From positions 6,627 to 70,626 of IMG/VR virus record IMGVR_UViG_3300020204_004643: 64,000 nucleotides of DNA, one strand, 5' to 3'. Below, piece by piece: positions 1-64,000 of the stretch (the first letter of the stretch is position 1; each line of letters begins with the position of its first letter). Both the position numbers and the translations under genes were made by a program. The notes below the pieces were generated by a model. That model worked only from the letters and a program-made list of their open reading frames with translations, searched no databases and had not been told where the DNA came from. The stretch comes from a virus.

Positions 1-450
1 ACATATAATAAAGAAAGAATTACTTTTGACGGAATGAGAGACTTGTATTCTGAAAGCCATGTACTCTTAATGGTAATGAGAATGTCAAGCTGGGGGTTAG
101 CAGTGCATGAATCTATGTGTTGTAAATGTTTACCTATTGTTGGAGATTTTTCTCCCTCTAATGAAATGCAAGCTCCTATCAGCATAAAGCCAAGCGTAGA
201 GATAGCGATCAGAAATAAACTACAATCACTTACTTCTTTTGGGTTAACTAATTGCTATGGTTCTTTTTCTTTTGCAGAAGAACCTAGATATTATGATTTT
301 GATACAGATGAATACGCACAAAAATTAATTGAAGTTAAAGAAAACTGGAATGGAATTTCATCGTTTGATTACAAGCAAATCATCAAAGACAACTGGACAT
401 GGAAGAAGTCAGCAGAAAATTTAGTTAAGTATTTAAAATCGCATGAATAA
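1..450 (+). CDS. Glycosyltransferase (GT-B/GT4-like), C-terminal part; 5' end lies before the window
   Basis: Frame open from base 1 (TYNKERITFDGM). SSWGLAVHESM resembles the GT4 E-x7-E region; ends WTWKKSA like the next GT. Confidence 0.65.
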   Translation, partial: TYNKERITFDGMRDLYSESHVLLMVMRMSSWGLAVHESMCCKCLPIVGDFSPSNEMQAPISIKPSVEIAIRNKLQSLTSFGLTNCYGSFSFAEEPRYYDFDTDEYAQKLIEVKENWNGISSFDYKQIIKDNWTWKKSAENLVKYLKSHE

Positions 451-1468
451 TTTAAAATTTAAAGTTATCGGCGACCCAAATAATAAAGCCAGATTTAGTA
501 GCAAAATTATAACAGACTCTTTAAATGAAGCTGCAAAATCTTTAGGAATTTATTCTGATGATTCTTTGATTGTCATTTATGATGGTTGCTGCAATGATCA
601 TGGTTACAAAGCAGATGCATTTATCTGTACCTATGAAATATCTTTTTCTAATATCCTTTTGCAAAAAGCTGGAGGCAAACCAATACTTGGAGTTAGTAAA
701 GATAATTTAAATTTTATCTTAAAAGGCGGATATGATGTAAATTACTCTGGGTATTTTCCTCTTGGAGTAGACTCCAGTCTTTATCCAAAAATAGAAAAAA
801 CGAAAAACCTATCACAATTTGTTGTTGGAGTTTATACCGAATCTTTAATAAGAGGAGGAGTAGAATTATGCTTACAGTCTTTCGCAAAAGCTTTTTCTAG
901 AGATAAAACTGCGAAATTAGTAATTAAAGATAGGAATGGGACAGAAAGGTTTTCTCAATTTGTCGATCATTTCTCTAAAGAAAATAATATTATAGTAGAG
1001 TATCAAAATACACATTTTAATGATATCTCTCAAATCACAGAATGGTTTTCTGGTGTTGATTGCCACCTTTACATGAATAGGTCTAGCACTTGGGCCATGC
1101 CTCCACTTGAGTCAATGACGATGGGTATACCTACCTTAGCGGTTGCATATTCTGGACCTAGAGAGTATATTTTTGATAGACGAACCGGAATAGAGATTCC
1201 ATTTTCCGAAGTAGACATAAATAAAGATTTTCAAACATTGACAGAAATAGGTTGTAGAAATTTCTTTTTCTTATCCGGGTATTCTTCTGCTCCCACTTGG
1301 GCGGTAGGCAATACTACAAAAGCTGCTGAAAAATTAATTGAGCTAAAGAATAACGCCGAATTACGAAATTATATTTCTACAAATGGCAGGAAATACGCAA
1401 TAGAAAATCTATCTTGGGAAAAGAGCGCGTTAAGGCTGCAAGAACAATTGAAAAGATGGTATAAATGA
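443..1468 (+). CDS. GT4-family glycosyltransferase
   Basis: PLGVD; RSSTWAMPPLESMTMGIP; YSGPREY; C-terminal LSWEKSA. Confidence 0.85.
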   Translation: MNNLKFKVIGDPNNKARFSSKIITDSLNEAAKSLGIYSDDSLIVIYDGCCNDHGYKADAFICTYEISFSNILLQKAGGKPILGVSKDNLNFILKGGYDVNYSGYFPLGVDSSLYPKIEKTKNLSQFVVGVYTESLIRGGVELCLQSFAKAFSRDKTAKLVIKDRNGTERFSQFVDHFSKENNIIVEYQNTHFNDISQITEWFSGVDCHLYMNRSSTWAMPPLESMTMGIPTLAVAYSGPREYIFDRRTGIEIPFSEVDINKDFQTLTEIGCRNFFFLSGYSSAPTWAVGNTTKAAEKLIELKNNAELRNYISTNGRKYAIENLSWEKSALRLQEQLKRWYK

Positions 1469-2472
1469 AAATTTTATATTTAGATTTAAATGATGACAAC
1501 CTAATAGAAGATTATTCTTCTAATCCAAATAAGTATGGAGGAGGGAGAGTTTTCGCAAGTGCAGCCTTGCAAAAAGATAATAAATTTTTTATAGCAGCAG
1601 GAGAAAAATGTTTTAGTAATATTTCTAATAAAAATAACTGCATAATTACATCAGAAAAACAAAGAGCAGATATTGTCTTAGGGAAAAGACTAAAAGACAT
1701 TATTCCTCAATCAGAAGAATTTGATATTTTTGTTTATCATAGGTTTGATACCGTTCTAAATCTAGAAGGTTTAAAAGGAAAGCAGTGCTGCTGGGCAGTC
1801 GGGAGAGATGAGAAAATAAACCCAGAAATGGAAAATCTCTTACTCTATGATCGGCAGAATCAAAATAGCATCGTATCAAATAAGACAAAAATTTATGATG
1901 TAACGATTGGAGTACATGTTCCTGTGTTTCAAGAATATCAAAAAGAAAAACTTATTTTTCAATGTACAAGGCATGAAGGTATTTTCGGTAGTATTGAAGT
2001 TGCTCAATTATGCAGAAAATATTCGATCCCATTAGTTCTTGCTGGCCCCATTCAAAACGGATATCCATTAATGCAATATGTTGATAGCAATTTGATAAAA
2101 TATATCGGAATAATATCTAATTCTGAAAAAGCTTTTTATTACAAAAAAGCCATGCTCACGACATATTTACATTTTTGGCAAACTCCATTTAACCTTAGTG
2201 CAATAGAGTCTTTAAGCTATGGTACTCCCATCATGTCAACGCGAAATGGATTTTGGCCTAAGCTTATAAAAAATAGTATAAACGGGTACATTATCGAAAC
2301 AGAGATGGACTTTGTTGAAAGCATAAACAATTGTTTAAACATAAAACAAAAAGACTGTTATAATTCTTCATTAAATTATTCTTCTGAAAAAATGGTAGAA
2401 TCTTTTTATTCAGCATTTAATAATATAATTAAAAACAATAAAAATAAAATCACATTGGGTCTTCTTGGCTAA
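1465..2472 (+). CDS. GT4-family glycosyltransferase
   Basis: N-terminal YGGG; LVLAGP; TPFNLSAIESLSYGTPIMST; INGYII. Confidence 0.85.
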   Translation: MKILYLDLNDDNLIEDYSSNPNKYGGGRVFASAALQKDNKFFIAAGEKCFSNISNKNNCIITSEKQRADIVLGKRLKDIIPQSEEFDIFVYHRFDTVLNLEGLKGKQCCWAVGRDEKINPEMENLLLYDRQNQNSIVSNKTKIYDVTIGVHVPVFQEYQKEKLIFQCTRHEGIFGSIEVAQLCRKYSIPLVLAGPIQNGYPLMQYVDSNLIKYIGIISNSEKAFYYKKAMLTTYLHFWQTPFNLSAIESLSYGTPIMSTRNGFWPKLIKNSINGYIIETEMDFVESINNCLNIKQKDCYNSSLNYSSEKMVESFYSAFNNIIKNNKNKITLGLLG

Positions 2473-2507
2473 TACAAAAGGAATAAAACTATATCTCTAT
2501 TCCAAAA

Positions 2508-3275
2508 ATGTTAAAAATAGGCATAGTAGGCGTTGGGTATCAATGTGATAATTTAAATCAAATACTTGAACCTTGGCTAAAATTAAAAGCCTTATATCCT
2601 GATAGCGTTTTTATTTCTGTAACTACTGCTTTATTTAAAGAACGACGAGAACTTGGCAAAGTTTATGACAATAACCGAATGGAAAAAGAAGTGGGTTCTC
2701 TTTTATTAAGTAAATCAATTGATTATTTTAATATAGTTAAGGAACCAATATTAGATTTCCAATCTAGAAACTACTGTTGGGAAAACTTAAAAGCTCACGA
2801 CCTAGACTTAGTTTGGCAATTAGATTTATTTGACGAATATTATTCTTTTGAAGAAATATTAAATACCTTAAAATGGATACAAGAAGAAAACTTATATGAT
2901 ACTTATCATGTCAATTTTAAGAACTACATAGGAGTTAATAAAGACAGATATGTGTTAGATTTTGCCCCAGCCAGAATAAACTGGGTAAAGAAAAATAACG
3001 GAATAAAGAAATGGTATTGGGACAATTGGCTAGAGTACAATAATAATACAAAAAGCGAATTTAGTTCAAGAAAAATAATTCCAAGAACGATATGCAACCC
3101 AAAACATCTATCATGGGTTGGAACAAAGGATTTCTTAATAAATAAAATTAATTATCAGCATAAAGCGATAGGATGTTGTTCTTATTCTTGGAATAATGAA
3201 AAACAAGATCTAGATTTCGATTATAATTATTATAGGAAATTTAGTATAATGATACCAGAAGTATACAAAGCATGA
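2508..3275 (+). CDS. Putative GT-A (GT2-like) glycosyltransferase
   Basis: SRNYCW...VWQLDLFDEYY (DxD-like), late HLSW; glycan-cluster context. Confidence 0.5.
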   Translation: MLKIGIVGVGYQCDNLNQILEPWLKLKALYPDSVFISVTTALFKERRELGKVYDNNRMEKEVGSLLLSKSIDYFNIVKEPILDFQSRNYCWENLKAHDLDLVWQLDLFDEYYSFEEILNTLKWIQEENLYDTYHVNFKNYIGVNKDRYVLDFAPARINWVKKNNGIKKWYWDNWLEYNNNTKSEFSSRKIIPRTICNPKHLSWVGTKDFLINKINYQHKAIGCCSYSWNNEKQDLDFDYNYYRKFSIMIPEVYKA

Positions 3276-4156
3276 AAAAGAAAATCTGGCTAGCTGGGCA
3301 AGTAGGAGGAAGCGGAGAGCTTGAAAACATAAAGACTCTTGTTTCATTTAAAGAGTACTTTGAAGGAATATGCTTTTGTGTTAATTATCAAAAAGAAGAT
3401 TTCTCTGACGATGATGGCACATACAAAACGCTTTTAGAAAATAAAAAAAATGGCAGAATAGTTAGGTCTAATTGGGTAAATATTAATTCGCTTGGAATGA
3501 CAATGGCTATCCAAGCTGGTCCGATAAAGTTTGGCGATTGGGTTCTTATGCTTGATTCTCAAGAAGAACCAAAAAAGCAATTCCTAGAAAAACTTCATGA
3601 TAATATAATTCAGTGGGAGGCTAAAGGTTATGAAGCCGCTGCATGGGGAAGACCATATCTATTTAAATTTTATCCAGATATGACCTTTCAACCAACTTCT
3701 GTTCATACAACTATACACCCGATAAGAACAAAGTGCGTCGATTTAAGAGATGAATCAAAAGTCGTTTACGATGAAAACGGCGTACATTTTGCCGATTTTA
3801 TTTACAACAAAAAGAAGTTCCCTAACTCTATGCTTTTGCATGGAGTAAAATATTGCTTATGGAATGTCTCAAATCAAATGAGAATGTTTTACCCAAATGA
3901 TTCAGAATTCGAAATCCATGAAGAACAAAGAATAATTTTTAATTTGAAGCTAGAGGAATTAGGATTTGAAAGAAGTCTTGATGGATTAGCTCATTTTATC
4001 AGATCAGAGTATTTTAAAGATTATATAGAATACTTTGAATGGGAGTTTGTTTTCAAAGATTTCTATAGATATTCTTTGTTAAATCATAGTATTAAAGATA
4101 TTATAAATAGTAGGAAAACTTGGAGCTTGAAAGAGTATTTAAAAAATGAAAACTAA
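3272..4156 (+). CDS. Putative GT-A (GT2-like) glycosyltransferase
   Basis: FSDDDGT near the N-terminus, DWVLMLDSQE; context. Confidence 0.5.
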   Translation: MKKKIWLAGQVGGSGELENIKTLVSFKEYFEGICFCVNYQKEDFSDDDGTYKTLLENKKNGRIVRSNWVNINSLGMTMAIQAGPIKFGDWVLMLDSQEEPKKQFLEKLHDNIIQWEAKGYEAAAWGRPYLFKFYPDMTFQPTSVHTTIHPIRTKCVDLRDESKVVYDENGVHFADFIYNKKKFPNSMLLHGVKYCLWNVSNQMRMFYPNDSEFEIHEEQRIIFNLKLEELGFERSLDGLAHFIRSEYFKDYIEYFEWEFVFKDFYRYSLLNHSIKDIINSRKTWSLKEYLKNEN

Positions 4157-5309
4157 ATGGCCCTTAAATGTGTCTAATTTTTCTTTATTAGACAGAATAA
4201 AAATAGCCCTTTTCTTTTTAAAATCAAATAATTTTTGGACCATGAATAAAAAGGTTCAAGAGTTTGAATTGAAAATGTCTGAATTTGCTCAAGTAAAACA
4301 TTCTATATTTGTGGCAAATGGTTCAGTAGCTAACACTTTGGTAGCTATGTATCTTAAGGATCATGTTTTTACAAAGACGAAAGACACAATAATATTTCCG
4401 TCTACTACATGGATCACCTCTGTTTCGCCATTCATAAGAGAAGGGTTTAAACCTAAATTTATTGATATTAGCTTGGAAGACTTCTGTCTTGACCTTAAAA
4501 AGACGGAAGCTTATTTAGAAAAAAATTCTAAAAATGTAGCTTGTATTTTCGCAACTTCTTTGCTTGGCTTCGTGCCAAATATAGAAAAATTAAAAGAACT
4601 ATCTGGAAAATATAATGTAAAAGTAATGATGGATAATTGCGAAAACACTTTTGGCAGTTATGAAAATAAAAACATATCTTCATTTTTTACATCTACTACA
4701 AGTACTTATTTTGGGCATCAACTTCAAAGCGTAGAAGGGGGTTTCGTTTTTACGAACGATGATGATGAAAAAGATTATTTTCTAATGGCTAGAAATCATG
4801 GGATGACTAGATCTTTAATTAATAATAATAGATATCTAAATGAGAATGTCGACTCAAAGTTTGATTTTTATTTGTTAGGCAATAACTTTAGGAATTCTGA
4901 TATTCATGCCTATATAGGCTTGCTTGATTTCGAAAGAGTACAAGAGTATATAGATAATAGAAAAAATCTTTATAGTTTATTCGAATCATATTTAGATCCA
5001 AATAAATACATAATAGCAAAAAATTTTTATAAGAGGCAACCTGTAGCTTTTTGTTTACCTATCATTTTTAGAAAAACAGATAACGATAAATTTAAATCAG
5101 CACTACAGTTTTGTAAAGATAACGACATAGAAACAAGACCAATCATTTCTGGAAATCTATTGAGACAGACATGCTTTGAAAAATTTGATAAATTTGCTAA
5201 TTTTAACAACAGTGAATTTATTCATCAAAATGGATTTTACATAGGCTTGCATAATAAACTATGCGAAAGCCAGATTAACCAAGTAACGAATTATTTAAAC
5301 AACCTTTGA
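4146..5309 (+). CDS. DegT/DnrJ/EryC1/StrS-family PLP enzyme, ColD/E1 (3-dehydratase) type
   Basis: FVANGSVAN, MDNCE, STYFGHQLQSVEGG (His at the Schiff-base Lys position), RNHG, IETRPIISGN. Confidence 0.85.
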   Translation: MKTKWPLNVSNFSLLDRIKIALFFLKSNNFWTMNKKVQEFELKMSEFAQVKHSIFVANGSVANTLVAMYLKDHVFTKTKDTIIFPSTTWITSVSPFIREGFKPKFIDISLEDFCLDLKKTEAYLEKNSKNVACIFATSLLGFVPNIEKLKELSGKYNVKVMMDNCENTFGSYENKNISSFFTSTTSTYFGHQLQSVEGGFVFTNDDDEKDYFLMARNHGMTRSLINNNRYLNENVDSKFDFYLLGNNFRNSDIHAYIGLLDFERVQEYIDNRKNLYSLFESYLDPNKYIIAKNFYKRQPVAFCLPIIFRKTDNDKFKSALQFCKDNDIETRPIISGNLLRQTCFEKFDKFANFNNSEFIHQNGFYIGLHNKLCESQINQVTNYLNNL

Positions 5310-5310
5310 A

Positions 5311-6099
5311 ATGAAAAATATAGCTGTAATTGGATACGGATATGTTGGAAAAGCAGTAGCGAACTTTTTTAAAGAAAGACATAAGATTTATATATTTGAT
5401 CCAGTTTACGAGAATTGTCAAAGCAAAGAAGTAATCAATCAGGAGTGTGAATATGCTTTTATTTGTGTACCAACTCAACCAAGAGAAGATGGTTCTTGTG
5501 ACACTTCTTTAGTTGAGCAATGTTTTTCTTGGATAAATGTAAAGAATATAGTAATTAAATCAACCGTAAAACCGGGAACTACAGAATATTTATCTGAAAA
5601 ATATAATAAGAAAGTAATCTTTAGCCCAGAATTTGCTGGAGAAAATAAATACTGGTCTCCTTATAAGTTTATGAAGGACATCAAAGAATGTCCATATTAT
5701 ATATTCGGAGGAGACGCAGAAGTTTGTGAAAATGTAATTAATTTATATCAAGAAATTGCTGGCCCAGATAAATCATACCGCAAGACGACTAGCAAAACAG
5801 CAGAGACTGTTAAGTATTTAAAGAACTCTTTTTATTCTGTCAAAGTCGCTTTTTGTAATGAGATTTTTGATTTGTGCAAAAATACCGATATATCATATAC
5901 AGAAGTTAGAGACCTTTGGCTTTTAGATCCAAGAATGAATAAGTCTTTCACTTCTGTTTTCCCAGACAATAGAGGATTTGGAGGAAAGTGCTTCCCTAAA
6001 GACAGCAAAGCTTTTGTCAAATATGCAAAAGACAACGATGTGAATCTTTCAATTCTTGATCAAGCAATTGAATCTAATAAAAAAATAAGAGGAGAATAA
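5311..6099 (+). CDS. UDP-glucose/GDP-mannose dehydrogenase family protein (short form)
   Basis: VIGYGYVG, FICVPT, IKSTVKPGTT, FSPEF, AETVKY, GFGGKCFPKD; ends before the usual C-terminal domain. Confidence 0.9.
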   Translation: MKNIAVIGYGYVGKAVANFFKERHKIYIFDPVYENCQSKEVINQECEYAFICVPTQPREDGSCDTSLVEQCFSWINVKNIVIKSTVKPGTTEYLSEKYNKKVIFSPEFAGENKYWSPYKFMKDIKECPYYIFGGDAEVCENVINLYQEIAGPDKSYRKTTSKTAETVKYLKNSFYSVKVAFCNEIFDLCKNTDISYTEVRDLWLLDPRMNKSFTSVFPDNRGFGGKCFPKDSKAFVKYAKDNDVNLSILDQAIESNKKIRGE

Positions 6100-6101
6100 A
6101 A

Positions 6102-7160
6102 ATGAAAAATGTTATTGTAACAGGAATTTCAGGGCAAGATGGTTCTTACATGGTAGATTACTTAATAGAGAATACAAATTATAATATTTTTGGAGCAGTA
6201 AGAAGGTTGTCAAAACCTAATTATTCTAATTTCGCTGGACATCTTAATAATAATCGTTTAAAGCTTGTAACCCTTGATCTTTCAGATTCTCAATCTATTG
6301 ATAACGTTGTAAGAGAAATTAAACCTGATTATTTTATTAATTTTGGCGCTCAGTCTTTCGTGGGATCAAGCTGGCAAATTCCAGAGCAAACATTTGATGT
6401 TGATGCTATTGGTGTATTAAGATGTTTAGAAGCTATTAGAAAACATGTCCCAGCATGTAGATTTTATAATGCGGGAAGTTCAGAAGAGTTTGGAGATGTA
6501 AAATATGTACCCCAAGATGAAAAGCATCCTATGTCTCCTAGGTCTCCGTATGGTGCTGCTAAAACCGCTGCACGCTATATTGTAAAAGTATACCGCGAAT
6601 CTTATAATCTTTTTGCAATTCAAGGATATTTGTTTAATCATGAATCTCCCAGAAGAGGAGAAGAATTCGTAACTAGAAAAATTACCAAAGGAATAGCCAG
6701 AATTATTAAATCAATTAAAAACGAAGAATCTTTTGAACCAATAAAATTAGGCAATTTAGATTCAAAACGAGACTGGAGTCATGCATTAGATTTCGTCGAT
6801 GGAGTATGGAAAATGCTCAATCAAAAAAAACCAAATGAATATGTTCTTTCTAGTGATGAGACTCATTCAATTAGAGAATTTGTTGAAATAGCTTTTAAAG
6901 AAGCGGGTATCGAAGGGTGCTGGCATGGGAATGGAATATCAGAAGAATTTTCTGTTGTTAATTATATTATTGAAGAGTACAATTTGCAATCATCAGTTCT
7001 TGTAAAAATAAATTCACAATTTTTTAGACCAGCAGAGGTTGACATTCTGCTAGGAAATAGTACTCTAGCGCGGAAAGAATTAGGCTGGCAACCCAAATAC
7101 TCATTTAAAGATTTAGTGAGAGAAATGGTTGCTAGTGATTTGGCTACTGATGACAATTAA
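6102..7160 (+). CDS. gmd: GDP-mannose 4,6-dehydratase
   Basis: TGISGQDGSY, AQSFV, SSEEFG, PRSPYGAAK, FNHESPRRGEEFVTRKI, LGNLDSKRDW, RPAEVD. Confidence 0.95.
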   Translation: MKNVIVTGISGQDGSYMVDYLIENTNYNIFGAVRRLSKPNYSNFAGHLNNNRLKLVTLDLSDSQSIDNVVREIKPDYFINFGAQSFVGSSWQIPEQTFDVDAIGVLRCLEAIRKHVPACRFYNAGSSEEFGDVKYVPQDEKHPMSPRSPYGAAKTAARYIVKVYRESYNLFAIQGYLFNHESPRRGEEFVTRKITKGIARIIKSIKNEESFEPIKLGNLDSKRDWSHALDFVDGVWKMLNQKKPNEYVLSSDETHSIREFVEIAFKEAGIEGCWHGNGISEEFSVVNYIIEEYNLQSSVLVKINSQFFRPAEVDILLGNSTLARKELGWQPKYSFKDLVREMVASDLATDDN

Positions 7161-7536
7161 ACAAAAGATTGTAGAAAAATTCGTTAAATCTGATAGAATA
7201 TATTGGCCGCGAGACATGAAGGCAGCAAAAACTTTATTAGAAAAATTTCCAGAAGAATCTTTTTGGGAATGGCTTGAACCTTACCCTTTGGTAGACATGC
7301 TACCTTTTCTTCTTTCTGAACAAAATATAAACTATTTAAATAATAAATATAAAATATTTTTAAATCAAAAAGAATTAAAAAATAAGAAAAAGAAACTCGA
7401 AGAAGCTCTTGACAAAAAAGAAGATTCCTGCCATAATCTAGCAGAGCCTAAAGTCGGGAAAGATAAGGTTTTTTCAAAAAAACCTAAAACAATAAAAGAA
7501 TTTTTATCCTATGGGAAGACCTCCGAAACAAACTGA
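7150..7536 (+). CDS. Hypothetical protein (Lys-rich)
   Basis: ORF overlapping both neighbours; ATG 7150 preferred over the track start 7129. Confidence 0.55.
   Translation: MTIKQKIVEKFVKSDRIYWPRDMKAAKTLLEKFPEESFWEWLEPYPLVDMLPFLLSEQNINYLNNKYKIFLNQKELKNKKKKLEEALDKKEDSCHNLAEPKVGKDKVFSKKPKTIKEFLSYGKTSETN
7409..7437 (+). promoter_or_regulatory. Sigma70-type promoter upstream of the recA-like gene
   Basis: TTGACA (7409-7414), 17 bp spacer, extended -10 TGcCATAAT (hexamer 7432-7437); lies inside the upstream ORF. Confidence 0.6.
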
Positions 7537-8656
7537 AGAAAAATCAACCGGCGCAAATGCTTCAAATCGTTTGAACGCAATTTTAAATAGCAAAGAACAT
7601 CAAAGTGATCATTTTAATTTCGAAGATTCTGTAAGCTGGAAAATTTCTACCGGCAGTCTTTTGTTAGATGCCGCAGTAGGCGGAGGAATTACTCCTTCTT
7701 TGATACGCCTTTGCGGCCCCAATAACGAAGGAAAAACTCCTCAAGCTCTAGAAATAGTTAGAAACTTTTTAAGTGACGTTCCAAAAGCAAGAGTTGTTTG
7801 GATTCTAGCAGAAGGAAGACTCTCAAAAGAAAATAAAGAAAGATGCGGTTTAAAATTTGTTACTGATGCAAACGAATGGACCGATGGTTCAGTTTTTATC
7901 CTAGAGTCAAACGTTTATGACTTAATTATTAATGTAATTAAAGACCTTGTATTGAATAATGAAGAAAATATTAGATATTGTTTTGTAATTGATTCAATGG
8001 ATGGCCTTATTCTTAAACGAGACAAAGAGACTAATCCTGTAGATGCTAGTAAAGTAGCAGGCACTCAAGTAATTAGTAAAAAATTGCTGCAGTCATTGAG
8101 TATTGGAATGTTCAAACATGGTCATTTAATGATTGCTATTAGTCAAATTACTTCAGAAATTAAGATTGATCCCTATGCTAAGACCGCTCCAAGAGGAGGA
8201 ATGTTTAGCGGAGGAAACGCTTTGCTTCACTGGGCAGATTTTATTTTAGAGTATAGTACAACAGCCATGAATGATTTCATTCTTGATAATCCTTCTGGTA
8301 AAATGAATGACGGCAAAAGTAAATCAATAGGCAAATACTCTAAAGTAATCATTCAAAAGTCTACTTCTGAAAGCACTAGAAAGACAATAGTTCAATATCC
8401 TATTAAATTTGGCAAAAAGCCTTCTGGCATTTGGATCGAATATGAAATTTTAGATTGTCTTCTGATGTGGGAATTGGTTACTGCAAAAGGAGCTTGGATT
8501 ACTGTCGATGATTCTTTGATCGAAGAAATGAAGCAAAACGGAATTGAAATTCCAAAGCAACATCAAGGAAGAGATAATTTTAGGAAATGGCTTGAAGAAA
8601 ATGAACAGGCGTGCAAATATCTGTTCAGCAAACTAAAAGCTGTTCAAACAAAATGA
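7511..8656 (+). CDS. recA: RecA/UvsX-like recombinase
   Basis: ISTGSLLLDAAVGGG, Walker A GPNNEGKT, Walker B VIDS, ISQI, SGGNAL, KGAW. Confidence 0.85.
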   Translation: MGRPPKQTEEKSTGANASNRLNAILNSKEHQSDHFNFEDSVSWKISTGSLLLDAAVGGGITPSLIRLCGPNNEGKTPQALEIVRNFLSDVPKARVVWILAEGRLSKENKERCGLKFVTDANEWTDGSVFILESNVYDLIINVIKDLVLNNEENIRYCFVIDSMDGLILKRDKETNPVDASKVAGTQVISKKLLQSLSIGMFKHGHLMIAISQITSEIKIDPYAKTAPRGGMFSGGNALLHWADFILEYSTTAMNDFILDNPSGKMNDGKSKSIGKYSKVIIQKSTSESTRKTIVQYPIKFGKKPSGIWIEYEILDCLLMWELVTAKGAWITVDDSLIEEMKQNGIEIPKQHQGRDNFRKWLEENEQACKYLFSKLKAVQTK

Positions 8657-9072
8657 GACTCTTTACAATTACTGGTAAATTACTTAATAAAAATGTCTCT
8701 AAATTTTTGATAGATTGGGATAAGAAATCTCGTTCAAATATTCAATTTGAAGTTAAACAATTTCTGAAACCATTTTGGAAAACTCATATTTGCTATGAAG
8801 AGTTTCCAGTTTTCGGCACAAGAATGAAAGTAGATTTTATTAATTTCACAAAAAAGATAGCAATTGAAGTTAATGGAGATCAACATAATTCTTTTAATAA
8901 ATTTTTTCACAATAATTCGCGATTGAATTATTTAAACTCTATAAAGCGAGATTATAAAAAATCAGAATGGCTTGAGAAAAATCAAATCCAACTTATTGAG
9001 TTAGAGGCAAAAGACATACCCAAGTTAACTGTTGATTATATAAATCATACATTTAATATACTAATAGTGTAA
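8653..9072 (+). CDS. DUF559/Vsr-like endonuclease
   Basis: EEFPV..MKVDF..IAIEVNGDQH..KRD..K..W; ATGA overlap with the recA stop. Confidence 0.75.
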   Translation: MRLFTITGKLLNKNVSKFLIDWDKKSRSNIQFEVKQFLKPFWKTHICYEEFPVFGTRMKVDFINFTKKIAIEVNGDQHNSFNKFFHNNSRLNYLNSIKRDYKKSEWLEKNQIQLIELEAKDIPKLTVDYINHTFNILIV

Positions 9073-9080
9073 TATAACTT

Positions 9081-9371
9081 GTGGGTAATAAAAATAAACA
9101 TTTCCAGTTCCCAGAAAGTATTCTGACGCAAATAGATGAGTGTTCTCAGGGAGGATTTTTATTATTCACGTTCGACAAAAGCGGCATGCCGGAAGTTCGA
9201 TCAAAATTCGATAATCCGCAAAATGCCATGGCAATGCATTATTATATAATTAATTGGTTCAATGCGATTGAACAAATAAACCTTGAAAATACAATAAAGA
9301 ATATCAGAGTTGTCGAATCTGAAGAAGACGAAGATGATGACGACAGCGATGATGGAGATATAAAAAAATAG
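9081..9371 (+). CDS. Hypothetical protein with acidic C-terminal tail
   Basis: GTG start, EEDEDDDDSDD tail; AGTGTAAT motif just upstream. Confidence 0.65.
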   Translation: MGNKNKHFQFPESILTQIDECSQGGFLLFTFDKSGMPEVRSKFDNPQNAMAMHYYIINWFNAIEQINLENTIKNIRVVESEEDEDDDDSDDGDIKK

Positions 9372-9375
9372 ATTA

Positions 9376-10860
9376 ATGAAGTTATCATCAGTTAAAGTAG
9401 AACAATCTCTACTCGGCGCGTTAATTAAAAATCCAGAGGTCTTTTATGACTTGGATCATTTTGTTTCAGAAATTGATTTTACCAATGACATTAACGGAAC
9501 AATTTTTTCAGTTGTAAGACAGCTATGTAACACTAAGGAAAAGTTTGATAAAGTCATTCTTGCTCAAAAGATTCAGAATTTGGGGATTTCTTTTCAGGAA
9601 GATTTAGATATCTATGATTACATTGATTGTATTTCTTTGCCGGTCTCTAATAAAGATTCTGCAATTAAATACGCTCAGGAATTAAAAAAATTGTCCATAA
9701 GGCGCGATATAAAAAATATGGCGCAAAGAATTATTGAAACTGTCACCGGTAATTCTAATAAAGATATAAATGAATTAATAGCAGAAATTGATTCAATATA
9801 TGGACAAAAAATAAATTCCTTTGACGCTACAGATGAAATCAGAAATATCTTTGAAGATATTGAACAATTTATAGAAGAAAAAGGCAATCAGCCTCAAGAA
9901 GAAATAGGAATTCAAATTCATTATCCAGAGTTTTCAAGACTTTATGGTGGACTTAGAAACGGAAATCTATACGCTATTGTTAGCAGACCCGGACAAGGCA
10001 AAAGTTCTTTCTTGATGGAAATGTCCTTGGGAGCTTATTTGAAAAATAAAAAAACTCACGTTCTTTATTTGGACACAGAGATGTTCTCTGAAGATGTTAA
10101 ATTAAGAATAGCTGCCGCGAAGACAGGAATACCATTCTGGCATATTGACACCGGAAATTGGAGAAAAAATCCGGAAATGACTCAAAAGATGAGAACTTTT
10201 TTGTCAGAATATAAACAATATAATTATACTCATCATTGTGTTGGAAATAAAAGCGTTGACGAAATCATTTCTTTTATTAGAAGATGGTATTATAGTAAAG
10301 TTGGAAGAGGTAATCCTGCCCTTATTTGCTATGACTATGTAAAGCTAACTGGAGAAAAAGTGGGCGCTAATTGGGCAGAGCACCAAGCGATTGGTGAAAA
10401 AATAGATAAGCTAAAAAAAGTTTCAGAAGAAGTTAATTGTCCACTTTTTACCGCAATGCAAATGAACAGATCTGGTGAGAATTTTAATAGAAGTTCCGGC
10501 GGAGTGACTGATGATAGTTCTGCAATTTCTTTGTCTGATAGACTTCAGTGGTTTTCAAGTTATGTGGGCATCTTTAGAAGAAAGACTTTAGATGAGATGG
10601 AAAGAGATACTCCTGATTTTGGAACTCATAAATTAATTACTTTAAAAAGCAGGTTTCAAGGCAAGAATGCCGCTGGACATCAAGATCTTCTAAGAAGAAG
10701 AGATGCGAACGGAGATGAAAAATACGTTCAAAACTTTATAAATTTTCAAATTAATAATTTTAGTGTAGAAGAGAGAGGTTCTTTGAATGATATTATTGAA
10801 AGAGAAAGACAAACTTTTTCTTTGAATGATTCAAATCCAAATGATGGTGCTTTGTTATGA
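9376..10860 (+). CDS. dnaB: Replicative DnaB-type helicase
   Basis: VEQSLLGAL N-domain, SRPGQGKSS, YLDTEM, YDYVKL, AMQMNR, KSRF. Confidence 0.92.
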   Translation: MKLSSVKVEQSLLGALIKNPEVFYDLDHFVSEIDFTNDINGTIFSVVRQLCNTKEKFDKVILAQKIQNLGISFQEDLDIYDYIDCISLPVSNKDSAIKYAQELKKLSIRRDIKNMAQRIIETVTGNSNKDINELIAEIDSIYGQKINSFDATDEIRNIFEDIEQFIEEKGNQPQEEIGIQIHYPEFSRLYGGLRNGNLYAIVSRPGQGKSSFLMEMSLGAYLKNKKTHVLYLDTEMFSEDVKLRIAAAKTGIPFWHIDTGNWRKNPEMTQKMRTFLSEYKQYNYTHHCVGNKSVDEIISFIRRWYYSKVGRGNPALICYDYVKLTGEKVGANWAEHQAIGEKIDKLKKVSEEVNCPLFTAMQMNRSGENFNRSSGGVTDDSSAISLSDRLQWFSSYVGIFRRKTLDEMERDTPDFGTHKLITLKSRFQGKNAAGHQDLLRRRDANGDEKYVQNFINFQINNFSVEERGSLNDIIERERQTFSLNDSNPNDGALL

Positions 10861-11774
10861 TCGAAATAAGAGAAGTTTTGTTGAATATTGGCTATAGCAA
10901 TCTTAAAGATTTTGGTTCATGGTTTAGAACTAGACCTTTATATAGATCATCAGATAATGATACTGTCTTAGCTATAAATAAAAATACAGGATATTGGTAT
11001 GATTATAAACTCTGCAGGGGAGGATCCCTTTCAGAACTGATCAAGATTTCTTTAAATTTATCAGACGTAAAAGAGGCTGATGCTTTATTAAAAGATAAAT
11101 TTCAAATAACTAAAAGCAGTAAAAAAGTTGAAAAAACAGAAATTAATCAGCTAAAAACATACGACGAAAATTTGTTAAATGGTTTAATTAAAGATCATTC
11201 ATACTGGATCAAAAGAGGAATTCGTGAAGAAGTCGTTTCGGAATTCAACGGCGGAGTAGCTCTTAAAGGTATAATGATAAATAGATATGTATTTCCAATT
11301 TATAATGACGACAAAAAAATAATTGGGTTTACAGGTAGAACTCTTCAGGCGGGAGAAAATAAATTTTCAGCAAAGTGGAAGCATCTTGGAGCTAAAAAAG
11401 AATGGGTATTCCCTTGCCATTTGAATCAACAAGTTTTTAAAAATCAAAAATCTATATTTTTAGTTGAAAGCGTAGGAGATTTATTAGCTCTTTGGCAGCA
11501 TGGATATAAAAATGCCATAGTTACTTTTGGATTAAATATATCTCCCAGAATTATAAAGTTTATGATTCAAAACGAGATGCAAAAAATAATCATAGCTTTC
11601 AATAATGATTCACATAAAAATTCAGCAGGAAATCAGGCAGCAAAAGAAGCTAAAGAAAAACTACTTACATTTTTTGATGATCAACAAGTAGAAATAAAAT
11701 TGCCAATCAAAAAAGATTTTGGAGAAATGTCAGAAAATGAGATAGATTTATATATGAAGGAATTAAATGGATAA
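10857..11774 (+). CDS. dnaG: DnaG-like TOPRIM primase
   Basis: YWIKRGI, RYVFPIY, IIGFTGR, KWKH, FLVESVGD, IAFNND, KDFGE; directly follows dnaB. Confidence 0.85.
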   Translation: MIEIREVLLNIGYSNLKDFGSWFRTRPLYRSSDNDTVLAINKNTGYWYDYKLCRGGSLSELIKISLNLSDVKEADALLKDKFQITKSSKKVEKTEINQLKTYDENLLNGLIKDHSYWIKRGIREEVVSEFNGGVALKGIMINRYVFPIYNDDKKIIGFTGRTLQAGENKFSAKWKHLGAKKEWVFPCHLNQQVFKNQKSIFLVESVGDLLALWQHGYKNAIVTFGLNISPRIIKFMIQNEMQKIIIAFNNDSHKNSAGNQAAKEAKEKLLTFFDDQQVEIKLPIKKDFGEMSENEIDLYMKELNG

Positions 11775-12690
11775 AAAAGAAATCTATCTTTCAGCTTCTA
11801 GAATTAAAGCTTTAGAGACTTGTTCTTGGTTATACTACTGCAAATATCATTTAAATGTTCCAGAAAAGTCTAATTCTGGAGCGAAAAGGGGCACTATTTG
11901 CCATTTAATTTTTGAAATGCTTTTAAATACTCGGCACAAGAAGCATTTTAAAATAATCACAGAAAATAAAGACGCATTTGCTTCTTTGGCTATCCGCAGG
12001 TTAATTTTAAAAAATGCACGAAAAGAAGGAATTGATAATGAAGAAGATTTAACTTTAATCAATAAAATGATTTTAGTTGGTCTTGGAACTGACTTTTTTC
12101 CTAAAGGTGGCTCTATTCAAGATCCAGAGTTTGAGTTTAAAATTGAAGGCAATGGATACAAGGCAAAAGGATTTATTGATCTTCCTATTTTATACAAAAA
12201 AGAAAAAGTAGCAAAAATTCGAGACTATAAATCTAGCAGGGCAAAATTTAAAGGTGACGAACTTTCTGCAAACGTGCAGGCGATGCTTTATTCAATTGCC
12301 TCTAAAAAATATTGGCCCGAGTATAAACCAAAAGTTGAATTTGTATTTTTGAGATTTCCGAAAGAACCGGTTCAGCCAGTAGAATTTACAGATGATCAAC
12401 TTAGCGGATTTGAATATGCTTTAAAATATGTTTATGATAAAATTGTAAACTTTTCTGAAAAAGACGCTAAAGAAAACTACGCTGGAGATTCACCTAAAAA
12501 TAAATGGCTTTGCGAAGCTGGAAAATGGGTATGCCCCTTTAAAAATCCCTTGTTTTTTTATGGAGTCTATGATATAGAAGGAAACCTTCTTAAGACCTAT
12601 TTAACTTTGGAAGAAGCAAAAAATTCAAAAATTAATGAATCTCACATTGTAAAAAAATTTAAATATGACGGATGCCCCAGATGGAAGTAA
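11767..12690 (+). CDS. PD-(D/E)xK (RecB/AddB/Cas4-like) nuclease
   Basis: LSASRI...C, GTICH, GFIDL, DYKS, QAMLY, late C..C. Confidence 0.85.
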   Translation: MDKKEIYLSASRIKALETCSWLYYCKYHLNVPEKSNSGAKRGTICHLIFEMLLNTRHKKHFKIITENKDAFASLAIRRLILKNARKEGIDNEEDLTLINKMILVGLGTDFFPKGGSIQDPEFEFKIEGNGYKAKGFIDLPILYKKEKVAKIRDYKSSRAKFKGDELSANVQAMLYSIASKKYWPEYKPKVEFVFLRFPKEPVQPVEFTDDQLSGFEYALKYVYDKIVNFSEKDAKENYAGDSPKNKWLCEAGKWVCPFKNPLFFYGVYDIEGNLLKTYLTLEEAKNSKINESHIVKKFKYDGCPRWK

Positions 12691-13447
12691 GATTTTACCC
12701 TTTTTTAAGAGTCATTATAGTATAGGCAAATCCATATTAACTCTTGATAAAGCGGGAACTTCAGGCCAAGATGGATCAATTTCTATAATCGACTTGGTTA
12801 AAGACAATAATTTAAAACGCGCTTTCTTAGTTGAAGAAAATATGTCTTCTTTTTTGGATGCGTTTAAAAATTTCGCATCAATTAAGGTTCCATTTTTTTA
12901 TGGTCTAAGATTGGAACTTTGTCCAAATATAGAAGATAAATCAGAAGAATCAATCAGCAAGTCTAGCAAAATAATTATTTTTGCTAAGAACGGCGAAGGT
13001 TATAAAAATCTAATCAAAATTTATACTATTGCTTCAACAAATGGATTTTATTATGTTCCAAGAATAGATGAAAATAAACTGGCTCAATTCTGGAATGAAG
13101 ATAATTTAACACTATGTATTCCATTTTATGATTCGTTTATATTCAAAAATGTAATGACTTATTCTATTTGCTGTCCAGAATTTGCATTTACTAAACCTAC
13201 ATTTATTATTGAAAATAACAATCTTCCTTTTGATAAAATAGTAGAAAAGAAAATTTTAAACTTTTGCAAAGATCCAAATAAACGAATCCTAGCAAAAAGC
13301 ATCTACTATAATAAAAAAGAAGATTTTAAATCATATCTTACTTTTAGATGCATTAATAATAGAACAACTTTAAGTAAACCAAATCTTGAACATATGGGTA
13401 GTAATGAATTTAGCTTCGAAAGCTGGAAAGAGGTGAATTCGCGATGA
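12665..13447 (+). CDS. Stand-alone PHP domain of DNA polymerase III alpha
   Basis: KSHYSIGKSI, YGLRL, IFAKNGEGYKNLIKI, GFYYVPRID match the DnaE N-terminus; metal ligands look degenerate. Confidence 0.85.
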   Translation: MTDAPDGSKILPFFKSHYSIGKSILTLDKAGTSGQDGSISIIDLVKDNNLKRAFLVEENMSSFLDAFKNFASIKVPFFYGLRLELCPNIEDKSEESISKSSKIIIFAKNGEGYKNLIKIYTIASTNGFYYVPRIDENKLAQFWNEDNLTLCIPFYDSFIFKNVMTYSICCPEFAFTKPTFIIENNNLPFDKIVEKKILNFCKDPNKRILAKSIYYNKKEDFKSYLTFRCINNRTTLSKPNLEHMGSNEFSFESWKEVNSR

Positions 13448-14082
13448 TGGAAAATTTACTTAGATTCGATAAAGACAAAGTCTATACATTTATCGATTTA
13501 GAAACAGAAAATTTATGCCTTAATTTTATTAATAATAGACCTTGGCAATGCGGCATGATAAAAGTCAAAGGTCAAGAAATTTTAGGCTCTAAAAATATAT
13601 ACATTAAATGGGATAAGCCAATTCAGGTAGGCAAAGAAGCTGCAGCAATAACAAGATTTGATCCTTATAAGTATGCCAGAATAGCAATTCATTCTTCTGA
13701 AGCTTTTGTAGCAATAAAAGAATGGCTTGAGAATTGTGATTACATAGTCGGACATAACGTCCTAAACTTTGATATTTATCTTATTAAAGAATTTTACCAA
13801 TTATATAATGCGCCTTGGCAGCATTTAATTGAAAAAATTATCGACACTAACTGTATTGCTAAAGGTATAAAATATGGCATTCCTTATTCATCAGACTTAT
13901 CTTTGATTGAATATCAATATAAAATCGTAAATGAAAGAAGAAAAGGGATTAAAACTAATTTAACTAGTCTTGGTAAAGAATATAATATAGATCATAATTA
14001 CGAAACTCTTCACGACGCTTTAAACGATCTTCATCTAAATATTAAAATATGGAACAAGCTGAAATTTCAAATAGCAATTTAA
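13444..14082 (+). CDS. DEDDh 3'-5' exonuclease (DnaQ/epsilon-like)
   Basis: IDLETE, VGHNVLNFD, IDT, LHDALND. Confidence 0.9.
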   Translation: MMENLLRFDKDKVYTFIDLETENLCLNFINNRPWQCGMIKVKGQEILGSKNIYIKWDKPIQVGKEAAAITRFDPYKYARIAIHSSEAFVAIKEWLENCDYIVGHNVLNFDIYLIKEFYQLYNAPWQHLIEKIIDTNCIAKGIKYGIPYSSDLSLIEYQYKIVNERRKGIKTNLTSLGKEYNIDHNYETLHDALNDLHLNIKIWNKLKFQIAI

Positions 14083-16637
14083 ACTTCATCGAGTCATTTC
14101 AGAAATATGATTTAGGATTACATGGGCTTCGAATGCCTGTGTTCGATATTGAAGAAAAGCATAAGACTAAACTTAATCTATCAAGTTCAGCTTCTAATTT
14201 TGAATTTTTAAGAGAACTAGCAAGAGAAGGATTTAAAAAATTAAATCTACCTAAAGGTTCTGAAATTCAAAAAAAATATATCGATAGAGCTAGATATGAA
14301 TTAGACATTCTTACAGAACTTGAATTTATTGATTATATCGTTTTGATTTGGGATGTTGTAAATTATTGCAGAGAAACAAATATTCCAACTGGCCCCGGAA
14401 GAGGATCTTGTGCAGGATCATTAATTTTGTTTTTAATTGATGTTACTAAAATTGATCCAATCAAATACGACTTGTTCTTTGAAAGATTTATTTCAAAAGC
14501 AAGAGCAAAAAAGACTATTATTGATGGTATTACCTATTTTGATGGCTCTTTGTTTCCTGATGTAGACCTTGATATTTGCTATTATAATAGATCTAAAGTA
14601 ATTAACTATCTTGAAGAAAAATTTAAGGGTAAAACTTCCAAAATTTTAACACTTAATACTTTAAGTTCCAAACTCTGCATAAAAGAAGCGGGGAAGACAG
14701 TAGCTGAAAAGCAGGAAGCCGAAATGAATGATGTGTCTTCATTCATTCCTAAACTCTTCGGACAAGTAAGAAGTCTTGAAGAAGCTGTTGTTGAATCCGA
14801 AAAATTTGCAAAATGGACAGAAGAAAACACAGAAGTTTACAAGATAGCTTTAAAACTACAAAACTTAATTAAAAATAAAGGAGTTCATCCATCTGGATTA
14901 CTACTTTCTCACTCAGAACTAGAACAATCTTGTCCAACAGAACTTTCTTCTGACAAACAAGTTGTATCAAGTTATGACATGAACAATATAACTGCGTACA
15001 ACGTTAAACTTGATCTTCTTGGATTAAGAGGAGTTTCTGTTGTAGATGATGTATGTAAGTCTTTAGGTATTAAATATGAGGATATTGATGTTAATGATAA
15101 TTTTATTTATCAAAAGCTTCAAGAATTGAGAAATCCTCATGGGCTATTTCAAATTGAAGCAGAAACAAATTTCAAAGTTTGCCAAAAAGTAAAGCCAAAA
15201 AATTTAGAGCAATTAAGCGGTGTTCTAGCTTTGGCTCGCCCCGGTGCGCTTCAATTTATAGATCAATATGCGAACTACACTAATAACGATCATTACGAAA
15301 GCATTCATCCTTTTTTTGACGATATTCTTGGCGTTACTGGAGGTGTATGTCTTTATCAAGAGCAATTAATGAAGATGGTTAGCAAAGTGGGCTTTTCTCT
15401 TGATGAAGCAGAAATTGTCCGCCGCTGCGTTGGCAAAAAGAAAGTTGATGAAATGAAAGAATGGGAGCAAAAAATTAAAGATAAAATCTCCCAACAAAAA
15501 CTTGATCCTAAAATTGGCGAAATCCTTTGGAGAATTGCAAATGATTCAGCTAATTATCAATTTAATAAATCTCATTCAGTTGCATATGCAGCATTGGCCG
15601 CTATTTCTATTTACTTAAAGTTCAAGTATCCTCAACAATTCTTTTTGTCTTTGCTCAAGATGAGCAAGCATGAGCCAGATCCTATTGGAGAAATTTCTAA
15701 AATTGAAAAAGAATTAGCTTATTTTAACATTAAACTTCTTCCTCCTCACTTATTAAAATCAAAAGAAGAATTCTCTATAGAAAATAATGATATTCGATTT
15801 GGGCTTCTATCTGTAAAAGGAATTAGTGAGAAAACCATAACTGCTGTAAATCAATTCAGAGGCGAATTTAAAAACAAATTTGATATTTTTGAAACAGCAT
15901 CTCAAGTAAGTTTGAACATAGGCGTTTTGTGTGCTCTTATTCAGGCAGGAGCTTTAGATGGAGACTTTAAGCAGTCTAGAAGTAAATTAGTCTATGAAGC
16001 TCAGTTATGGAATCTTCTTACTGAAAAAGAAAAAGTCAACGCAAAATTATTTGCTGAACAGTTTGAATATGATTTAGTAAAGATAGTTATTCATTTAACT
16101 CAAGCTAAAGATGCTAAAGGTAAACTTTATATAAAAGAGTCTAGACTTGATACATTAAGGAAAAAAGCTGATCCATACAAAAAGATTTATGAGCTAAATA
16201 GTAAATCAGAAAGTTTTGCTAATTGGTTTTATGAAAATTCAATTATTGGATACAGTGTTAAAAATAAACTGAGAGATGTATTTATAAGCAAAAAAGACGA
16301 TTTAGTCTTTATAAAAGACATCGAGAGATTTCCAGAAAAAGACTATGTAGCATTCATTGGAGTAGTTAAAGAATGCAAGATGGGTGTTTCTAGAGAAAAG
16401 AAAACGAGATATTTTAAAATGCAAATCTCGGATGAGACTGCTAGCATCAACACAATGGTTTTTTCAGAAAATATTGACCTAATGCAGTCTTTAAATAATA
16501 AAGTTCCAGAAGAAGAAGATATTGTTATCGTAATTGGTCAAAAATTTACTGACTCAGTTTTTGCGAAAACTGTAGCTATTCAAACCCATAAAGTTTACAC
16601 AAAACTTTCTCAACTAAAAGCAGACAAAAATACTTGA
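14049..16637 (+). CDS. dnaE: DNA polymerase III alpha catalytic subunit lacking PHP
   Basis: GPGRGSCAGS, LFFERF, PDVDLD, GVHPSG, KLDLLGL, LARPG, YQEQLM, FNKSHSVAY, IRFGL, C-terminal OB fold; no intein seen. Confidence 0.95.
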   Translation: MEQAEISNSNLNFIESFQKYDLGLHGLRMPVFDIEEKHKTKLNLSSSASNFEFLRELAREGFKKLNLPKGSEIQKKYIDRARYELDILTELEFIDYIVLIWDVVNYCRETNIPTGPGRGSCAGSLILFLIDVTKIDPIKYDLFFERFISKARAKKTIIDGITYFDGSLFPDVDLDICYYNRSKVINYLEEKFKGKTSKILTLNTLSSKLCIKEAGKTVAEKQEAEMNDVSSFIPKLFGQVRSLEEAVVESEKFAKWTEENTEVYKIALKLQNLIKNKGVHPSGLLLSHSELEQSCPTELSSDKQVVSSYDMNNITAYNVKLDLLGLRGVSVVDDVCKSLGIKYEDIDVNDNFIYQKLQELRNPHGLFQIEAETNFKVCQKVKPKNLEQLSGVLALARPGALQFIDQYANYTNNDHYESIHPFFDDILGVTGGVCLYQEQLMKMVSKVGFSLDEAEIVRRCVGKKKVDEMKEWEQKIKDKISQQKLDPKIGEILWRIANDSANYQFNKSHSVAYAALAAISIYLKFKYPQQFFLSLLKMSKHEPDPIGEISKIEKELAYFNIKLLPPHLLKSKEEFSIENNDIRFGLLSVKGISEKTITAVNQFRGEFKNKFDIFETASQVSLNIGVLCALIQAGALDGDFKQSRSKLVYEAQLWNLLTEKEKVNAKLFAEQFEYDLVKIVIHLTQAKDAKGKLYIKESRLDTLRKKADPYKKIYELNSKSESFANWFYENSIIGYSVKNKLRDVFISKKDDLVFIKDIERFPEKDYVAFIGVVKECKMGVSREKKTRYFKMQISDETASINTMVFSENIDLMQSLNNKVPEEEDIVIVIGQKFTDSVFAKTVAIQTHKVYTKLSQLKADKNT

Positions 16638-16669
16638 TAAAACGAAGTTTTCTGGAGAATATAATCCAG

Positions 16670-17245
16670 ATGAATCTTCAATTTTATAAAGGAAATAAGA
16701 AAATCACCGGTACTGCATGCTCCTTTCAAGCGAAAGGGGCTTCTTTATTTGTCAACTTCATTAAGCAGCATTCTTGGAATGAGGCTAGAAATGTTGGATC
16801 TTTTAGAGAAAACGCCAAGAATCCAGAAAAGTCTGGCGTAGTCAAGTTTACTACAACTGAAGCCGCTGGAATTATTGATTCTATTGATAGGAATACGGAG
16901 TATAGCTACTATCACACATCTAAAAATGGTAACTCAATGGGAAAGTTTTGCCCCTATGTAAGAGATGGGAAGCAGATTGGATACTCATTTAATGCAACAA
17001 AAGAGAGTAAAGGAGATACGGTAAACAAGAATAGTTTTTTAATTGGTTTTTCTTTTGCGGAGGCAATTCTTGTCAAGCAGTTTTTGCTTAGATTTATTTC
17101 AGAATCATTTACTAAGATCGAAACTGAAAAAGAGTCTACTGATGGAGCGGAGCCCACTGCAGATAAAAAGCCAATTTATAATAAAGTTCAAATTACTCAA
17201 AATCAATCTGAGGCCGAAGCTCAGGCTGAAGAGCTCATTTTTTAA
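16670..17245 (+). CDS. Putative single-stranded DNA-binding protein
   Basis: Follows dnaE; aromatic beta-rich core and acidic-hydrophobic tail EAEAQAEELIF; ATG 16670 preferred over TTG 16634. Confidence 0.45.
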   Translation: MNLQFYKGNKKITGTACSFQAKGASLFVNFIKQHSWNEARNVGSFRENAKNPEKSGVVKFTTTEAAGIIDSIDRNTEYSYYHTSKNGNSMGKFCPYVRDGKQIGYSFNATKESKGDTVNKNSFLIGFSFAEAILVKQFLLRFISESFTKIETEKESTDGAEPTADKKPIYNKVQITQNQSEAEAQAEELIF

Positions 17246-19152
17246 TGCGAAAGAAAAAAATAGTCATCCAAACAGATTGGTCTCTTGCAAAAACCGGCTT
17301 TGGTAGAGCAGCGAAAGAGCTAATATCATATTTATACAGCACTAATAAATATGAAATAGTGCATTATTGCTGCGGCACCCATACCAACAGCCCTTTGCTT
17401 TCCAAAACTCCTTGGAAAACATTGGGCTGTATTCCTACTGATCCCTCTGAAATCAATAGAATAAATTCAGATCCATCGTTAGCAAGAGATGTTTCTTATG
17501 GATCCTATTATATAGATGAAGTAATTAAATCAGAAAAACCCGATCTCTGGATTGGAGCTCAAGACCCTTGGGCTTTTGGTCAATACTATAATAAAAAGTG
17601 GTATAAGAATATCACTTCTTTATTGTGGGTTACCTTAGATTCGTTGCCTATTTATGATGAAGCTATAAAACAGGCAAAAAATTCCTCTGAATATTGGATC
17701 TGGAGTGGATTTGCTACTAAAGAAATGCATAAGATAGGCGTATCTAATGCTAAAACAGTACATGGACCAGTTAACTATTCAAATTTTAACTATTTAGGAA
17801 TTGAAAAAAGAAATGAATTAAGGAAAAAGTATAATCTTCAAGATTCATTTATAGTAGGATTTGTTTTTAGAAATCAGTTAAGAAAATCTGTTCCTAATTT
17901 AATTGAAGGTTTTAGAGATTTTGTTAAAAATAATCCAGAAGTAAAAAATGCTAAGTTACTTTTGCATACGCATTGGAGCGAAGGCTGGGATATTTTTAAA
18001 CTAGCTGATGAATACAATGTTTCTAGAGAAGATATTTTAACTACTTATTTATGCAATAAATGCAAAAACTACTTCGTTAATTCATTCAAGGGGCAGGAAT
18101 TAAAATGCGGAGTTTGCAATACTGAGAAAACCTGCTCAACAACTAATCCTAGCAATGGAGTTTCTGAAAAGCAATTATGTGAAATCTACAATTTAATGGA
18201 TGTTTATTGTCATCCATTTACATCAGGGGGTCAAGAAATTCCAATTCAAGAAGCTAAATATTGTGAACTCGTAACTCTTGTAACGAATTATAGCTGCGGA
18301 GAAGACATGTGTGTTCCCAACGCTATGTCTATTCCTTTAGAATGGTCTGAATACAGAGAACATGGGACTCAATTCAGAAAAGCTTCCACATACCCATCTT
18401 CAATAGCAAAGCAGCTTCTTAAAGTCTATAGAATGTCAGAAGCAGAAAGAAGAGAAATAGGAAGAAAAGCAAGAAAATGGACAATCGAAAATTACTCTAT
18501 TGAAGTATTAGGGAAAGTCTTTGAAAATTTTATAGATAATGTGCCTTTTACTTCTTATGATTTTTCTTTAAAAGAAGAAGAAAAGAATCCAGACGCAGTT
18601 ATTCCTGATATTAAAGATAATTCGCAATGGTTGATTTATCTGTATCATAATATATTAAAAATGACCTCAGTAGATCAAAAAGATGATGGTCATAAGCATT
18701 GGATGAAAAGACTCTCCGAAGGAGACAGTAGAGAAAATATTGAAAAATATTTCAGACAAGTAGCTCAACAAGAAAATCAAAAAAATAAAAAAATTGATTT
18801 TGAAGAAATTTTAGATCCTAATGACAAAGGTAAAAGAATACTCTTTATCATGCCAGAAAGCATTGGCGATGTATTTTTGTCAACCGCATTACTTGAATCA
18901 ATTAAAGAAACATATCCTAATCATAATTTATACTTTGCTACAAAAAAAGAAAATTTTTCCATCCTGAAAGGAAATCCTTTCATTCATAGAATAATAGAAT
19001 ATATACCTCAAATGGATAATCTATTATGGCTAGAGGGAAGAGGAGATCATAATGGATATTTTGAAATAGCATTTCTTCCATATATTGGAACTCAAAAAAT
19101 ATTAAATTACATTCACAACGGTAAAGATAAAATAGCTTTTGACCTTAAGTAA
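17245..19152 (+). CDS. GT4 glycosyltransferase with CxxC...CxxC insert and a C-terminal GT9-like N-domain
   Basis: KTGFGR, RNQLRKS, CNKC..CGVC, SGGQEIPIQEA; C-terminal MPESIGDVFLST...LYFAT..ILKGNPFI. Confidence 0.85.
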   Translation: MRKKKIVIQTDWSLAKTGFGRAAKELISYLYSTNKYEIVHYCCGTHTNSPLLSKTPWKTLGCIPTDPSEINRINSDPSLARDVSYGSYYIDEVIKSEKPDLWIGAQDPWAFGQYYNKKWYKNITSLLWVTLDSLPIYDEAIKQAKNSSEYWIWSGFATKEMHKIGVSNAKTVHGPVNYSNFNYLGIEKRNELRKKYNLQDSFIVGFVFRNQLRKSVPNLIEGFRDFVKNNPEVKNAKLLLHTHWSEGWDIFKLADEYNVSREDILTTYLCNKCKNYFVNSFKGQELKCGVCNTEKTCSTTNPSNGVSEKQLCEIYNLMDVYCHPFTSGGQEIPIQEAKYCELVTLVTNYSCGEDMCVPNAMSIPLEWSEYREHGTQFRKASTYPSSIAKQLLKVYRMSEAERREIGRKARKWTIENYSIEVLGKVFENFIDNVPFTSYDFSLKEEEKNPDAVIPDIKDNSQWLIYLYHNILKMTSVDQKDDGHKHWMKRLSEGDSRENIEKYFRQVAQQENQKNKKIDFEEILDPNDKGKRILFIMPESIGDVFLSTALLESIKETYPNHNLYFATKKENFSILKGNPFIHRIIEYIPQMDNLLWLEGRGDHNGYFEIAFLPYIGTQKILNYIHNGKDKIAFDLK

Positions 19153-19153
19153 T

Positions 19154-20311
19154 ATGCACATTTTAGAACAATATGCTTTAAATAGCGGAGCTAAAATTAA
19201 AAATCCCTTTGTTTATGAACAGTTTTTTCCATTAACTGTAGAGAAATATTTAACTTTTCATCCAACTTCGAAGCCATCAAAAACTTATGATTACTGGCAA
19301 GAAGTAATAAATATAATTCTTCCAATATTAGAAAAAAATAATATTAAAATTATTCAACTGGGTCAAACAAATGAAAAAGTATATCAAAATATTTTGAATA
19401 CAACAGGAATGACCAGTTTTAATCAGACTGCTTATATAATCAGAAATGGACTTTTGCATTTTGGAGCTGACAGTTTCCCAACTCATGTAGCATCTCACTA
19501 CGGAAAAAAAATCGTTGCTCTTTATGCAAATAATTACATTTCTTGTGTTAAACCTTATTTTGGAAATTCTGAAAATCATATATTGCTAGAACCAGAAAGG
19601 ACTGGAAAGCCAAATTTTTCTCTTGAAGAAAATCCGAAAACAATCAACAAAATTAAACCAGAAACAATTGCAAAAAACATACTCAATCTATTAAATATTC
19701 CTAGTCTAATTAATATCGAAACAAAATATTTTGGATTAAATTACAATCAACCGAAATTAGAATTAGTTCCAAATGTAAATATAAATCCGAAACAGTTTAA
19801 TTCTGATTTCTTAATAGTTAGAATGGATTTAGAGCATAATGTTCAAATTCTTGAAAATCAATTAAATATTTGCCCTTGTTATATTACTACTGATAAACCA
19901 ATTAATACTCAATTAATATTAAATCATAAAAATAATATTAAAAAAATCTTTTATAAAATTACAGAAGAAAACGATTTAGATTTTGTTAATTTTTTAGAAT
20001 TAAACAGTATTCCATTTGAGCTTTTTACATTTTTAAAAGGCAAAGCTTTAGATGAAATTAAAATAAAATATTTAGATCAACAAGTCATTGCGGAAATAGA
20101 AACTGACAATAAAGAAAAAATTAATCTATTTAACTTAGATAATCTTTATTATAAATCAAATAAAAGAATAGTTAGCCAAGGAAAAATTTTCAATAGTGAA
20201 ACTTGCTACAAGGAAAACATTGAGATGAAAAATGAGTTTGAATTACTAATTGATAATGAAGATTTTTGGAGAGAAGCAGAGGATTTTTGGATTTTAAAAG
20301 TTGACAAGTAA
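19154..20311 (+). CDS. GT9 (heptosyltransferase-like) C-terminal half plus an unknown domain
   Basis: TFHP..KTYDYWQEV, IIQLG, LHFGADSFPTHVAS, IVALY. Confidence 0.75.
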   Translation: MHILEQYALNSGAKIKNPFVYEQFFPLTVEKYLTFHPTSKPSKTYDYWQEVINIILPILEKNNIKIIQLGQTNEKVYQNILNTTGMTSFNQTAYIIRNGLLHFGADSFPTHVASHYGKKIVALYANNYISCVKPYFGNSENHILLEPERTGKPNFSLEENPKTINKIKPETIAKNILNLLNIPSLINIETKYFGLNYNQPKLELVPNVNINPKQFNSDFLIVRMDLEHNVQILENQLNICPCYITTDKPINTQLILNHKNNIKKIFYKITEENDLDFVNFLELNSIPFELFTFLKGKALDEIKIKYLDQQVIAEIETDNKEKINLFNLDNLYYKSNKRIVSQGKIFNSETCYKENIEMKNEFELLIDNEDFWREAEDFWILKVDK

Positions 20312-20328
20312 GCATTGCATTATATACT
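20301..20328 (+). promoter_or_regulatory. Sigma70-type promoter
   Basis: TTGACA 20301-20306, 16 bp spacer, TATACT 20323-20328; ATG at 20338. Confidence 0.6.
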
Positions 20329-20337
20329 ACTGTCCTA

Positions 20338-21027
20338 ATGGAAAATTTAAGCGTTCGAAACGAAAAGGGTCTCATTAATGGATTAAATTATCATTTTAAT
20401 GAAGATAATTCTATTAATTGGAGAAAAATGATTAAAACTGAATTCTTGGTCTCTAATCGAGACAGAACCTCAGAAACAGACATATCAAAATTAGAAGATA
20501 AGGATCTATTAATCCTTTTGGGTGGAATTAAAGATGTTGCTCAAAAAAGAGGATTTACGTCAGTAATGTATGATGTAAAATGTCCATCTTCTGATTATGT
20601 TGTGGCAACATGCACAATTGATTGGATTCCAAATTACGAGAGCGAAAATAAGGCAATTAGATTTTCGGCGATAGGAGATGCTTCCCCAGCTAACACTAAA
20701 GATTTTGCTAAATATTTTCTAGGACCTATAGCCGAGAATAGAGCATTCATTAGGTGCGTCAGAAATTTTTTAAAAATTAATATTGTTGGCCAAGACGAAA
20801 TTGGCAAGTCAAAAAATAATATTGATGAATCATCCGATTCTAGTCCTGTGTTTGAACCGAATGCAATTTTAGAAAAAGTAATGAAAGAAAAGAATATTTC
20901 CTTTTCTAAACTGAAGGAAAAGTTAATTAAAGAAAATTACACTAATGCCGAAAATTTCATTTCATTATCTGATATTCCAAAAATTAAAATCTTTGAGTTG
21001 ATTGAAAGAATTCAAAAAATGAAATAA
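20338..21027 (+). CDS. Putative Rad52/Sak-like single-strand annealing protein
   Basis: VVATCTI..FSAIGDA..AENRAFIRCVR..I.I..DE pattern. Confidence 0.5.
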   Translation: MENLSVRNEKGLINGLNYHFNEDNSINWRKMIKTEFLVSNRDRTSETDISKLEDKDLLILLGGIKDVAQKRGFTSVMYDVKCPSSDYVVATCTIDWIPNYESENKAIRFSAIGDASPANTKDFAKYFLGPIAENRAFIRCVRNFLKINIVGQDEIGKSKNNIDESSDSSPVFEPNAILEKVMKEKNISFSKLKEKLIKENYTNAENFISLSDIPKIKIFELIERIQKMK

Positions 21028-21028
21028 A

Positions 21029-24000
21029 TTATACTGGAGGATTAGTTGATCCTCTAGAAGCAAGTTTCCCACCTAAGATTACCGAAGTAGAAGAAACAGA
21101 TCCCAGTCCTTTAAAAGTTGATGCCTCTGTATTAATAGTTTCAATTCTTAGTTTTAGATATTTAGATTCTTCTGGATCATTAGCGATTACATAGTCTCCA
21201 GTAGGAGGAATATTAGATGAAAATTGCACATCAATAAATTTTTCATTTCTTGATGGTTTAAATGAGGTTAGCATAATTTGTTTTGATGCATATCCAGTCG
21301 GATATAAAATAGAAGTTTTAACTTGAGCATCTAAAAGATCAAAATATGAATCATCATTAGTATAAAATTCAGAATAATTAATTCTAAAAAATTTATTATT
21401 TTGATAAGATCCAGTTAAAACAATATCTGTAATTCTAGCATAGTTATTCGGATTCTGAATAACTAAAAATGGAAAATTACTTGTAGTAAAATTAGAATAC
21501 GGAGTTAGCAAACTAATATTTAATTTTTCGCCAACAACGAAATCATTATCCAAAGGAAAAGTGGTGGATAATACATAGTCAGCATTATATTTAGATCCAT
21601 CTGTACTTTGAGTAGAATAGTTATCTCCTGTAAAAAGTAAGACACTAGGCTCTTTAATTATATATCCTGATAATGGAGAGTCAACTTGAACAATGTCTGA
21701 AGTAAAACGATTGGTAGTATACCCCCCTGCGTCTTGAGATATTAATTTTATACCTGTAACTTGACCGACAAAAGGCGGCAAAAATGAAATAATTCCACTT
21801 GTTATTAAAGCATCTTTTCCTATAACTTTACCGGTTATATTAATCGAATTAACCGTATATCCCGCTCCTCCGTCTAAAATTTTATAACCAGTAACTAAGT
21901 CATTAAAAGCATTGTAAAACTCTACTATTGCTTTTTTCTTGCCTTTGTTAAAAACAGTTGGAAAAACTTCTATTACTGAATTATTAGACTCAGAAAAGAA
22001 ATCCACACCACTAATATTTTTAACTCCATTTCCTTTAAAGGAAATTAATGAACCATCCCAACCACTAACTAAATTCATTCCATCCTGAACATAGTTTAAT
22101 TTATTATTTAAGAAAGCGTCTTGGATAGAAATTAATGGAGCATAATTAAATACCCCAGAAATAGGATAAACTTGATTTAAATATGTTTTAAGATAGAATC
22201 TTCCAGTAATTGGTCTTATATCCTCGACATCTTTTCCGTGTACATTTTTACCAGCCATTGAAGGAGGGTAAAATTGCATTTTATTAAAATCTTTATAAAT
22301 TAAATTACTATTAATATCTTGAGTACTGAAAGTAAAATCAATGCCCGTGCTGTATCCAGAACGAACTTGTTCTGGTGCGCTTAAACCACCAGACGCTCCT
22401 ACTATTAATTTCCCTAAACCACTAAATTGAATACCTGTAACATAATTTAGATTTTCTCCCGAAAGAGTGATCAGAGAAAAAGTAGATCCAGTTAATATAT
22501 TTAATCCAGAGCATTTAATTACTGGAGGCATTATTGTAATGGTATTATATAATTTGTCTGGATCAAAACTATTTCTTTGGAAGAATACTTGCCCACTTCC
22601 GATAAATCCATCTAAGTTTAATGATCCGTAATCAACATAATTAGCATCATTTCCAATTCCAATAGGATCTGTACCACTATAAATTAAATTAAAATCAGGA
22701 AAACTAGAATATGCCGCAACAGAAACATTAAGATTACCAGATAAAATACTGTATCCTGTATAAGGCTGATAAAATCCTGAACCCGTTAAAGTAGAAATAT
22801 CTATAATTGAAAGATTTTGTGCAATTATATATTGACCTGTTTTATTTGTTAGATGATTATATCCACTTATATAAAGATCTCTAGATTGTAACTGATGAGC
22901 GTTAATTCCAGTAACAATTATTGAATCTTTTAAGTAATAACCTGTTGAATTTACTCCTGAAATAGTTGTGCTTGGTAAAAAGGTTCTTGAATATCCCGCC
23001 ACCTCTCCAGTAACTCCAGACATACCTGAATAAAAAAATCGGAATGCGGAAGCTTTTATATCTCTTGGAACACTTACAACAACTCCTGTTCCAGATACGC
23101 TAGATATATTTGGAAATTTGACAAGATCATTATTAATTCCAAGTCCATAAAATTCAAGACCACTTAAATTGTTTCCTGATAAAGTTATATAACCAGTAAA
23201 ATAAGCAGAAGAAGGAATTATTTTATTTATAGAAGGATTTAAAAAAGTAAAATCTCCAGAACTTGTAACAGAGGTATAAGGATTAACTAAAGTAATTGGT
23301 CCATCCGCAATATCATAAACATTAGGAACATAAAAATTTAAACTGCTTATTGTTTGATTGAATAATCCATTTATTACTTTATAATTTCCATTTTTAGACC
23401 CTAAGAGAACAGAAGTAACTGTATTTAAAAATTTTCCTGTTACATTTATTAATGTTCCTGCCATTCCCGAGGCAGGAGAAAATCCATCAATTACTAAATT
23501 ACCACTTTTAATAGAAAGACCACTTGGGTAAGTATAATTATAATGATAAGAATTTAAAGTAAGAAAATCTCCACTTTGAGCTAGATCAGGAAGAGTGAAT
23601 ATAATTACTTGATCAAACTCCGAACCAGAATTAATAATTTGAAATCCAGTAGCAGCAAAGTCTCCTACTTTAACAGTATCAACATAATAAATATCTGTGC
23701 CATATCCAGTTACAGGTTCTCCTTGCACCAATAACGAAGGATAAATTCCTGTAATATTAGGAGTTTTAAGGAATGTAAATTGTTTATCGAATCCTCCTGT
23801 TAAAATAGAAAATCCATTATTAATTAATGTATTTGTTTTTCTTGTTGAAGATAAATTAGGAACACTAACTTGTAAATATCCAAAGTCTCTAATATTATCA
23901 TCAACTAATCCAACATTAGAATGAATTAAAATTTGAGTATTGATATTATTTCTTGCGCGTTTTTTAGGTTGATAGCTACTGTATTTATAAGGGTCTTCTT

Positions 24001-26530
24001 TTTGCAGAACTATTTCATCAATATTTCCATCCCAAACTGAAGAGGCGGACCCATCTGCATCAGAACCAACAAAAACCTCAAAATTTGCTATTGGAGACGT
24101 GTCATTGTTTAAAGAAAAATCAAGATTAGAAGTTGAATAATTTATTCCATTTCCAGACAAATTTAAACCGCTTCCATTTAATAAAATTTTTCCAGAAATA
24201 GAACTAGAAGATAAATACGTCTTAGAAATCGAAATATGATTCCAAGAGCTTTCTATAAAATCTCCAGAAAAAATTGAATCTACTCCTTGCCAATAAATTC
24301 CAGAAACAAACACTTTATTTGCACTAGCGTAAATATTGACGCCGCTTGAACTTCCTATAATAAATCTTTTATCCGATGAAGTTAAAGATGAAGAAGGTTT
24401 AAAATCAACTTCTAAATCAAATGAATTTCCATAACTCATTGGGTGATTAGAGCCCAATCCTGTAATATTAAATTTTAAATAACTATAAGAACCATTTAAA
24501 AATGCAAAAGTCTTTCCATCATATATAGAATTAGCATTAACGATGCTAACGGAATTACGAGTTATTGATTTTCGCGTTCTATATGTAGATTGATAATCGT
24601 AACTCGCTGTATTTTCTGGAGCTTCAACTAAAGAAAATTCATTGCCAGTATCTTGAAATATAAATTGAGTATCAGGATAAAGATTATGGCCCAAAATATC
24701 AATTTGACCTCCCATGTAATTTTCGACAGAAGAAATATTCTTAATAGCTGGTATGCTTTTTACTATTTGAAAATTTTCAAAAAAGAAATTTCTGCCTCCA
24801 GTATTTGTTAAAGTAATATCGTATATTCCGGGAGCTACATTATTTGTATATGAGATAGTTGATCCAGCAGAATTTTTGGTCAAAGAACTGAAAGAATAAT
24901 TTTGATTAAACGCTCCATAGTTAGAATCTTCTACATATCCACTTATATATGGAATCTTAGGCAATTTATTTCTATTACCTTTACTATCAAAATCAGAAAA
25001 ATTACATTGCAAAAATAAAATCGTATTTTGATCATCATTTAGCTGAAGTGTCGTATCAGGAAGAGAAGACGAAGTATATCTTCCAACTTTAGAAAATCTA
25101 ATTTCATCTAAATAACCTTCAAAAGAATTAACTCCATTAGTTGATTCAAGACCTGTATATAATCTGCCTATATATAAACCTGCTCCCGCATTTAAAGAAT
25201 TAGTTGTAGAAGAATTAGTAGTACTTGTTTGAGAACTATCATTTTTTGTAAATACATGAGTATTTCCATTAGTTCTAGAAATTGAAACTTTTGTCCAAGT
25301 ATTAATCGGAGTATTTGAAGTAGCTATAGTAGCAATAGAAGATCCGTTCACTTGAAAAGTCCAATTAGACGAAGATGCTGCTTTATATAAAAAGAAACCA
25401 TTATTAGATAAACCTGCATCATTAATTAAATCAACTCTTGCAGAAGGTATTACTGAAGGTTTTACAAAAAACTCTAAAGTAAAATCTCCTGCTCCAATAT
25501 TAAAATCTTGATTTGTTTGGCTATCTGCAACTAAATAACTTCCTCCAGAAAAATAAATAGCATTATTAAATTTACCTGTTGGATTGCTAATAACTCCGCT
25601 ATTTAAAATAGTTTTAGGAATTCTAAAATTTAAACCACTTAAAATTACATTAGTAACATTACTTAGATTTTTTCCTATTACCGTATTAGAATCTCCAGAT
25701 ATAGCATAATAATTTAAAGAAGAAAATACATCTGGCGCTCGTAAAACATTTATTTGAGATTTAGAAGTAAATGAAGTATTGTCTTTAGAATTTATAACTA
25801 CATAACCCTGATGAGCCTCTTGAGGAACTATTCCTGAAATTTTATCTCCATTATTAGCTGAACCCGTAAAGTTTGCTTTAACGAATCCAGTAGTAATTCC
25901 ATCCATAGAAGTAGTAAAATATACAGGGAAATAACTTTCATCAACGAAAGAGGTACTAAAATTTCTACCACTAATAGTTAATAAATCACCTTCATAAGGA
26001 AAATTATTGCTGAATCCACTAATAAAAATTTTACCAAAGAAATTAATATCACTTACTGAATAAACTATTCCACTTCCATTGTATCCGCTAATTCTAACTG
26101 GTCCAGTAGTATAACCACTTGGAATTTTAACCATTAAACCACCACTTGTTTCATTATAAAAAACATTAGTTCCAGTTATATTATTGAATGAAACATAAGA
26201 TACTCCCGTTAAAGAACTTCCGCTGATTGCCACGTATTCTCCAACTTCTTGTGTATTTGGAGTAATAGTCTCTATTTTTGGAATCGGGAAAAAATCAATT
26301 CCACTAACGTATAAAGGATCAGTTATTGACTGCCCAGTTATAAAATAAAAATTAGCAGGACCATAAGAAATATTTTTTGGAACTGTAAATTCAATATATT
26401 CCGGATTAGCATCATAATAGGAAAAATCAACAAAACCAGCCCTTGGTAATTCAAGGCCGCTTAACGCATATAACCCATATCCGGTTACGCGCATTGTTTG
26501 ATTTATATTTCCTGTACTATAAGTAGGCAT
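21029..26530 (-). CDS. Large virion protein with IPT/TIG repeats and LamG-like domains
   Basis: Repeated I..(F/I).P....G..(V/I).I.G.N(F/L); GDFTLEFF, FEGYLDEIRFS, WDGNIDE. Confidence 0.75.
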   Translation of the reverse strand: MPTYSTGNINQTMRVTGYGLYALSGLELPRAGFVDFSYYDANPEYIEFTVPKNISYGPANFYFITGQSITDPLYVSGIDFFPIPKIETITPNTQEVGEYVAISGSSLTGVSYVSFNNITGTNVFYNETSGGLMVKIPSGYTTGPVRISGYNGSGIVYSVSDINFFGKIFISGFSNNFPYEGDLLTISGRNFSTSFVDESYFPVYFTTSMDGITTGFVKANFTGSANNGDKISGIVPQEAHQGYVVINSKDNTSFTSKSQINVLRAPDVFSSLNYYAISGDSNTVIGKNLSNVTNVILSGLNFRIPKTILNSGVISNPTGKFNNAIYFSGGSYLVADSQTNQDFNIGAGDFTLEFFVKPSVIPSARVDLINDAGLSNNGFFLYKAASSSNWTFQVNGSSIATIATSNTPINTWTKVSISRTNGNTHVFTKNDSSQTSTTNSSTTNSLNAGAGLYIGRLYTGLESTNGVNSFEGYLDEIRFSKVGRYTSSSLPDTTLQLNDDQNTILFLQCNFSDFDSKGNRNKLPKIPYISGYVEDSNYGAFNQNYSFSSLTKNSAGSTISYTNNVAPGIYDITLTNTGGRNFFFENFQIVKSIPAIKNISSVENYMGGQIDILGHNLYPDTQFIFQDTGNEFSLVEAPENTASYDYQSTYRTRKSITRNSVSIVNANSIYDGKTFAFLNGSYSYLKFNITGLGSNHPMSYGNSFDLEVDFKPSSSLTSSDKRFIIGSSSGVNIYASANKVFVSGIYWQGVDSIFSGDFIESSWNHISISKTYLSSSSISGKILLNGSGLNLSGNGINYSTSNLDFSLNNDTSPIANFEVFVGSDADGSASSVWDGNIDEIVLQKEDPYKYSSYQPKKRARNNINTQILIHSNVGLVDDNIRDFGYLQVSVPNLSSTRKTNTLINNGFSILTGGFDKQFTFLKTPNITGIYPSLLVQGEPVTGYGTDIYYVDTVKVGDFAATGFQIINSGSEFDQVIIFTLPDLAQSGDFLTLNSYHYNYTYPSGLSIKSGNLVIDGFSPASGMAGTLINVTGKFLNTVTSVLLGSKNGNYKVINGLFNQTISSLNFYVPNVYDIADGPITLVNPYTSVTSSGDFTFLNPSINKIIPSSAYFTGYITLSGNNLSGLEFYGLGINNDLVKFPNISSVSGTGVVVSVPRDIKASAFRFFYSGMSGVTGEVAGYSRTFLPSTTISGVNSTGYYLKDSIIVTGINAHQLQSRDLYISGYNHLTNKTGQYIIAQNLSIIDISTLTGSGFYQPYTGYSILSGNLNVSVAAYSSFPDFNLIYSGTDPIGIGNDANYVDYGSLNLDGFIGSGQVFFQRNSFDPDKLYNTITIMPPVIKCSGLNILTGSTFSLITLSGENLNYVTGIQFSGLGKLIVGASGGLSAPEQVRSGYSTGIDFTFSTQDINSNLIYKDFNKMQFYPPSMAGKNVHGKDVEDIRPITGRFYLKTYLNQVYPISGVFNYAPLISIQDAFLNNKLNYVQDGMNLVSGWDGSLISFKGNGVKNISGVDFFSESNNSVIEVFPTVFNKGKKKAIVEFYNAFNDLVTGYKILDGGAGYTVNSINITGKVIGKDALITSGIISFLPPFVGQVTGIKLISQDAGGYTTNRFTSDIVQVDSPLSGYIIKEPSVLLFTGDNYSTQSTDGSKYNADYVLSTTFPLDNDFVVGEKLNISLLTPYSNFTTSNFPFLVIQNPNNYARITDIVLTGSYQNNKFFRINYSEFYTNDDSYFDLLDAQVKTSILYPTGYASKQIMLTSFKPSRNEKFIDVQFSSNIPPTGDYVIANDPEESKYLKLRIETINTEASTFKGLGSVSSTSVILGGKLASRGSTNPPV

Positions 26531-26531
26531 T

Positions 26532-27611
26532 TTATAGACCCTCGAAATTTTGAGCTAATCGAATATCTTCTTTAGATACACTAGTTCTAAAATTAAAAAC
26601 AGAAGATGAACTCGTTTCTTCTGTTTCGATTGTAATTATACTAGCTCCTTTTAAAGATGCTGGCGCAACAGCTGTGATTAAATCTGTAGAAGCGACATTA
26701 AAAGAAGAAGCTAATGAATTACCAAAAAATACTTTTTTAACATTAATAAAATTTTTGCCATTTATCGTCATAGTTCCACCCGGCAAAATAACTCGTGGAG
26801 TAAAATCTGTAATACTTGGTTTAAAATGAGAAAAATCTTGATTCAAGGAAAATTCTGCAGTCGCATATCCTTGGTTATCTAAAGATATTCGTTTTGATGA
26901 AATTATTCCTGAAAATGATAATGTGTCTAAAGGATTAGATCCTGTTAATAAAGAAACATGAAAAGAACATGGAACTCCAGAAGCGGGTAAAGAAATATCA
27001 TAATTATCTAAAACAAAAGATAAAGATTGACTACGTTTACCTAAATAAGCTCTGCTATTATTATCAAATTCAGTAGATCCTTCTTTATTATATTTATCAA
27101 CTTCTCTTTGATATTTATAATTAAAAGAAATAAAACTGTAAGTATTAGAATCAAATTTTACGTTATTGGCATTTCCTGATAAATAAAAATTAGAAAAATT
27201 TAATGGAGCAATTTCATTTTTATTAGTTGGAGGAGTAACTGAAAAAGTTCCCTTGAGAGGTTCAAAAACTTTAATTTCTAAATCAACTTTAGCTAAAGAG
27301 TCAGGGCTTCCAATAATTGAATATGAAGTTACATAGCCACTATTAAAATATAAACCTCCGAAATTGCCAGAAATTCCTTGCTCTGAGTTAGCTCCTAACA
27401 AATATTCTTTAACAAAATCTTTTCCAGTTAAATAATAAGAAACCGAGAATGTAGTATCTGTTGTATTTTCAGGCGCATAAGAATAAGAATTTTTCTTAAA
27501 CTCTTCATTATATACAGGAGTATTACTAGTATCAAGCGACATGTTGACATTAGTCGCCAAAATATCAACTCCACTTAATTTAAAACTACAGTTTTTATAA
27601 TTGAAAAACAT
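26532..27611 (-). CDS. Tail-tube-like protein with C-terminal IPT/TIG domain
   Basis: Resembles the two upstream genes; C-terminal PSITDFTP..GGTMTINGKNF. Confidence 0.55.
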   Translation of the reverse strand: MFFNYKNCSFKLSGVDILATNVNMSLDTSNTPVYNEEFKKNSYSYAPENTTDTTFSVSYYLTGKDFVKEYLLGANSEQGISGNFGGLYFNSGYVTSYSIIGSPDSLAKVDLEIKVFEPLKGTFSVTPPTNKNEIAPLNFSNFYLSGNANNVKFDSNTYSFISFNYKYQREVDKYNKEGSTEFDNNSRAYLGKRSQSLSFVLDNYDISLPASGVPCSFHVSLLTGSNPLDTLSFSGIISSKRISLDNQGYATAEFSLNQDFSHFKPSITDFTPRVILPGGTMTINGKNFINVKKVFFGNSLASSFNVASTDLITAVAPASLKGASIITIETEETSSSSVFNFRTSVSKEDIRLAQNFEGL

Positions 27612-28421
27612 TTAGAAGCTCCTTTTTAATGATATTTTATTTTGAATAAAACCATCAATATAATTTTTTAAACTAGAACTATCAATTTTAGAACCAGAAG
27701 TATTAATACTAAAAATATTTTGATTTCCAAAAGTATTTATATAAACTGTAGAATTTTCAGCAGTTGATAAATTAGAGCTAGAAAAATTAGTATTAAAATC
27801 ATCAATTGTATAATCAAACGATTCTTGACCTCCATTCAAATGGATTTGTGATGCTCTTTGTTTTCCAACGGCATAAATAGGATCCCAACTAAAACCTAAA
27901 TTATAAGAAAAGTCCAAAACATTATAATTTTGATTAGTTAAATTTCCAGAAACTCTTGCGTTCCATGAATGAGCTATTCCAGATCCGCTATTTAAATTAT
28001 TATTAGAAAGTTTATTAGATAAAAATCCAGATAAATCAGAATAACAAGAAAAAGAAGCGGTCGATTGAATTTTAGAATTGGGCGTTATCGTTAATGAATA
28101 ACGAGAAGGATAAAATGATCCACTAATTCCTGCTATTTTTAAAGTTATTGGAATAGAAACTTCTGGAAAACTTCCCGTGAATATTCCTGTTTTAATATAT
28201 TCAAAAACTTTGAAAATTGGATCTTCTATATTAGTATAATATGATAAACTTACAGTAGCCTCGTCAGCTTTTGTTTTTACCATTTGAGATGAATTTCTTC
28301 GACCTAAAACATAAGTTGAATTAATATTTCTATTAATATCAATACTAGCATTTTCAGCTAAAATAACTGCCGAACCAAAATTAGAATTGATTGCTACGTC
28401 ACATTCATTAAAATATTTCAT
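27612..28421 (-). CDS. Tail-tube-like structural protein
   Basis: ILAENASID (cf. ILATNVNMS), ATVSLSYY, FSYNL...PIYAVG. Confidence 0.5.
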   Translation of the reverse strand: MKYFNECDVAINSNFGSAVILAENASIDINRNINSTYVLGRRNSSQMVKTKADEATVSLSYYTNIEDPIFKVFEYIKTGIFTGSFPEVSIPITLKIAGISGSFYPSRYSLTITPNSKIQSTASFSCYSDLSGFLSNKLSNNNLNSGSGIAHSWNARVSGNLTNQNYNVLDFSYNLGFSWDPIYAVGKQRASQIHLNGGQESFDYTIDDFNTNFSSSNLSTAENSTVYINTFGNQNIFSINTSGSKIDSSSLKNYIDGFIQNKISLKRSF

Positions 28422-28430
28422 CCTTTTGCC

Positions 28431-29249
28431 TTATTTTAAATAACCTTTATACCTTACCGTTATTCCTACAGGAGAATTTACACTAGCAGAGTAATCCTCA
28501 GAAGAATTAATGAAATAACATAAAGAATTAGAAAAATCAAAATCTATAGCAAATCCTTCAAAATCTTTTATTTTTATTGAAAAATTAGAAACATTATCTA
28601 AATCATAAGTCAAATCAGATAACTTTTGAAGAACATAATTATCTTGAGCAATATTAAAATCACAATTAACTTCAATAGGATATATTGTTTTAACAAAAAA
28701 TGGAGTGCTTTGTCCTACATAATAATTAGCAGTCCTATTGATATTTAAATTTAAATTAAAAGAAGAAACTCTATTAGTAGTAAAATCTCCTATATTAATA
28801 TCAATAGAATTAGTGTTAGCAAGACTAGGTACAGGTGTAGAGTTAAAATTTCCTTGAGCTGCTATAGAGCCCGCGTTTTCAAAAATTGAGAATCCAGCCC
28901 TTATGGTTGGTATTTCACCTATTTGAGCACCACAAGAATAAGAATTTAAATAACCACTTTGAAAACCGAAAAGTATATTGGAACTAGGATTATTTTTTTT
29001 AGTAATAAATCCATAATTGCCTGAATCTCCTGTACAATTATAAAACTCATTTGTAGTAGTAAGCAAACTAGTAATAGATAAATTAGCAGTTTTTGTCCCT
29101 TCTGGGGTATAAAAACTACTATTCATTCCCAAAAATTTAACATGCTCAATGGGCATTTGGTATGAAGCTTGGATATCTTGTATACCATGAACTTGAGATT
29201 GATTTAGATAAAATGTTAAATTTTGTTTGTTTAATCTTGAAAACGCCAT
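28431..29249 (-). CDS. Tail-tube-like structural protein
   Basis: GYLNSYSCGAQIGEIP and YPIEV parallel GFLTNYTVNAAVGEFP and FPVNV of 56199-57380. Confidence 0.6.
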   Translation of the reverse strand: MAFSRLNKQNLTFYLNQSQVHGIQDIQASYQMPIEHVKFLGMNSSFYTPEGTKTANLSITSLLTTTNEFYNCTGDSGNYGFITKKNNPSSNILFGFQSGYLNSYSCGAQIGEIPTIRAGFSIFENAGSIAAQGNFNSTPVPSLANTNSIDINIGDFTTNRVSSFNLNLNINRTANYYVGQSTPFFVKTIYPIEVNCDFNIAQDNYVLQKLSDLTYDLDNVSNFSIKIKDFEGFAIDFDFSNSLCYFINSSEDYSASVNSPVGITVRYKGYLK

Positions 29250-29262
29250 TCTATCTTATTAT

Positions 29263-29281
29263 TTACACAAAAAAGTGTAAT
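29263..29281. promoter_or_regulatory. Back-to-back GTGTAA motifs (candidate late promoters) between divergent structural operons
   Basis: TTACAC-AAAAAA-GTGTAA inverted repeat in the 57-bp divergent gap. Confidence 0.6.
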
Positions 29282-29306
29282 ATTATTTGGTAAAAGGCAA
29301 AAGGAA

Positions 29307-29870
29307 ATGTCTACGTCCATATACGATATAGCTCCATGGAGCGCATCAACTGCTTATAATAAAAATGATGTAATTTATTATTCTTCTGATGCTAGGTTTT
29401 ATTATGCTAAAAACAATGTGCCTGCTGGGGCAGGCAATGCGCCCAACTATCAGAATATTCTTTCTGATTCAGACGCTTACTGGGGAGGATATTTAAAACA
29501 TCCAATCACTCAAAAAGATTATCCCTTTTTCTTTTGGAAACCATCTTATCAAACGCAAGCTAATTTTGAACCAAAAGTAAATGTAGTAAAATACGGAGAT
29601 GGTTATGAAAAAAGAGTAAGTGATCAAATTAATTTTAATTTATTGAATTTTGACTTAAATTTTGATGGATTAACTTTAGATGAGGTTACTGCTATTTTAC
29701 ATTTTCTAACATTGAGAGCCGCTAAACATGCTTTCATATATAAACCAGCAGCACCATTTACAGTTGCAAGCACAAATGCTAAACTATTTGTTTGCCGCAA
29801 ATGGGCATCATCCAATCCATTCCATAATAATTTTTCCATAAAAGCGTCATTCGAAGAAGTCCCAGCATAA
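29307..29870 (+). CDS. Lambda gpM-like minor tail (distal tail) protein with N-terminal CBM5/12-like motif
   Basis: VKYGDGYEKR..IN, AFIYKP, FVC, ASFEEV; WSASTAYNKNDVIYY. Confidence 0.85.
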   Translation: MSTSIYDIAPWSASTAYNKNDVIYYSSDARFYYAKNNVPAGAGNAPNYQNILSDSDAYWGGYLKHPITQKDYPFFFWKPSYQTQANFEPKVNVVKYGDGYEKRVSDQINFNLLNFDLNFDGLTLDEVTAILHFLTLRAAKHAFIYKPAAPFTVASTNAKLFVCRKWASSNPFHNNFSIKASFEEVPA

Positions 29871-29871
29871 T

Positions 29872-30996
29872 ATGGCAACTCAAGAACAAATCAAAAATGC
29901 TTCATTAAAGATGAACAAAGAGTTTTTCTCTTTGGAGCCTTCATCGATAATAAATCTTTTTGAAATTGATTTAAGCGATTTAGGTTTTAGCACAGATAAC
30001 CAATTCATTATTAATTTAAGAGAAATTCAAATTGCATTACCCGGCTCGACAGAAACAATAAATAATGATTTTAATTATAGAATTATTAGACTTCATAATA
30101 ATTTAAAATTAGGAAAAAATGTTATTTATTGGAATAATAGTCCTTATTTACCTGCACCACTAGCTGCAGAAGGATTTGAATTAGCCTCTAAAGGAGTATT
30201 CCCAAAACCGAAAATTACGATTTCTTTTTCAGATGAAATGCTTGATGTTTTTTCTTTGTTTAAAGGAACAGTAAATTTTGGAAGTTTAATAGGAGCAAAA
30301 TTTACTAGAAGACGCACATTTGCGAAATTTCTAGATAGAAAAAATTTTTATCAAACAGATTCAAACACTCCTCTTACTTCAGATTACGCTTCTATTCCGG
30401 AAGGATTTGACCCAGATCCAAATTGCGAATTTCCTAAAGATATCTATTATTTAGACAGAAAATCATTTGAAAATAAAAATTCAATTCAATTTGAACTATC
30501 CAGCGCCATTGATTTAGATAGAGTAAAATTACCACGAAGAAGAGTTTTAAGTTATGCTTGCCCATGGCAATACAGAGGAGAGGGTTGTTTGTATGAATAT
30601 CAATCTAGATTAAATGAAGATACTCATGGAACAACAACTGCTATTCCAAATCAAAGTGATACCACAGGAGAAATTGCTCCAGTTTGTGCAACTGAAGACG
30701 ATCAACTAATTAAAGATATAATCTCCCCTACTGTTTTATCAAATAATCCAGTTGAATGGAAATCAAAAGAATCTTATGAAAAAGGATCAGTTGTATACAT
30801 AACTAAAAAGAATATTAATTTTTATTTTGTAGCCAAAGTCAATGTTCCTATTAATATGCCACCACCAAATGGTAATTATTGGTTGGCAGATCAATGTTCT
30901 AAAACGCTAAAAGGCTGCAGAATAAGATACGGTCAAAATGCATTACCCTTTGGTGGATTTTATGGAGTTTCTAATTACCAAAGAGGATCAATGTAA
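29872..30996 (+). CDS. Lambda gpL-like tail tip protein
   Basis: INLFEIDL, EGFE, RRRTFAKFLD, FELSS, CPWQYRGEGC, DQCSKTLKGCRIR, LPFGGF. Confidence 0.9.
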   Translation: MATQEQIKNASLKMNKEFFSLEPSSIINLFEIDLSDLGFSTDNQFIINLREIQIALPGSTETINNDFNYRIIRLHNNLKLGKNVIYWNNSPYLPAPLAAEGFELASKGVFPKPKITISFSDEMLDVFSLFKGTVNFGSLIGAKFTRRRTFAKFLDRKNFYQTDSNTPLTSDYASIPEGFDPDPNCEFPKDIYYLDRKSFENKNSIQFELSSAIDLDRVKLPRRRVLSYACPWQYRGEGCLYEYQSRLNEDTHGTTTAIPNQSDTTGEIAPVCATEDDQLIKDIISPTVLSNNPVEWKSKESYEKGSVVYITKKNINFYFVAKVNVPINMPPPNGNYWLADQCSKTLKGCRIRYGQNALPFGGFYGVSNYQRGSM

Positions 30997-31751
30997 TGGT
31001 TAATGAAGAAATAAAAAATGCTATCAAAGAGCATGCAATTAAAGATTATCCAAATGAATGCTGCGGATTACTTTATATAAAAGATAATTGTCTAAAAATA
31101 CTAAATGCCCAAAATACCGCTATAGACAAAGTTAATGAATTTATAATAAATCCAAAAGATTATTTAAAAGCTTCTAGAAATGGTAAAATAATTGGTATTT
31201 ATCATTCTCATTGTATTCAAGATAATTCATTTTCAGAATTAGACAAACAAATAAGCCACAGATTAAATTTAAAAAACATAGTCTATATTCACAAACAAAA
31301 TAAATTCGAAGAATATTGCCCAGAAAATTATTTTTCTAAATATACAGATAAACAATTCAAAATTAATCAATCAGATTGTTTATCTATTATCGAAGAATAT
31401 TATAATGAAGAATTTGGATTAAAAATATTTCACTATGAAAGACATGAAAACTGGGATAAAAACTACAAAGATTTCATAGAATATAAACTTTCTTGTTTCA
31501 CAAATAATAAAAACTTTGACGAATTTCTTGCTAAAGAAAATTTTATTAAAATAGATGAAATACAAAAAGCTAAAAAACATGATATCATAATATTTAAATA
31601 TTTAGACAATTACCCTTCTCATTTTGGAATTTACTTAGGCAACGATCATATTTTACATCAACCAAGAAACAAGCAATCTTTGATAGAAAAACTTTCAAAT
31701 CCAGAGAAAAGAAGAATATATTGTTTCGCAAGACATAAACAACTATGTTAA
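30996..31751 (+). CDS. Lambda gpK-like tail assembly protein (JAB + NlpC/P60), copy 1
   Basis: PNECCG, YHSH, FSELD; DCLS, HFGIYLG, ILHQ. Confidence 0.9.
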   Translation: MVNEEIKNAIKEHAIKDYPNECCGLLYIKDNCLKILNAQNTAIDKVNEFIINPKDYLKASRNGKIIGIYHSHCIQDNSFSELDKQISHRLNLKNIVYIHKQNKFEEYCPENYFSKYTDKQFKINQSDCLSIIEEYYNEEFGLKIFHYERHENWDKNYKDFIEYKLSCFTNNKNFDEFLAKENFIKIDEIQKAKKHDIIIFKYLDNYPSHFGIYLGNDHILHQPRNKQSLIEKLSNPEKRRIYCFARHKQLC

Positions 31752-32481
31752 ATTTAGAAATTAAACATGAAATAATAAATCATGCATTATCTAGCCCAAA
31801 TGAAGTTTGCGGCTTTATAAAAATGCAAGGCGATATCTTAGTAATTGAAAAAAAAGAAAATATATTAAATTCAGCAACACAATTCATGATGGAAGGAATA
31901 GATGGAGACACTGTTGCTTATTATCATTCTCATATTGATTATGATCGCATTTCTAGAGAAGACGAAATAGTTTCAGAAAGACTAGGGTTGCCCTGTATTG
32001 TTTATAATAAAAATTCTAATACATTTCATCAATATAATCCAAATGGTTTAAAAATTCAATATACAGAAAGACCATTCGTTTTAGGTTTCGCAGATTGTTT
32101 ATGGCTAGTCAAAGATTACTATTCGTATAATTTAAATATAGATTTAGCTTCCGAGCAAGAAATAATTAAAAATAATGCCTCGCAAGAGGAATACGATATT
32201 TTAGTAAAACAAAGATGTATTAACGAAGTAGATTTTCTTAAAACTAGAAGTGATTATTTAAAAAAATATTTTGAGTTAAACGGTTTTAAAGGAGTCGAAA
32301 GCCCCAAAAAGAATGATATTCTTATAACAAGAACTGCTAATTATAATTTTCCAATACATTGTATGATTTTTTTAGGAGGAGATAAAGTTTTACATCATCC
32401 TGGAAACAGCATCTCTAAAGAGGAAAGACTTTCCAGACTTCAGAAAAAATGGGTAATTTATACAATGAGGCACAATCTACT

Positions 32482-32485
<4 letters not shown>
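31745..32485 (+). CDS. Lambda gpK-like tail assembly protein (JAB + NlpC/P60), copy 2
   Basis: PNEVCG, YHSH, SRED; FVLGFADCLWLVKDYY, HCMIFLG, VLHH. Confidence 0.85.
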
Positions 32486-33204
<719 letters not shown>

Positions 33205-33205
33205 A

Positions 33206-36200
33206 ATGAATAATCTTGAAGATTTTAAATTTGTAAAAGGTTTTGGCGGTGGTTCGCCAAATAATCCTCCGCCTCCAACTCCAGCCTATGAAGATGCAGA
33301 AGGATTTTTATATAATGATACAGTTGATAACGTATATCAATTTGCAAGAGTTACAGATTTACTTTCCGAAGGACCTATAGAAGGTTTATGCGAAGGAGAA
33401 TATCAGTTTAAAGGTAATGCCGGAGATTTAGGTTATACTGGGGTATATTATAATGAATATCCTCTTGCTATCGGAAATCAAAATACGCAAGTAAAATATT
33501 TAAGGTCCATTCAATGGAATCAAAATCCATTAGTTGACTCTCAAAACAAATATAATTATCAACAAATAAACATTAATGTATCTAAAGGTGGTCCCAGAGG
33601 TATTGCCAATATCGAAGATACTGATTCAACAAGTTACATAAGATCTATCGGAGAAAGATTAAGAGGACCAAATGAAACAGCTGTAACAGCATCACAAATA
33701 TCAGATTTCCAAAAAAATTATCGAATAGTAAATAAAGAGTGCCGAAAAATCAAAATCAATTTTAAAATTGGTTCTTTATATCGCACTTTAAAATATCAAG
33801 ATCTTGCTGCTTCTATAAAAGATGATCCAGATATTTTAAAAACTGATAAAACTTTCAATACATTCACTTTAATAGGAAGAGGCAGATCAGAAACAGGAAA
33901 GGATGTTATCGCGGGTGTTGGATCTGTAATAAGATACAATTTTGACGTTCATATTAAAATTGTTCCTGTATATAGAACTTATTCAAATACTTCTACTGAA
34001 ATAGATATCACAGATGCTTCAAAAGCTACATCTGTTGTAAATCAAGAAAATCTACTTTTAAAACCCGATACCACTGAATCATTATATAAAATAAACTTTA
34101 ATGGTAAAGTAACTCAAGGATATTTAAAACAAGTAGCAATAGATTTAACAAATATTTTTAAAAATCTATCAAATAATGATAACTGGGTAGGTTGGGATAT
34201 TACAGTTTTAAAAACTACTCCTGAAGGAATTACATCTTCAAAGTCAGCTTATATATCAATTGAAAGCTTAACTGAAATATATTATTCAAATTTTAGATAT
34301 CCTAACGCTGCTGTTGCTAGTGCTAATTTTAATGCTGAATATTTTTCTAGAATTCCTGATAGAAATTATGATGTAAATCTTTTAAAAGTAAAAGTTCCAT
34401 CTAATTATGATCCAATAACCAAAACATACGGTAATGAAATTCCATTAACTATAGAAGAAAAAGTAACTATAAATTCTTCATCTAATTCACAATCGCAAAA
34501 CTTTTTTTCTGCTGTTGGGAATACTGATTATACTAATACAGATGATCAAACTCCACCAATAACGAATGGATTAATTGGTCGATTTGATGCAACTAATGCA
34601 TCTCCTAATGGATCAATAACTTCATGGCCTAATAATGGTTCAGACGCTTCAATAAAATGCATTATCGGGGGTGGAACGTATGCTAGTCCAGCAGGAGCAA
34701 ATGGGCCAACCAAGGGAGCTGGCAATTCTGAAACAAGTCCAAATGGAAAATATGGAGTAACTTTTACAACCAGTCAAAACGTAAGATTCACTTATGAAGA
34801 CCCGAAAAAAACTTTTGATGGCCCTAATGGCGACTATACAGTTTTTTACGTAGCAAAAATACATGATTTTGCATTACATAACGAAAGAAAAATGATATTG
34901 CATAGCAGCAATGCAGAAAATCAAGTAATTTTAGGATTTTTTGATAATTATAATAAAGCATTTTGGTTTGGAACATGGATAAACTCAAATGAAACGACGA
35001 ATACTGCAAGAGGGAATGATATAAATGAATATACGCTTAATGAAAAAGATTCTAATTGCTATATTGTAGGAGCATCAGTAAGAACAAAGTCTAAAAGCGT
35101 AGATACATACTGGCAAAATACTAATTTTTCAACTACTGATTTAACTTTTACATATGCTCCACAAGGATTAGCAGTCAATAGATCAGGAACAATTTACGCA
35201 AATCAAAAAAGTAAATGCACTTTATTTGAGCTATTAATTTTTAATAGATCTCTTACAAAAAGTGAATGTTTTAGTATTAGAAACTGGTTAAATAAAAAAT
35301 GGAATGTTTTAGCTACTACAACATTTGATAATACAAAAAAGGTTTTAGTTTTAGACTCTTCTTCTGTAAATATTCCATTAAAAACAATATGCAGAAATGG
35401 ACAAGGAGCAACTACTAGCATTAGAGGAGTAGCTAAAGATTCTACTCAAGATTATCAAAATGCTTATTACGCAGGAATACCTCAAAGACAAAGAAATTTA
35501 ACTAGCAAATGGAATTTAGCAAATCAAGGCTTTTGCAGTTTTTACTCTGATTGCAGTATAAATTTAAAAAATACAATAGCTGATGGTAATTATTCTCTAA
35601 TGCAAAGAGATGATCAATTTAATTTATCATTACAAGTAACAGGAGAAACTTTATATTTAATATTAACTTTAATTAATAAAGAAACTTCTCAAAAATTTCA
35701 AATTAAGAAAAAACTCAAAGCAACAGCTAGCGAATTTAAAGAAATATATCCAAGAAGAATAACCGCTTATATTTTACCGAAAGTTTTACAACAAAACGCA
35801 AAATACAATAAAACTTGGTATCAAAACCATCGTCAATATGGTCATTTAGGAAATGTAGACTCTTTAATAAGTAAAGGCCCAGCAAGCATGGGACTTTATT
35901 TTGAGGGAGGATGGCCGGATTTAGTAAAAGCAGCTGAAACTAAAGGATTTATTGAAGAAGTCTCATTAAGCACCGATTCAAACTTAAATCCATTAATAAA
36001 CACTTATATAAAAGATAATAGACTTTACAATAATTATATAAAATTTCCTGCGAAAGAAATAAATTCTGGAGGTCAAAAACAAGGTGCGCTTTATGATTCT
36101 ATATTTCTTTATGAATCTTCAAATCCAACAATTTTAAATTCTCAATTTATAGTTTTATTAGATTTTAAAGAAGAAATTATCTGTGATTTAAATGTAGCTA

Positions 36201-39200
36201 ATCATATTAATTATATTCAATTTTTAAATGCAAGCTCGATACTTTCTAATGAAGAATCCGTTTCTTATGGCTGGGATGAAAAAAAGCAATCCTCGGTCAA
36301 TCAAGTAGAATTAGATAAAGTAAATAATTCTGCAAACTATCATGGTGTTTTTTCAGTTAATTCAAATGCAAACAATACTATAAATCTTACAGATACTCAA
36401 AACAAAGTATTATTACCAATTTCTAGTTTTAAAAATTTATATGGTAATGGTAATAAGTTTACTCCATTTGAATTTATAGATTCAAATAAACCCATAAAAC
36501 TATTTACCGACGAAAGTGCCAAACAATATGGAGGTAAAATTCAAGGTTCATGTAGTTCAATTTCTGTTGATTCAATAAATTTTGATGTCGCTTCTTTAGA
36601 ATTAGCAACAAGTAAAGCATTATTTTCTAGCGATAAATACTCGGTACAAAAAATACTAATTCCAAATGGCGTCTCGAAATATAGTTTATCGAATGACATG
36701 TGGGATGGCGAATTTAAAACAGAAAAGCAATGGACAGATAATCCTGCTTGGTGTTTTTATGATTTGTTAACTAATAAAAGATATGGCGCAGGAAATTATG
36801 TTAATGAAAGCTCTGTAGATAAATGGTCTTTATATCAGATAGGTAAATATTGTGATGAATTAGTTTCTGATGGATTTGGAGGAATTGAGCCGCGCTTTAC
36901 ATGTAATGTTTATATTCAAAGCCAAGAAGAAGCCTTGAAAGTTCTTGGAGATATGGCTTCAGTATTTAGAGGCATGTTTTATTATGCTAATGGGGCAATT
37001 TATAGCACAAATGATATGCCCCAAAATACACCTGTATATTGTTTTACAAATTCAAATGTAGTAGATGGTAATTTTAATTATGAATCAACTTCTCTAAAAG
37101 ATAGAAATACATCTGTTTATGTAAGATATATTGATAAAAATAATTTATATAAACCCGGAATCGAATATGTAGAAAATGTTGAAGCAGTTAGAAAACATGG
37201 ATTTAAAGAAACAGAAATCACAGCTTTTGGATGCACAAGTAGAGGACAAGCCCAAAGATTAGGTAGATGGGTCCTTGCTTCAGAATATAATGAAACAGAA
37301 ACGGTTTCTTTTGAAACTGGTCCAGAAGCAGTAATGTTTAAACCGGGAGACGTTATTAAAATCTATGATTACAATAAAAAATACAAAACAGTTGGTGGAA
37401 GATTAAATGCTATTTCTTTTTCAGGATTAGAAGCAAATACTACTACTGGATTTTTAACTTTAGACAGAAAACTAGATTTTAATTTCCAAAATTCAGCTAA
37501 ATATGAACTTTCTATTGTTTCTCCTAAATACATACTTGACCCCGGAACAAGTGGAGCAATTACAGGAAGTATCGATTTCGCCGAGTTCAGAAAATCTCTT
37601 ACAAATTCATTTATTATAGGCAGCGGAGATTTGATAACAGGTCAAAATTATGACACTATTCGCCTCACGGGGCTTAATTCATTTTTGAATACTGGATTAA
37701 ATATTAGTGGTTTATTGCCTTATACAGGAGGAACCGGTTATGCTCCAGCATCAATAATTTGGAATTTAGGAAATTCTGGTTCTTTAGATGGAACAACTGA
37801 TGGAGATTATGATTTTTATAGAATATTTAGGGTTCAAGAAGCTTCTCAATCAGATAACTATACAGTGCTTGCAGCACAAATGTATAATTTAAAATTTACT
37901 CAAATCGAATCAGGGTTAAATTTAACACCAAGTAGAGCCCCATCACCACCAGCATCTGCTCCTGATCAAGTTATTTTTGATTTCCAATCTTACGCAAAGG
38001 ATTCCGAGAGCTGCAAGAAAGATATTTTAAATATTGATATTTATTATAACTCTGACATAAAAACAGCAACAATAGGTTTTAGAATATTCATCAAACCAGA
38101 ATATAATTCTAGTTTTGATCCTAATATTGATACTAATTTTATTTTTACTCCAGTAGATTTAGAAAAATCTTTTGTTACTAGTTCTATTGATGCAACAAAC
38201 AGAAATGGAATTATCAGAGTTTATGGAGTTAATATTAATAACGAATGCTCACCAACTTATTCTACCGCAAAATATCGTGGTGATTCTACAATTACAAACG
38301 TAGGATATTTTAAAGAATTAACAAATTGCATAGTTAATGTTAGCAACTTTGAAGACGAAGTTATTTCTTATACTAGAAAAGATTTCTTTAATGGATTATC
38401 AATTCAAAATCCATTACCATCAGATTTACAAATTGGAACAGATTTAAAATTTATTGATAATCAAATTTATCCAAATAAATATTATCCATACAGAATTAAA
38501 ATCATACCAGAAAAAGTAGACAATAAAGCTTCATTTGCTGCGGCTTACCAAAAATACGTCGACCAAACTGATTATTTATACGAAGAAGAAAAATCTTCTC
38601 AAGGCGAAGTTTATCTATTTTCTCATCAAGCAACAAATAGAAAAATAAGAAACTTTTCAATAGCTATTGATAAATTTAATAGCTATAATTTATCTTCTAC
38701 TTCTAAAAATTTCAAGGATCCAAAAGGATTCAGATTAGTAACTTACGATAGTTTAGATAATGATTTAAAACAAACATTAGATAATCTTTTAAATAATTCA
38801 GAATTTAAACTAACTAGAGACGCTGCAGATGTTATACTTAATTTCAATATGGAATTAAAGATGACTAATTTTGTTTCTAATTTATATCTATTGTTAATTC
38901 CAGTAACAGAGATATTTGATTTTAGTGTCAATCAAATTGTATATGACGATAACAATAATCCTAAATCAATAAAAGATAAAAACAATAAAGAAATCATTGA
39001 TTCTCATTTTATTAACATAGATAACCAACCAGAAGTTTTCTATTTTAATAATCAAGTTGATACTATTGGTAAACCATTTACTCTTTTTGCATATAAACCT
39101 TATTTGATAGCTGTTGATTTATTTATGAATCTTTGGCAATCATCTTCATCTAGTATGCCAGATGGAGTTTCTATTACAAAAAATATTTTAAATTACGATT

Positions 39201-40588
39201 CTCCAATTTTAAATTCTAATGGATCACAAAAACTTTCTTATGCAGTAATTAGTTCAGTAAATAAAGAAATTAAAATACCAGAAGAAATAATAGTGGAAGA
39301 TAAGAGTCTACAAGGTAAAATACTTAAAGCTGGAATTAATTATATTCATTTAACATTAAATAATAGCGTTTTAATTGAAGGTATTTTCGATAACCCCACA
39401 AACAATCAATCAACCTCAATACCCAATTCTTATAAATTAACAAGAAGAAATGTTTTATATAAACCAACAACTGACGAGCACGTTCAAGTAAAAGACGACA
39501 GGGTATCATCTTCCGATGAAGAAGGCGCTTACTATGCTTTATCTATAGCAAATAGAAAAATTCAATATAATCATCAATCGAGCGGTAATAATTTCAACAA
39601 TTTAAGAATAATACCTTTTAACTTCAGAGCTTATACTTTATTGGGTAATAAAATCTTTACTTCTTTATTAGCTGGAATAAAAACAATTGCTAATTTACTA
39701 AATGGAATATTTCCTGAGAACTCTCAAACTAATGCCGTACAACATTTAGATATAAAGGTAAATAGAAAATTTACCGCTTCTCCTCAAGCAATTTGCCTAG
39801 CAGACTTACATATTATAAAAGACTATGACTTAAGTGGTGATAATGCTGGTAATTTAATTACTACAGAAACAAGCGAAATTAAAGAATATTTAATAAATAA
39901 TGCTACATGCTCAAGCGAGCAGTCTGCAAAAAATTTAATAAAAGATTATGAAAGTAACTTAAGTGATGGATTCAATTTATTTAATGTTACACCAGATGAA
40001 AATTTCGGATCACCAGACAAGGATTTAAATTATCCAATACCACCAACTTTTCAAAAACAATATTTAAATTACACCATAACAAATCCAAGACAAACAAATT
40101 ACATTGCAGCTTTATCCTCTTCAGAAATAACAAATAGAACTAGTTTAACTAACAATTCTTCATATTATCCCGGAGTTCCACTAATAAATGATTATTTATT
40201 TTCATTAGTAATAAATATTCCTTATCAAGGAGACGTTTATGGAGCTTCGTTTTTAGATAACAAAAGTTTAGAGGTATTTGTATATCATGGAGAAGAATTA
40301 ATATCCTCTACAACAACTCAAACGGTTATAGGAAGTTTGGGGTCTATTGATATTCCTAGTTGGAGAGAAATAGTTATTCTTATCCCTAGAATAACACCAA
40401 AAAATTATTATACTTATAAAAGAACATATGAAAATGGCGACGTTATAATAAACCCTGAGCTATGGAGTTTCAATGACGTTAAAAATTTATCCTTTGCACA
40501 TTTATCTGCTAGAAAACAACTAGGATTTTTCCCTGAACATAATTTTTATATACAGACAATGGAACTATCAATTCTAATAACTTATTAA
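33206..40588 (+). CDS. Lambda gpJ-like tail tip / host-specificity protein with a large insertion
   Basis: DLLSEGPIEGL, YPN, KVKVPSNYDP, WDGEFK..WTDNPAW, YCDELV, EPRFTCN, FGCTSRGQAQRLGRW, PGDVI. Confidence 0.92.
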   Translation: MNNLEDFKFVKGFGGGSPNNPPPPTPAYEDAEGFLYNDTVDNVYQFARVTDLLSEGPIEGLCEGEYQFKGNAGDLGYTGVYYNEYPLAIGNQNTQVKYLRSIQWNQNPLVDSQNKYNYQQININVSKGGPRGIANIEDTDSTSYIRSIGERLRGPNETAVTASQISDFQKNYRIVNKECRKIKINFKIGSLYRTLKYQDLAASIKDDPDILKTDKTFNTFTLIGRGRSETGKDVIAGVGSVIRYNFDVHIKIVPVYRTYSNTSTEIDITDASKATSVVNQENLLLKPDTTESLYKINFNGKVTQGYLKQVAIDLTNIFKNLSNNDNWVGWDITVLKTTPEGITSSKSAYISIESLTEIYYSNFRYPNAAVASANFNAEYFSRIPDRNYDVNLLKVKVPSNYDPITKTYGNEIPLTIEEKVTINSSSNSQSQNFFSAVGNTDYTNTDDQTPPITNGLIGRFDATNASPNGSITSWPNNGSDASIKCIIGGGTYASPAGANGPTKGAGNSETSPNGKYGVTFTTSQNVRFTYEDPKKTFDGPNGDYTVFYVAKIHDFALHNERKMILHSSNAENQVILGFFDNYNKAFWFGTWINSNETTNTARGNDINEYTLNEKDSNCYIVGASVRTKSKSVDTYWQNTNFSTTDLTFTYAPQGLAVNRSGTIYANQKSKCTLFELLIFNRSLTKSECFSIRNWLNKKWNVLATTTFDNTKKVLVLDSSSVNIPLKTICRNGQGATTSIRGVAKDSTQDYQNAYYAGIPQRQRNLTSKWNLANQGFCSFYSDCSINLKNTIADGNYSLMQRDDQFNLSLQVTGETLYLILTLINKETSQKFQIKKKLKATASEFKEIYPRRITAYILPKVLQQNAKYNKTWYQNHRQYGHLGNVDSLISKGPASMGLYFEGGWPDLVKAAETKGFIEEVSLSTDSNLNPLINTYIKDNRLYNNYIKFPAKEINSGGQKQGALYDSIFLYESSNPTILNSQFIVLLDFKEEIICDLNVANHINYIQFLNASSILSNEESVSYGWDEKKQSSVNQVELDKVNNSANYHGVFSVNSNANNTINLTDTQNKVLLPISSFKNLYGNGNKFTPFEFIDSNKPIKLFTDESAKQYGGKIQGSCSSISVDSINFDVASLELATSKALFSSDKYSVQKILIPNGVSKYSLSNDMWDGEFKTEKQWTDNPAWCFYDLLTNKRYGAGNYVNESSVDKWSLYQIGKYCDELVSDGFGGIEPRFTCNVYIQSQEEALKVLGDMASVFRGMFYYANGAIYSTNDMPQNTPVYCFTNSNVVDGNFNYESTSLKDRNTSVYVRYIDKNNLYKPGIEYVENVEAVRKHGFKETEITAFGCTSRGQAQRLGRWVLASEYNETETVSFETGPEAVMFKPGDVIKIYDYNKKYKTVGGRLNAISFSGLEANTTTGFLTLDRKLDFNFQNSAKYELSIVSPKYILDPGTSGAITGSIDFAEFRKSLTNSFIIGSGDLITGQNYDTIRLTGLNSFLNTGLNISGLLPYTGGTGYAPASIIWNLGNSGSLDGTTDGDYDFYRIFRVQEASQSDNYTVLAAQMYNLKFTQIESGLNLTPSRAPSPPASAPDQVIFDFQSYAKDSESCKKDILNIDIYYNSDIKTATIGFRIFIKPEYNSSFDPNIDTNFIFTPVDLEKSFVTSSIDATNRNGIIRVYGVNINNECSPTYSTAKYRGDSTITNVGYFKELTNCIVNVSNFEDEVISYTRKDFFNGLSIQNPLPSDLQIGTDLKFIDNQIYPNKYYPYRIKIIPEKVDNKASFAAAYQKYVDQTDYLYEEEKSSQGEVYLFSHQATNRKIRNFSIAIDKFNSYNLSSTSKNFKDPKGFRLVTYDSLDNDLKQTLDNLLNNSEFKLTRDAADVILNFNMELKMTNFVSNLYLLLIPVTEIFDFSVNQIVYDDNNNPKSIKDKNNKEIIDSHFINIDNQPEVFYFNNQVDTIGKPFTLFAYKPYLIAVDLFMNLWQSSSSSMPDGVSITKNILNYDSPILNSNGSQKLSYAVISSVNKEIKIPEEIIVEDKSLQGKILKAGINYIHLTLNNSVLIEGIFDNPTNNQSTSIPNSYKLTRRNVLYKPTTDEHVQVKDDRVSSSDEEGAYYALSIANRKIQYNHQSSGNNFNNLRIIPFNFRAYTLLGNKIFTSLLAGIKTIANLLNGIFPENSQTNAVQHLDIKVNRKFTASPQAICLADLHIIKDYDLSGDNAGNLITTETSEIKEYLINNATCSSEQSAKNLIKDYESNLSDGFNLFNVTPDENFGSPDKDLNYPIPPTFQKQYLNYTITNPRQTNYIAALSSSEITNRTSLTNNSSYYPGVPLINDYLFSLVINIPYQGDVYGASFLDNKSLEVFVYHGEELISSTTTQTVIGSLGSIDIPSWREIVILIPRITPKNYYTYKRTYENGDVIINPELWSFNDVKNLSFAHLSARKQLGFFPEHNFYIQTMELSILITY

Positions 40589-40593
40589 TACAT

Positions 40594-41289
40594 ATGAATC
40601 ATTATATAGTATATTTTGTTGACGGTACGCATCAATACATAACAACGAGTATTAATTTAGAAGACGTAGATAATTTGCCAAAATTAAATATCAAATATGA
40701 AAACTTCGATTATCTGATTAAAACAGATAAAAAAATTGACCCTCATATATTAAACTTCAAAAAACATCTTCCCGATGGAAGCATTATCTGGAAAAAAGAA
40801 AAACTAATTCAAGAAAAAATCAAAAACGCAGTAATTAAAAGAGAATCATTATTTAAAAAATTAGACATTGATTTTCTCATTTCATTAGAAGTACACAACA
40901 ATAAAAAAACAGAAGTAATTAAAAGAAATAAAAACTTTCTTCGAGATTTGTCCTGCAGAAAAGAATTATATAGCATACATGATTGCGAAAAAATAGCTAA
41001 GTTTAATCCTTTTTATAATTTAGTAGATATTGAAATATTAGATCCGGGTTATGGATGTTCAGAAAAAATACCTACAGTAGATATTTCCAGTCCAGTAGAG
41101 ACAGATAAAAACTTTGGATTTAAAGCTACGGCAAAAGCTGTAGTAGGCGCAGATGGTCAATTAATTAAAATAACTGTTGAAAGATTAGGCTCTGGATACA
41201 CTCAGATGCCTGAAATAAAAATATCAGGATATGAATCAGAAAACGCAAAACATCCTGTACTAAAACCTATCATTGACAATATAATATAA
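40594..41289 (+). CDS. Putative tail fibre assembly / virion protein
   Basis: Follows J; helical LDIDF..RD segment, then ILDPGYG / LGSGYT repeats. Confidence 0.45.
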   Translation: MNHYIVYFVDGTHQYITTSINLEDVDNLPKLNIKYENFDYLIKTDKKIDPHILNFKKHLPDGSIIWKKEKLIQEKIKNAVIKRESLFKKLDIDFLISLEVHNNKKTEVIKRNKNFLRDLSCRKELYSIHDCEKIAKFNPFYNLVDIEILDPGYGCSEKIPTVDISSPVETDKNFGFKATAKAVVGADGQLIKITVERLGSGYTQMPEIKISGYESENAKHPVLKPIIDNII

Positions 41290-41291
41290 TA

Positions 41292-42134
41292 ATGATAGAC
41301 TTTTTATTTTGTTTTGGAGATGAGTATTTTTACTCAAATAATTTAGCGAACTGGAAAGAACTAACTGCTGGTTCAGAGATTGTAATTAGCAGTGATGAAA
41401 GTAAATATATTGTTGTAAAAAATGATATAATTCAAAACAATAAAAAATTCATTGTTAAAAATAAAAATACAATTTCAATAACAGGAAATTGCCCAGAAGT
41501 TGTTTTAGATGGAGACGCTTTGAATTGTGAATTTGAAGGTTATGAATTAATAATTATTAATGAAATAACTAATGGAGGGTCTAATCATAAAACTGGTGAT
41601 GTATTAACTATAGAAAATGGAGCTTTCTTTAATAAAACAAATGATCAAAAAGAGTCTGCTCAAGTATTAGTAAAATCCATAAATAATACTGGAACTATTA
41701 CAGAATTAGAAGTAATTAAAAAAGGAAAATATCTTTCAAACCTTACTCAAGTAAATGCCATTGCAAAGAATGGACAAGAAGTAATTCTCAATGTAATAAT
41801 GAGAAAAACTAAGGAAAAAGTTAAATTGTTTTTGAGCGTTAATGACTGTATTTATAAAGAAAAAGAAACAGATATTATTATTGAAGAAGAAATACCTATT
41901 GATTTTAAACAAGGCGAATTTTCTTTATCTCGACATAGAATAACAGTGAACAAAAAGATTGATAAAAATTACTCTTATCAGCCTTTTTTTTTGGTAGAGG
42001 AGCAAACTCCATATTTGAAACTACCTCTGGCAAAATCAAATAATATTCAAAATCTTTATAATCAAGCCATCTTGACTATAGACAGCAAACTTCAAGAAAT
42101 TAATGATAAATTAAGGCTTAACGCTAGCCAATAA
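41292..42134 (+). CDS. Hypothetical virion protein
   Basis: ITNGGSNHKTGDVLTI repeat type; 24-bp convergent overlap with the tape measure gene. Confidence 0.5.
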   Translation: MIDFLFCFGDEYFYSNNLANWKELTAGSEIVISSDESKYIVVKNDIIQNNKKFIVKNKNTISITGNCPEVVLDGDALNCEFEGYELIIINEITNGGSNHKTGDVLTIENGAFFNKTNDQKESAQVLVKSINNTGTITELEVIKKGKYLSNLTQVNAIAKNGQEVILNVIMRKTKEKVKLFLSVNDCIYKEKETDIIIEEEIPIDFKQGEFSLSRHRITVNKKIDKNYSYQPFFLVEEQTPYLKLPLAKSNNIQNLYNQAILTIDSKLQEINDKLRLNASQ

Positions 42135-45100
42135 ACCTCCGGGTCTCTTTTGTTCGACAATAACTTCCACAATTTTACCTTTGAGTAATTCAGCAAGTTT
42201 TTGATTGTTTTGCAAGTTTTGATTTTGATTTGAATTTTTATTGTCTGAATTTGTTTCTGAAGTAGCCGAAACATTTCCAGAAGAAACATTAACAGAGATA
42301 TTATTTACAATAGAACTTGTAGCAAGTTGCCCTTGAGCATTAAAGTTTGGAGATACACCACCAGTTTCAGATTGAGTAATACCATTGCTCTTACTTATAC
42401 TTTCATTTAAAGTATTTATTGCAACAACCAATTCATCAAAGTTATTATTTACAGCATTACCTCTATAACTTACAGAAGAACCGCTACCAACTAAACCTCC
42501 TTCAGCAAATCTTGTGCGAGCACCAACTCTATTAAAGGTTCCTTTATTCAAATCGCTCATTAATTGAGTACCATAATATTTAGTAGCTTCTGGGCTCATT
42601 ACATATTCATTGCCCATTAGCAATGCGGGTATATTATCTTTGCCCGCCATTCCACCCGCTTTTAGTTTTCTAACCGCACCGCCAAAAGCAAATTTTGGAA
42701 TAAGACCTCCTTTAGCATTTTTCGCAGGTGGTTCAGTTTTGGTATCACCACCCCCTTTAGAAGCGTAACCGGCAGCAGTAGATGCAACAATTTGAATAGC
42801 TGCAGCAATTAAAGCTTGATTAAAAACACTTTGAACTTTTTTATTAAAATCACTGATGGCTTTTTTTCTATCTTTTTCATACTGGTCGCGATCCTGTAAG
42901 TATCTATCTAATTCCTCAAAACGCTGTTCTCTGATTTTATTTTGAGGATTATTTTCATCAGTTAATGCAAAAGCAGACAAACGAGGATCAACTGAATATT
43001 CCCCTGAAGTTGGACGTTCTGGATCATTGTAGAGAAATTCATTTCTCATTGGACCAACTGAGAATGAACCACCATCAGCAGCAGTTTGAATTTGACCACT
43101 ATTCAATTGATCTAAGAAATCAGCGCCATATTTTTTAACAGAGCTTTGTTTAATAACAAATTCGCCGCCGCTCATCATAGCTGGCACATCATCTCTAAAT
43201 CCTGATCCACCAGTTACTAAACCGCCAAAGTTATAACCTTTAATTAAGCCGCCGTATTTTTTAGCTCCAGCTCCGGTTACAGTATTAACTCCTCCTGCTG
43301 TATATGCACCATCTGAAGATGCCGATGCATTTCCTGTTCCAAAATTGAAAGAGGAAAATCCTTTTTGTGCTGCTCCTAAAACTGTATCAACCAACTGAGC
43401 GGTAGCTCTATCAGTTAATCTATTTAATAAAGATTGAAAGAAATCAGAAAAAGCTTCTCTTAGTGTTTTAGTTCCTTTTATAGCTTCGCTAAATGCGCCA
43501 GCAATTCCTGTCTTAAAATCAGTAAGTAATATTTTTAAAGTATCCCCCGTATCTTTTGCGGCATCAGCTGGTCCATATTCAAAAACAGATCTAACAATTG
43601 AACCTACTGGTACATTTCCTTGTCGAGCTTCAGCTGTAATTCTTGCTTCAGCAGCTGCTTGTTTTTCTTCTCTAAAGAAATTTCTTCCGTATGCGGTTTC
43701 ATATAAAAGTTTTTCTCTATCTTTAGTAGTTGCAAGTTCTAAGTCTAATTCTTTCTTTCTAATTTTAAGTTGAATTTGTAATTGTTTTTCTTGTTGTTCT
43801 TTAGTTTGAACTCCTTCAGCTAAAATTTCATTAACTTCTTCTTGTAACTTGACTAATTCTGTATTGGATTGTAAATAAAATTCAGTTTGTAAATTTAAAC
43901 CTTTTAATTGTTGTCTTAAGCTTTGAATTCTTTCATTAGGATCTGTTGGTTTATCGGGCTGTTGATTAGATGAATTATTATTTAAAAGTTTTTCATAATA
44001 TATAGAATTTTTTAAAGCATCTGCCATTAGTCCTTCTAAATAAGCAATATTTTGTTTTTTATCTAAAGGTTTTGCAGTTACAGAAGTTGAAAATTTTTGA
44101 AATTTATTAAGTAGCTCAAGTATTGATTCAACAGTACCCGAGGTTACTCCAGAATATCTTCGAACAATATCACTAATTTGTACATCTTTAGATTGGTTAT
44201 TATTACCTCCAAATCCACCACTAGGAGTAAAAGTACTTTGAGGAATTTGCTGCAACAAATTATTCGTGACTTTTTGAAATGCTTGCGCTGTTTCTGGGGG
44301 TAAATTTGTATTTAAGTTAAAAATCCCCTTTTGCAAATCTTTAATTTCTTGTAAAAACTTTTCTCTATCATTAAATGGCACATTAGAAGGTATTAAATCT
44401 CTAATTTGTTTATTTATATCAGCTTCTTTAGTGGCAATAATTAATTCCGTCAGTTTACTTTCTAGAGTTTTATTGACTGTAATTAATTGATCTTTTACAT
44501 TTTTTTGAATTACACTAGCAAAATTTTTATTTAAATTTGGAATTTGTTCTTTTAAATAATTTGTTTGCTCATTAGTTAATTGATTTAAAATTCCTGCCTC
44601 TTCTTGTAAAATATCTAAATAAGTACCAATATTTTGTAATTTAAGTTCTGAAGAAATCTGTAACAACGCTGTGCCTACTGCATTTTCATTAGCAGTTTTA
44701 AATGCTAAAGCTAATGGACTTTCTTTTCCAATTGATCCGATTTGAGCTTCAGTGGTTTGTCTAGCTAAATTAAGAGATTCTCTAATTTGACTAGTTCTTC
44801 CTGCGATAGAAATTGCAGTTAAAGGACGCAATTGATCAGATACAGCTTTATTAAAGCTTTCTGGACTAACAAAAGGAATTGGAGAAGTAGTTGCTCTATT
44901 TAACTGTAATTGATTAGTTAAGGTATCTAAAAGTTTAAAAACACTAGATCCCAAAAGGGAAATATTTTCACCTCTATTACCTATTGCATTATTTTGCCTA
45001 AGTTCTCCAACTAAATCAGCAATGCTATCATAAAGATCAGAAACTCCTAATCTTCCTGTTGAAGCTAGTGCTCGACCACCACCTGCAAAACTTAAACGTT

Positions 45101-48100
45101 GATTTAATTCGTAAGTTTTTCTTTGAAAATCAACTTGACTTTTTTGTAAAAGCAAATCTACCTCACCTTGAGCTTTAATACGCGCTAATTCATTTTGAAA
45201 AGAAGCAAATTCTTTCTCTAATTGTTGTATAAGAACTTCTTGTTGACCTCCAGTTAAAGTAGCAGTACTTCGAATTTCTTGAGCTAATTTATCTCGTACG
45301 TTAGAAACGTTTACTCCGCCTCTTGCTGCCTCTAAGCCTTGACTAGCTAAATTACTTAATTTACTAAGATTATTAATAAATAAATTGGTATCTTTTACAA
45401 TTTGATTTGGTTCTCTATTTAAATCAGCAGTAACTCCAATTGCTTGATCTGTTATTTCTTTTATTTTAGAAGTTAAACTTTCATTAAAAGAATCTAAGGT
45501 TTTATTTAATGCGTCTCGAATTTGTGAATTTTGACGAGTGGTAATTTCATTTAAATCTAATTGACCTTGGATATTATTGCGTTGTTGATCTGTGATAAAT
45601 GGTGAAAATACTTCTAATAAATTTTTAACTCTTGATCTTTGAACATTAATAACTCCTTCAGAAAATATCTTATTTATATCTCTAATAGCAGATGATCTAT
45701 TTTGTTCAATTTGAATTTGTTGAGAAAGTTGAAAATTTAAATTTGTATACTGTTGATTTAAAAGTCTTAATGCTTCGGCAGCTTGTTTATTCTTTTTTAC
45801 ATTATCTGTTTGAATTGAAGTTAAATTAGCGGCTTCTTCTTTGGTTGCGAAAGCAGTAATGCCGAGTTCGCGAAGAGATGAAACAAGTCCACGAATAACT
45901 TTGATATCAAAATTTTCAGCTGCTTTTTTAAAAGCTGATGCCAACTCTGGAGTTAGCAAACCCTGAGAACCAAGTAAACTTTCGACTTTATTTAAATTTC
46001 TTAAATTTAATACTTGAGGAGCGTTAGCCTGCAAGCCTCTTCCTGACTGATATGTAGTAAACAATTCTCCTGATAATCGAGAAATAAATTTGTCAAAATC
46101 TTGTTGGTTGCCAAATCTTTTTGTTAAATCTTGTTGATTAATATTTCTTGTGAAACTTCTGTTTAATAATTGTTGATCATTAGATCTTAATTGTATTGCG
46201 GATCCAAAATAAGAAAGGAAACCTTTATTATTTGATATAAGTTGCAAAACGCTACTTACTGATTCTAAATTTTGCTGTGATCTACCTAATTCTTTATTAA
46301 CATCAGAAATAGCTTCTGCTATTTTTGTTAAATCAGATCCCGCCGCTAAAACTTTTTGTCTAAACTCATCAGGAATTTGTCCTAATGATTCTTGAATTAA
46401 ATTTTGAAATCTAATTAAAGCATCTGGTCTAGCATTAGGATCATTTAATGCTGTTTTTAATTGCTCTAATGAAGATGAATAACCTTGAGATGCATTAGCA
46501 AAAGTATTAGTTTTATCTCTGATTAAATCTATAGATTTACCAATTTTATAAATATATTCTTCTAAATTAGAATCAACAACTTTTTTAGCAGCAATACCAA
46601 TTCCCAAAAGCGCTCCAGCAGCTGCTCCTGCTGGACCAAAAGCCGCTCCTGTTCCAGCATAAGAGAATACGTCTCCCACTCCAGAAGTTAATGCTCTAGC
46701 TTGAAAATTTTGTTGAGGGATAAATTGTTCAGCTATATTAGCGACTCCCGCGCCAATCAAACCAACCCCGAACCCTGCATTTTTAATTAAAGTATCAGCT
46801 TTCGCTTTTGTAGTGGTTTTCGATGCTGCTTCGGCAATTTTTTCAGATTCTAATATTTTTGATTTTGCGCCAATTTCTTTAGATTTAGTTACAAAATCCG
46901 CAGTTGAAGTTTGTATTGCTAGATTTTCATTTTTTATTAACTGTTCTTGTTGCCTTATCTGTTTTCCTATTGCGCGAGATGAACTTAAATATTTAGTATT
47001 TTCCGCTGGATCAGGGCCAAGACCAAGACCTGCACGTAATTTAGTAGAAGCATCAAGAGCAGCCTTCTCTGTTTTTCTTTGCTTTTTTAAATCAGAAATA
47101 TTTTGTTTTGCAGCATCAATACTTTGATTTCTAACAGTTTTCTCAGCTTTAAGTTGACTATTTAATTCATTTATTCTTTCTGCAGCTGATTTTCTAATCC
47201 CTTTTACATCTTCTGCTAAAGCAGAGTTAACTGCTTTTACAGATTCTTTAATGTTTTTAAAAGCGTCAATAACACTTCGAATTTGAGTATTTAACCCAAT
47301 TAAAGTCGCTGCAATTAAAGTAACATCAAATCTATCAAATCCTCCTTCTGCGAAATTTGGTACAAATCCAGAACTCATTCCTTTTGTTTTAGGATTGATT
47401 CCGGCTTCACGCGCAAATGCCATGCCCTGATTTAAACCGCCGGGTTCTTGGACCGTATTATAAACTCCAAGTCCTTGAGGATTAAATGAAGTTTTTAAAG
47501 AATTACTTTGTCCGATTTTAACTTGGGAAGCTGAAAAGCCAGCGTCCATTTCTCTATTAATAGCTTCTCGAACGGCATTGAAATTTGGAATAAATCCTTT
47601 TCCTAAAAAAGTTTTAAATTTCGCAAAATTAGGAACAAAACCAGAAGCAAAGTTTGGCTGCAACCCATTTTTTCTTACAAAATCGCGAAACAACTCTAAA
47701 TCTTCTTGCGATGGATTTTTATTTCTAATTCCTTTTATTTGATAAGCATCTATTGAATATAAAGGTGGGCCTTTTCTTGCTTTTCTAAATTGCAAATAAG
47801 ATTTAACTGTATTTAATCTTACCTCCTCCGCTATCATGCTCCTTTCAGCCATCAACTCCGCCATTGCGGTGGTGGTGCTGGATTTGCCTAAAGAAGTAGC
47901 GTGATACTTGAGGCTTTTAATAAAATTTCTTATTTCAGCGCGATTTTGCCTAGTGTTAAAATCAGAATTTGGTATTATTCTTTTTCTTTGAGGATTTAAT
48001 TCTGCAGTTGCCGTTCCAGTTGAAACGATTAAGCTTTTAGGTAATCCTGTTTTCGTATCAATATTAGAACATGCGTCTCCATAGCCAGCAACGCAATGAT

Positions 48101-51100
48101 CCATTCTATTTCCTTCTTCATATAAAGATTTTTCATTTTTTAATATTTTTACTCTATCCGTTTCTTTACTTAAGTGAGGTATTATTGGAAAAGTCCTATT
48201 AGAAACAGCGATTTTTTTCTCGATTTGTTGTCTAGCTTGTTCTGATAATCTAGTTTTAACACTTTCAAAAGCTTTTGGGAGAGAAGTTTTATCTCCATTT
48301 GGTAAATCAGCTTCTGTTAAATTATTTATTAAATCTATATATGTGTATTGTCTTTGTTGTCCTGCTGCTCCATATTCAGCAAATGTTTTTTCAAACTGTA
48401 TGGAATTTTTATTTTTAACTAAAAAATCAATTATTTTTCTATTTTCCAAATCATATTTTACAAAACGTGATTTTTTTAATAAACCATAGTCGTTTTTAAA
48501 AAGAAATTTTGTTATTTCAGGAGATAAATCAATTGGTTCGCTTGGAGAAGGTCTAGAAATTCGCCATTTTAAATAATCAACAACTTCTTTATTAGAATTT
48601 AACACTTTCTTATTCGTCACTTCTTTAAAAGCTTCAAGCGGGCTTCTAGATTCTAGATAAATAGCTCTATCTAAACCTCGTATTCCTGAATGTAGAATAT
48701 AACTAGGAATATTAAATACTTCTCCTGCATCTATATCTTTAAAATTTTCATATAAAGATTGAAAAAGTATATTATCGGTAGACTTTTTATTAAAAGGGGC
48801 TTTTTTAACACTTCCAAATACAGAAAAAGAAAATTTTTCATCTCTATCAAATTCCGCAAGCTGAGTAAGCAAATCTTTATCTACTTTTTCTGGACTATCA
48901 AAGAACTCGGCTTGTTTTTGTAAATCTTTAGAAGTAATTGGCGGTGCCATTGATCTAATTTTTTGAGCTACATCTTTCAATTTATCATTTTGCAAAGCAA
49001 ATTCAAAAAAAATTGCTGGATCACTATCTACAAAAATTCCTCGACGAATAGAACGTTCTTTTAAGAAAGCTAAGTAAGATTTTCTTACATCAGGAAAAAT
49101 CAAAGTTTTCTTAAATCTGTCTTGTATATCTTCATTAATAAAATAATCTTGAGTACGCGGAAGTCTATCAGAAATAGATTTTTCCAATGGATCTTTATAA
49201 AAACGATCATTTTTGGGAAAAAATGCTTTGAGATATCTACTAGTTCCTATAAAATCACCATTTGAAAAAAAATCATTAAAAAAATCAGACTCGTCATTTG
49301 TTAATTTTCTACCAAAAACTTCTAGTTCTTTATCTTTTGGAACTGAGCCATTAGGCATAAAAAAATTTCTAAAATATTTCGGCGCATCCCTGTTAATATA
49401 TTTGTCAACTGACTCGTAGGTTTTGAAATAATTAATATATTTTTTAAATATTCCTTCTTTTTTAAGTTTTGAAAAAGTTAAATATCTTGCTCGTCCAGAG
49501 GGTCCTCCATAATTATTATCATTTTGTATTACAGCTCCAGTTCCTAAGTCGGAAAAAGCAAAATTAGGAATAAAGCCACTACTAAAATCTTCTGGAGAAA
49601 TTCCAGAAACAGATGGTCTACCTAAATAATCAATTGATTTAGTTCTACTGTTTCGAACTTTAGCGATTAATCTTCTTGCTTCTTCTGGCCCAAATGGTAT
49701 AGATTTTTCTGTAAAATTGACATTAACTCCTTTAGTTCTTCTTTCGTTTAAAATTTGAACTAATTCTTTTGCTTTAAGATCTGGATTAATGTTTAATAGA
49801 TCTTTAACAAATTTTACTCTGGCTGACAATACACTCATACCGCGACCCCCACGGATATTAGTGTTTGAAAATTCAGAAACAGTTTGAGAATCAAAATTAT
49901 TTAAATACTGTTGTAAAGCATCAGAAGAACTAAAATTAGGAATAAAACCTTTATCAAAGCGTCCGAGTTCTGGAATTCTTCCTTGTCGATAAAAAGCTTT
50001 AGCGATTCTTTCGGTGAAACCTAAATCCATTAATTTAAGTTTTGGACTACTTGTTCTAGTAAAACCAATATTTCTACCTCCAAAAAAATCAGACACGTCA
50101 ATATCGTATTCCTCTCCAAATTTTAATATTTGGTTTTCAAGATCTGAATAAGGCGAAAAAAGCATGAAATGGCTAGCGGGTTTGCCAAGTAATTGTTCAG
50201 ATGGTCTTGGTCTTTTGAAACCATCTAACTCTTGGACATCGTTTAATCTTTCTGTGATACTCCAAAGATTTTTTCTATTATCTGAAGCAAAAATTTCTGG
50301 TAAAATATCAGAATATCTTTCTCTAGCAGATCGATCATTTAAAATTCTATTTTCAACAAAATTTTGAGCAATTCCAGCTTTGTTAGCTGCAATTTTTAAA
50401 AACATTTTATCATCAAGAGCAATTCCAATTCTAGATGATCCTCTTTTAATTCGTAAACCTTTTTCTTGACTTAAACGTGTCAACCATAAATATAAATCTT
50501 CTGGCGAAGAAAAAGATTTTAATTTTGCTTCAGTTAATAAATCTTTTAAATTGTTATCTGCAAAATTAGGAATATACCCTTTAGAAAAATCAGATAATCT
50601 AATTTGTCTCAAATAAGAAGTAATGCTCTTTTCATCATTTGATGGAACAATTCTGTAATCTAAAACTCCATCACTTCTAAAATGTCTTATTAAGTTTTGA
50701 TATCCATCAGCGCCATACTTAGTTGTAAATCCTGAAAATTTTACTACTGGTGAACCTTTAGAATCTAAAATTGGATTTTTAGTAGCTTTATCTAAAATAG
50801 GATCTATTCTTCCAATGTTAACTAAATATTTTGCTATGGATTCAGGATCATTTTTCTTTCCATAAGCCATTACTAAGCGATCATTTAGTTTAAATTTATC
50901 AAATTTAGTAGCCGCAAAATTAGGGATAAAACCTTTTGAATATGCTTTAGGTTTTTCCATCATGATTCTGGAATACTCTTCATCAATAAATTCAGTAAGA
51001 CTTCCACTGAATGGACTTATGGCGGCAGCTCTTTGATCTGCTCTTCTTTGACTTGGAACATTTGCGTAAAGTCTTTTGTCTTGAGTGCCTCCTTCAGAAG

Positions 51101-54050
51101 GCAAACGCAAAAGTTTATTGCCTTTAAATTTATATATAGGATCTCTTAAATTATTAGATACTAAAATATCTTGCCATGGACCTTTTATTTGATCAAAAAC
51201 ATCACTAAATTTAACACCCAAAAGAAGCGGCCAATTCTCTGGTCTACTTCTGACGTTTTTAAATTTTTTATTAGTTTTATCTATTTCAATTCCACCAGCT
51301 TTAAATTCAAAAAATGCTCTTTTTACTGTATCTACAGCGTCGACATCTGTAGTTTCTTCTCCACCAGTTCCAAACAATCCAATTTCTTTAGCAGATTTTA
51401 TATCTGGATATGCAGAATTTTTTAAATATTTTAAAGCGAAATCTTCATATTTTGCTCCGAAAGCTTTTGCTGGAACTTGAGAAACAATGCCTTCCTGTTT
51501 TTGATATAACTTTTCAAACTTTTTTAATCGCTCTAGTCTTTGTGATAATTGAACAGGTACAGGCTTGCCTTCTTTTTGTAATTTTGTAGCAGTGTTTAAC
51601 TGATCATTTATTATTCTTAGTTTCTTTGAAATGGCTTGTTTTTGTTGTGATTCAGCCGGATAATTAGATTGAATAAAATTTTTAAAAGTTTCCATCGTCG
51701 CTACTAGAACAGCAGCATTAATTGTAGGTTCATCTAATAATTTTTCTGGTACGGGAATAGAAGATTTAGATCGGTTACCCTTTCTTTCTTCTCTATTTAT
51801 TTGTGTTGTAATAGCTCTTAAATAGTTTGCATAACCAGTTGGAAGATAACTAGTATTGTATTCTTTTTGAAAACCTTGTAAATCTGTTTGAAATTCCTCT
51901 AATTCCTGTGGTTTAAGATTTGTAAAATAATTTTTATCTGATAAATTCCAAGTAAGAGGGCCAGCAACTTTTTTTCCTTGTTTATTTATAATTTTATCGA
52001 CACGATAAGCTTTTCCTATTTTCCTCATGTAGTCTCTAAATTGTTTAGGTCCAAAGCCCCCAGACTCTTCATCATCTTGAGCAAAATTAGGAATAAACCC
52101 ATCAAATGACATTCCTGAATTGCTACCACCAAGAATAGATCCCATTTTACCAGACTTCATCATTCCAATAGCTTTTTCCATTCCGCCGCCATACTTTGGA
52201 ATCACCATTGAATCTCCATTGCGACCAACTCCCACAAATTCTTTTTCGTCTGTATTTAAAATAAATTTTTTGCCGCCAATAGTTCCTTCGCTTAGTCTAG
52301 CTCTAACTCCCTTTTTAGCTCCTAACTTTGTAGCTTCTGAAACTTCAGAAGTCATTTGTGAAGCCATCGAATCAGAAAAATTAGGCAAAAAGCCTTTTGA
52401 AGTCCTCCTAGTGGGGGCCAATCTATTAGAAACTACAAGATTTGATGCATTTACACCCATTCCGGAAGCAATAAAAGACTTACTAAAACTTTCTGATGTA
52501 TTTTTTATACTCTCCGCTAAACTAGACTGTTGAATTAAAACATCTCTTATTTCTTTTTCGATTTGAAGACGAGTTTTTTCGCCAGTAATTAATTGACCTA
52601 TTATAGCAGGATTTGATTGCAGAATTCCTTTAATTGATTCTTCAAGTTTTCCTCTTTGTTGAGATACGCTATTTAAACCAAGGAGATTTTTAGTAGCGTC
52701 AGCAGTAAATCCGGCAAAACGTCCGAATAATTTACCTAAAACAACGCTACCCAAAATTAAACCGGGACCAGTTATAAAACTAGTAATTCCTTTTAATAAT
52801 CCTGATCCAATTTTAGCTCCAACACTTTCCCCGCTCTTTTCATTAATTTGATTAAGAGAATCATTTAAAATACCTACTAAATTTTTAATTCCGGGACCGA
52901 CGCTTACATTACCAATATTTTTGCCAAATTGAACTAAATTAACACTAGCTTCATTAACTAAAGCTGTGATGCTTTTATTTAGAGCGTTATTTTTAATAAT
53001 TGCATCATCAATTGCTTTATTAGATGCAGAAGTCGCTGCTTGAAAAATAGAATTCTCTTTAGATAAATCAGATAATGCAGCTTTTAAAATGTTAATTTGG
53101 AATACACCGCCAACCAATTCTCCGACTTGAGCTCTAATAACTGGATTTAAATCCTCAAAAGATTTTGCTAAGTTTTCTAATACTTGAACTATCGGTAAAG
53201 TATTTCCTTCAATATCTTTTACGGCAACTCCGAAATCTCTTAAATCATTTATAACTTCTGGTCTTTGAATTCTTGTAAATATTGTTTTTAATGCGTTACC
53301 AATGACAGCACCACCACGAGCAGTAGTTTGCTGAACTGAAGTTACAATACCTAATAACTCATCAAAACTTACTCCTGCTTCACTCGCAGAAGAACCTACA
53401 CGTTTGACCGCTTCAGAAAGATCTCTTGAACTAACAGCGAACTTTGCGTCAACTGCTGCTAATTTATTAACGACATCAGTTGTTGTTAGCGCTTCTTTTG
53501 TAAAAGAGTTAACTGCTGAAGTTAATGCTTCAGTACTAGAAACGACATCTAAACCGGCAAGACGAGTTAAAATAAGAGCGTCTCTAGTCCTTTTTAAAGT
53601 ATCTTCTAACGATAAACCTTGACGGGAAAACTCAATTGCAGCTTCAGTTACTTGATTAAAAGAAGAACCAGTTTGTTTTGCGACATTAAATAATTGATCA
53701 CCAAATTGAGTTAAAGTTTTAGTAGAAGAATTTAATACTACATTAATGTCAGTAAGAGATTTTTCTACTTCTATAGTGCTGGAAATTAAAGCAGAAAAAG
53801 CTTTTTCAACATTATAAATAATACCCGCTGAAGCGCCGAATGCTACAACACGAGCATTTGAAGCTTCAAGTGACTTTTGAAACTCATCTGCTTGCCCAGT
53901 GATTCTGCCTAAAGGTTGAGAAAAGTTCTTGGTATTTAAATTAAGAGTACTTTTTCTTTCTATGCGACGTAACGCTGCTAAAACATCTCTTTCCGCAGCG
54001 GAAGTATCAATCGTCGCGCTAATAGTTATTGAACCTGATGAAGTAGCCAT
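42111..54050 (-). CDS. Tail tape measure protein (3979 aa) with an internal multi-domain cargo array
   Basis: TP901-type core (EFSRQG..LTSAVN..LAAVD..TARGGAVIGNALKTIFTR), Gly/Ala hydrophobic segments, coiled coils, C-terminal GG..DDVPAMMSGGEFV; follows tube and chaperone genes. Confidence 0.93.
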   Translation of the reverse strand: MATSSGSITISATIDTSAAERDVLAALRRIERKSTLNLNTKNFSQPLGRITGQADEFQKSLEASNARVVAFGASAGIIYNVEKAFSALISSTIEVEKSLTDINVVLNSSTKTLTQFGDQLFNVAKQTGSSFNQVTEAAIEFSRQGLSLEDTLKRTRDALILTRLAGLDVVSSTEALTSAVNSFTKEALTTTDVVNKLAAVDAKFAVSSRDLSEAVKRVGSSASEAGVSFDELLGIVTSVQQTTARGGAVIGNALKTIFTRIQRPEVINDLRDFGVAVKDIEGNTLPIVQVLENLAKSFEDLNPVIRAQVGELVGGVFQINILKAALSDLSKENSIFQAATSASNKAIDDAIIKNNALNKSITALVNEASVNLVQFGKNIGNVSVGPGIKNLVGILNDSLNQINEKSGESVGAKIGSGLLKGITSFITGPGLILGSVVLGKLFGRFAGFTADATKNLLGLNSVSQQRGKLEESIKGILQSNPAIIGQLITGEKTRLQIEKEIRDVLIQQSSLAESIKNTSESFSKSFIASGMGVNASNLVVSNRLAPTRRTSKGFLPNFSDSMASQMTSEVSEATKLGAKKGVRARLSEGTIGGKKFILNTDEKEFVGVGRNGDSMVIPKYGGGMEKAIGMMKSGKMGSILGGSNSGMSFDGFIPNFAQDDEESGGFGPKQFRDYMRKIGKAYRVDKIINKQGKKVAGPLTWNLSDKNYFTNLKPQELEEFQTDLQGFQKEYNTSYLPTGYANYLRAITTQINREERKGNRSKSSIPVPEKLLDEPTINAAVLVATMETFKNFIQSNYPAESQQKQAISKKLRIINDQLNTATKLQKEGKPVPVQLSQRLERLKKFEKLYQKQEGIVSQVPAKAFGAKYEDFALKYLKNSAYPDIKSAKEIGLFGTGGEETTDVDAVDTVKRAFFEFKAGGIEIDKTNKKFKNVRSRPENWPLLLGVKFSDVFDQIKGPWQDILVSNNLRDPIYKFKGNKLLRLPSEGGTQDKRLYANVPSQRRADQRAAAISPFSGSLTEFIDEEYSRIMMEKPKAYSKGFIPNFAATKFDKFKLNDRLVMAYGKKNDPESIAKYLVNIGRIDPILDKATKNPILDSKGSPVVKFSGFTTKYGADGYQNLIRHFRSDGVLDYRIVPSNDEKSITSYLRQIRLSDFSKGYIPNFADNNLKDLLTEAKLKSFSSPEDLYLWLTRLSQEKGLRIKRGSSRIGIALDDKMFLKIAANKAGIAQNFVENRILNDRSARERYSDILPEIFASDNRKNLWSITERLNDVQELDGFKRPRPSEQLLGKPASHFMLFSPYSDLENQILKFGEEYDIDVSDFFGGRNIGFTRTSSPKLKLMDLGFTERIAKAFYRQGRIPELGRFDKGFIPNFSSSDALQQYLNNFDSQTVSEFSNTNIRGGRGMSVLSARVKFVKDLLNINPDLKAKELVQILNERRTKGVNVNFTEKSIPFGPEEARRLIAKVRNSRTKSIDYLGRPSVSGISPEDFSSGFIPNFAFSDLGTGAVIQNDNNYGGPSGRARYLTFSKLKKEGIFKKYINYFKTYESVDKYINRDAPKYFRNFFMPNGSVPKDKELEVFGRKLTNDESDFFNDFFSNGDFIGTSRYLKAFFPKNDRFYKDPLEKSISDRLPRTQDYFINEDIQDRFKKTLIFPDVRKSYLAFLKERSIRRGIFVDSDPAIFFEFALQNDKLKDVAQKIRSMAPPITSKDLQKQAEFFDSPEKVDKDLLTQLAEFDRDEKFSFSVFGSVKKAPFNKKSTDNILFQSLYENFKDIDAGEVFNIPSYILHSGIRGLDRAIYLESRSPLEAFKEVTNKKVLNSNKEVVDYLKWRISRPSPSEPIDLSPEITKFLFKNDYGLLKKSRFVKYDLENRKIIDFLVKNKNSIQFEKTFAEYGAAGQQRQYTYIDLINNLTEADLPNGDKTSLPKAFESVKTRLSEQARQQIEKKIAVSNRTFPIIPHLSKETDRVKILKNEKSLYEEGNRMDHCVAGYGDACSNIDTKTGLPKSLIVSTGTATAELNPQRKRIIPNSDFNTRQNRAEIRNFIKSLKYHATSLGKSSTTTAMAELMAERSMIAEEVRLNTVKSYLQFRKARKGPPLYSIDAYQIKGIRNKNPSQEDLELFRDFVRKNGLQPNFASGFVPNFAKFKTFLGKGFIPNFNAVREAINREMDAGFSASQVKIGQSNSLKTSFNPQGLGVYNTVQEPGGLNQGMAFAREAGINPKTKGMSSGFVPNFAEGGFDRFDVTLIAATLIGLNTQIRSVIDAFKNIKESVKAVNSALAEDVKGIRKSAAERINELNSQLKAEKTVRNQSIDAAKQNISDLKKQRKTEKAALDASTKLRAGLGLGPDPAENTKYLSSSRAIGKQIRQQEQLIKNENLAIQTSTADFVTKSKEIGAKSKILESEKIAEAASKTTTKAKADTLIKNAGFGVGLIGAGVANIAEQFIPQQNFQARALTSGVGDVFSYAGTGAAFGPAGAAAGALLGIGIAAKKVVDSNLEEYIYKIGKSIDLIRDKTNTFANASQGYSSSLEQLKTALNDPNARPDALIRFQNLIQESLGQIPDEFRQKVLAAGSDLTKIAEAISDVNKELGRSQQNLESVSSVLQLISNNKGFLSYFGSAIQLRSNDQQLLNRSFTRNINQQDLTKRFGNQQDFDKFISRLSGELFTTYQSGRGLQANAPQVLNLRNLNKVESLLGSQGLLTPELASAFKKAAENFDIKVIRGLVSSLRELGITAFATKEEAANLTSIQTDNVKKNKQAAEALRLLNQQYTNLNFQLSQQIQIEQNRSSAIRDINKIFSEGVINVQRSRVKNLLEVFSPFITDQQRNNIQGQLDLNEITTRQNSQIRDALNKTLDSFNESLTSKIKEITDQAIGVTADLNREPNQIVKDTNLFINNLSKLSNLASQGLEAARGGVNVSNVRDKLAQEIRSTATLTGGQQEVLIQQLEKEFASFQNELARIKAQGEVDLLLQKSQVDFQRKTYELNQRLSFAGGGRALASTGRLGVSDLYDSIADLVGELRQNNAIGNRGENISLLGSSVFKLLDTLTNQLQLNRATTSPIPFVSPESFNKAVSDQLRPLTAISIAGRTSQIRESLNLARQTTEAQIGSIGKESPLALAFKTANENAVGTALLQISSELKLQNIGTYLDILQEEAGILNQLTNEQTNYLKEQIPNLNKNFASVIQKNVKDQLITVNKTLESKLTELIIATKEADINKQIRDLIPSNVPFNDREKFLQEIKDLQKGIFNLNTNLPPETAQAFQKVTNNLLQQIPQSTFTPSGGFGGNNNQSKDVQISDIVRRYSGVTSGTVESILELLNKFQKFSTSVTAKPLDKKQNIAYLEGLMADALKNSIYYEKLLNNNSSNQQPDKPTDPNERIQSLRQQLKGLNLQTEFYLQSNTELVKLQEEVNEILAEGVQTKEQQEKQLQIQLKIRKKELDLELATTKDREKLLYETAYGRNFFREEKQAAAEARITAEARQGNVPVGSIVRSVFEYGPADAAKDTGDTLKILLTDFKTGIAGAFSEAIKGTKTLREAFSDFFQSLLNRLTDRATAQLVDTVLGAAQKGFSSFNFGTGNASASSDGAYTAGGVNTVTGAGAKKYGGLIKGYNFGGLVTGGSGFRDDVPAMMSGGEFVIKQSSVKKYGADFLDQLNSGQIQTAADGGSFSVGPMRNEFLYNDPERPTSGEYSVDPRLSAFALTDENNPQNKIREQRFEELDRYLQDRDQYEKDRKKAISDFNKKVQSVFNQALIAAAIQIVASTAAGYASKGGGDTKTEPPAKNAKGGLIPKFAFGGAVRKLKAGGMAGKDNIPALLMGNEYVMSPEATKYYGTQLMSDLNKGTFNRVGARTRFAEGGLVGSGSSVSYRGNAVNNNFDELVVAINTLNESISKSNGITQSETGGVSPNFNAQGQLATSSIVNNISVNVSSGNVSATSETNSDNKNSNQNQNLQNNQKLAELLKGKIVEVIVEQKRPGGLLASVKP
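47352..52394 (-). repeat. Ten in-frame G[FYL][ILVQ]PNF motif copies inside the tape measure gene
   Basis: 52377-52394, 52083-52100, 50916-50933, 50562-50579, 49932-49949, 49560-49577, 47649-47666 (degenerate GLQPNF), 47625-47642, 47580-47597, 47352-47369. Confidence 0.95.
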
Positions 54051-54071
54051 ATTTCCTTAAACCTAAAAATA

Positions 54072-54079
54072 ATTACACT
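54072..54079 (-). promoter_or_regulatory. AGTGTAAT motif upstream of the tape measure gene
   Basis: Minus strand AGTGTAAT-tatttttaggtttAAGGAaat-ATG. Confidence 0.55.
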
Positions 54080-55095
54080 TAAACGCCGTGTAATTTAATT
54101 AAATCTTCGAAATTTAAGGATCCACCCTTCTTCTTTGCTGCTTCTTCTAATGATATAGCTCCAGTATTTTCTTTCTTTAATTTCTTAAGGTCTTCTTTGC
54201 TAGCTCCCATGACGGAAACTGCTTGAACAGCGGTTTCTTTTCCTGCTTTTTGATTGTTCTCTTCTTGTATTTTTTCAAGATTGTTTCCTGATTCATACCA
54301 ATCAATAAGTTTGTCAAGATCTTCATTATACTCATCAGGATGCTTAACAGTACTTTTACTCATTAAATCTTTAAAGTATCGAGCGTAACCAAATAATTCA
54401 ATTTGATAAAATGTAAGATCAGAAACTGGCTTGCCAAAAAAGAAATACGGATTATCATCTGATAAATAAAAATAATTTAAGAAAAAATTACTAACAGCAA
54501 TTCTTTTTAAATTAGTACTATTGAATTTTAATGAAGTATCAGCGTATCCATCAACAAGGCTATTTAATTCAAATTGATCTAATTCTTCGAAATCTTTTAA
54601 AATAAAACTATGATTTTTGCAATTAATATCAGAATAAACAGAATAATAAATATAAAATTCATTCATTCTTTTCGCTGTATATCTTTCGCATGTAGTTTCT
54701 AATAATGATTCTTTTGTCTCTAATAGTTTATTTAATTCTTGTGAAGTTTCTTTTATTTGCTTGTCTATATTATTTAAATCACGAGTCAAATATAATTTGC
54801 TGCGTGTTTTTTTCATAGTGGCTAAACTTAATTTAAGATCTAAAATTCTTTTGTCATTTTTTGGATCGTATAAATTTTCTTTTATTAGTTCTTCTATTTT
54901 CTCTTGATTAGTTGGAATTCCTTGTGATTTTGCTTTATTAAAGTAAAAATTCTCTTTTGCTTCTATTATTCCTGCGTCTTGAGCGGACAAATGCTTCATG
55001 TAATACATTTGCTTATTGAATTCAAAACCAGAAGACCCTTGTACGATTTCCCAATAACTTGTTTTTAAATTTTTATTAAAAGAATCAATGTCCAT
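54079..55095 (-). CDS. Tail assembly chaperone, GT-like (long form)
   Basis: Directly upstream of the tape measure; N-terminal two thirds parallels 55146-55886; extra C-terminal domain (FFGKPVSDLTFYQ). Confidence 0.6.
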   Translation of the reverse strand: MDIDSFNKNLKTSYWEIVQGSSGFEFNKQMYYMKHLSAQDAGIIEAKENFYFNKAKSQGIPTNQEKIEELIKENLYDPKNDKRILDLKLSLATMKKTRSKLYLTRDLNNIDKQIKETSQELNKLLETKESLLETTCERYTAKRMNEFYIYYSVYSDINCKNHSFILKDFEELDQFELNSLVDGYADTSLKFNSTNLKRIAVSNFFLNYFYLSDDNPYFFFGKPVSDLTFYQIELFGYARYFKDLMSKSTVKHPDEYNEDLDKLIDWYESGNNLEKIQEENNQKAGKETAVQAVSVMGASKEDLKKLKKENTGAISLEEAAKKKGGSLNFEDLIKLHGV

Positions 55096-55100
55096 ATACT

Positions 55101-55126
55101 AAAAAACCCCCGCTTTCGCAGGGGTT
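55101..55126 (-). terminator. Intrinsic terminator
   Basis: AACCCCTGC-GAAA-GCGGGGGTT then TTTT on the minus strand. Confidence 0.8.
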
Positions 55127-55145
55127 AGAATTTAAACGATGAATT

Positions 55146-55886
55146 TTATGCCAAATTTTGGTCAAGTTTTAACTTATCAAAATCTTCTTTAGAAGAAGCT
55201 CTACCTACATACCAAAAACTAATAAAATAAATAAAAGCATTCGCTACTTTTAAAAGATGCTCATCTTCAGATTCAAAAATAGAATCATATTTGTCCATCT
55301 TTTGATCATAAGAGCCATCTCCAAAAAATGGGGCAGGATCTCCATTTTTTTCTAAATAAGATAATTGCAATATCCACCAAGTAATAACCTTATTTCTTGC
55401 TCTAGTTTCAGCGGTATTATCAAACAAAGATTCTTTTTGAACTTCTAGTTCAGTAAGAGAATTTTTTAGAATTTCAATTTTATCAGTTAAATCTTTCTTT
55501 TGATTTTCAAAATCTGCGGCTCTTTCATCTTCCTTTGATGAATTTAATCTTTCTAACTTGTCTTGGAATTCAAATAAATCTTTGTAAGCTGCATTCTCTG
55601 CGGTTTTAGTTCTGTCTGATAAAACTCCGCCATCATCAACATATCTTTTATTCAATAATGTACGGGTAAGAAGACCAGCTTTAACTCCTTCTGAAAGCTT
55701 AACGCCGTAAAACAATTCTGCATCATCAAACAAAGCGCGAGTAGGCTTTTTAATAAAATATTTTTGTGGGACTGGCTTTTTTACATCTTTAGTAATAGTA
55801 ATTTTCTCGCCAGCTTCATTTACTTTTTCTTCTTTTTCTTGTACTATTACTTCTTTATCAATAAAAAATTCGTAGATTGTTTTCAT
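55146..55886 (-). CDS. Tail assembly chaperone, G-like
   Basis: Position between tube and tape measure genes; helical and charged. Confidence 0.6.
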   Translation of the reverse strand: MKTIYEFFIDKEVIVQEKEEKVNEAGEKITITKDVKKPVPQKYFIKKPTRALFDDAELFYGVKLSEGVKAGLLTRTLLNKRYVDDGGVLSDRTKTAENAAYKDLFEFQDKLERLNSSKEDERAADFENQKKDLTDKIEILKNSLTELEVQKESLFDNTAETRARNKVITWWILQLSYLEKNGDPAPFFGDGSYDQKMDKYDSIFESEDEHLLKVANAFIYFISFWYVGRASSKEDFDKLKLDQNLA

Positions 55887-56108
55887 TTAAAAATTTATAT
55901 TATTTAATTCTTCTTCAAATTGACGAATAGAATCATTGCCTGAATCAAGAACTCTTTTTCTTAATCTTTGATACCTTTCGTCAGAAATATTATATCCATC
56001 TTCTCTCAAATCCTCAAGAATTATTAAAAAATTTTTATATAAATTAGTGACTTTTCTCTTATTTTGAAATAAGATATACTCTTTTAACTTAATATTATCT
56101 AAACCCAT
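55887..56108 (-). CDS. Small hypothetical protein
   Basis: 73 aa; AGTGTAAA motif (56137-56144) and AAAGG RBS upstream; abuts the next gene. Confidence 0.7.
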   Translation of the reverse strand: MGLDNIKLKEYILFQNKRKVTNLYKNFLIILEDLREDGYNISDERYQRLRKRVLDSGNDSIRQFEEELNNINF

Positions 56109-56152
56109 AACCTTTAGGAACCTTTACCTAATAATCTTTACACTTAAAAAAT

Positions 56153-56180
56153 AAAAAAAGCCCCAGTTTTCACTGGGGCT
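56153..56180 (-). terminator. Intrinsic terminator after the major tail tube gene
   Basis: AGCCCCAGT-GAAA-ACTGGGGCT then TTTTTT. Confidence 0.88.
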
Positions 56181-56198
56181 CGTTTTGGTTAATTAATA

Positions 56199-57380
56199 TT
56201 AGCCACCAGCAAGAGGTAAAGTCTCGAACATGAAGACACCACGATCTTGTTGTTGAGGAGAACCAATTTGAGTGCTGAAGTTTAAAGTAACTTCTTTGTT
56301 AGCACCGATTGAAGAAGAGAAGTCTTGAGAATCAAGAGTTAATCTCTTAACTACATATCCGATACCCTCTAAACCAGTATTAACTGAAATTGGAGTAGCT
56401 AGTTTAATTGTTGCATCATAAGTAGAGTCATTGTCTACCAAATCAACTAAATTACCAGTAGTTAAGTCTTGAACCAAAGCTGAACAACTCAAGCTAACAT
56501 TAACAGGGAAATTAATTTCTCTTGAGAATGCGTATCTACTACCAAGTTTCAATAATGGAGTTCTGTCTAAAGCTAATGTTAAAGAGAAATTTTGAAGAGC
56601 AGCGCTTTGAGTAACATCGACGCCACCATAAAGAGTACCAGTAGTCTTAGTAAGAGTTAAAGTGACATCACCGGGGCGCAATGCAGAAATTTTGCCCAAA
56701 GAATTTTCAGTATTTGGATTAGTAGATGCTTGAGGTAGCCAGAATAAATTGCCTACTGTATTTCCAGATACGTTAACTCCGGGAGCGACACCTGAATTAC
56801 CAGCACTGAAATTCATGTTTAATCCTTCGACGCTTACTGAAGCATTTGGAAACTCACCTACTGCTGCATTAACAGTATAATTAGTAAGGAATCCGTTGCC
56901 AATTCCGATAGTGCTTGAAACCGAATTGCTAGCAGAATCATTTGCAAAGCTTGAAGCATCATTACCTTCAGTTACGGTTCTGATAAAATAATTTTTTGTA
57001 TTTACAAATCCGCTGGTTAAAATTCCAGATAGCGCTGTTTGTGTTGCGTTTCCTCTGTTAATTCCAGTGATGACATCTTGAGTTTGAATAACAGCGAAAC
57101 CTAAAGCTTTTTCATTATGCATGTCCGACAATAGATAAGTAAAATCCATGCCGACAGTGGGTTGCTCTAGAATAACACGATCAATTGCGGCTAAGTCACC
57201 GAATTGATTGACATCTTGCCTTGCAACATTGAAATTATAATTGCAAGACTGCACACGAGAGAACTGATTAATGTAAAGAGCGCCAGATTGATAAAGGGGA
57301 TTTGCGGCGGAAGTTACATCGACAGTATCTTTTGTGTTAAATAAAGCTTCTGATTGATAAATTACACGATTTCTTGCCAT
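56199..57380 (-). CDS. Major tail tube protein (probable)
   Basis: Beta-rich Ser/Thr/Asn composition, AAAGGA RBS, strong downstream terminator, position upstream of chaperones and tape measure. Confidence 0.7.
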   Translation of the reverse strand: MARNRVIYQSEALFNTKDTVDVTSAANPLYQSGALYINQFSRVQSCNYNFNVARQDVNQFGDLAAIDRVILEQPTVGMDFTYLLSDMHNEKALGFAVIQTQDVITGINRGNATQTALSGILTSGFVNTKNYFIRTVTEGNDASSFANDSASNSVSSTIGIGNGFLTNYTVNAAVGEFPNASVSVEGLNMNFSAGNSGVAPGVNVSGNTVGNLFWLPQASTNPNTENSLGKISALRPGDVTLTLTKTTGTLYGGVDVTQSAALQNFSLTLALDRTPLLKLGSRYAFSREINFPVNVSLSCSALVQDLTTGNLVDLVDNDSTYDATIKLATPISVNTGLEGIGYVVKRLTLDSQDFSSSIGANKEVTLNFSTQIGSPQQQDRGVFMFETLPLAGG

Positions 57381-57438
57381 ATTTTTAATCCTTTAAATTC
57401 TATTGAGTATTACAGTATTTATTGATTGTTGGGAAATG

Positions 57439-59163
57439 TTAAATCGCATCAATAGGGATATTAAATTTATATTCATTATTAATTTCAGAAATGCTTTTAT
57501 TAAGATTAATATTGTTAGTAATTTGCATCCAAAAATCCCCATCCATAAAGATACCTTTGGTAGAATCTTGTGAAGAACTCATTTGTCCTCCAAATGTTAA
57601 AGTAGCTGTTTTATTAGCTCCTATTGATGATGAAAAATTTAAAGATTCAAGTTGTGTATTTTTTAAAGTATATTTAGAACCAGTTATTGCTCCAAACGGA
57701 GAGGTCTTTGTTCCGGGTTTCAAATAAGAAACATTAGCATCAAATTTAAAATCAGTACCGCTAATAATATTAATTAAATTGCCAGCTTTCAAATCAGAAA
57801 CCAAAACATCAACAGAAAAGGAATAACTAATTGGAAAAGTTATTTCTTTGCTATACGCAAAAGCCGTACCTAAACGCCTTAAGTTTTCTCTTGACATATC
57901 CATTGATAATGAAAAACTTTGAGCATTTAGAGACGCTTGAGTAGCAGTATCTATACCAAAACCAGAAACACTAAAGGCCGAAAGATCCAAAATAATGTCA
58001 CCGGGTCTAAATACTGAAATTGTATTTGAAAGATTATCTCTTGGATTAAAATTAGGTAAAGAGAATGTGCCATTAGTTTTATTATTATTTTCATCAATAG
58101 AAGGAAGAGGGTATCTTTCTCCAGCAACAGTAGATTTAAAATTATTAGCGCCAGTTAAAAAACTCATATTACGAGCTTCACAAGTTAAAGAAACATTTGG
58201 AAACTCTCCAACAACAGCATTTGCGGTATAATTAGTTATAACAGCATTTCCAATTGCAATAATAGATTGGTCAAGAGTACCAGTAGTTGCCACAGTGACA
58301 TCATTTCCCGCCGAAACAGTTCTTATAAAATAATTTTTATCATCATTAACTTTTGTTAAGATCCCAGAAATACAACTCACGGCTACGATTCCAGTGCCTT
58401 CTGCTACTATATTGTTTAGAGGTCTTGTTACAGAATTAACTTTAAAATTTATAATATCACTATCATTAGTAATTGCAGTATTAACATTAATATTTGTATA
58501 TGAACCTGCGGATGCGACTGATCCACTTATTTTAAAAGTCAATTCGCCAGCGTCGGCTATATTAACTCCAGTGACCTGACCTGCGTAAAGACCCCCAGTA
58601 GAAACGACTAAATTTAAATTTGCAGCTTCGATACCCGGAAAACTCATTGTGAAAGGAGTTAGATAACCTTGACCGCCATCTACTAAAGAAACAGATGAAA
58701 TTTCAAAGTTAGCATTTTTTGCAGCTAAAGTTAAATTAATTAATGCTGGTCTTTTTATTGCTTTAACTTCAAATCCTAATTCTTTTTCATTTTGAAAACC
58801 ATTTTGCAAATAATTAAAATCAAGCCCAACAGTTGGTTGATCTAATATAACTCTATCAATAGCAGCCAAAGTACCGAATTGATTCACATCAGTACGAGGA
58901 ATATTAAAATTGTAACTTATGTTTTGAATTCTATCTAAATTAGTTACATTTGACTCTAATTGAGCCCTCATTTGACCCAACGTAATATTAGTCAAAGAGC
59001 CCCCTAATTCAATTGTCCTTGTATTTAAAGGATCTAACTGATTTAGTCTTTGAGTTGGAGCATTGTTGAGAAAGCCAGTGACAAATTTATAATGTCCAGA
59101 ATATGCAGGTGAAGGACCTACATATAAAGCTTCATTTTGATAAATTACTCTATTCCTTGGCAT
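57439..59163 (-). CDS. Tail tube paralog with an inserted domain
   Basis: Shares RNRVIYQ.EAL, DVNQFG.LAAIDRVIL.QPTVG.DF, KNYFIRTV, GEFPN, RPGD, FSSSIGANK with 56199-57380. Confidence 0.75.
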   Translation of the reverse strand: MPRNRVIYQNEALYVGPSPAYSGHYKFVTGFLNNAPTQRLNQLDPLNTRTIELGGSLTNITLGQMRAQLESNVTNLDRIQNISYNFNIPRTDVNQFGTLAAIDRVILDQPTVGLDFNYLQNGFQNEKELGFEVKAIKRPALINLTLAAKNANFEISSVSLVDGGQGYLTPFTMSFPGIEAANLNLVVSTGGLYAGQVTGVNIADAGELTFKISGSVASAGSYTNINVNTAITNDSDIINFKVNSVTRPLNNIVAEGTGIVAVSCISGILTKVNDDKNYFIRTVSAGNDVTVATTGTLDQSIIAIGNAVITNYTANAVVGEFPNVSLTCEARNMSFLTGANNFKSTVAGERYPLPSIDENNNKTNGTFSLPNFNPRDNLSNTISVFRPGDIILDLSAFSVSGFGIDTATQASLNAQSFSLSMDMSRENLRRLGTAFAYSKEITFPISYSFSVDVLVSDLKAGNLINIISGTDFKFDANVSYLKPGTKTSPFGAITGSKYTLKNTQLESLNFSSSIGANKTATLTFGGQMSSSQDSTKGIFMDGDFWMQITNNINLNKSISEINNEYKFNIPIDAI

Positions 59164-59165
59164 AC

Positions 59166-60014
59166 TTATGTTTTTCTCGGTTCTCTAAACTTAATAACTT
59201 CAAAATCAATTAATCCATAGTAAGAACTTGAATTGATATTATTCTCTCTATCTCTTACACTTGGTATCTTTGATACGGAAACGCTGTCTATCATACAATA
59301 ATCTTTACCTGCGGTAACAGTATCATAATTAAAAGGAATACCACTTTTAAAACTTCCAAGTACGTTAAATGGATTATAATTACTATTAATCAGTGGAAAA
59401 TTATCATAATTTCTATCTCTAAACAAAGAGCATACGGCATCTAAATTATATTGAGAATCAGCTACCACGATAGCTCTATAATCAATTCTCGTTTCGTCTG
59501 TTCCTCCAAAAGCGGCGGGTGTATTTGTGCTTCCATTATTTTTAATAAAAATTACAGGGAATGTGATTACATTTTGTGCTAAAGAATCTTTTAAAGAGCC
59601 CGTTGGGGTTTTGTTTCTTTGAACGTATTGAGTTTCAAATAATAATACTTCTTCTGGTATAGAAGTGAGGAGAACATTGAATTGTTTTACTGAATAATTT
59701 CCAGTAACATCTAAATTTCCTGAAGATAAATATACTTGTCCTTTAGTATAATTTATACCGCTTAAAGGGCCTTCTCCGATATTATAATAATTACCGTTTA
59801 TGGTAACTCCTGTCATTACTATCGCATCATCAATAGAAGTATCATAAACTAAACCTTGAAAAGGCCCATTATATGAATAAAGTCCATTAAAATAGGAAGA
59901 ATTTAATGGAAAAGAAGTCGTAACGTCGTAATAAGCTTGACCTTTATCTAATAAAGTATGATCAAACCACAACAAAAAAGAAGCCGCTACTTGATTATCG
60001 AATTGTTCTTTCAT
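59166..60014 (-). CDS. Putative tail completion/terminator protein
   Basis: Position before the tube genes; FPVIFI, GG.D; ends IDFEV...R. Confidence 0.45.
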   Translation of the reverse strand: MKEQFDNQVAASFLLWFDHTLLDKGQAYYDVTTSFPLNSSYFNGLYSYNGPFQGLVYDTSIDDAIVMTGVTINGNYYNIGEGPLSGINYTKGQVYLSSGNLDVTGNYSVKQFNVLLTSIPEEVLLFETQYVQRNKTPTGSLKDSLAQNVITFPVIFIKNNGSTNTPAAFGGTDETRIDYRAIVVADSQYNLDAVCSLFRDRNYDNFPLINSNYNPFNVLGSFKSGIPFNYDTVTAGKDYCMIDSVSVSKIPSVRDRENNINSSSYYGLIDFEVIKFREPRKT

Positions 60015-60625
60015 TGCTTTAATTTTTCTTTGAGATTATTTAAAATTTCACTTAAATATTTCGTTGGAGTGAAAGATCCTTTTCGAATTTTAAAATCTGA
60101 TTGAATGCCGCCCCCAGATCGACTTGGATCTGGAGAAGCAAAAAGCCCAGATAAAAAATACCCTAAGCCAGAGATACCTCTTTCAATGCCCTTTATCCAG
60201 CTCCTACCTTTTTCCCAAGGCATAGGAGTTTGAGAATATATATCTTTCAGAGTAGGAATATTTACTGGAAATTGAAAAAGAACTCCTTTTTGCTGTTGTT
60301 TTGAAAATGGCTTTTGTTCTAAGGTAATTTGATTAGTTAAAATTTGTCGAACCTGATCTGTTGGCTTATCCCCCTGATTGAATCCAATAAAAGAAAATAA
60401 GTTAGCATCATCTTTTGTTCCGGGTAATGTATCGGAAATATTTGTGCCTTTAGAGCCCGCTTCTAATTCTTGAGTAATTATATGATTATTAAATTCTTTG
60501 ATAGTTTGTTTTTTATATGTTTCTAATTCTTTAGATGCTCTTTGATATGCCAAAGATTGAATATCTTTAGAAAAAATAAGTTTATTAACTTCTCTTTTGA
60601 AAATTGTTCTGTTAAGTTTTGGCAT
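60011..60625 (-). CDS. Putative neck/tail completion protein
   Basis: Basic protein in the neck-gene position; SWIKGIERG. Confidence 0.4.
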   Translation of the reverse strand: MPKLNRTIFKREVNKLIFSKDIQSLAYQRASKELETYKKQTIKEFNNHIITQELEAGSKGTNISDTLPGTKDDANLFSFIGFNQGDKPTDQVRQILTNQITLEQKPFSKQQQKGVLFQFPVNIPTLKDIYSQTPMPWEKGRSWIKGIERGISGLGYFLSGLFASPDPSRSGGGIQSDFKIRKGSFTPTKYLSEILNNLKEKLKQ

Positions 60626-61065
60626 TATGAAATTTCCTTCATTACGTATTCATAAAAATCCTGTTCAATATATCTTTTAACAACAAACCCATAGTTGACA
60701 TTCCATGATTTATTATCGAATGTAATTTTTTCAGTTCTACCATTTTCTATATAATTTTTAGCTTCTTCTCTAACTCTCATTCTTGCAGAAGTGTTTGGAT
60801 TTTTAATTTCGGAATTTAATGAGACGATATCTTGAGTTGGTTGCGGGTAATAAATTCTAGCTTTATAAATACCTGAAACAGGTATATAAGTTACGCTTTC
60901 TGGCAATTGATCAGTAGGATAGCCGAAAGATGGAGTGTCATTAACAGAGTTAATTACTCTAATTGGCTCTTTAAAAACAATAACATCTCTAGCAAAAGTA
61001 TCAAATAAATCAATATACGTTTGCCCAAAAGAACTTTTTTCTCCACTTGTTAATAAAGAAGCCAT
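60625..61065 (-). CDS. Putative head closure (stopper) protein
   Basis: 146 aa, beta-rich, YKARI..KITFDNKSW; position. Confidence 0.45.
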   Translation of the reverse strand: MASLLTSGEKSSFGQTYIDLFDTFARDVIVFKEPIRVINSVNDTPSFGYPTDQLPESVTYIPVSGIYKARIYYPQPTQDIVSLNSEIKNPNTSARMRVREEAKNYIENGRTEKITFDNKSWNVNYGFVVKRYIEQDFYEYVMKEIS

Positions 61066-61067
61066 AA

Positions 61068-61562
61068 TTAAATTCTATTAAATGGTCTAATTGAAAAATA
61101 TTTATCAGTAGTAAATGATCCGACAACAGTATCATCACCTGCGACCTGCAGAGGACCAACGTCATTGACAGTATAATCATGAACCATATCGTGAAGTTCT
61201 TGATAAGCATTCTGTTTAGCTTGAAGGTAGAGCTTTGTGGTTTCGTTTTTATTTAGTTTACGAACTGTACCCCCGCCATCTGAAACCTCTAATACGGTAT
61301 CAATAGATGCAGCGCCCAAGCTGCCCTTTAGTTTCAATTCAAAGTAATAACAATCATACATTTTCTTATAAATAGATTTTTCAGCTTCACCAAGAGTTTC
61401 ACTGAACTCTCTGTCTTCGTCATTAATGGTGATACTTTTATTTATTCTATTATTAAGAATGCCAATGTTATTTCTTAACCAATAAGTTATCGCAGGAATC
61501 GAAACATCAGTAGGACTTCCCAATTCGAAATGAATTTCTTGGGCAATATCAACTATTTTCAT
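61068..61562 (-). CDS. Putative head-tail adaptor protein
   Basis: Helical with a VSDGGGTVR hairpin; first neck gene; two AGTGTAA motifs upstream (61570-61577, 61588-61595). Confidence 0.45.
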   Translation of the reverse strand: MKIVDIAQEIHFELGSPTDVSIPAITYWLRNNIGILNNRINKSITINDEDREFSETLGEAEKSIYKKMYDCYYFELKLKGSLGAASIDTVLEVSDGGGTVRKLNKNETTKLYLQAKQNAYQELHDMVHDYTVNDVGPLQVAGDDTVVGSFTTDKYFSIRPFNRI

Positions 61563-61601
61563 ATATAGGATTACACTATATATGTTAGTTACACTAAAAA
61601 A

Positions 61602-62648
61602 TTACAACCCAAATCTGCCTTTTGTGGTATTGTAGTTTTGTAAAATTTCAGAAGCAGATAAAGCTTTGTTATAATACGAAAAATTAGCAATGTTTCCCCT
61701 CATTACTTCATTATAAGAGTCATGATTCGTCCCAACGATTGGCGTAGAAGAAGTGAAATTATAATCATATGTATAAGTGCTTCCAGCTTGCACTGCATTT
61801 CTATATAACTTTAAATTTCTGGATCCATTAGCACCTCCATTTCCTACAAAAGTTATGCACCACCAATTTGAACCAAATGATGTATTATCATCTTGTATAC
61901 GATTGCCCAAAGCATAATAACCTAATCCAGCACTACCATTTGTTGGATTAAGAAATATAACACCATAATTGGTATTAGAACCAGTTCCAGAAAAAAGAAT
62001 AGAATAAGTTGAAAAATCATTTAATTTACACCAAAAATTCCAAGTAAAAGCACCTGTACCCGGAGCGAGTTGAGAACTCGAAAATGTTATATAATCATTA
62101 AGACCATCAAATACAATGGTTCCTCCATTTGCAAAACTAAATGTTAAATTATTAAAAAATGTACCATTATTTCTATTACCACTAAGATCGTTCCAAGTTG
62201 ATGGACCAAAATCTTTACTAACAGTTCCAACTATATATGTACCCGAATCAGCGCAGTTATCAGACGTATATGTGACAAGATTAATTATACTTCCAGCCGA
62301 AGTAATAAAATCTATCCTAGATACTCTAGGATGATGTCCCGCAACAGCCGATCCTTCTACATATCTCCAATATTTGTGCGGAGTTAAATCACTAGTGTTG
62401 ACGCCAGTACCAGTGATGATTCCACAAGAAGAATTATTACTCATCACGCCTGTAAAAGCAGTTGTCCATGTAGAATTATCATCACTATATTGCACAGTAT
62501 AGTTAGCGCTTCTTAGTCCACCACCATATACAGAATAACACTGCACGCTATATACAATTATGGGAAGTGTAAAACTAGTTCTTTGTGCCGCATCCAAATT
62601 CAAAACCAGTCCACTTCTAACAATTCTTGGTCCTCCCACTGTAGCCAT
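61602..62648 (-). CDS. LamG/concanavalin-like virion protein with a discoidin-like insert
   Basis: GLVLNLDAA, WNDLSG, FDGLNDY, YNKALSASEILQNYN; insert YTVQYSDD..WT..KYWR. Confidence 0.8.
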   Translation of the reverse strand: MATVGGPRIVRSGLVLNLDAAQRTSFTLPIIVYSVQCYSVYGGGLRSANYTVQYSDDNSTWTTAFTGVMSNNSSCGIITGTGVNTSDLTPHKYWRYVEGSAVAGHHPRVSRIDFITSAGSIINLVTYTSDNCADSGTYIVGTVSKDFGPSTWNDLSGNRNNGTFFNNLTFSFANGGTIVFDGLNDYITFSSSQLAPGTGAFTWNFWCKLNDFSTYSILFSGTGSNTNYGVIFLNPTNGSAGLGYYALGNRIQDDNTSFGSNWWCITFVGNGGANGSRNLKLYRNAVQAGSTYTYDYNFTSSTPIVGTNHDSYNEVMRGNIANFSYYNKALSASEILQNYNTTKGRFGL

Positions 62649-62666
62649 AATATAAATAAAATTACA

Positions 62667-63434
62667 CTATAAACCAAAACGCCCTTTGGTGGCGTTATAG
62701 TTTTGAAGTATTTCAGTTGCACTTAATGCTCTGTTATAAACCAATGTAGAAGCTATATCGCCCTCATATGTATGAGATCCTTGATTGCCTCCTGCTGTTG
62801 TTCCTATAGTATAGGCTCCGTTTATTTGTATACCAGCGCCACCAATATTTAAAGCGCCTTTATCAACACCATTAAAATATCCTCTACCAGCAGATCCATT
62901 CCAAGTCACTATCGCATTATTCCAAGTATTAGTATTTACAGATCCGTCTGATAACTGAGTTTTTGCTCCTCTTACACCTACAACACAAAAATATGGAGTT
63001 AATGATCCAGCACTTGTTGTGTTGTCACCACCGCTCACAAATAGTGATAATGTTTCTGCACCACCAATACCGCCTGAATTACCTACCATACAATAAGAAC
63101 AATTGCCTCCATTATTTGTAGAATTTCTTGTTGTTGTGGGAGAGATTGGAAATTTAAACCAAACTGAAATGCTCCACGCGTATCCAACATCTGCATAAAA
63201 ATTGTTTCCAGCTGAATTAAAAAAACCAGCACCAGTGCTTATATAAAAGAATTGAGTTGTGCCATTTAATGTAAAAAAATTATTAGAATATGTCGGAGAA
63301 TTCGCCAATATAAAACTATTATTATTGTTACTCAAATCATTCCAAACGGTTCCTGTGCCTGAATAACTTGTTTTTTGTGCGGCATCTAAATTCAATACTA
63401 AACCACTTCTTACTATTCTAGGACCCATGTTCAT
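62667..63434 (-). CDS. LamG/concanavalin-like virion protein
   Basis: GLVLNLDAA, WNDLS, SISVWF, YFNG, YNRALSATEILQNYN. Confidence 0.82.
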   Translation of the reverse strand: MNMGPRIVRSGLVLNLDAAQKTSYSGTGTVWNDLSNNNNSFILANSPTYSNNFFTLNGTTQFFYISTGAGFFNSAGNNFYADVGYAWSISVWFKFPISPTTTRNSTNNGGNCSYCMVGNSGGIGGAETLSLFVSGGDNTTSAGSLTPYFCVVGVRGAKTQLSDGSVNTNTWNNAIVTWNGSAGRGYFNGVDKGALNIGGAGIQINGAYTIGTTAGGNQGSHTYEGDIASTLVYNRALSATEILQNYNATKGRFGL

Positions 63435-64000
63435 AAATTGAATCTTGTTTTTGTAGCATTATAGTTTTGTAATACTTCCGTCGCGGTTAATGCTCTGTTA
63501 TATATCAACGTCGAAGCTATATTTCCTTTAAAGTATCTACCGGAGTCAAATCCAGAACCTATTGAAATTGATGGTAGTGTTGTTGCCCAATAAGTATGAG
63601 TTGTGTCAAATTTTGAAACACCGTTTAAATATCCAAACACTTTATTTGTAGAAGTGTTCCACGCTAACACTACATTATACCATATATTTGCACTTAACAC
63701 TGAAGTTGGAGAGTAGTCATAAAACCCATAAGTTCCGGCATCATTTCCAATGACAACGTTAAATCCGCCATATGGTGATACCGTCGTATATTGTTCAAAT
63801 CGTATACCAACATTTCCACCTAAATACTTTGTAGAAAATGGATTTCTATAATTTTCTACAGCGGTAGAATACATCCAATAACTAATTGTTCCTTGTGTAT
63901 AAAATGAACCTAAATTACCAGCTGCTACATAATCATCGGTACCATCAAATACTATAGCTCCACGATTAGAATTACTGAACGTTGGTCCGTTGGTTAATGT
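63431..64000 (-). CDS. LamG/concanavalin-like virion protein; 5' end lies beyond the window
   Basis: Frame open to the window edge (TLTNGPTF...IVFDGTDDY); YLNG, YNRALTATEVLQNYN. Confidence 0.8.
   Translation of the reverse strand, partial: TLTNGPTFSNSNRGAIVFDGTDDYVAAGNLGSFYTQGTISYWMYSTAVENYRNPFSTKYLGGNVGIRFEQYTTVSPYGGFNVVIGNDAGTYGFYDYSPTSVLSANIWYNVVLAWNTSTNKVFGYLNGVSKFDTTHTYWATTLPSISIGSGFDSGRYFKGNIASTLIYNRALTATEVLQNYNATKTRFNL

Follow-up and report, generated by a model that had tools for sequence, protein, structure and literature searches.

A tape measure protein carrying a peptide-punctuated array of variable modules in an uncultured lake siphophage

Of all phage proteins, tape measure proteins (TMPs) enter the cell envelope first, and single enzymes embedded in them are known from T5 pb2, TM4 Tmp and P23-45 gp96, the last being an RNA polymerase. 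The locus described here raises the question of what a TMP does with a long internal region divided by ten copies of one short peptide. The window, by which we mean the whole 64-kb stretch of DNA analysed, comes from an uncultured lake siphophage and belongs to a metagenome record that is ~46% complete. The gene at 42111..54050 (-) is a single uninterrupted open reading frame (ORF) of 3979 aa, with 11,937 bases open. Because PF10145 (PhageMin_Tail) matches aa 123-309 (E=1.2e-29, 104 bits against a Pfam cut-off of 33.2), aa 6-907 match 14 PHROG tape-measure families, and lambda-type tail tip genes lie beside the gene, the product is assigned as the tail length tape measure protein of a siphophage with a lambda-type tail tip. 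The tail tip genes, at 29307..40588 (+), are convergent with the TMP gene and comprise an M-like gene (29307-29870), an unlabelled ORF (29872-30996), and L-like (30996-31751), K-like (31745-32485), I-like (32449-33204) and J-like (33206-40588, 2460 aa) genes, all on the (+) strand. The set was recognised through PF05939, phrog_18, phrog_30, phrog_32 and phrog_31, and through the NlpC/P60 domain (PF00877) carried by the K-like gene. A tail tip of this type suggests a diderm host.

The N part (aa 1-552) and the C part (aa 2234-3979) of the TMP are ordinary tape, and the array is situated between them, bracketed by two hydrophobic stretches. The N flank (52395..54050 (-)) is conserved, with 70 BLASTP rows that match motif-bearing ORFs from other phages; among the matches listed, its domain forms long alignments in 60 ORFs at 24-67% identity and a GC content of 0.30-0.47. 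The first hydrophobic stretch lies in this flank at aa 421-448 (52707-52790 (-)), with a hydropathy peak of 1.55. The conserved C flank (42111..47351 (-)) gives 64 BLASTP rows and is up to 40% identical over 1649 aa to a motif-bearing ORF of another phage (L075). Alanine, glutamine, leucine and glutamate make up 36% of aa 2234-3450, and hydropathy peaks occur at aa 2243-2261, 2469-2492 and 3742-3764, the first of which is the second bracketing stretch (47268-47324 (-)), ten residues past the last motif. NCBIfam searches of all segments and the C flank returned sub-threshold noise only. All of the cysteine (2), histidine (6) and tryptophan (6) residues of the TMP reside within aa 553-2233, both flanks being devoid of them, and aromatic residues account for 10.9% of this region against 4.3% of the N flank and 6.1% of the C flank. 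By arithmetic only, the flanks alone (2298 aa) would correspond to a tail of ~345 nm at 1.5 Å per residue.

Ten copies of the peptide punctuate the region, all encoded on the (-) strand: motif 1 (GFLPNF, aa 553, 52377..52394), motif 2 (GFIPNF, aa 651, 52083..52100), motif 3 (GFIPNF, aa 1040, 50916..50933), motif 4 (GYIPNF, aa 1158, 50562..50579), motif 5 (GFIPNF, aa 1368, 49932..49949), motif 6 (GFIPNF, aa 1492, 49560..49577), a triplet spaced by 2 and 9 aa (GLQPNF, GFVPNF and GFIPNF at aa 2129, 2137 and 2152, 47580..47666), and motif 10 (GFVPNF, aa 2228, 47352..47369). Nine of these follow G[FY][ILV]PNF strictly, against 0.0006 expected by chance from the composition of the TMP, and GLQPNF is the tenth copy. 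The strict motif occurs in no other frame or place of the 64-kb window, and degenerate copies are seen in the C-terminal part of the TMP (GGLIPKFA near aa 3782, GGVSPNFNA near aa 3898). A preliminary description, made from these letters alone, had listed the ten 9-mers with their positions and the intervening lengths of 92, 383, 112, 204, 118, 631, 2, 9 and 70 aa, all of which are correct, and had called the segments mutually unrelated, in agreement with the lack of BLASTP similarity among them at E<=1e-5. The fuller form [AS][AS]xG[FY][IV]PNFA sits at every module boundary of seven unrelated modules. The copies have at most 18 identical bases in common in their neighbourhoods and their codons are varied; selection therefore acts on the peptide, at the protein level.

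Two of the seven modules contain a recognisable domain, nuclease-like in module 2 and PcfJ in module 6. Module 1 (92 aa, 52101..52376 (-)) has partial homologues only in motif-bearing TMP ORFs (L039, L084, P0002-P0005). Module 2 (383 aa, 50934..52082 (-)) matches only six other proteins among 1.84 billion representatives, of 2210-3161 aa and with 3-7 motif copies each. The residues E869, D904, E915 and K917 (E..D..ExK) are invariant in 8/8 sequences, and the AF2 model (pLDDT 81.6, pTM 0.79) reveals the order alpha-beta-beta-beta-alpha-beta, with these four residues mapping to H2-19 and around strands E47-49 and E54-59. The best VIA-align match is 2vld_B, NucS (Z 8.2, rmsd 2.9, 97 aligned), followed by 1y88_A (Z 8.1); the top rows are mainly PD-(D/E)xK nucleases, restriction or repair nucleases make up the majority of the 50, and Z values under 8-9 are middling for this tool. 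Foldseek gave no match for the domain at E<=0.001, Pfam and PDB sequence searches with module 2 and its profile gave none beyond noise, and the ESM Atlas scored at most 0.86, with Tox-REase-7 at rank 17 (0.84) as a weak lead. The invariant residues and the model support aa 859-988 (51087-51476) as a probable PD-(D/E)xK nuclease-like domain, whose activity is predicted.

Module 6 (631 aa, 47667..49559 (-)) carries a PcfJ-like domain at aa 1923-2026 (47973-48284). PF14284 scores 28.1 bits with the whole protein and 30.9 with the segment (cut-off 25), over profile positions 22-128 of 147. Its nearest ESM Atlas clusters are free-standing proteins of 188-280 aa, at scores of 0.88-0.89, and in three of these clusters 29-40% of the members are PcfJ, which we take as a lead only; PDB sequence and word-based protein searches with the module returned no match. 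Module 4 (204 aa, 49950..50561 (-)) matches phrog_4301, a family of unknown function, at E=2.2e-7 over module residues 31-113, the sole hit of the PHROG search of the segments, and gave no match in Pfam, NCBIfam, PDB or the word-based search. No relatives were found for module 3 (112 aa, 50580..50915 (-)) or module 5 (118 aa, 49578..49931 (-)), and IMG/VR holds no close relatives of module 6 or modules 3-5. A word-based comparison of region 559-1491 with shorter proteins found four TMPs only, at most 9% covered. Nuclease, kinase and PcfJ motifs had been proposed from the letters; the first and last stand, while the kinase was supported by no profile search (Pfam, PHROG, NCBIfam) and is rejected.

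The terminal module (70 aa, 47370..47579 (-)) is a conserved signature of the motif-bearing TMP family. Among the matches listed, it aligns in 59 of 106 motif-bearing ORFs, and a glutamate, a glycine and an asparagine are invariant in a 44-sequence alignment. Its AF2 core (pLDDT ~85) has the order alpha-beta-beta-alpha, the motifs falling in lower-confidence flanks, and Foldseek against PDB found no match at E<=0.001. The two segments that were folded, the module 2 domain and the terminal module, are both compact in AF2, and the one model that includes the motif places it outside the core, as expected if segments are globular and domain boundaries respect the motif.

The comparison with other phages bears out the earlier expectation that relatives keep the flanks and vary in the number and identity of modules, with homology breaking at the motif. 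[AS][AS]xG[FY][IV]PNFA was found in at least 106 IMG/VR phage ORFs of 400 aa or more; the underlying set of at least 119 loci was selected by requiring GFIPNFA. Ten proteins found by homology instead of by motif (P0002-P0011) carry 3-7 copies in 10/10 cases. Among the matches listed, the 43 ORFs with both flanks have 1-10 copies (median 4) and arrays of 6-1681 aa, and 260 internal segments cluster into 75 families, of which 45 have a single member, with an order that varies. Also among the matches listed, 48.6% of HSP endpoints (n=10,922) are no more than 5 aa away from a motif, compared with 6.9% of random points, where the pairs are not independent and the conserved motif can itself anchor alignment ends. 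As judged by these alignments, relatives acquire, drop and exchange entire modules at the peptide, with the flanks and the last 70-aa module kept. The motif had also been proposed as the exchange point; the break of homology at the peptide in relatives agrees with this, while exchange at the DNA level is weakly supported given the few bases shared. The motif-bearing TMPs form one lineage. GNAT, SNase, cytidylyltransferase and HATPase_c families occur among 143 non-redundant modules of the matches listed, at most 11 of which have any Pfam match. Several of these families need acetyl-CoA or nucleotides, and we infer that such modules are cytoplasmic-type cargo. The pattern AAxGFIPNFA, which catches only some variants, has three matches in 185,579 species genomes, each on a short contig whose metagenome bin is labelled Proteobacteria, Gammaproteobacteria or Flavobacteriaceae, and therefore too little to name the host.

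Because related phages swap modules at the peptide, it is probable that the tail brings an interchangeable set of proteins into the host. Our favoured reading, to which we give a probability of roughly 0.45, is that peptide-fenced modules are carried in the TMP, delivered to the host and separated by proteolysis at the peptide. As a section of the TMP, the modules would be housed in the tail lumen, would be the first part to emerge at infection, and would be active in the host, already made, ahead of phage gene expression. The cargo would include the PD-(D/E)xK nuclease-like and PcfJ-like domains here and, in relatives, domains of the GNAT, SNase, nucleotidyltransferase and GHKL ATPase types. 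One conserved factor would recognise the peptide, which would mark module boundaries within an unfolded linker, and proteolytic processing would separate the modules from the tape and from each other, comparable to the one site in T5 pb2. Arrival in the host cytoplasm, the effector role, and the use of the motif as cleavage site or chaperone handle are thus putative steps; for most modules the effector role is only putative because modules 3, 4, 5 and most of 6 have no recognisable relatives. No protease able to read the motif was found in the window, itself part of a record ~46% complete, where the sole peptidase-like domain is the NlpC/P60 of the K-like gene, and Pfam found no peptidase family in the TMP or its segments. 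To our knowledge, phage maturation sites have fewer invariant residues than the motif's six, which counts against cleavage. Further points against this reading are that relatives of module 2 were found only inside other giant TMPs, and folded modules would amount to 1681 aa per chain, with several chains to fit in the tail lumen. Asn-mediated self-cleavage, familiar from noda- and tetravirus capsids, finds no support in the structural context of PN|F, and the sequence does not fit what we know of 2A-like skipping peptides, sortase or CTERM sorting signals, or clamp-binding motifs.

Known systems share parts of this arrangement. The TMP gp96 of the Thermus phage P23-45 carries an active virion RNA polymerase, and is alike in being a giant TMP with a cytoplasm-acting enzyme in the virion that is used before phage gene expression (PMC10770324). 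It has one N-terminal enzyme, in contrast to the array, and the available sections of that report describe no repeated boundary peptide or cassette variation (PMC10770324); INPHARED tblastn with the array gave no match and thus no sequence relation to gp96. T5 pb2 is reported to be cleaved after R1127, between a hydrophobic stretch and the enzyme domain, and the lambda TMP gpH is likewise cleaved (PMC10038345). The T5 cleavage adjoins a hydrophobic stretch as the array here is bracketed by two (PMC10038345), and the tail tip is of lambda type. T5 pb2 nevertheless has one site and one muralytic domain, compared with ten copies and seven modules here, none muralytic by Pfam and with cleavage only proposed, and the R1127 site as given in that source bears no likeness to G[FY][ILV]PNF (PMC10038345). 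Polyvalent proteins (Iyer et al. 2017) are described as giant proteins of phages and conjugative elements in which unrelated conflict-type domains are joined in series; they are proposed to enter together with the DNA and to be processed into units (PMC5512222). In the present TMP two of seven modules have a recognisable domain, and relatives add GNAT, SNase, NTase and GHKL domains among the matches listed. Their processing is ascribed to an embedded metallopeptidase, whereas Pfam found none in this TMP, and the sections of that paper drawn on here describe no fencing peptide; 'tape measure' and 'PcfJ' are absent from its main text (PMC5512222). TP901-1-type TMPs with embedded motifs are known, for instance the peptidoglycan hydrolase motif of mycobacteriophage TM4 (PMC5099701), and share the N-terminal PF10145, one relative (P0006) being named 'TP901 family phage tail tape measure protein' by JGI. 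Unlike the present family, cultured relatives are less than 30% identical in the N domain and none has the terminal module, for which INPHARED tblastn found nothing in cultured phages even at E<=1. The motif strings were not found in the literature searched, which fits the earlier impression that the architecture is undescribed.

A tentative alternative, which we consider possible and on balance unlikely, is that the peptide stays uncut and is a handle by which a chaperone binds and holds the inter-module linkers. Candidates for the reader are a phage tail assembly chaperone or the tube, which would let the tube polymerise over a non-helical stretch, or a host SurA-type periplasmic chaperone, which could keep the modules unfolded from the tail tip to the inner membrane. 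The close copies without cargo, 2 and 9 aa apart, fit a multivalent handle, and the motif lies in low-confidence linkers outside the domain core. Residues 3-7 of WEYIPNV coincide with the core [FY]-I-P-N and the hydrophobic residue after it, and the copy at aa 1158 reads GYIPNF. WEYIPNV, obtained by phage display, has a Kd of 1-14 uM for the P1 parvulin domain of E. coli SurA, and its binding opens the chaperone; the published preference is Ar-X-Ar-X-Pro (PMC7195389, PMC11401910). The lambda-type tail tip, with its suggestion of a diderm host, is in line with a periplasmic reader, and genome injection by HK97 is reported to require the periplasmic chaperone FkpA and PtsG (PMC5099701). Against the handle, the motif provides the second aromatic, X and Pro only; the first aromatic position is not aromatic, being S (24%), G (21%) or K (18%) in 326 motif instances among the matches listed. 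WEYIPNV is a selected artificial peptide, and the likeness is one of sequence alone, spotted post hoc in a large field of known short peptides. Because the motif family is one lineage, the reader could equally be encoded by the phage or by the host; no family matches were found for the two ORFs upstream of the TMP gene (54079-55095 and 55146-55886), and no tail assembly chaperone was identified. A predicted complex of E. coli SurA 165-290 with TMP aa 1140-1180, run without controls, scored 0.01 (mark 0.34) and speaks neither for nor against.

A specific form of the handle, which we hold to be quite improbable, is that the peptide mimics an outer-membrane-protein-type client signal, each copy recruiting SurA through P1 as the TMP exits, with the modules passed through a channel. 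Unfolded modules would be held soluble and handed through an inner-membrane channel formed by the flanking hydrophobic segments, and new modules would be pluggable if they brought a copy of the handle. If true, this would amount to phage-encoded, chaperone-assisted protein injection with exchangeable payloads.

It is also conceivable, with a low probability, that the modules are structural tail parts such as lumen spacers, plugs, or neck or tip parts, with the peptide as a joining packing element; they could then set tail length or gate ejection. This would accommodate the lack of an enzyme family in most modules, the occurrence of module 2 relatives in TMPs only, and the terminal module, present in 59/106 ORFs of the matches listed with no known fold matched. 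Nevertheless, with flanks that are 40-67% identical between phages, structural parts would not be expected to range over 1-10 copies and 6-1681 aa, as the arrays do among the matches listed. The catalytic constellation of the nuclease-like module is intact in all eight sequences, and some modules are GNAT, SNase, nucleotidyltransferase or ATPase domains.

An assembly chimera, or genes fused by sequencing error, can be dismissed with near certainty: the window does come from an incomplete metagenome record and contig graphs show short joints near some motif sites (21-24 matching letters per side), but 20 of 24 listed runs contain half or more of the array's sampled words, contigs of four other runs, none flagged as a possible source, together span 42000-54200 and bridge all junctions with 0 differences in long pieces (among them X14 record 20 for 48101-51843, X12 record 4 for 46356-48015 and X16 record 30 for 51550-52559), no more than 18 bases of DNA are shared at the motifs, the reading frame stays open over 11,937 bases, and more than 100 other phages have the same layout. 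The array is upheld in this check, which the preliminary description had called for. The short joints are not read as module-swap variants, as such joints arise from repeats or other organisms.

Returning to the delivery of peptide-fenced modules, what would be new, if it is true, is an uncultured aquatic siphophage lineage that uses its TMP as a rack for 1-10 exchangeable modules, as counted among the matches listed. Long-tailed phages could then inject finished proteins in changing combinations. As a search handle, the fencing peptide makes such payloads, mostly without a known family, simple to find in metagenomes, and the well-defined biochemical question it raises is what reads G[FY][IV]PNF.

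The tape measure protein (TMP) is encoded by a single unbroken minus-strand ORF (42111-54050), and its 3979 residues carry nine copies of the strict peptide G[FY][ILV]PNF at aa 553, 651, 1040, 1158, 1368, 1492, 2137, 2152 and 2228, together with a tenth copy, GLQPNF, at aa 2129. Only 0.0006 strict copies are expected in the TMP from its own composition, and a pattern scan covering all frames found the strict motif nowhere else in the 64-kb window. The preliminary description had listed ten motif copies separating mutually unrelated segments. The copies were found in the one ORF, the segment lengths are exact (modules 1 to 6 of 92, 383, 112, 204, 118 and 631 aa, and a terminal module of 70 aa, with spacers of 2 and 9 aa between the three copies that precede the terminal module), and BLASTP among the segments detects no mutual similarity. 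The array (aa 553-2233) departs in composition from both TMP flanks. It contains every Cys (2), His (6) and Trp (6) residue of the protein, and its aromatic content is 10.9%, compared with 4.3% in the N flank (aa 1-552) and 6.1% in the C flank (aa 2234-3979). The hydropathy profile of the TMP peaks at aa 421-448 in the N flank and at 2243-2261, 2469-2492 and 3742-3764, with no peak within the array; the peak at 2243-2261 lies ten residues past the last motif. We also note a glycine-rich repeat, D(D/N)(V/I)PA..(M/L).GGE(F/Y)V..., in two copies at aa ~3480-3979 (window 42111-43700, minus strand), near which lie the degenerate motif-like strings GGLIPKFA and GGVSPNFNA; aa 3509-3662 match phrog_13338, a family of unknown function.

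The array is not an artefact. At least half of its sampled words are present in 20 of the 24 listed lake-water runs. A chimeric assembly, which the preliminary description had named as a refutation, is at odds with contigs from four other runs that carry no flag as a possible source; aligned to 42000-54200, their long pieces show zero differences and bridge every motif junction. The bridging contigs include X14 record 20 (48101-51843), X12 record 4 (46356-48015), X14 record 22 (52134-53764) and X16 record 30 (51550-52559), named after their runs. The motif neighbourhoods have at most 18 identical bases in common and their codons vary; the assembler was therefore not misled by repeats, and selection therefore acts on the peptide.

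The identity of the protein is given by PF10145 (PhageMin_Tail; aa 123-309, E=1.2e-29) and by 14 PHROG tape-measure families that match within aa 6-907. The usual lambda order is H followed by M-L-K-I-J on one strand. In the window, lambda-type tail tip genes (29307-40588, plus strand) converge on the TMP gene from the opposite strand: an M-like gene (PF05939), two tail tip genes (phrog_18, phrog_30), a K-like gene (NlpC/P60), an I-like gene (phrog_32) and a gene for a J-like central fibre of 2460 aa (phrog_31; 33206-40588). The better-scoring of the two phrog_31-matched stretches of the J-like protein is aa 1164-1437, and much of the remainder may be unassigned. Eight same-strand ORFs directly upstream of the TMP gene (54079-61562, minus strand), in the place where genes for the tail tube, tail chaperone and neck would be looked for, match no PHROG or Pfam family above threshold, and two ORFs beyond them carry Laminin_G_3 domains. 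This concanavalin-like lectin domain is found in a protein of 1833 aa and in three smaller ORFs next to one another (21029-26530 and 61602-63874, both minus strand), and an IPT/TIG domain lies at 26532-27611; these proteins may be fibres or decoration proteins. The window belongs to an IMG/VR virus record of 70.6 kb whose completeness is put at 46%. In cultured phages, relatives of the N domain are distant (<30% identity; TMPs of Geobacillus virus E3, the Lactococcus 949 group and others), and neither the array nor the terminal module has a match there.

A scan of IMG/VR with back-translated GFIPNFA yielded at least 119 loci, ascertained via the motif, at least 106 of which have it in an open frame of at least 400 aa, usually in several copies. 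The logo of 326 distinct instances among the loci listed reads A(35%) [AS](85%) x G [F84/Y15] [I77/V19] P N F A(71%), its last position being biased by the scan pattern, with no conservation beyond these positions. The comparison of homologues proposed in the preliminary description bore out its expectation of conserved flanks with variable cargo. In motif-bearing ORFs, the N flank gave at least 70 BLASTP rows, with up to 67% identity among the matches listed (relatives at loci L075, L033, L053, L007 and L016), and the C flank at least 64, with up to 40% identity across 1649 aa. Among the motif-bearing ORFs listed, modules 3-6 have zero BLASTP matches, module 2 at least one partial match and module 1 at least two matches, and the terminal module aligns in 59 of 106. 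The 260 internal segments of these ORFs fall into 75 families, of which 45 are singletons, and the shared families occur in differing orders and with differing neighbours. Of the ORFs listed, 43 have the N flank, the C flank and an array distinct from the others; in these, motif copies number 1-10 (median 4) and array length is 6-1681 aa (median 513), the window's array being the largest. Homology ends at the motif: of the 10,922 HSP endpoints inside arrays (ORFs listed), 48.6% are no more than 5 aa away from a motif copy, versus 6.9% for random points, and the median distance is 5.5 aa versus 37 aa. The pairs are not independent, and alignments may also stop at the motif simply because its conservation anchors their ends. 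Ten further proteins, recovered by homology to module 1 or 2 instead of by the motif, all have 3-7 copies, the first at residue 541-636 (truncated protein P0009 excepted), and one of them is annotated by JGI as a TP901-family TMP. With N-domain identities of 24-67% and locus GC of 0.30-0.47 among the loci listed, the lineage is, on sequence grounds, a coherent one. When 185,579 species genomes were scanned for a single common variant of the motif, the only hits were three short metagenome-bin contigs, with no sign of prophages. The IMG/VR locus L116 has nine motif copies, mostly GFVPNF, in an ORF longer than 3000 aa that shows no detectable similarity to the window's N or C flank; it may stand for a branch further removed, or for another kind of carrier protein.

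The preliminary description had assigned nuclease, kinase and PcfJ segments to the array, and had counted non-globular segments as a refutation. AF2 gave compact models for both regions modelled. For the terminal module (44-sequence alignment), the model shows a small domain of the order alpha-beta-beta-alpha, with pLDDT ~85 in its core and no PDB match by Foldseek; the motifs on either side fall in parts of lower confidence (block means 46-67). For module 2, HMMER run in full against 1.84 billion representatives recovered only six relatives, all giant motif-bearing proteins aligning only to module residues 192-310, and E869, D904, E915 and K917 (TMP numbering) are invariant in the eight-sequence alignment. 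The AF2 model for module 2 (pLDDT 81.6, pTM 0.79) has the order alpha-beta-beta-beta-alpha-beta. Foldseek returned nothing at E<=0.001, its weak top rows being largely nucleases, and VIA-align (48,161 chains) ranked NucS (Z 8.2) and then AF1548 (Z 8.1) first, followed mostly by restriction, repair and CRISPR-ancillary nucleases and CdiA-CT nuclease toxins. Since the tool's own note rates Z values of this size as middling, fold class and the invariant catalytic constellation are taken together, and module 2 is predicted to hold a PD-(D/E)xK nuclease-like domain. In module 6, the PcfJ match exceeds the Pfam cut-off; the ESM Atlas clusters closest to this module, which are only a lead, are small free-standing bacterial and viral proteins, partly PcfJ. 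Module 4 matches phrog_4301, whose function is unknown. The kinase found support in no search. Across the family, at most 11 of 143 non-redundant modules of at least 90 aa (loci listed) match Pfam, the matches being confined to GNAT acetyltransferases (3), SNase, cytidylyltransferase, GHKL ATPase and DUF6203.

The analysis shows that the TMP has a real boundary peptide, conserved at the protein level, and exchangeable folded modules. The modules would travel inside the tail lumen, exit first at infection and act inside the host. Several recognised module families require acetyl-CoA or nucleotides, which would point to cytoplasmic action. One conserved factor would read the peptide in an unfolded linker, most likely for proteolytic processing. 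This role is favoured by precedent and by the need to free modules with different targets: PMC10038345 describes cleavage of the T5 TMP pb2 after R1127, between a hydrophobic stretch and the muralytic domain, with the cleaved part remaining in the tail, and likewise cleavage of the lambda TMP. It is put forward with modest confidence, as no protease turned up and the motif is strict to an unusual degree. The leading alternative is that the peptide serves as a handle for a chaperone. Its core, [FY]-I-P-N followed by a hydrophobic residue, matches residues 3-7 of WEYIPNV, a phage-display peptide that has an affinity of 1-14 uM for the P1 domain of SurA and opens this chaperone (PMC7195389 and PMC11401910), and the periplasmic chaperone FkpA is required for HK97 injection (PMC5099701). 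Two points speak against this alternative: of the published preference, Ar-X-Ar-X-Pro, the motif lacks the first aromatic, and the likeness was spotted only in hindsight. It is just as possible that the phage itself encodes the reader, for example as a tail assembly chaperone or the tube. In the closest relatives listed (L007, L016, L075, L033 and L076), the motif after the terminal module is GHIPNF, with His for Phe/Tyr, and this natural variant could be used to seek a co-varying reader.

An enzyme embedded in a TMP is already known from T5 pb2 and from P23-45 gp96, a TMP with a virion RNA polymerase (PMC10770324). Polyvalent proteins are likewise known; the main text of PMC5512222 mentions neither TMPs nor PcfJ, and that of PMC7824862 treats tape measure and polyvalent proteins in separate passages. 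The literature search found the motif strings in no phage paper. Beside these embedded-enzyme TMPs and polyvalent proteins, the use of a TMP as a rack of peptide-fenced, exchangeable modules is classed here as a new form within a known kind.
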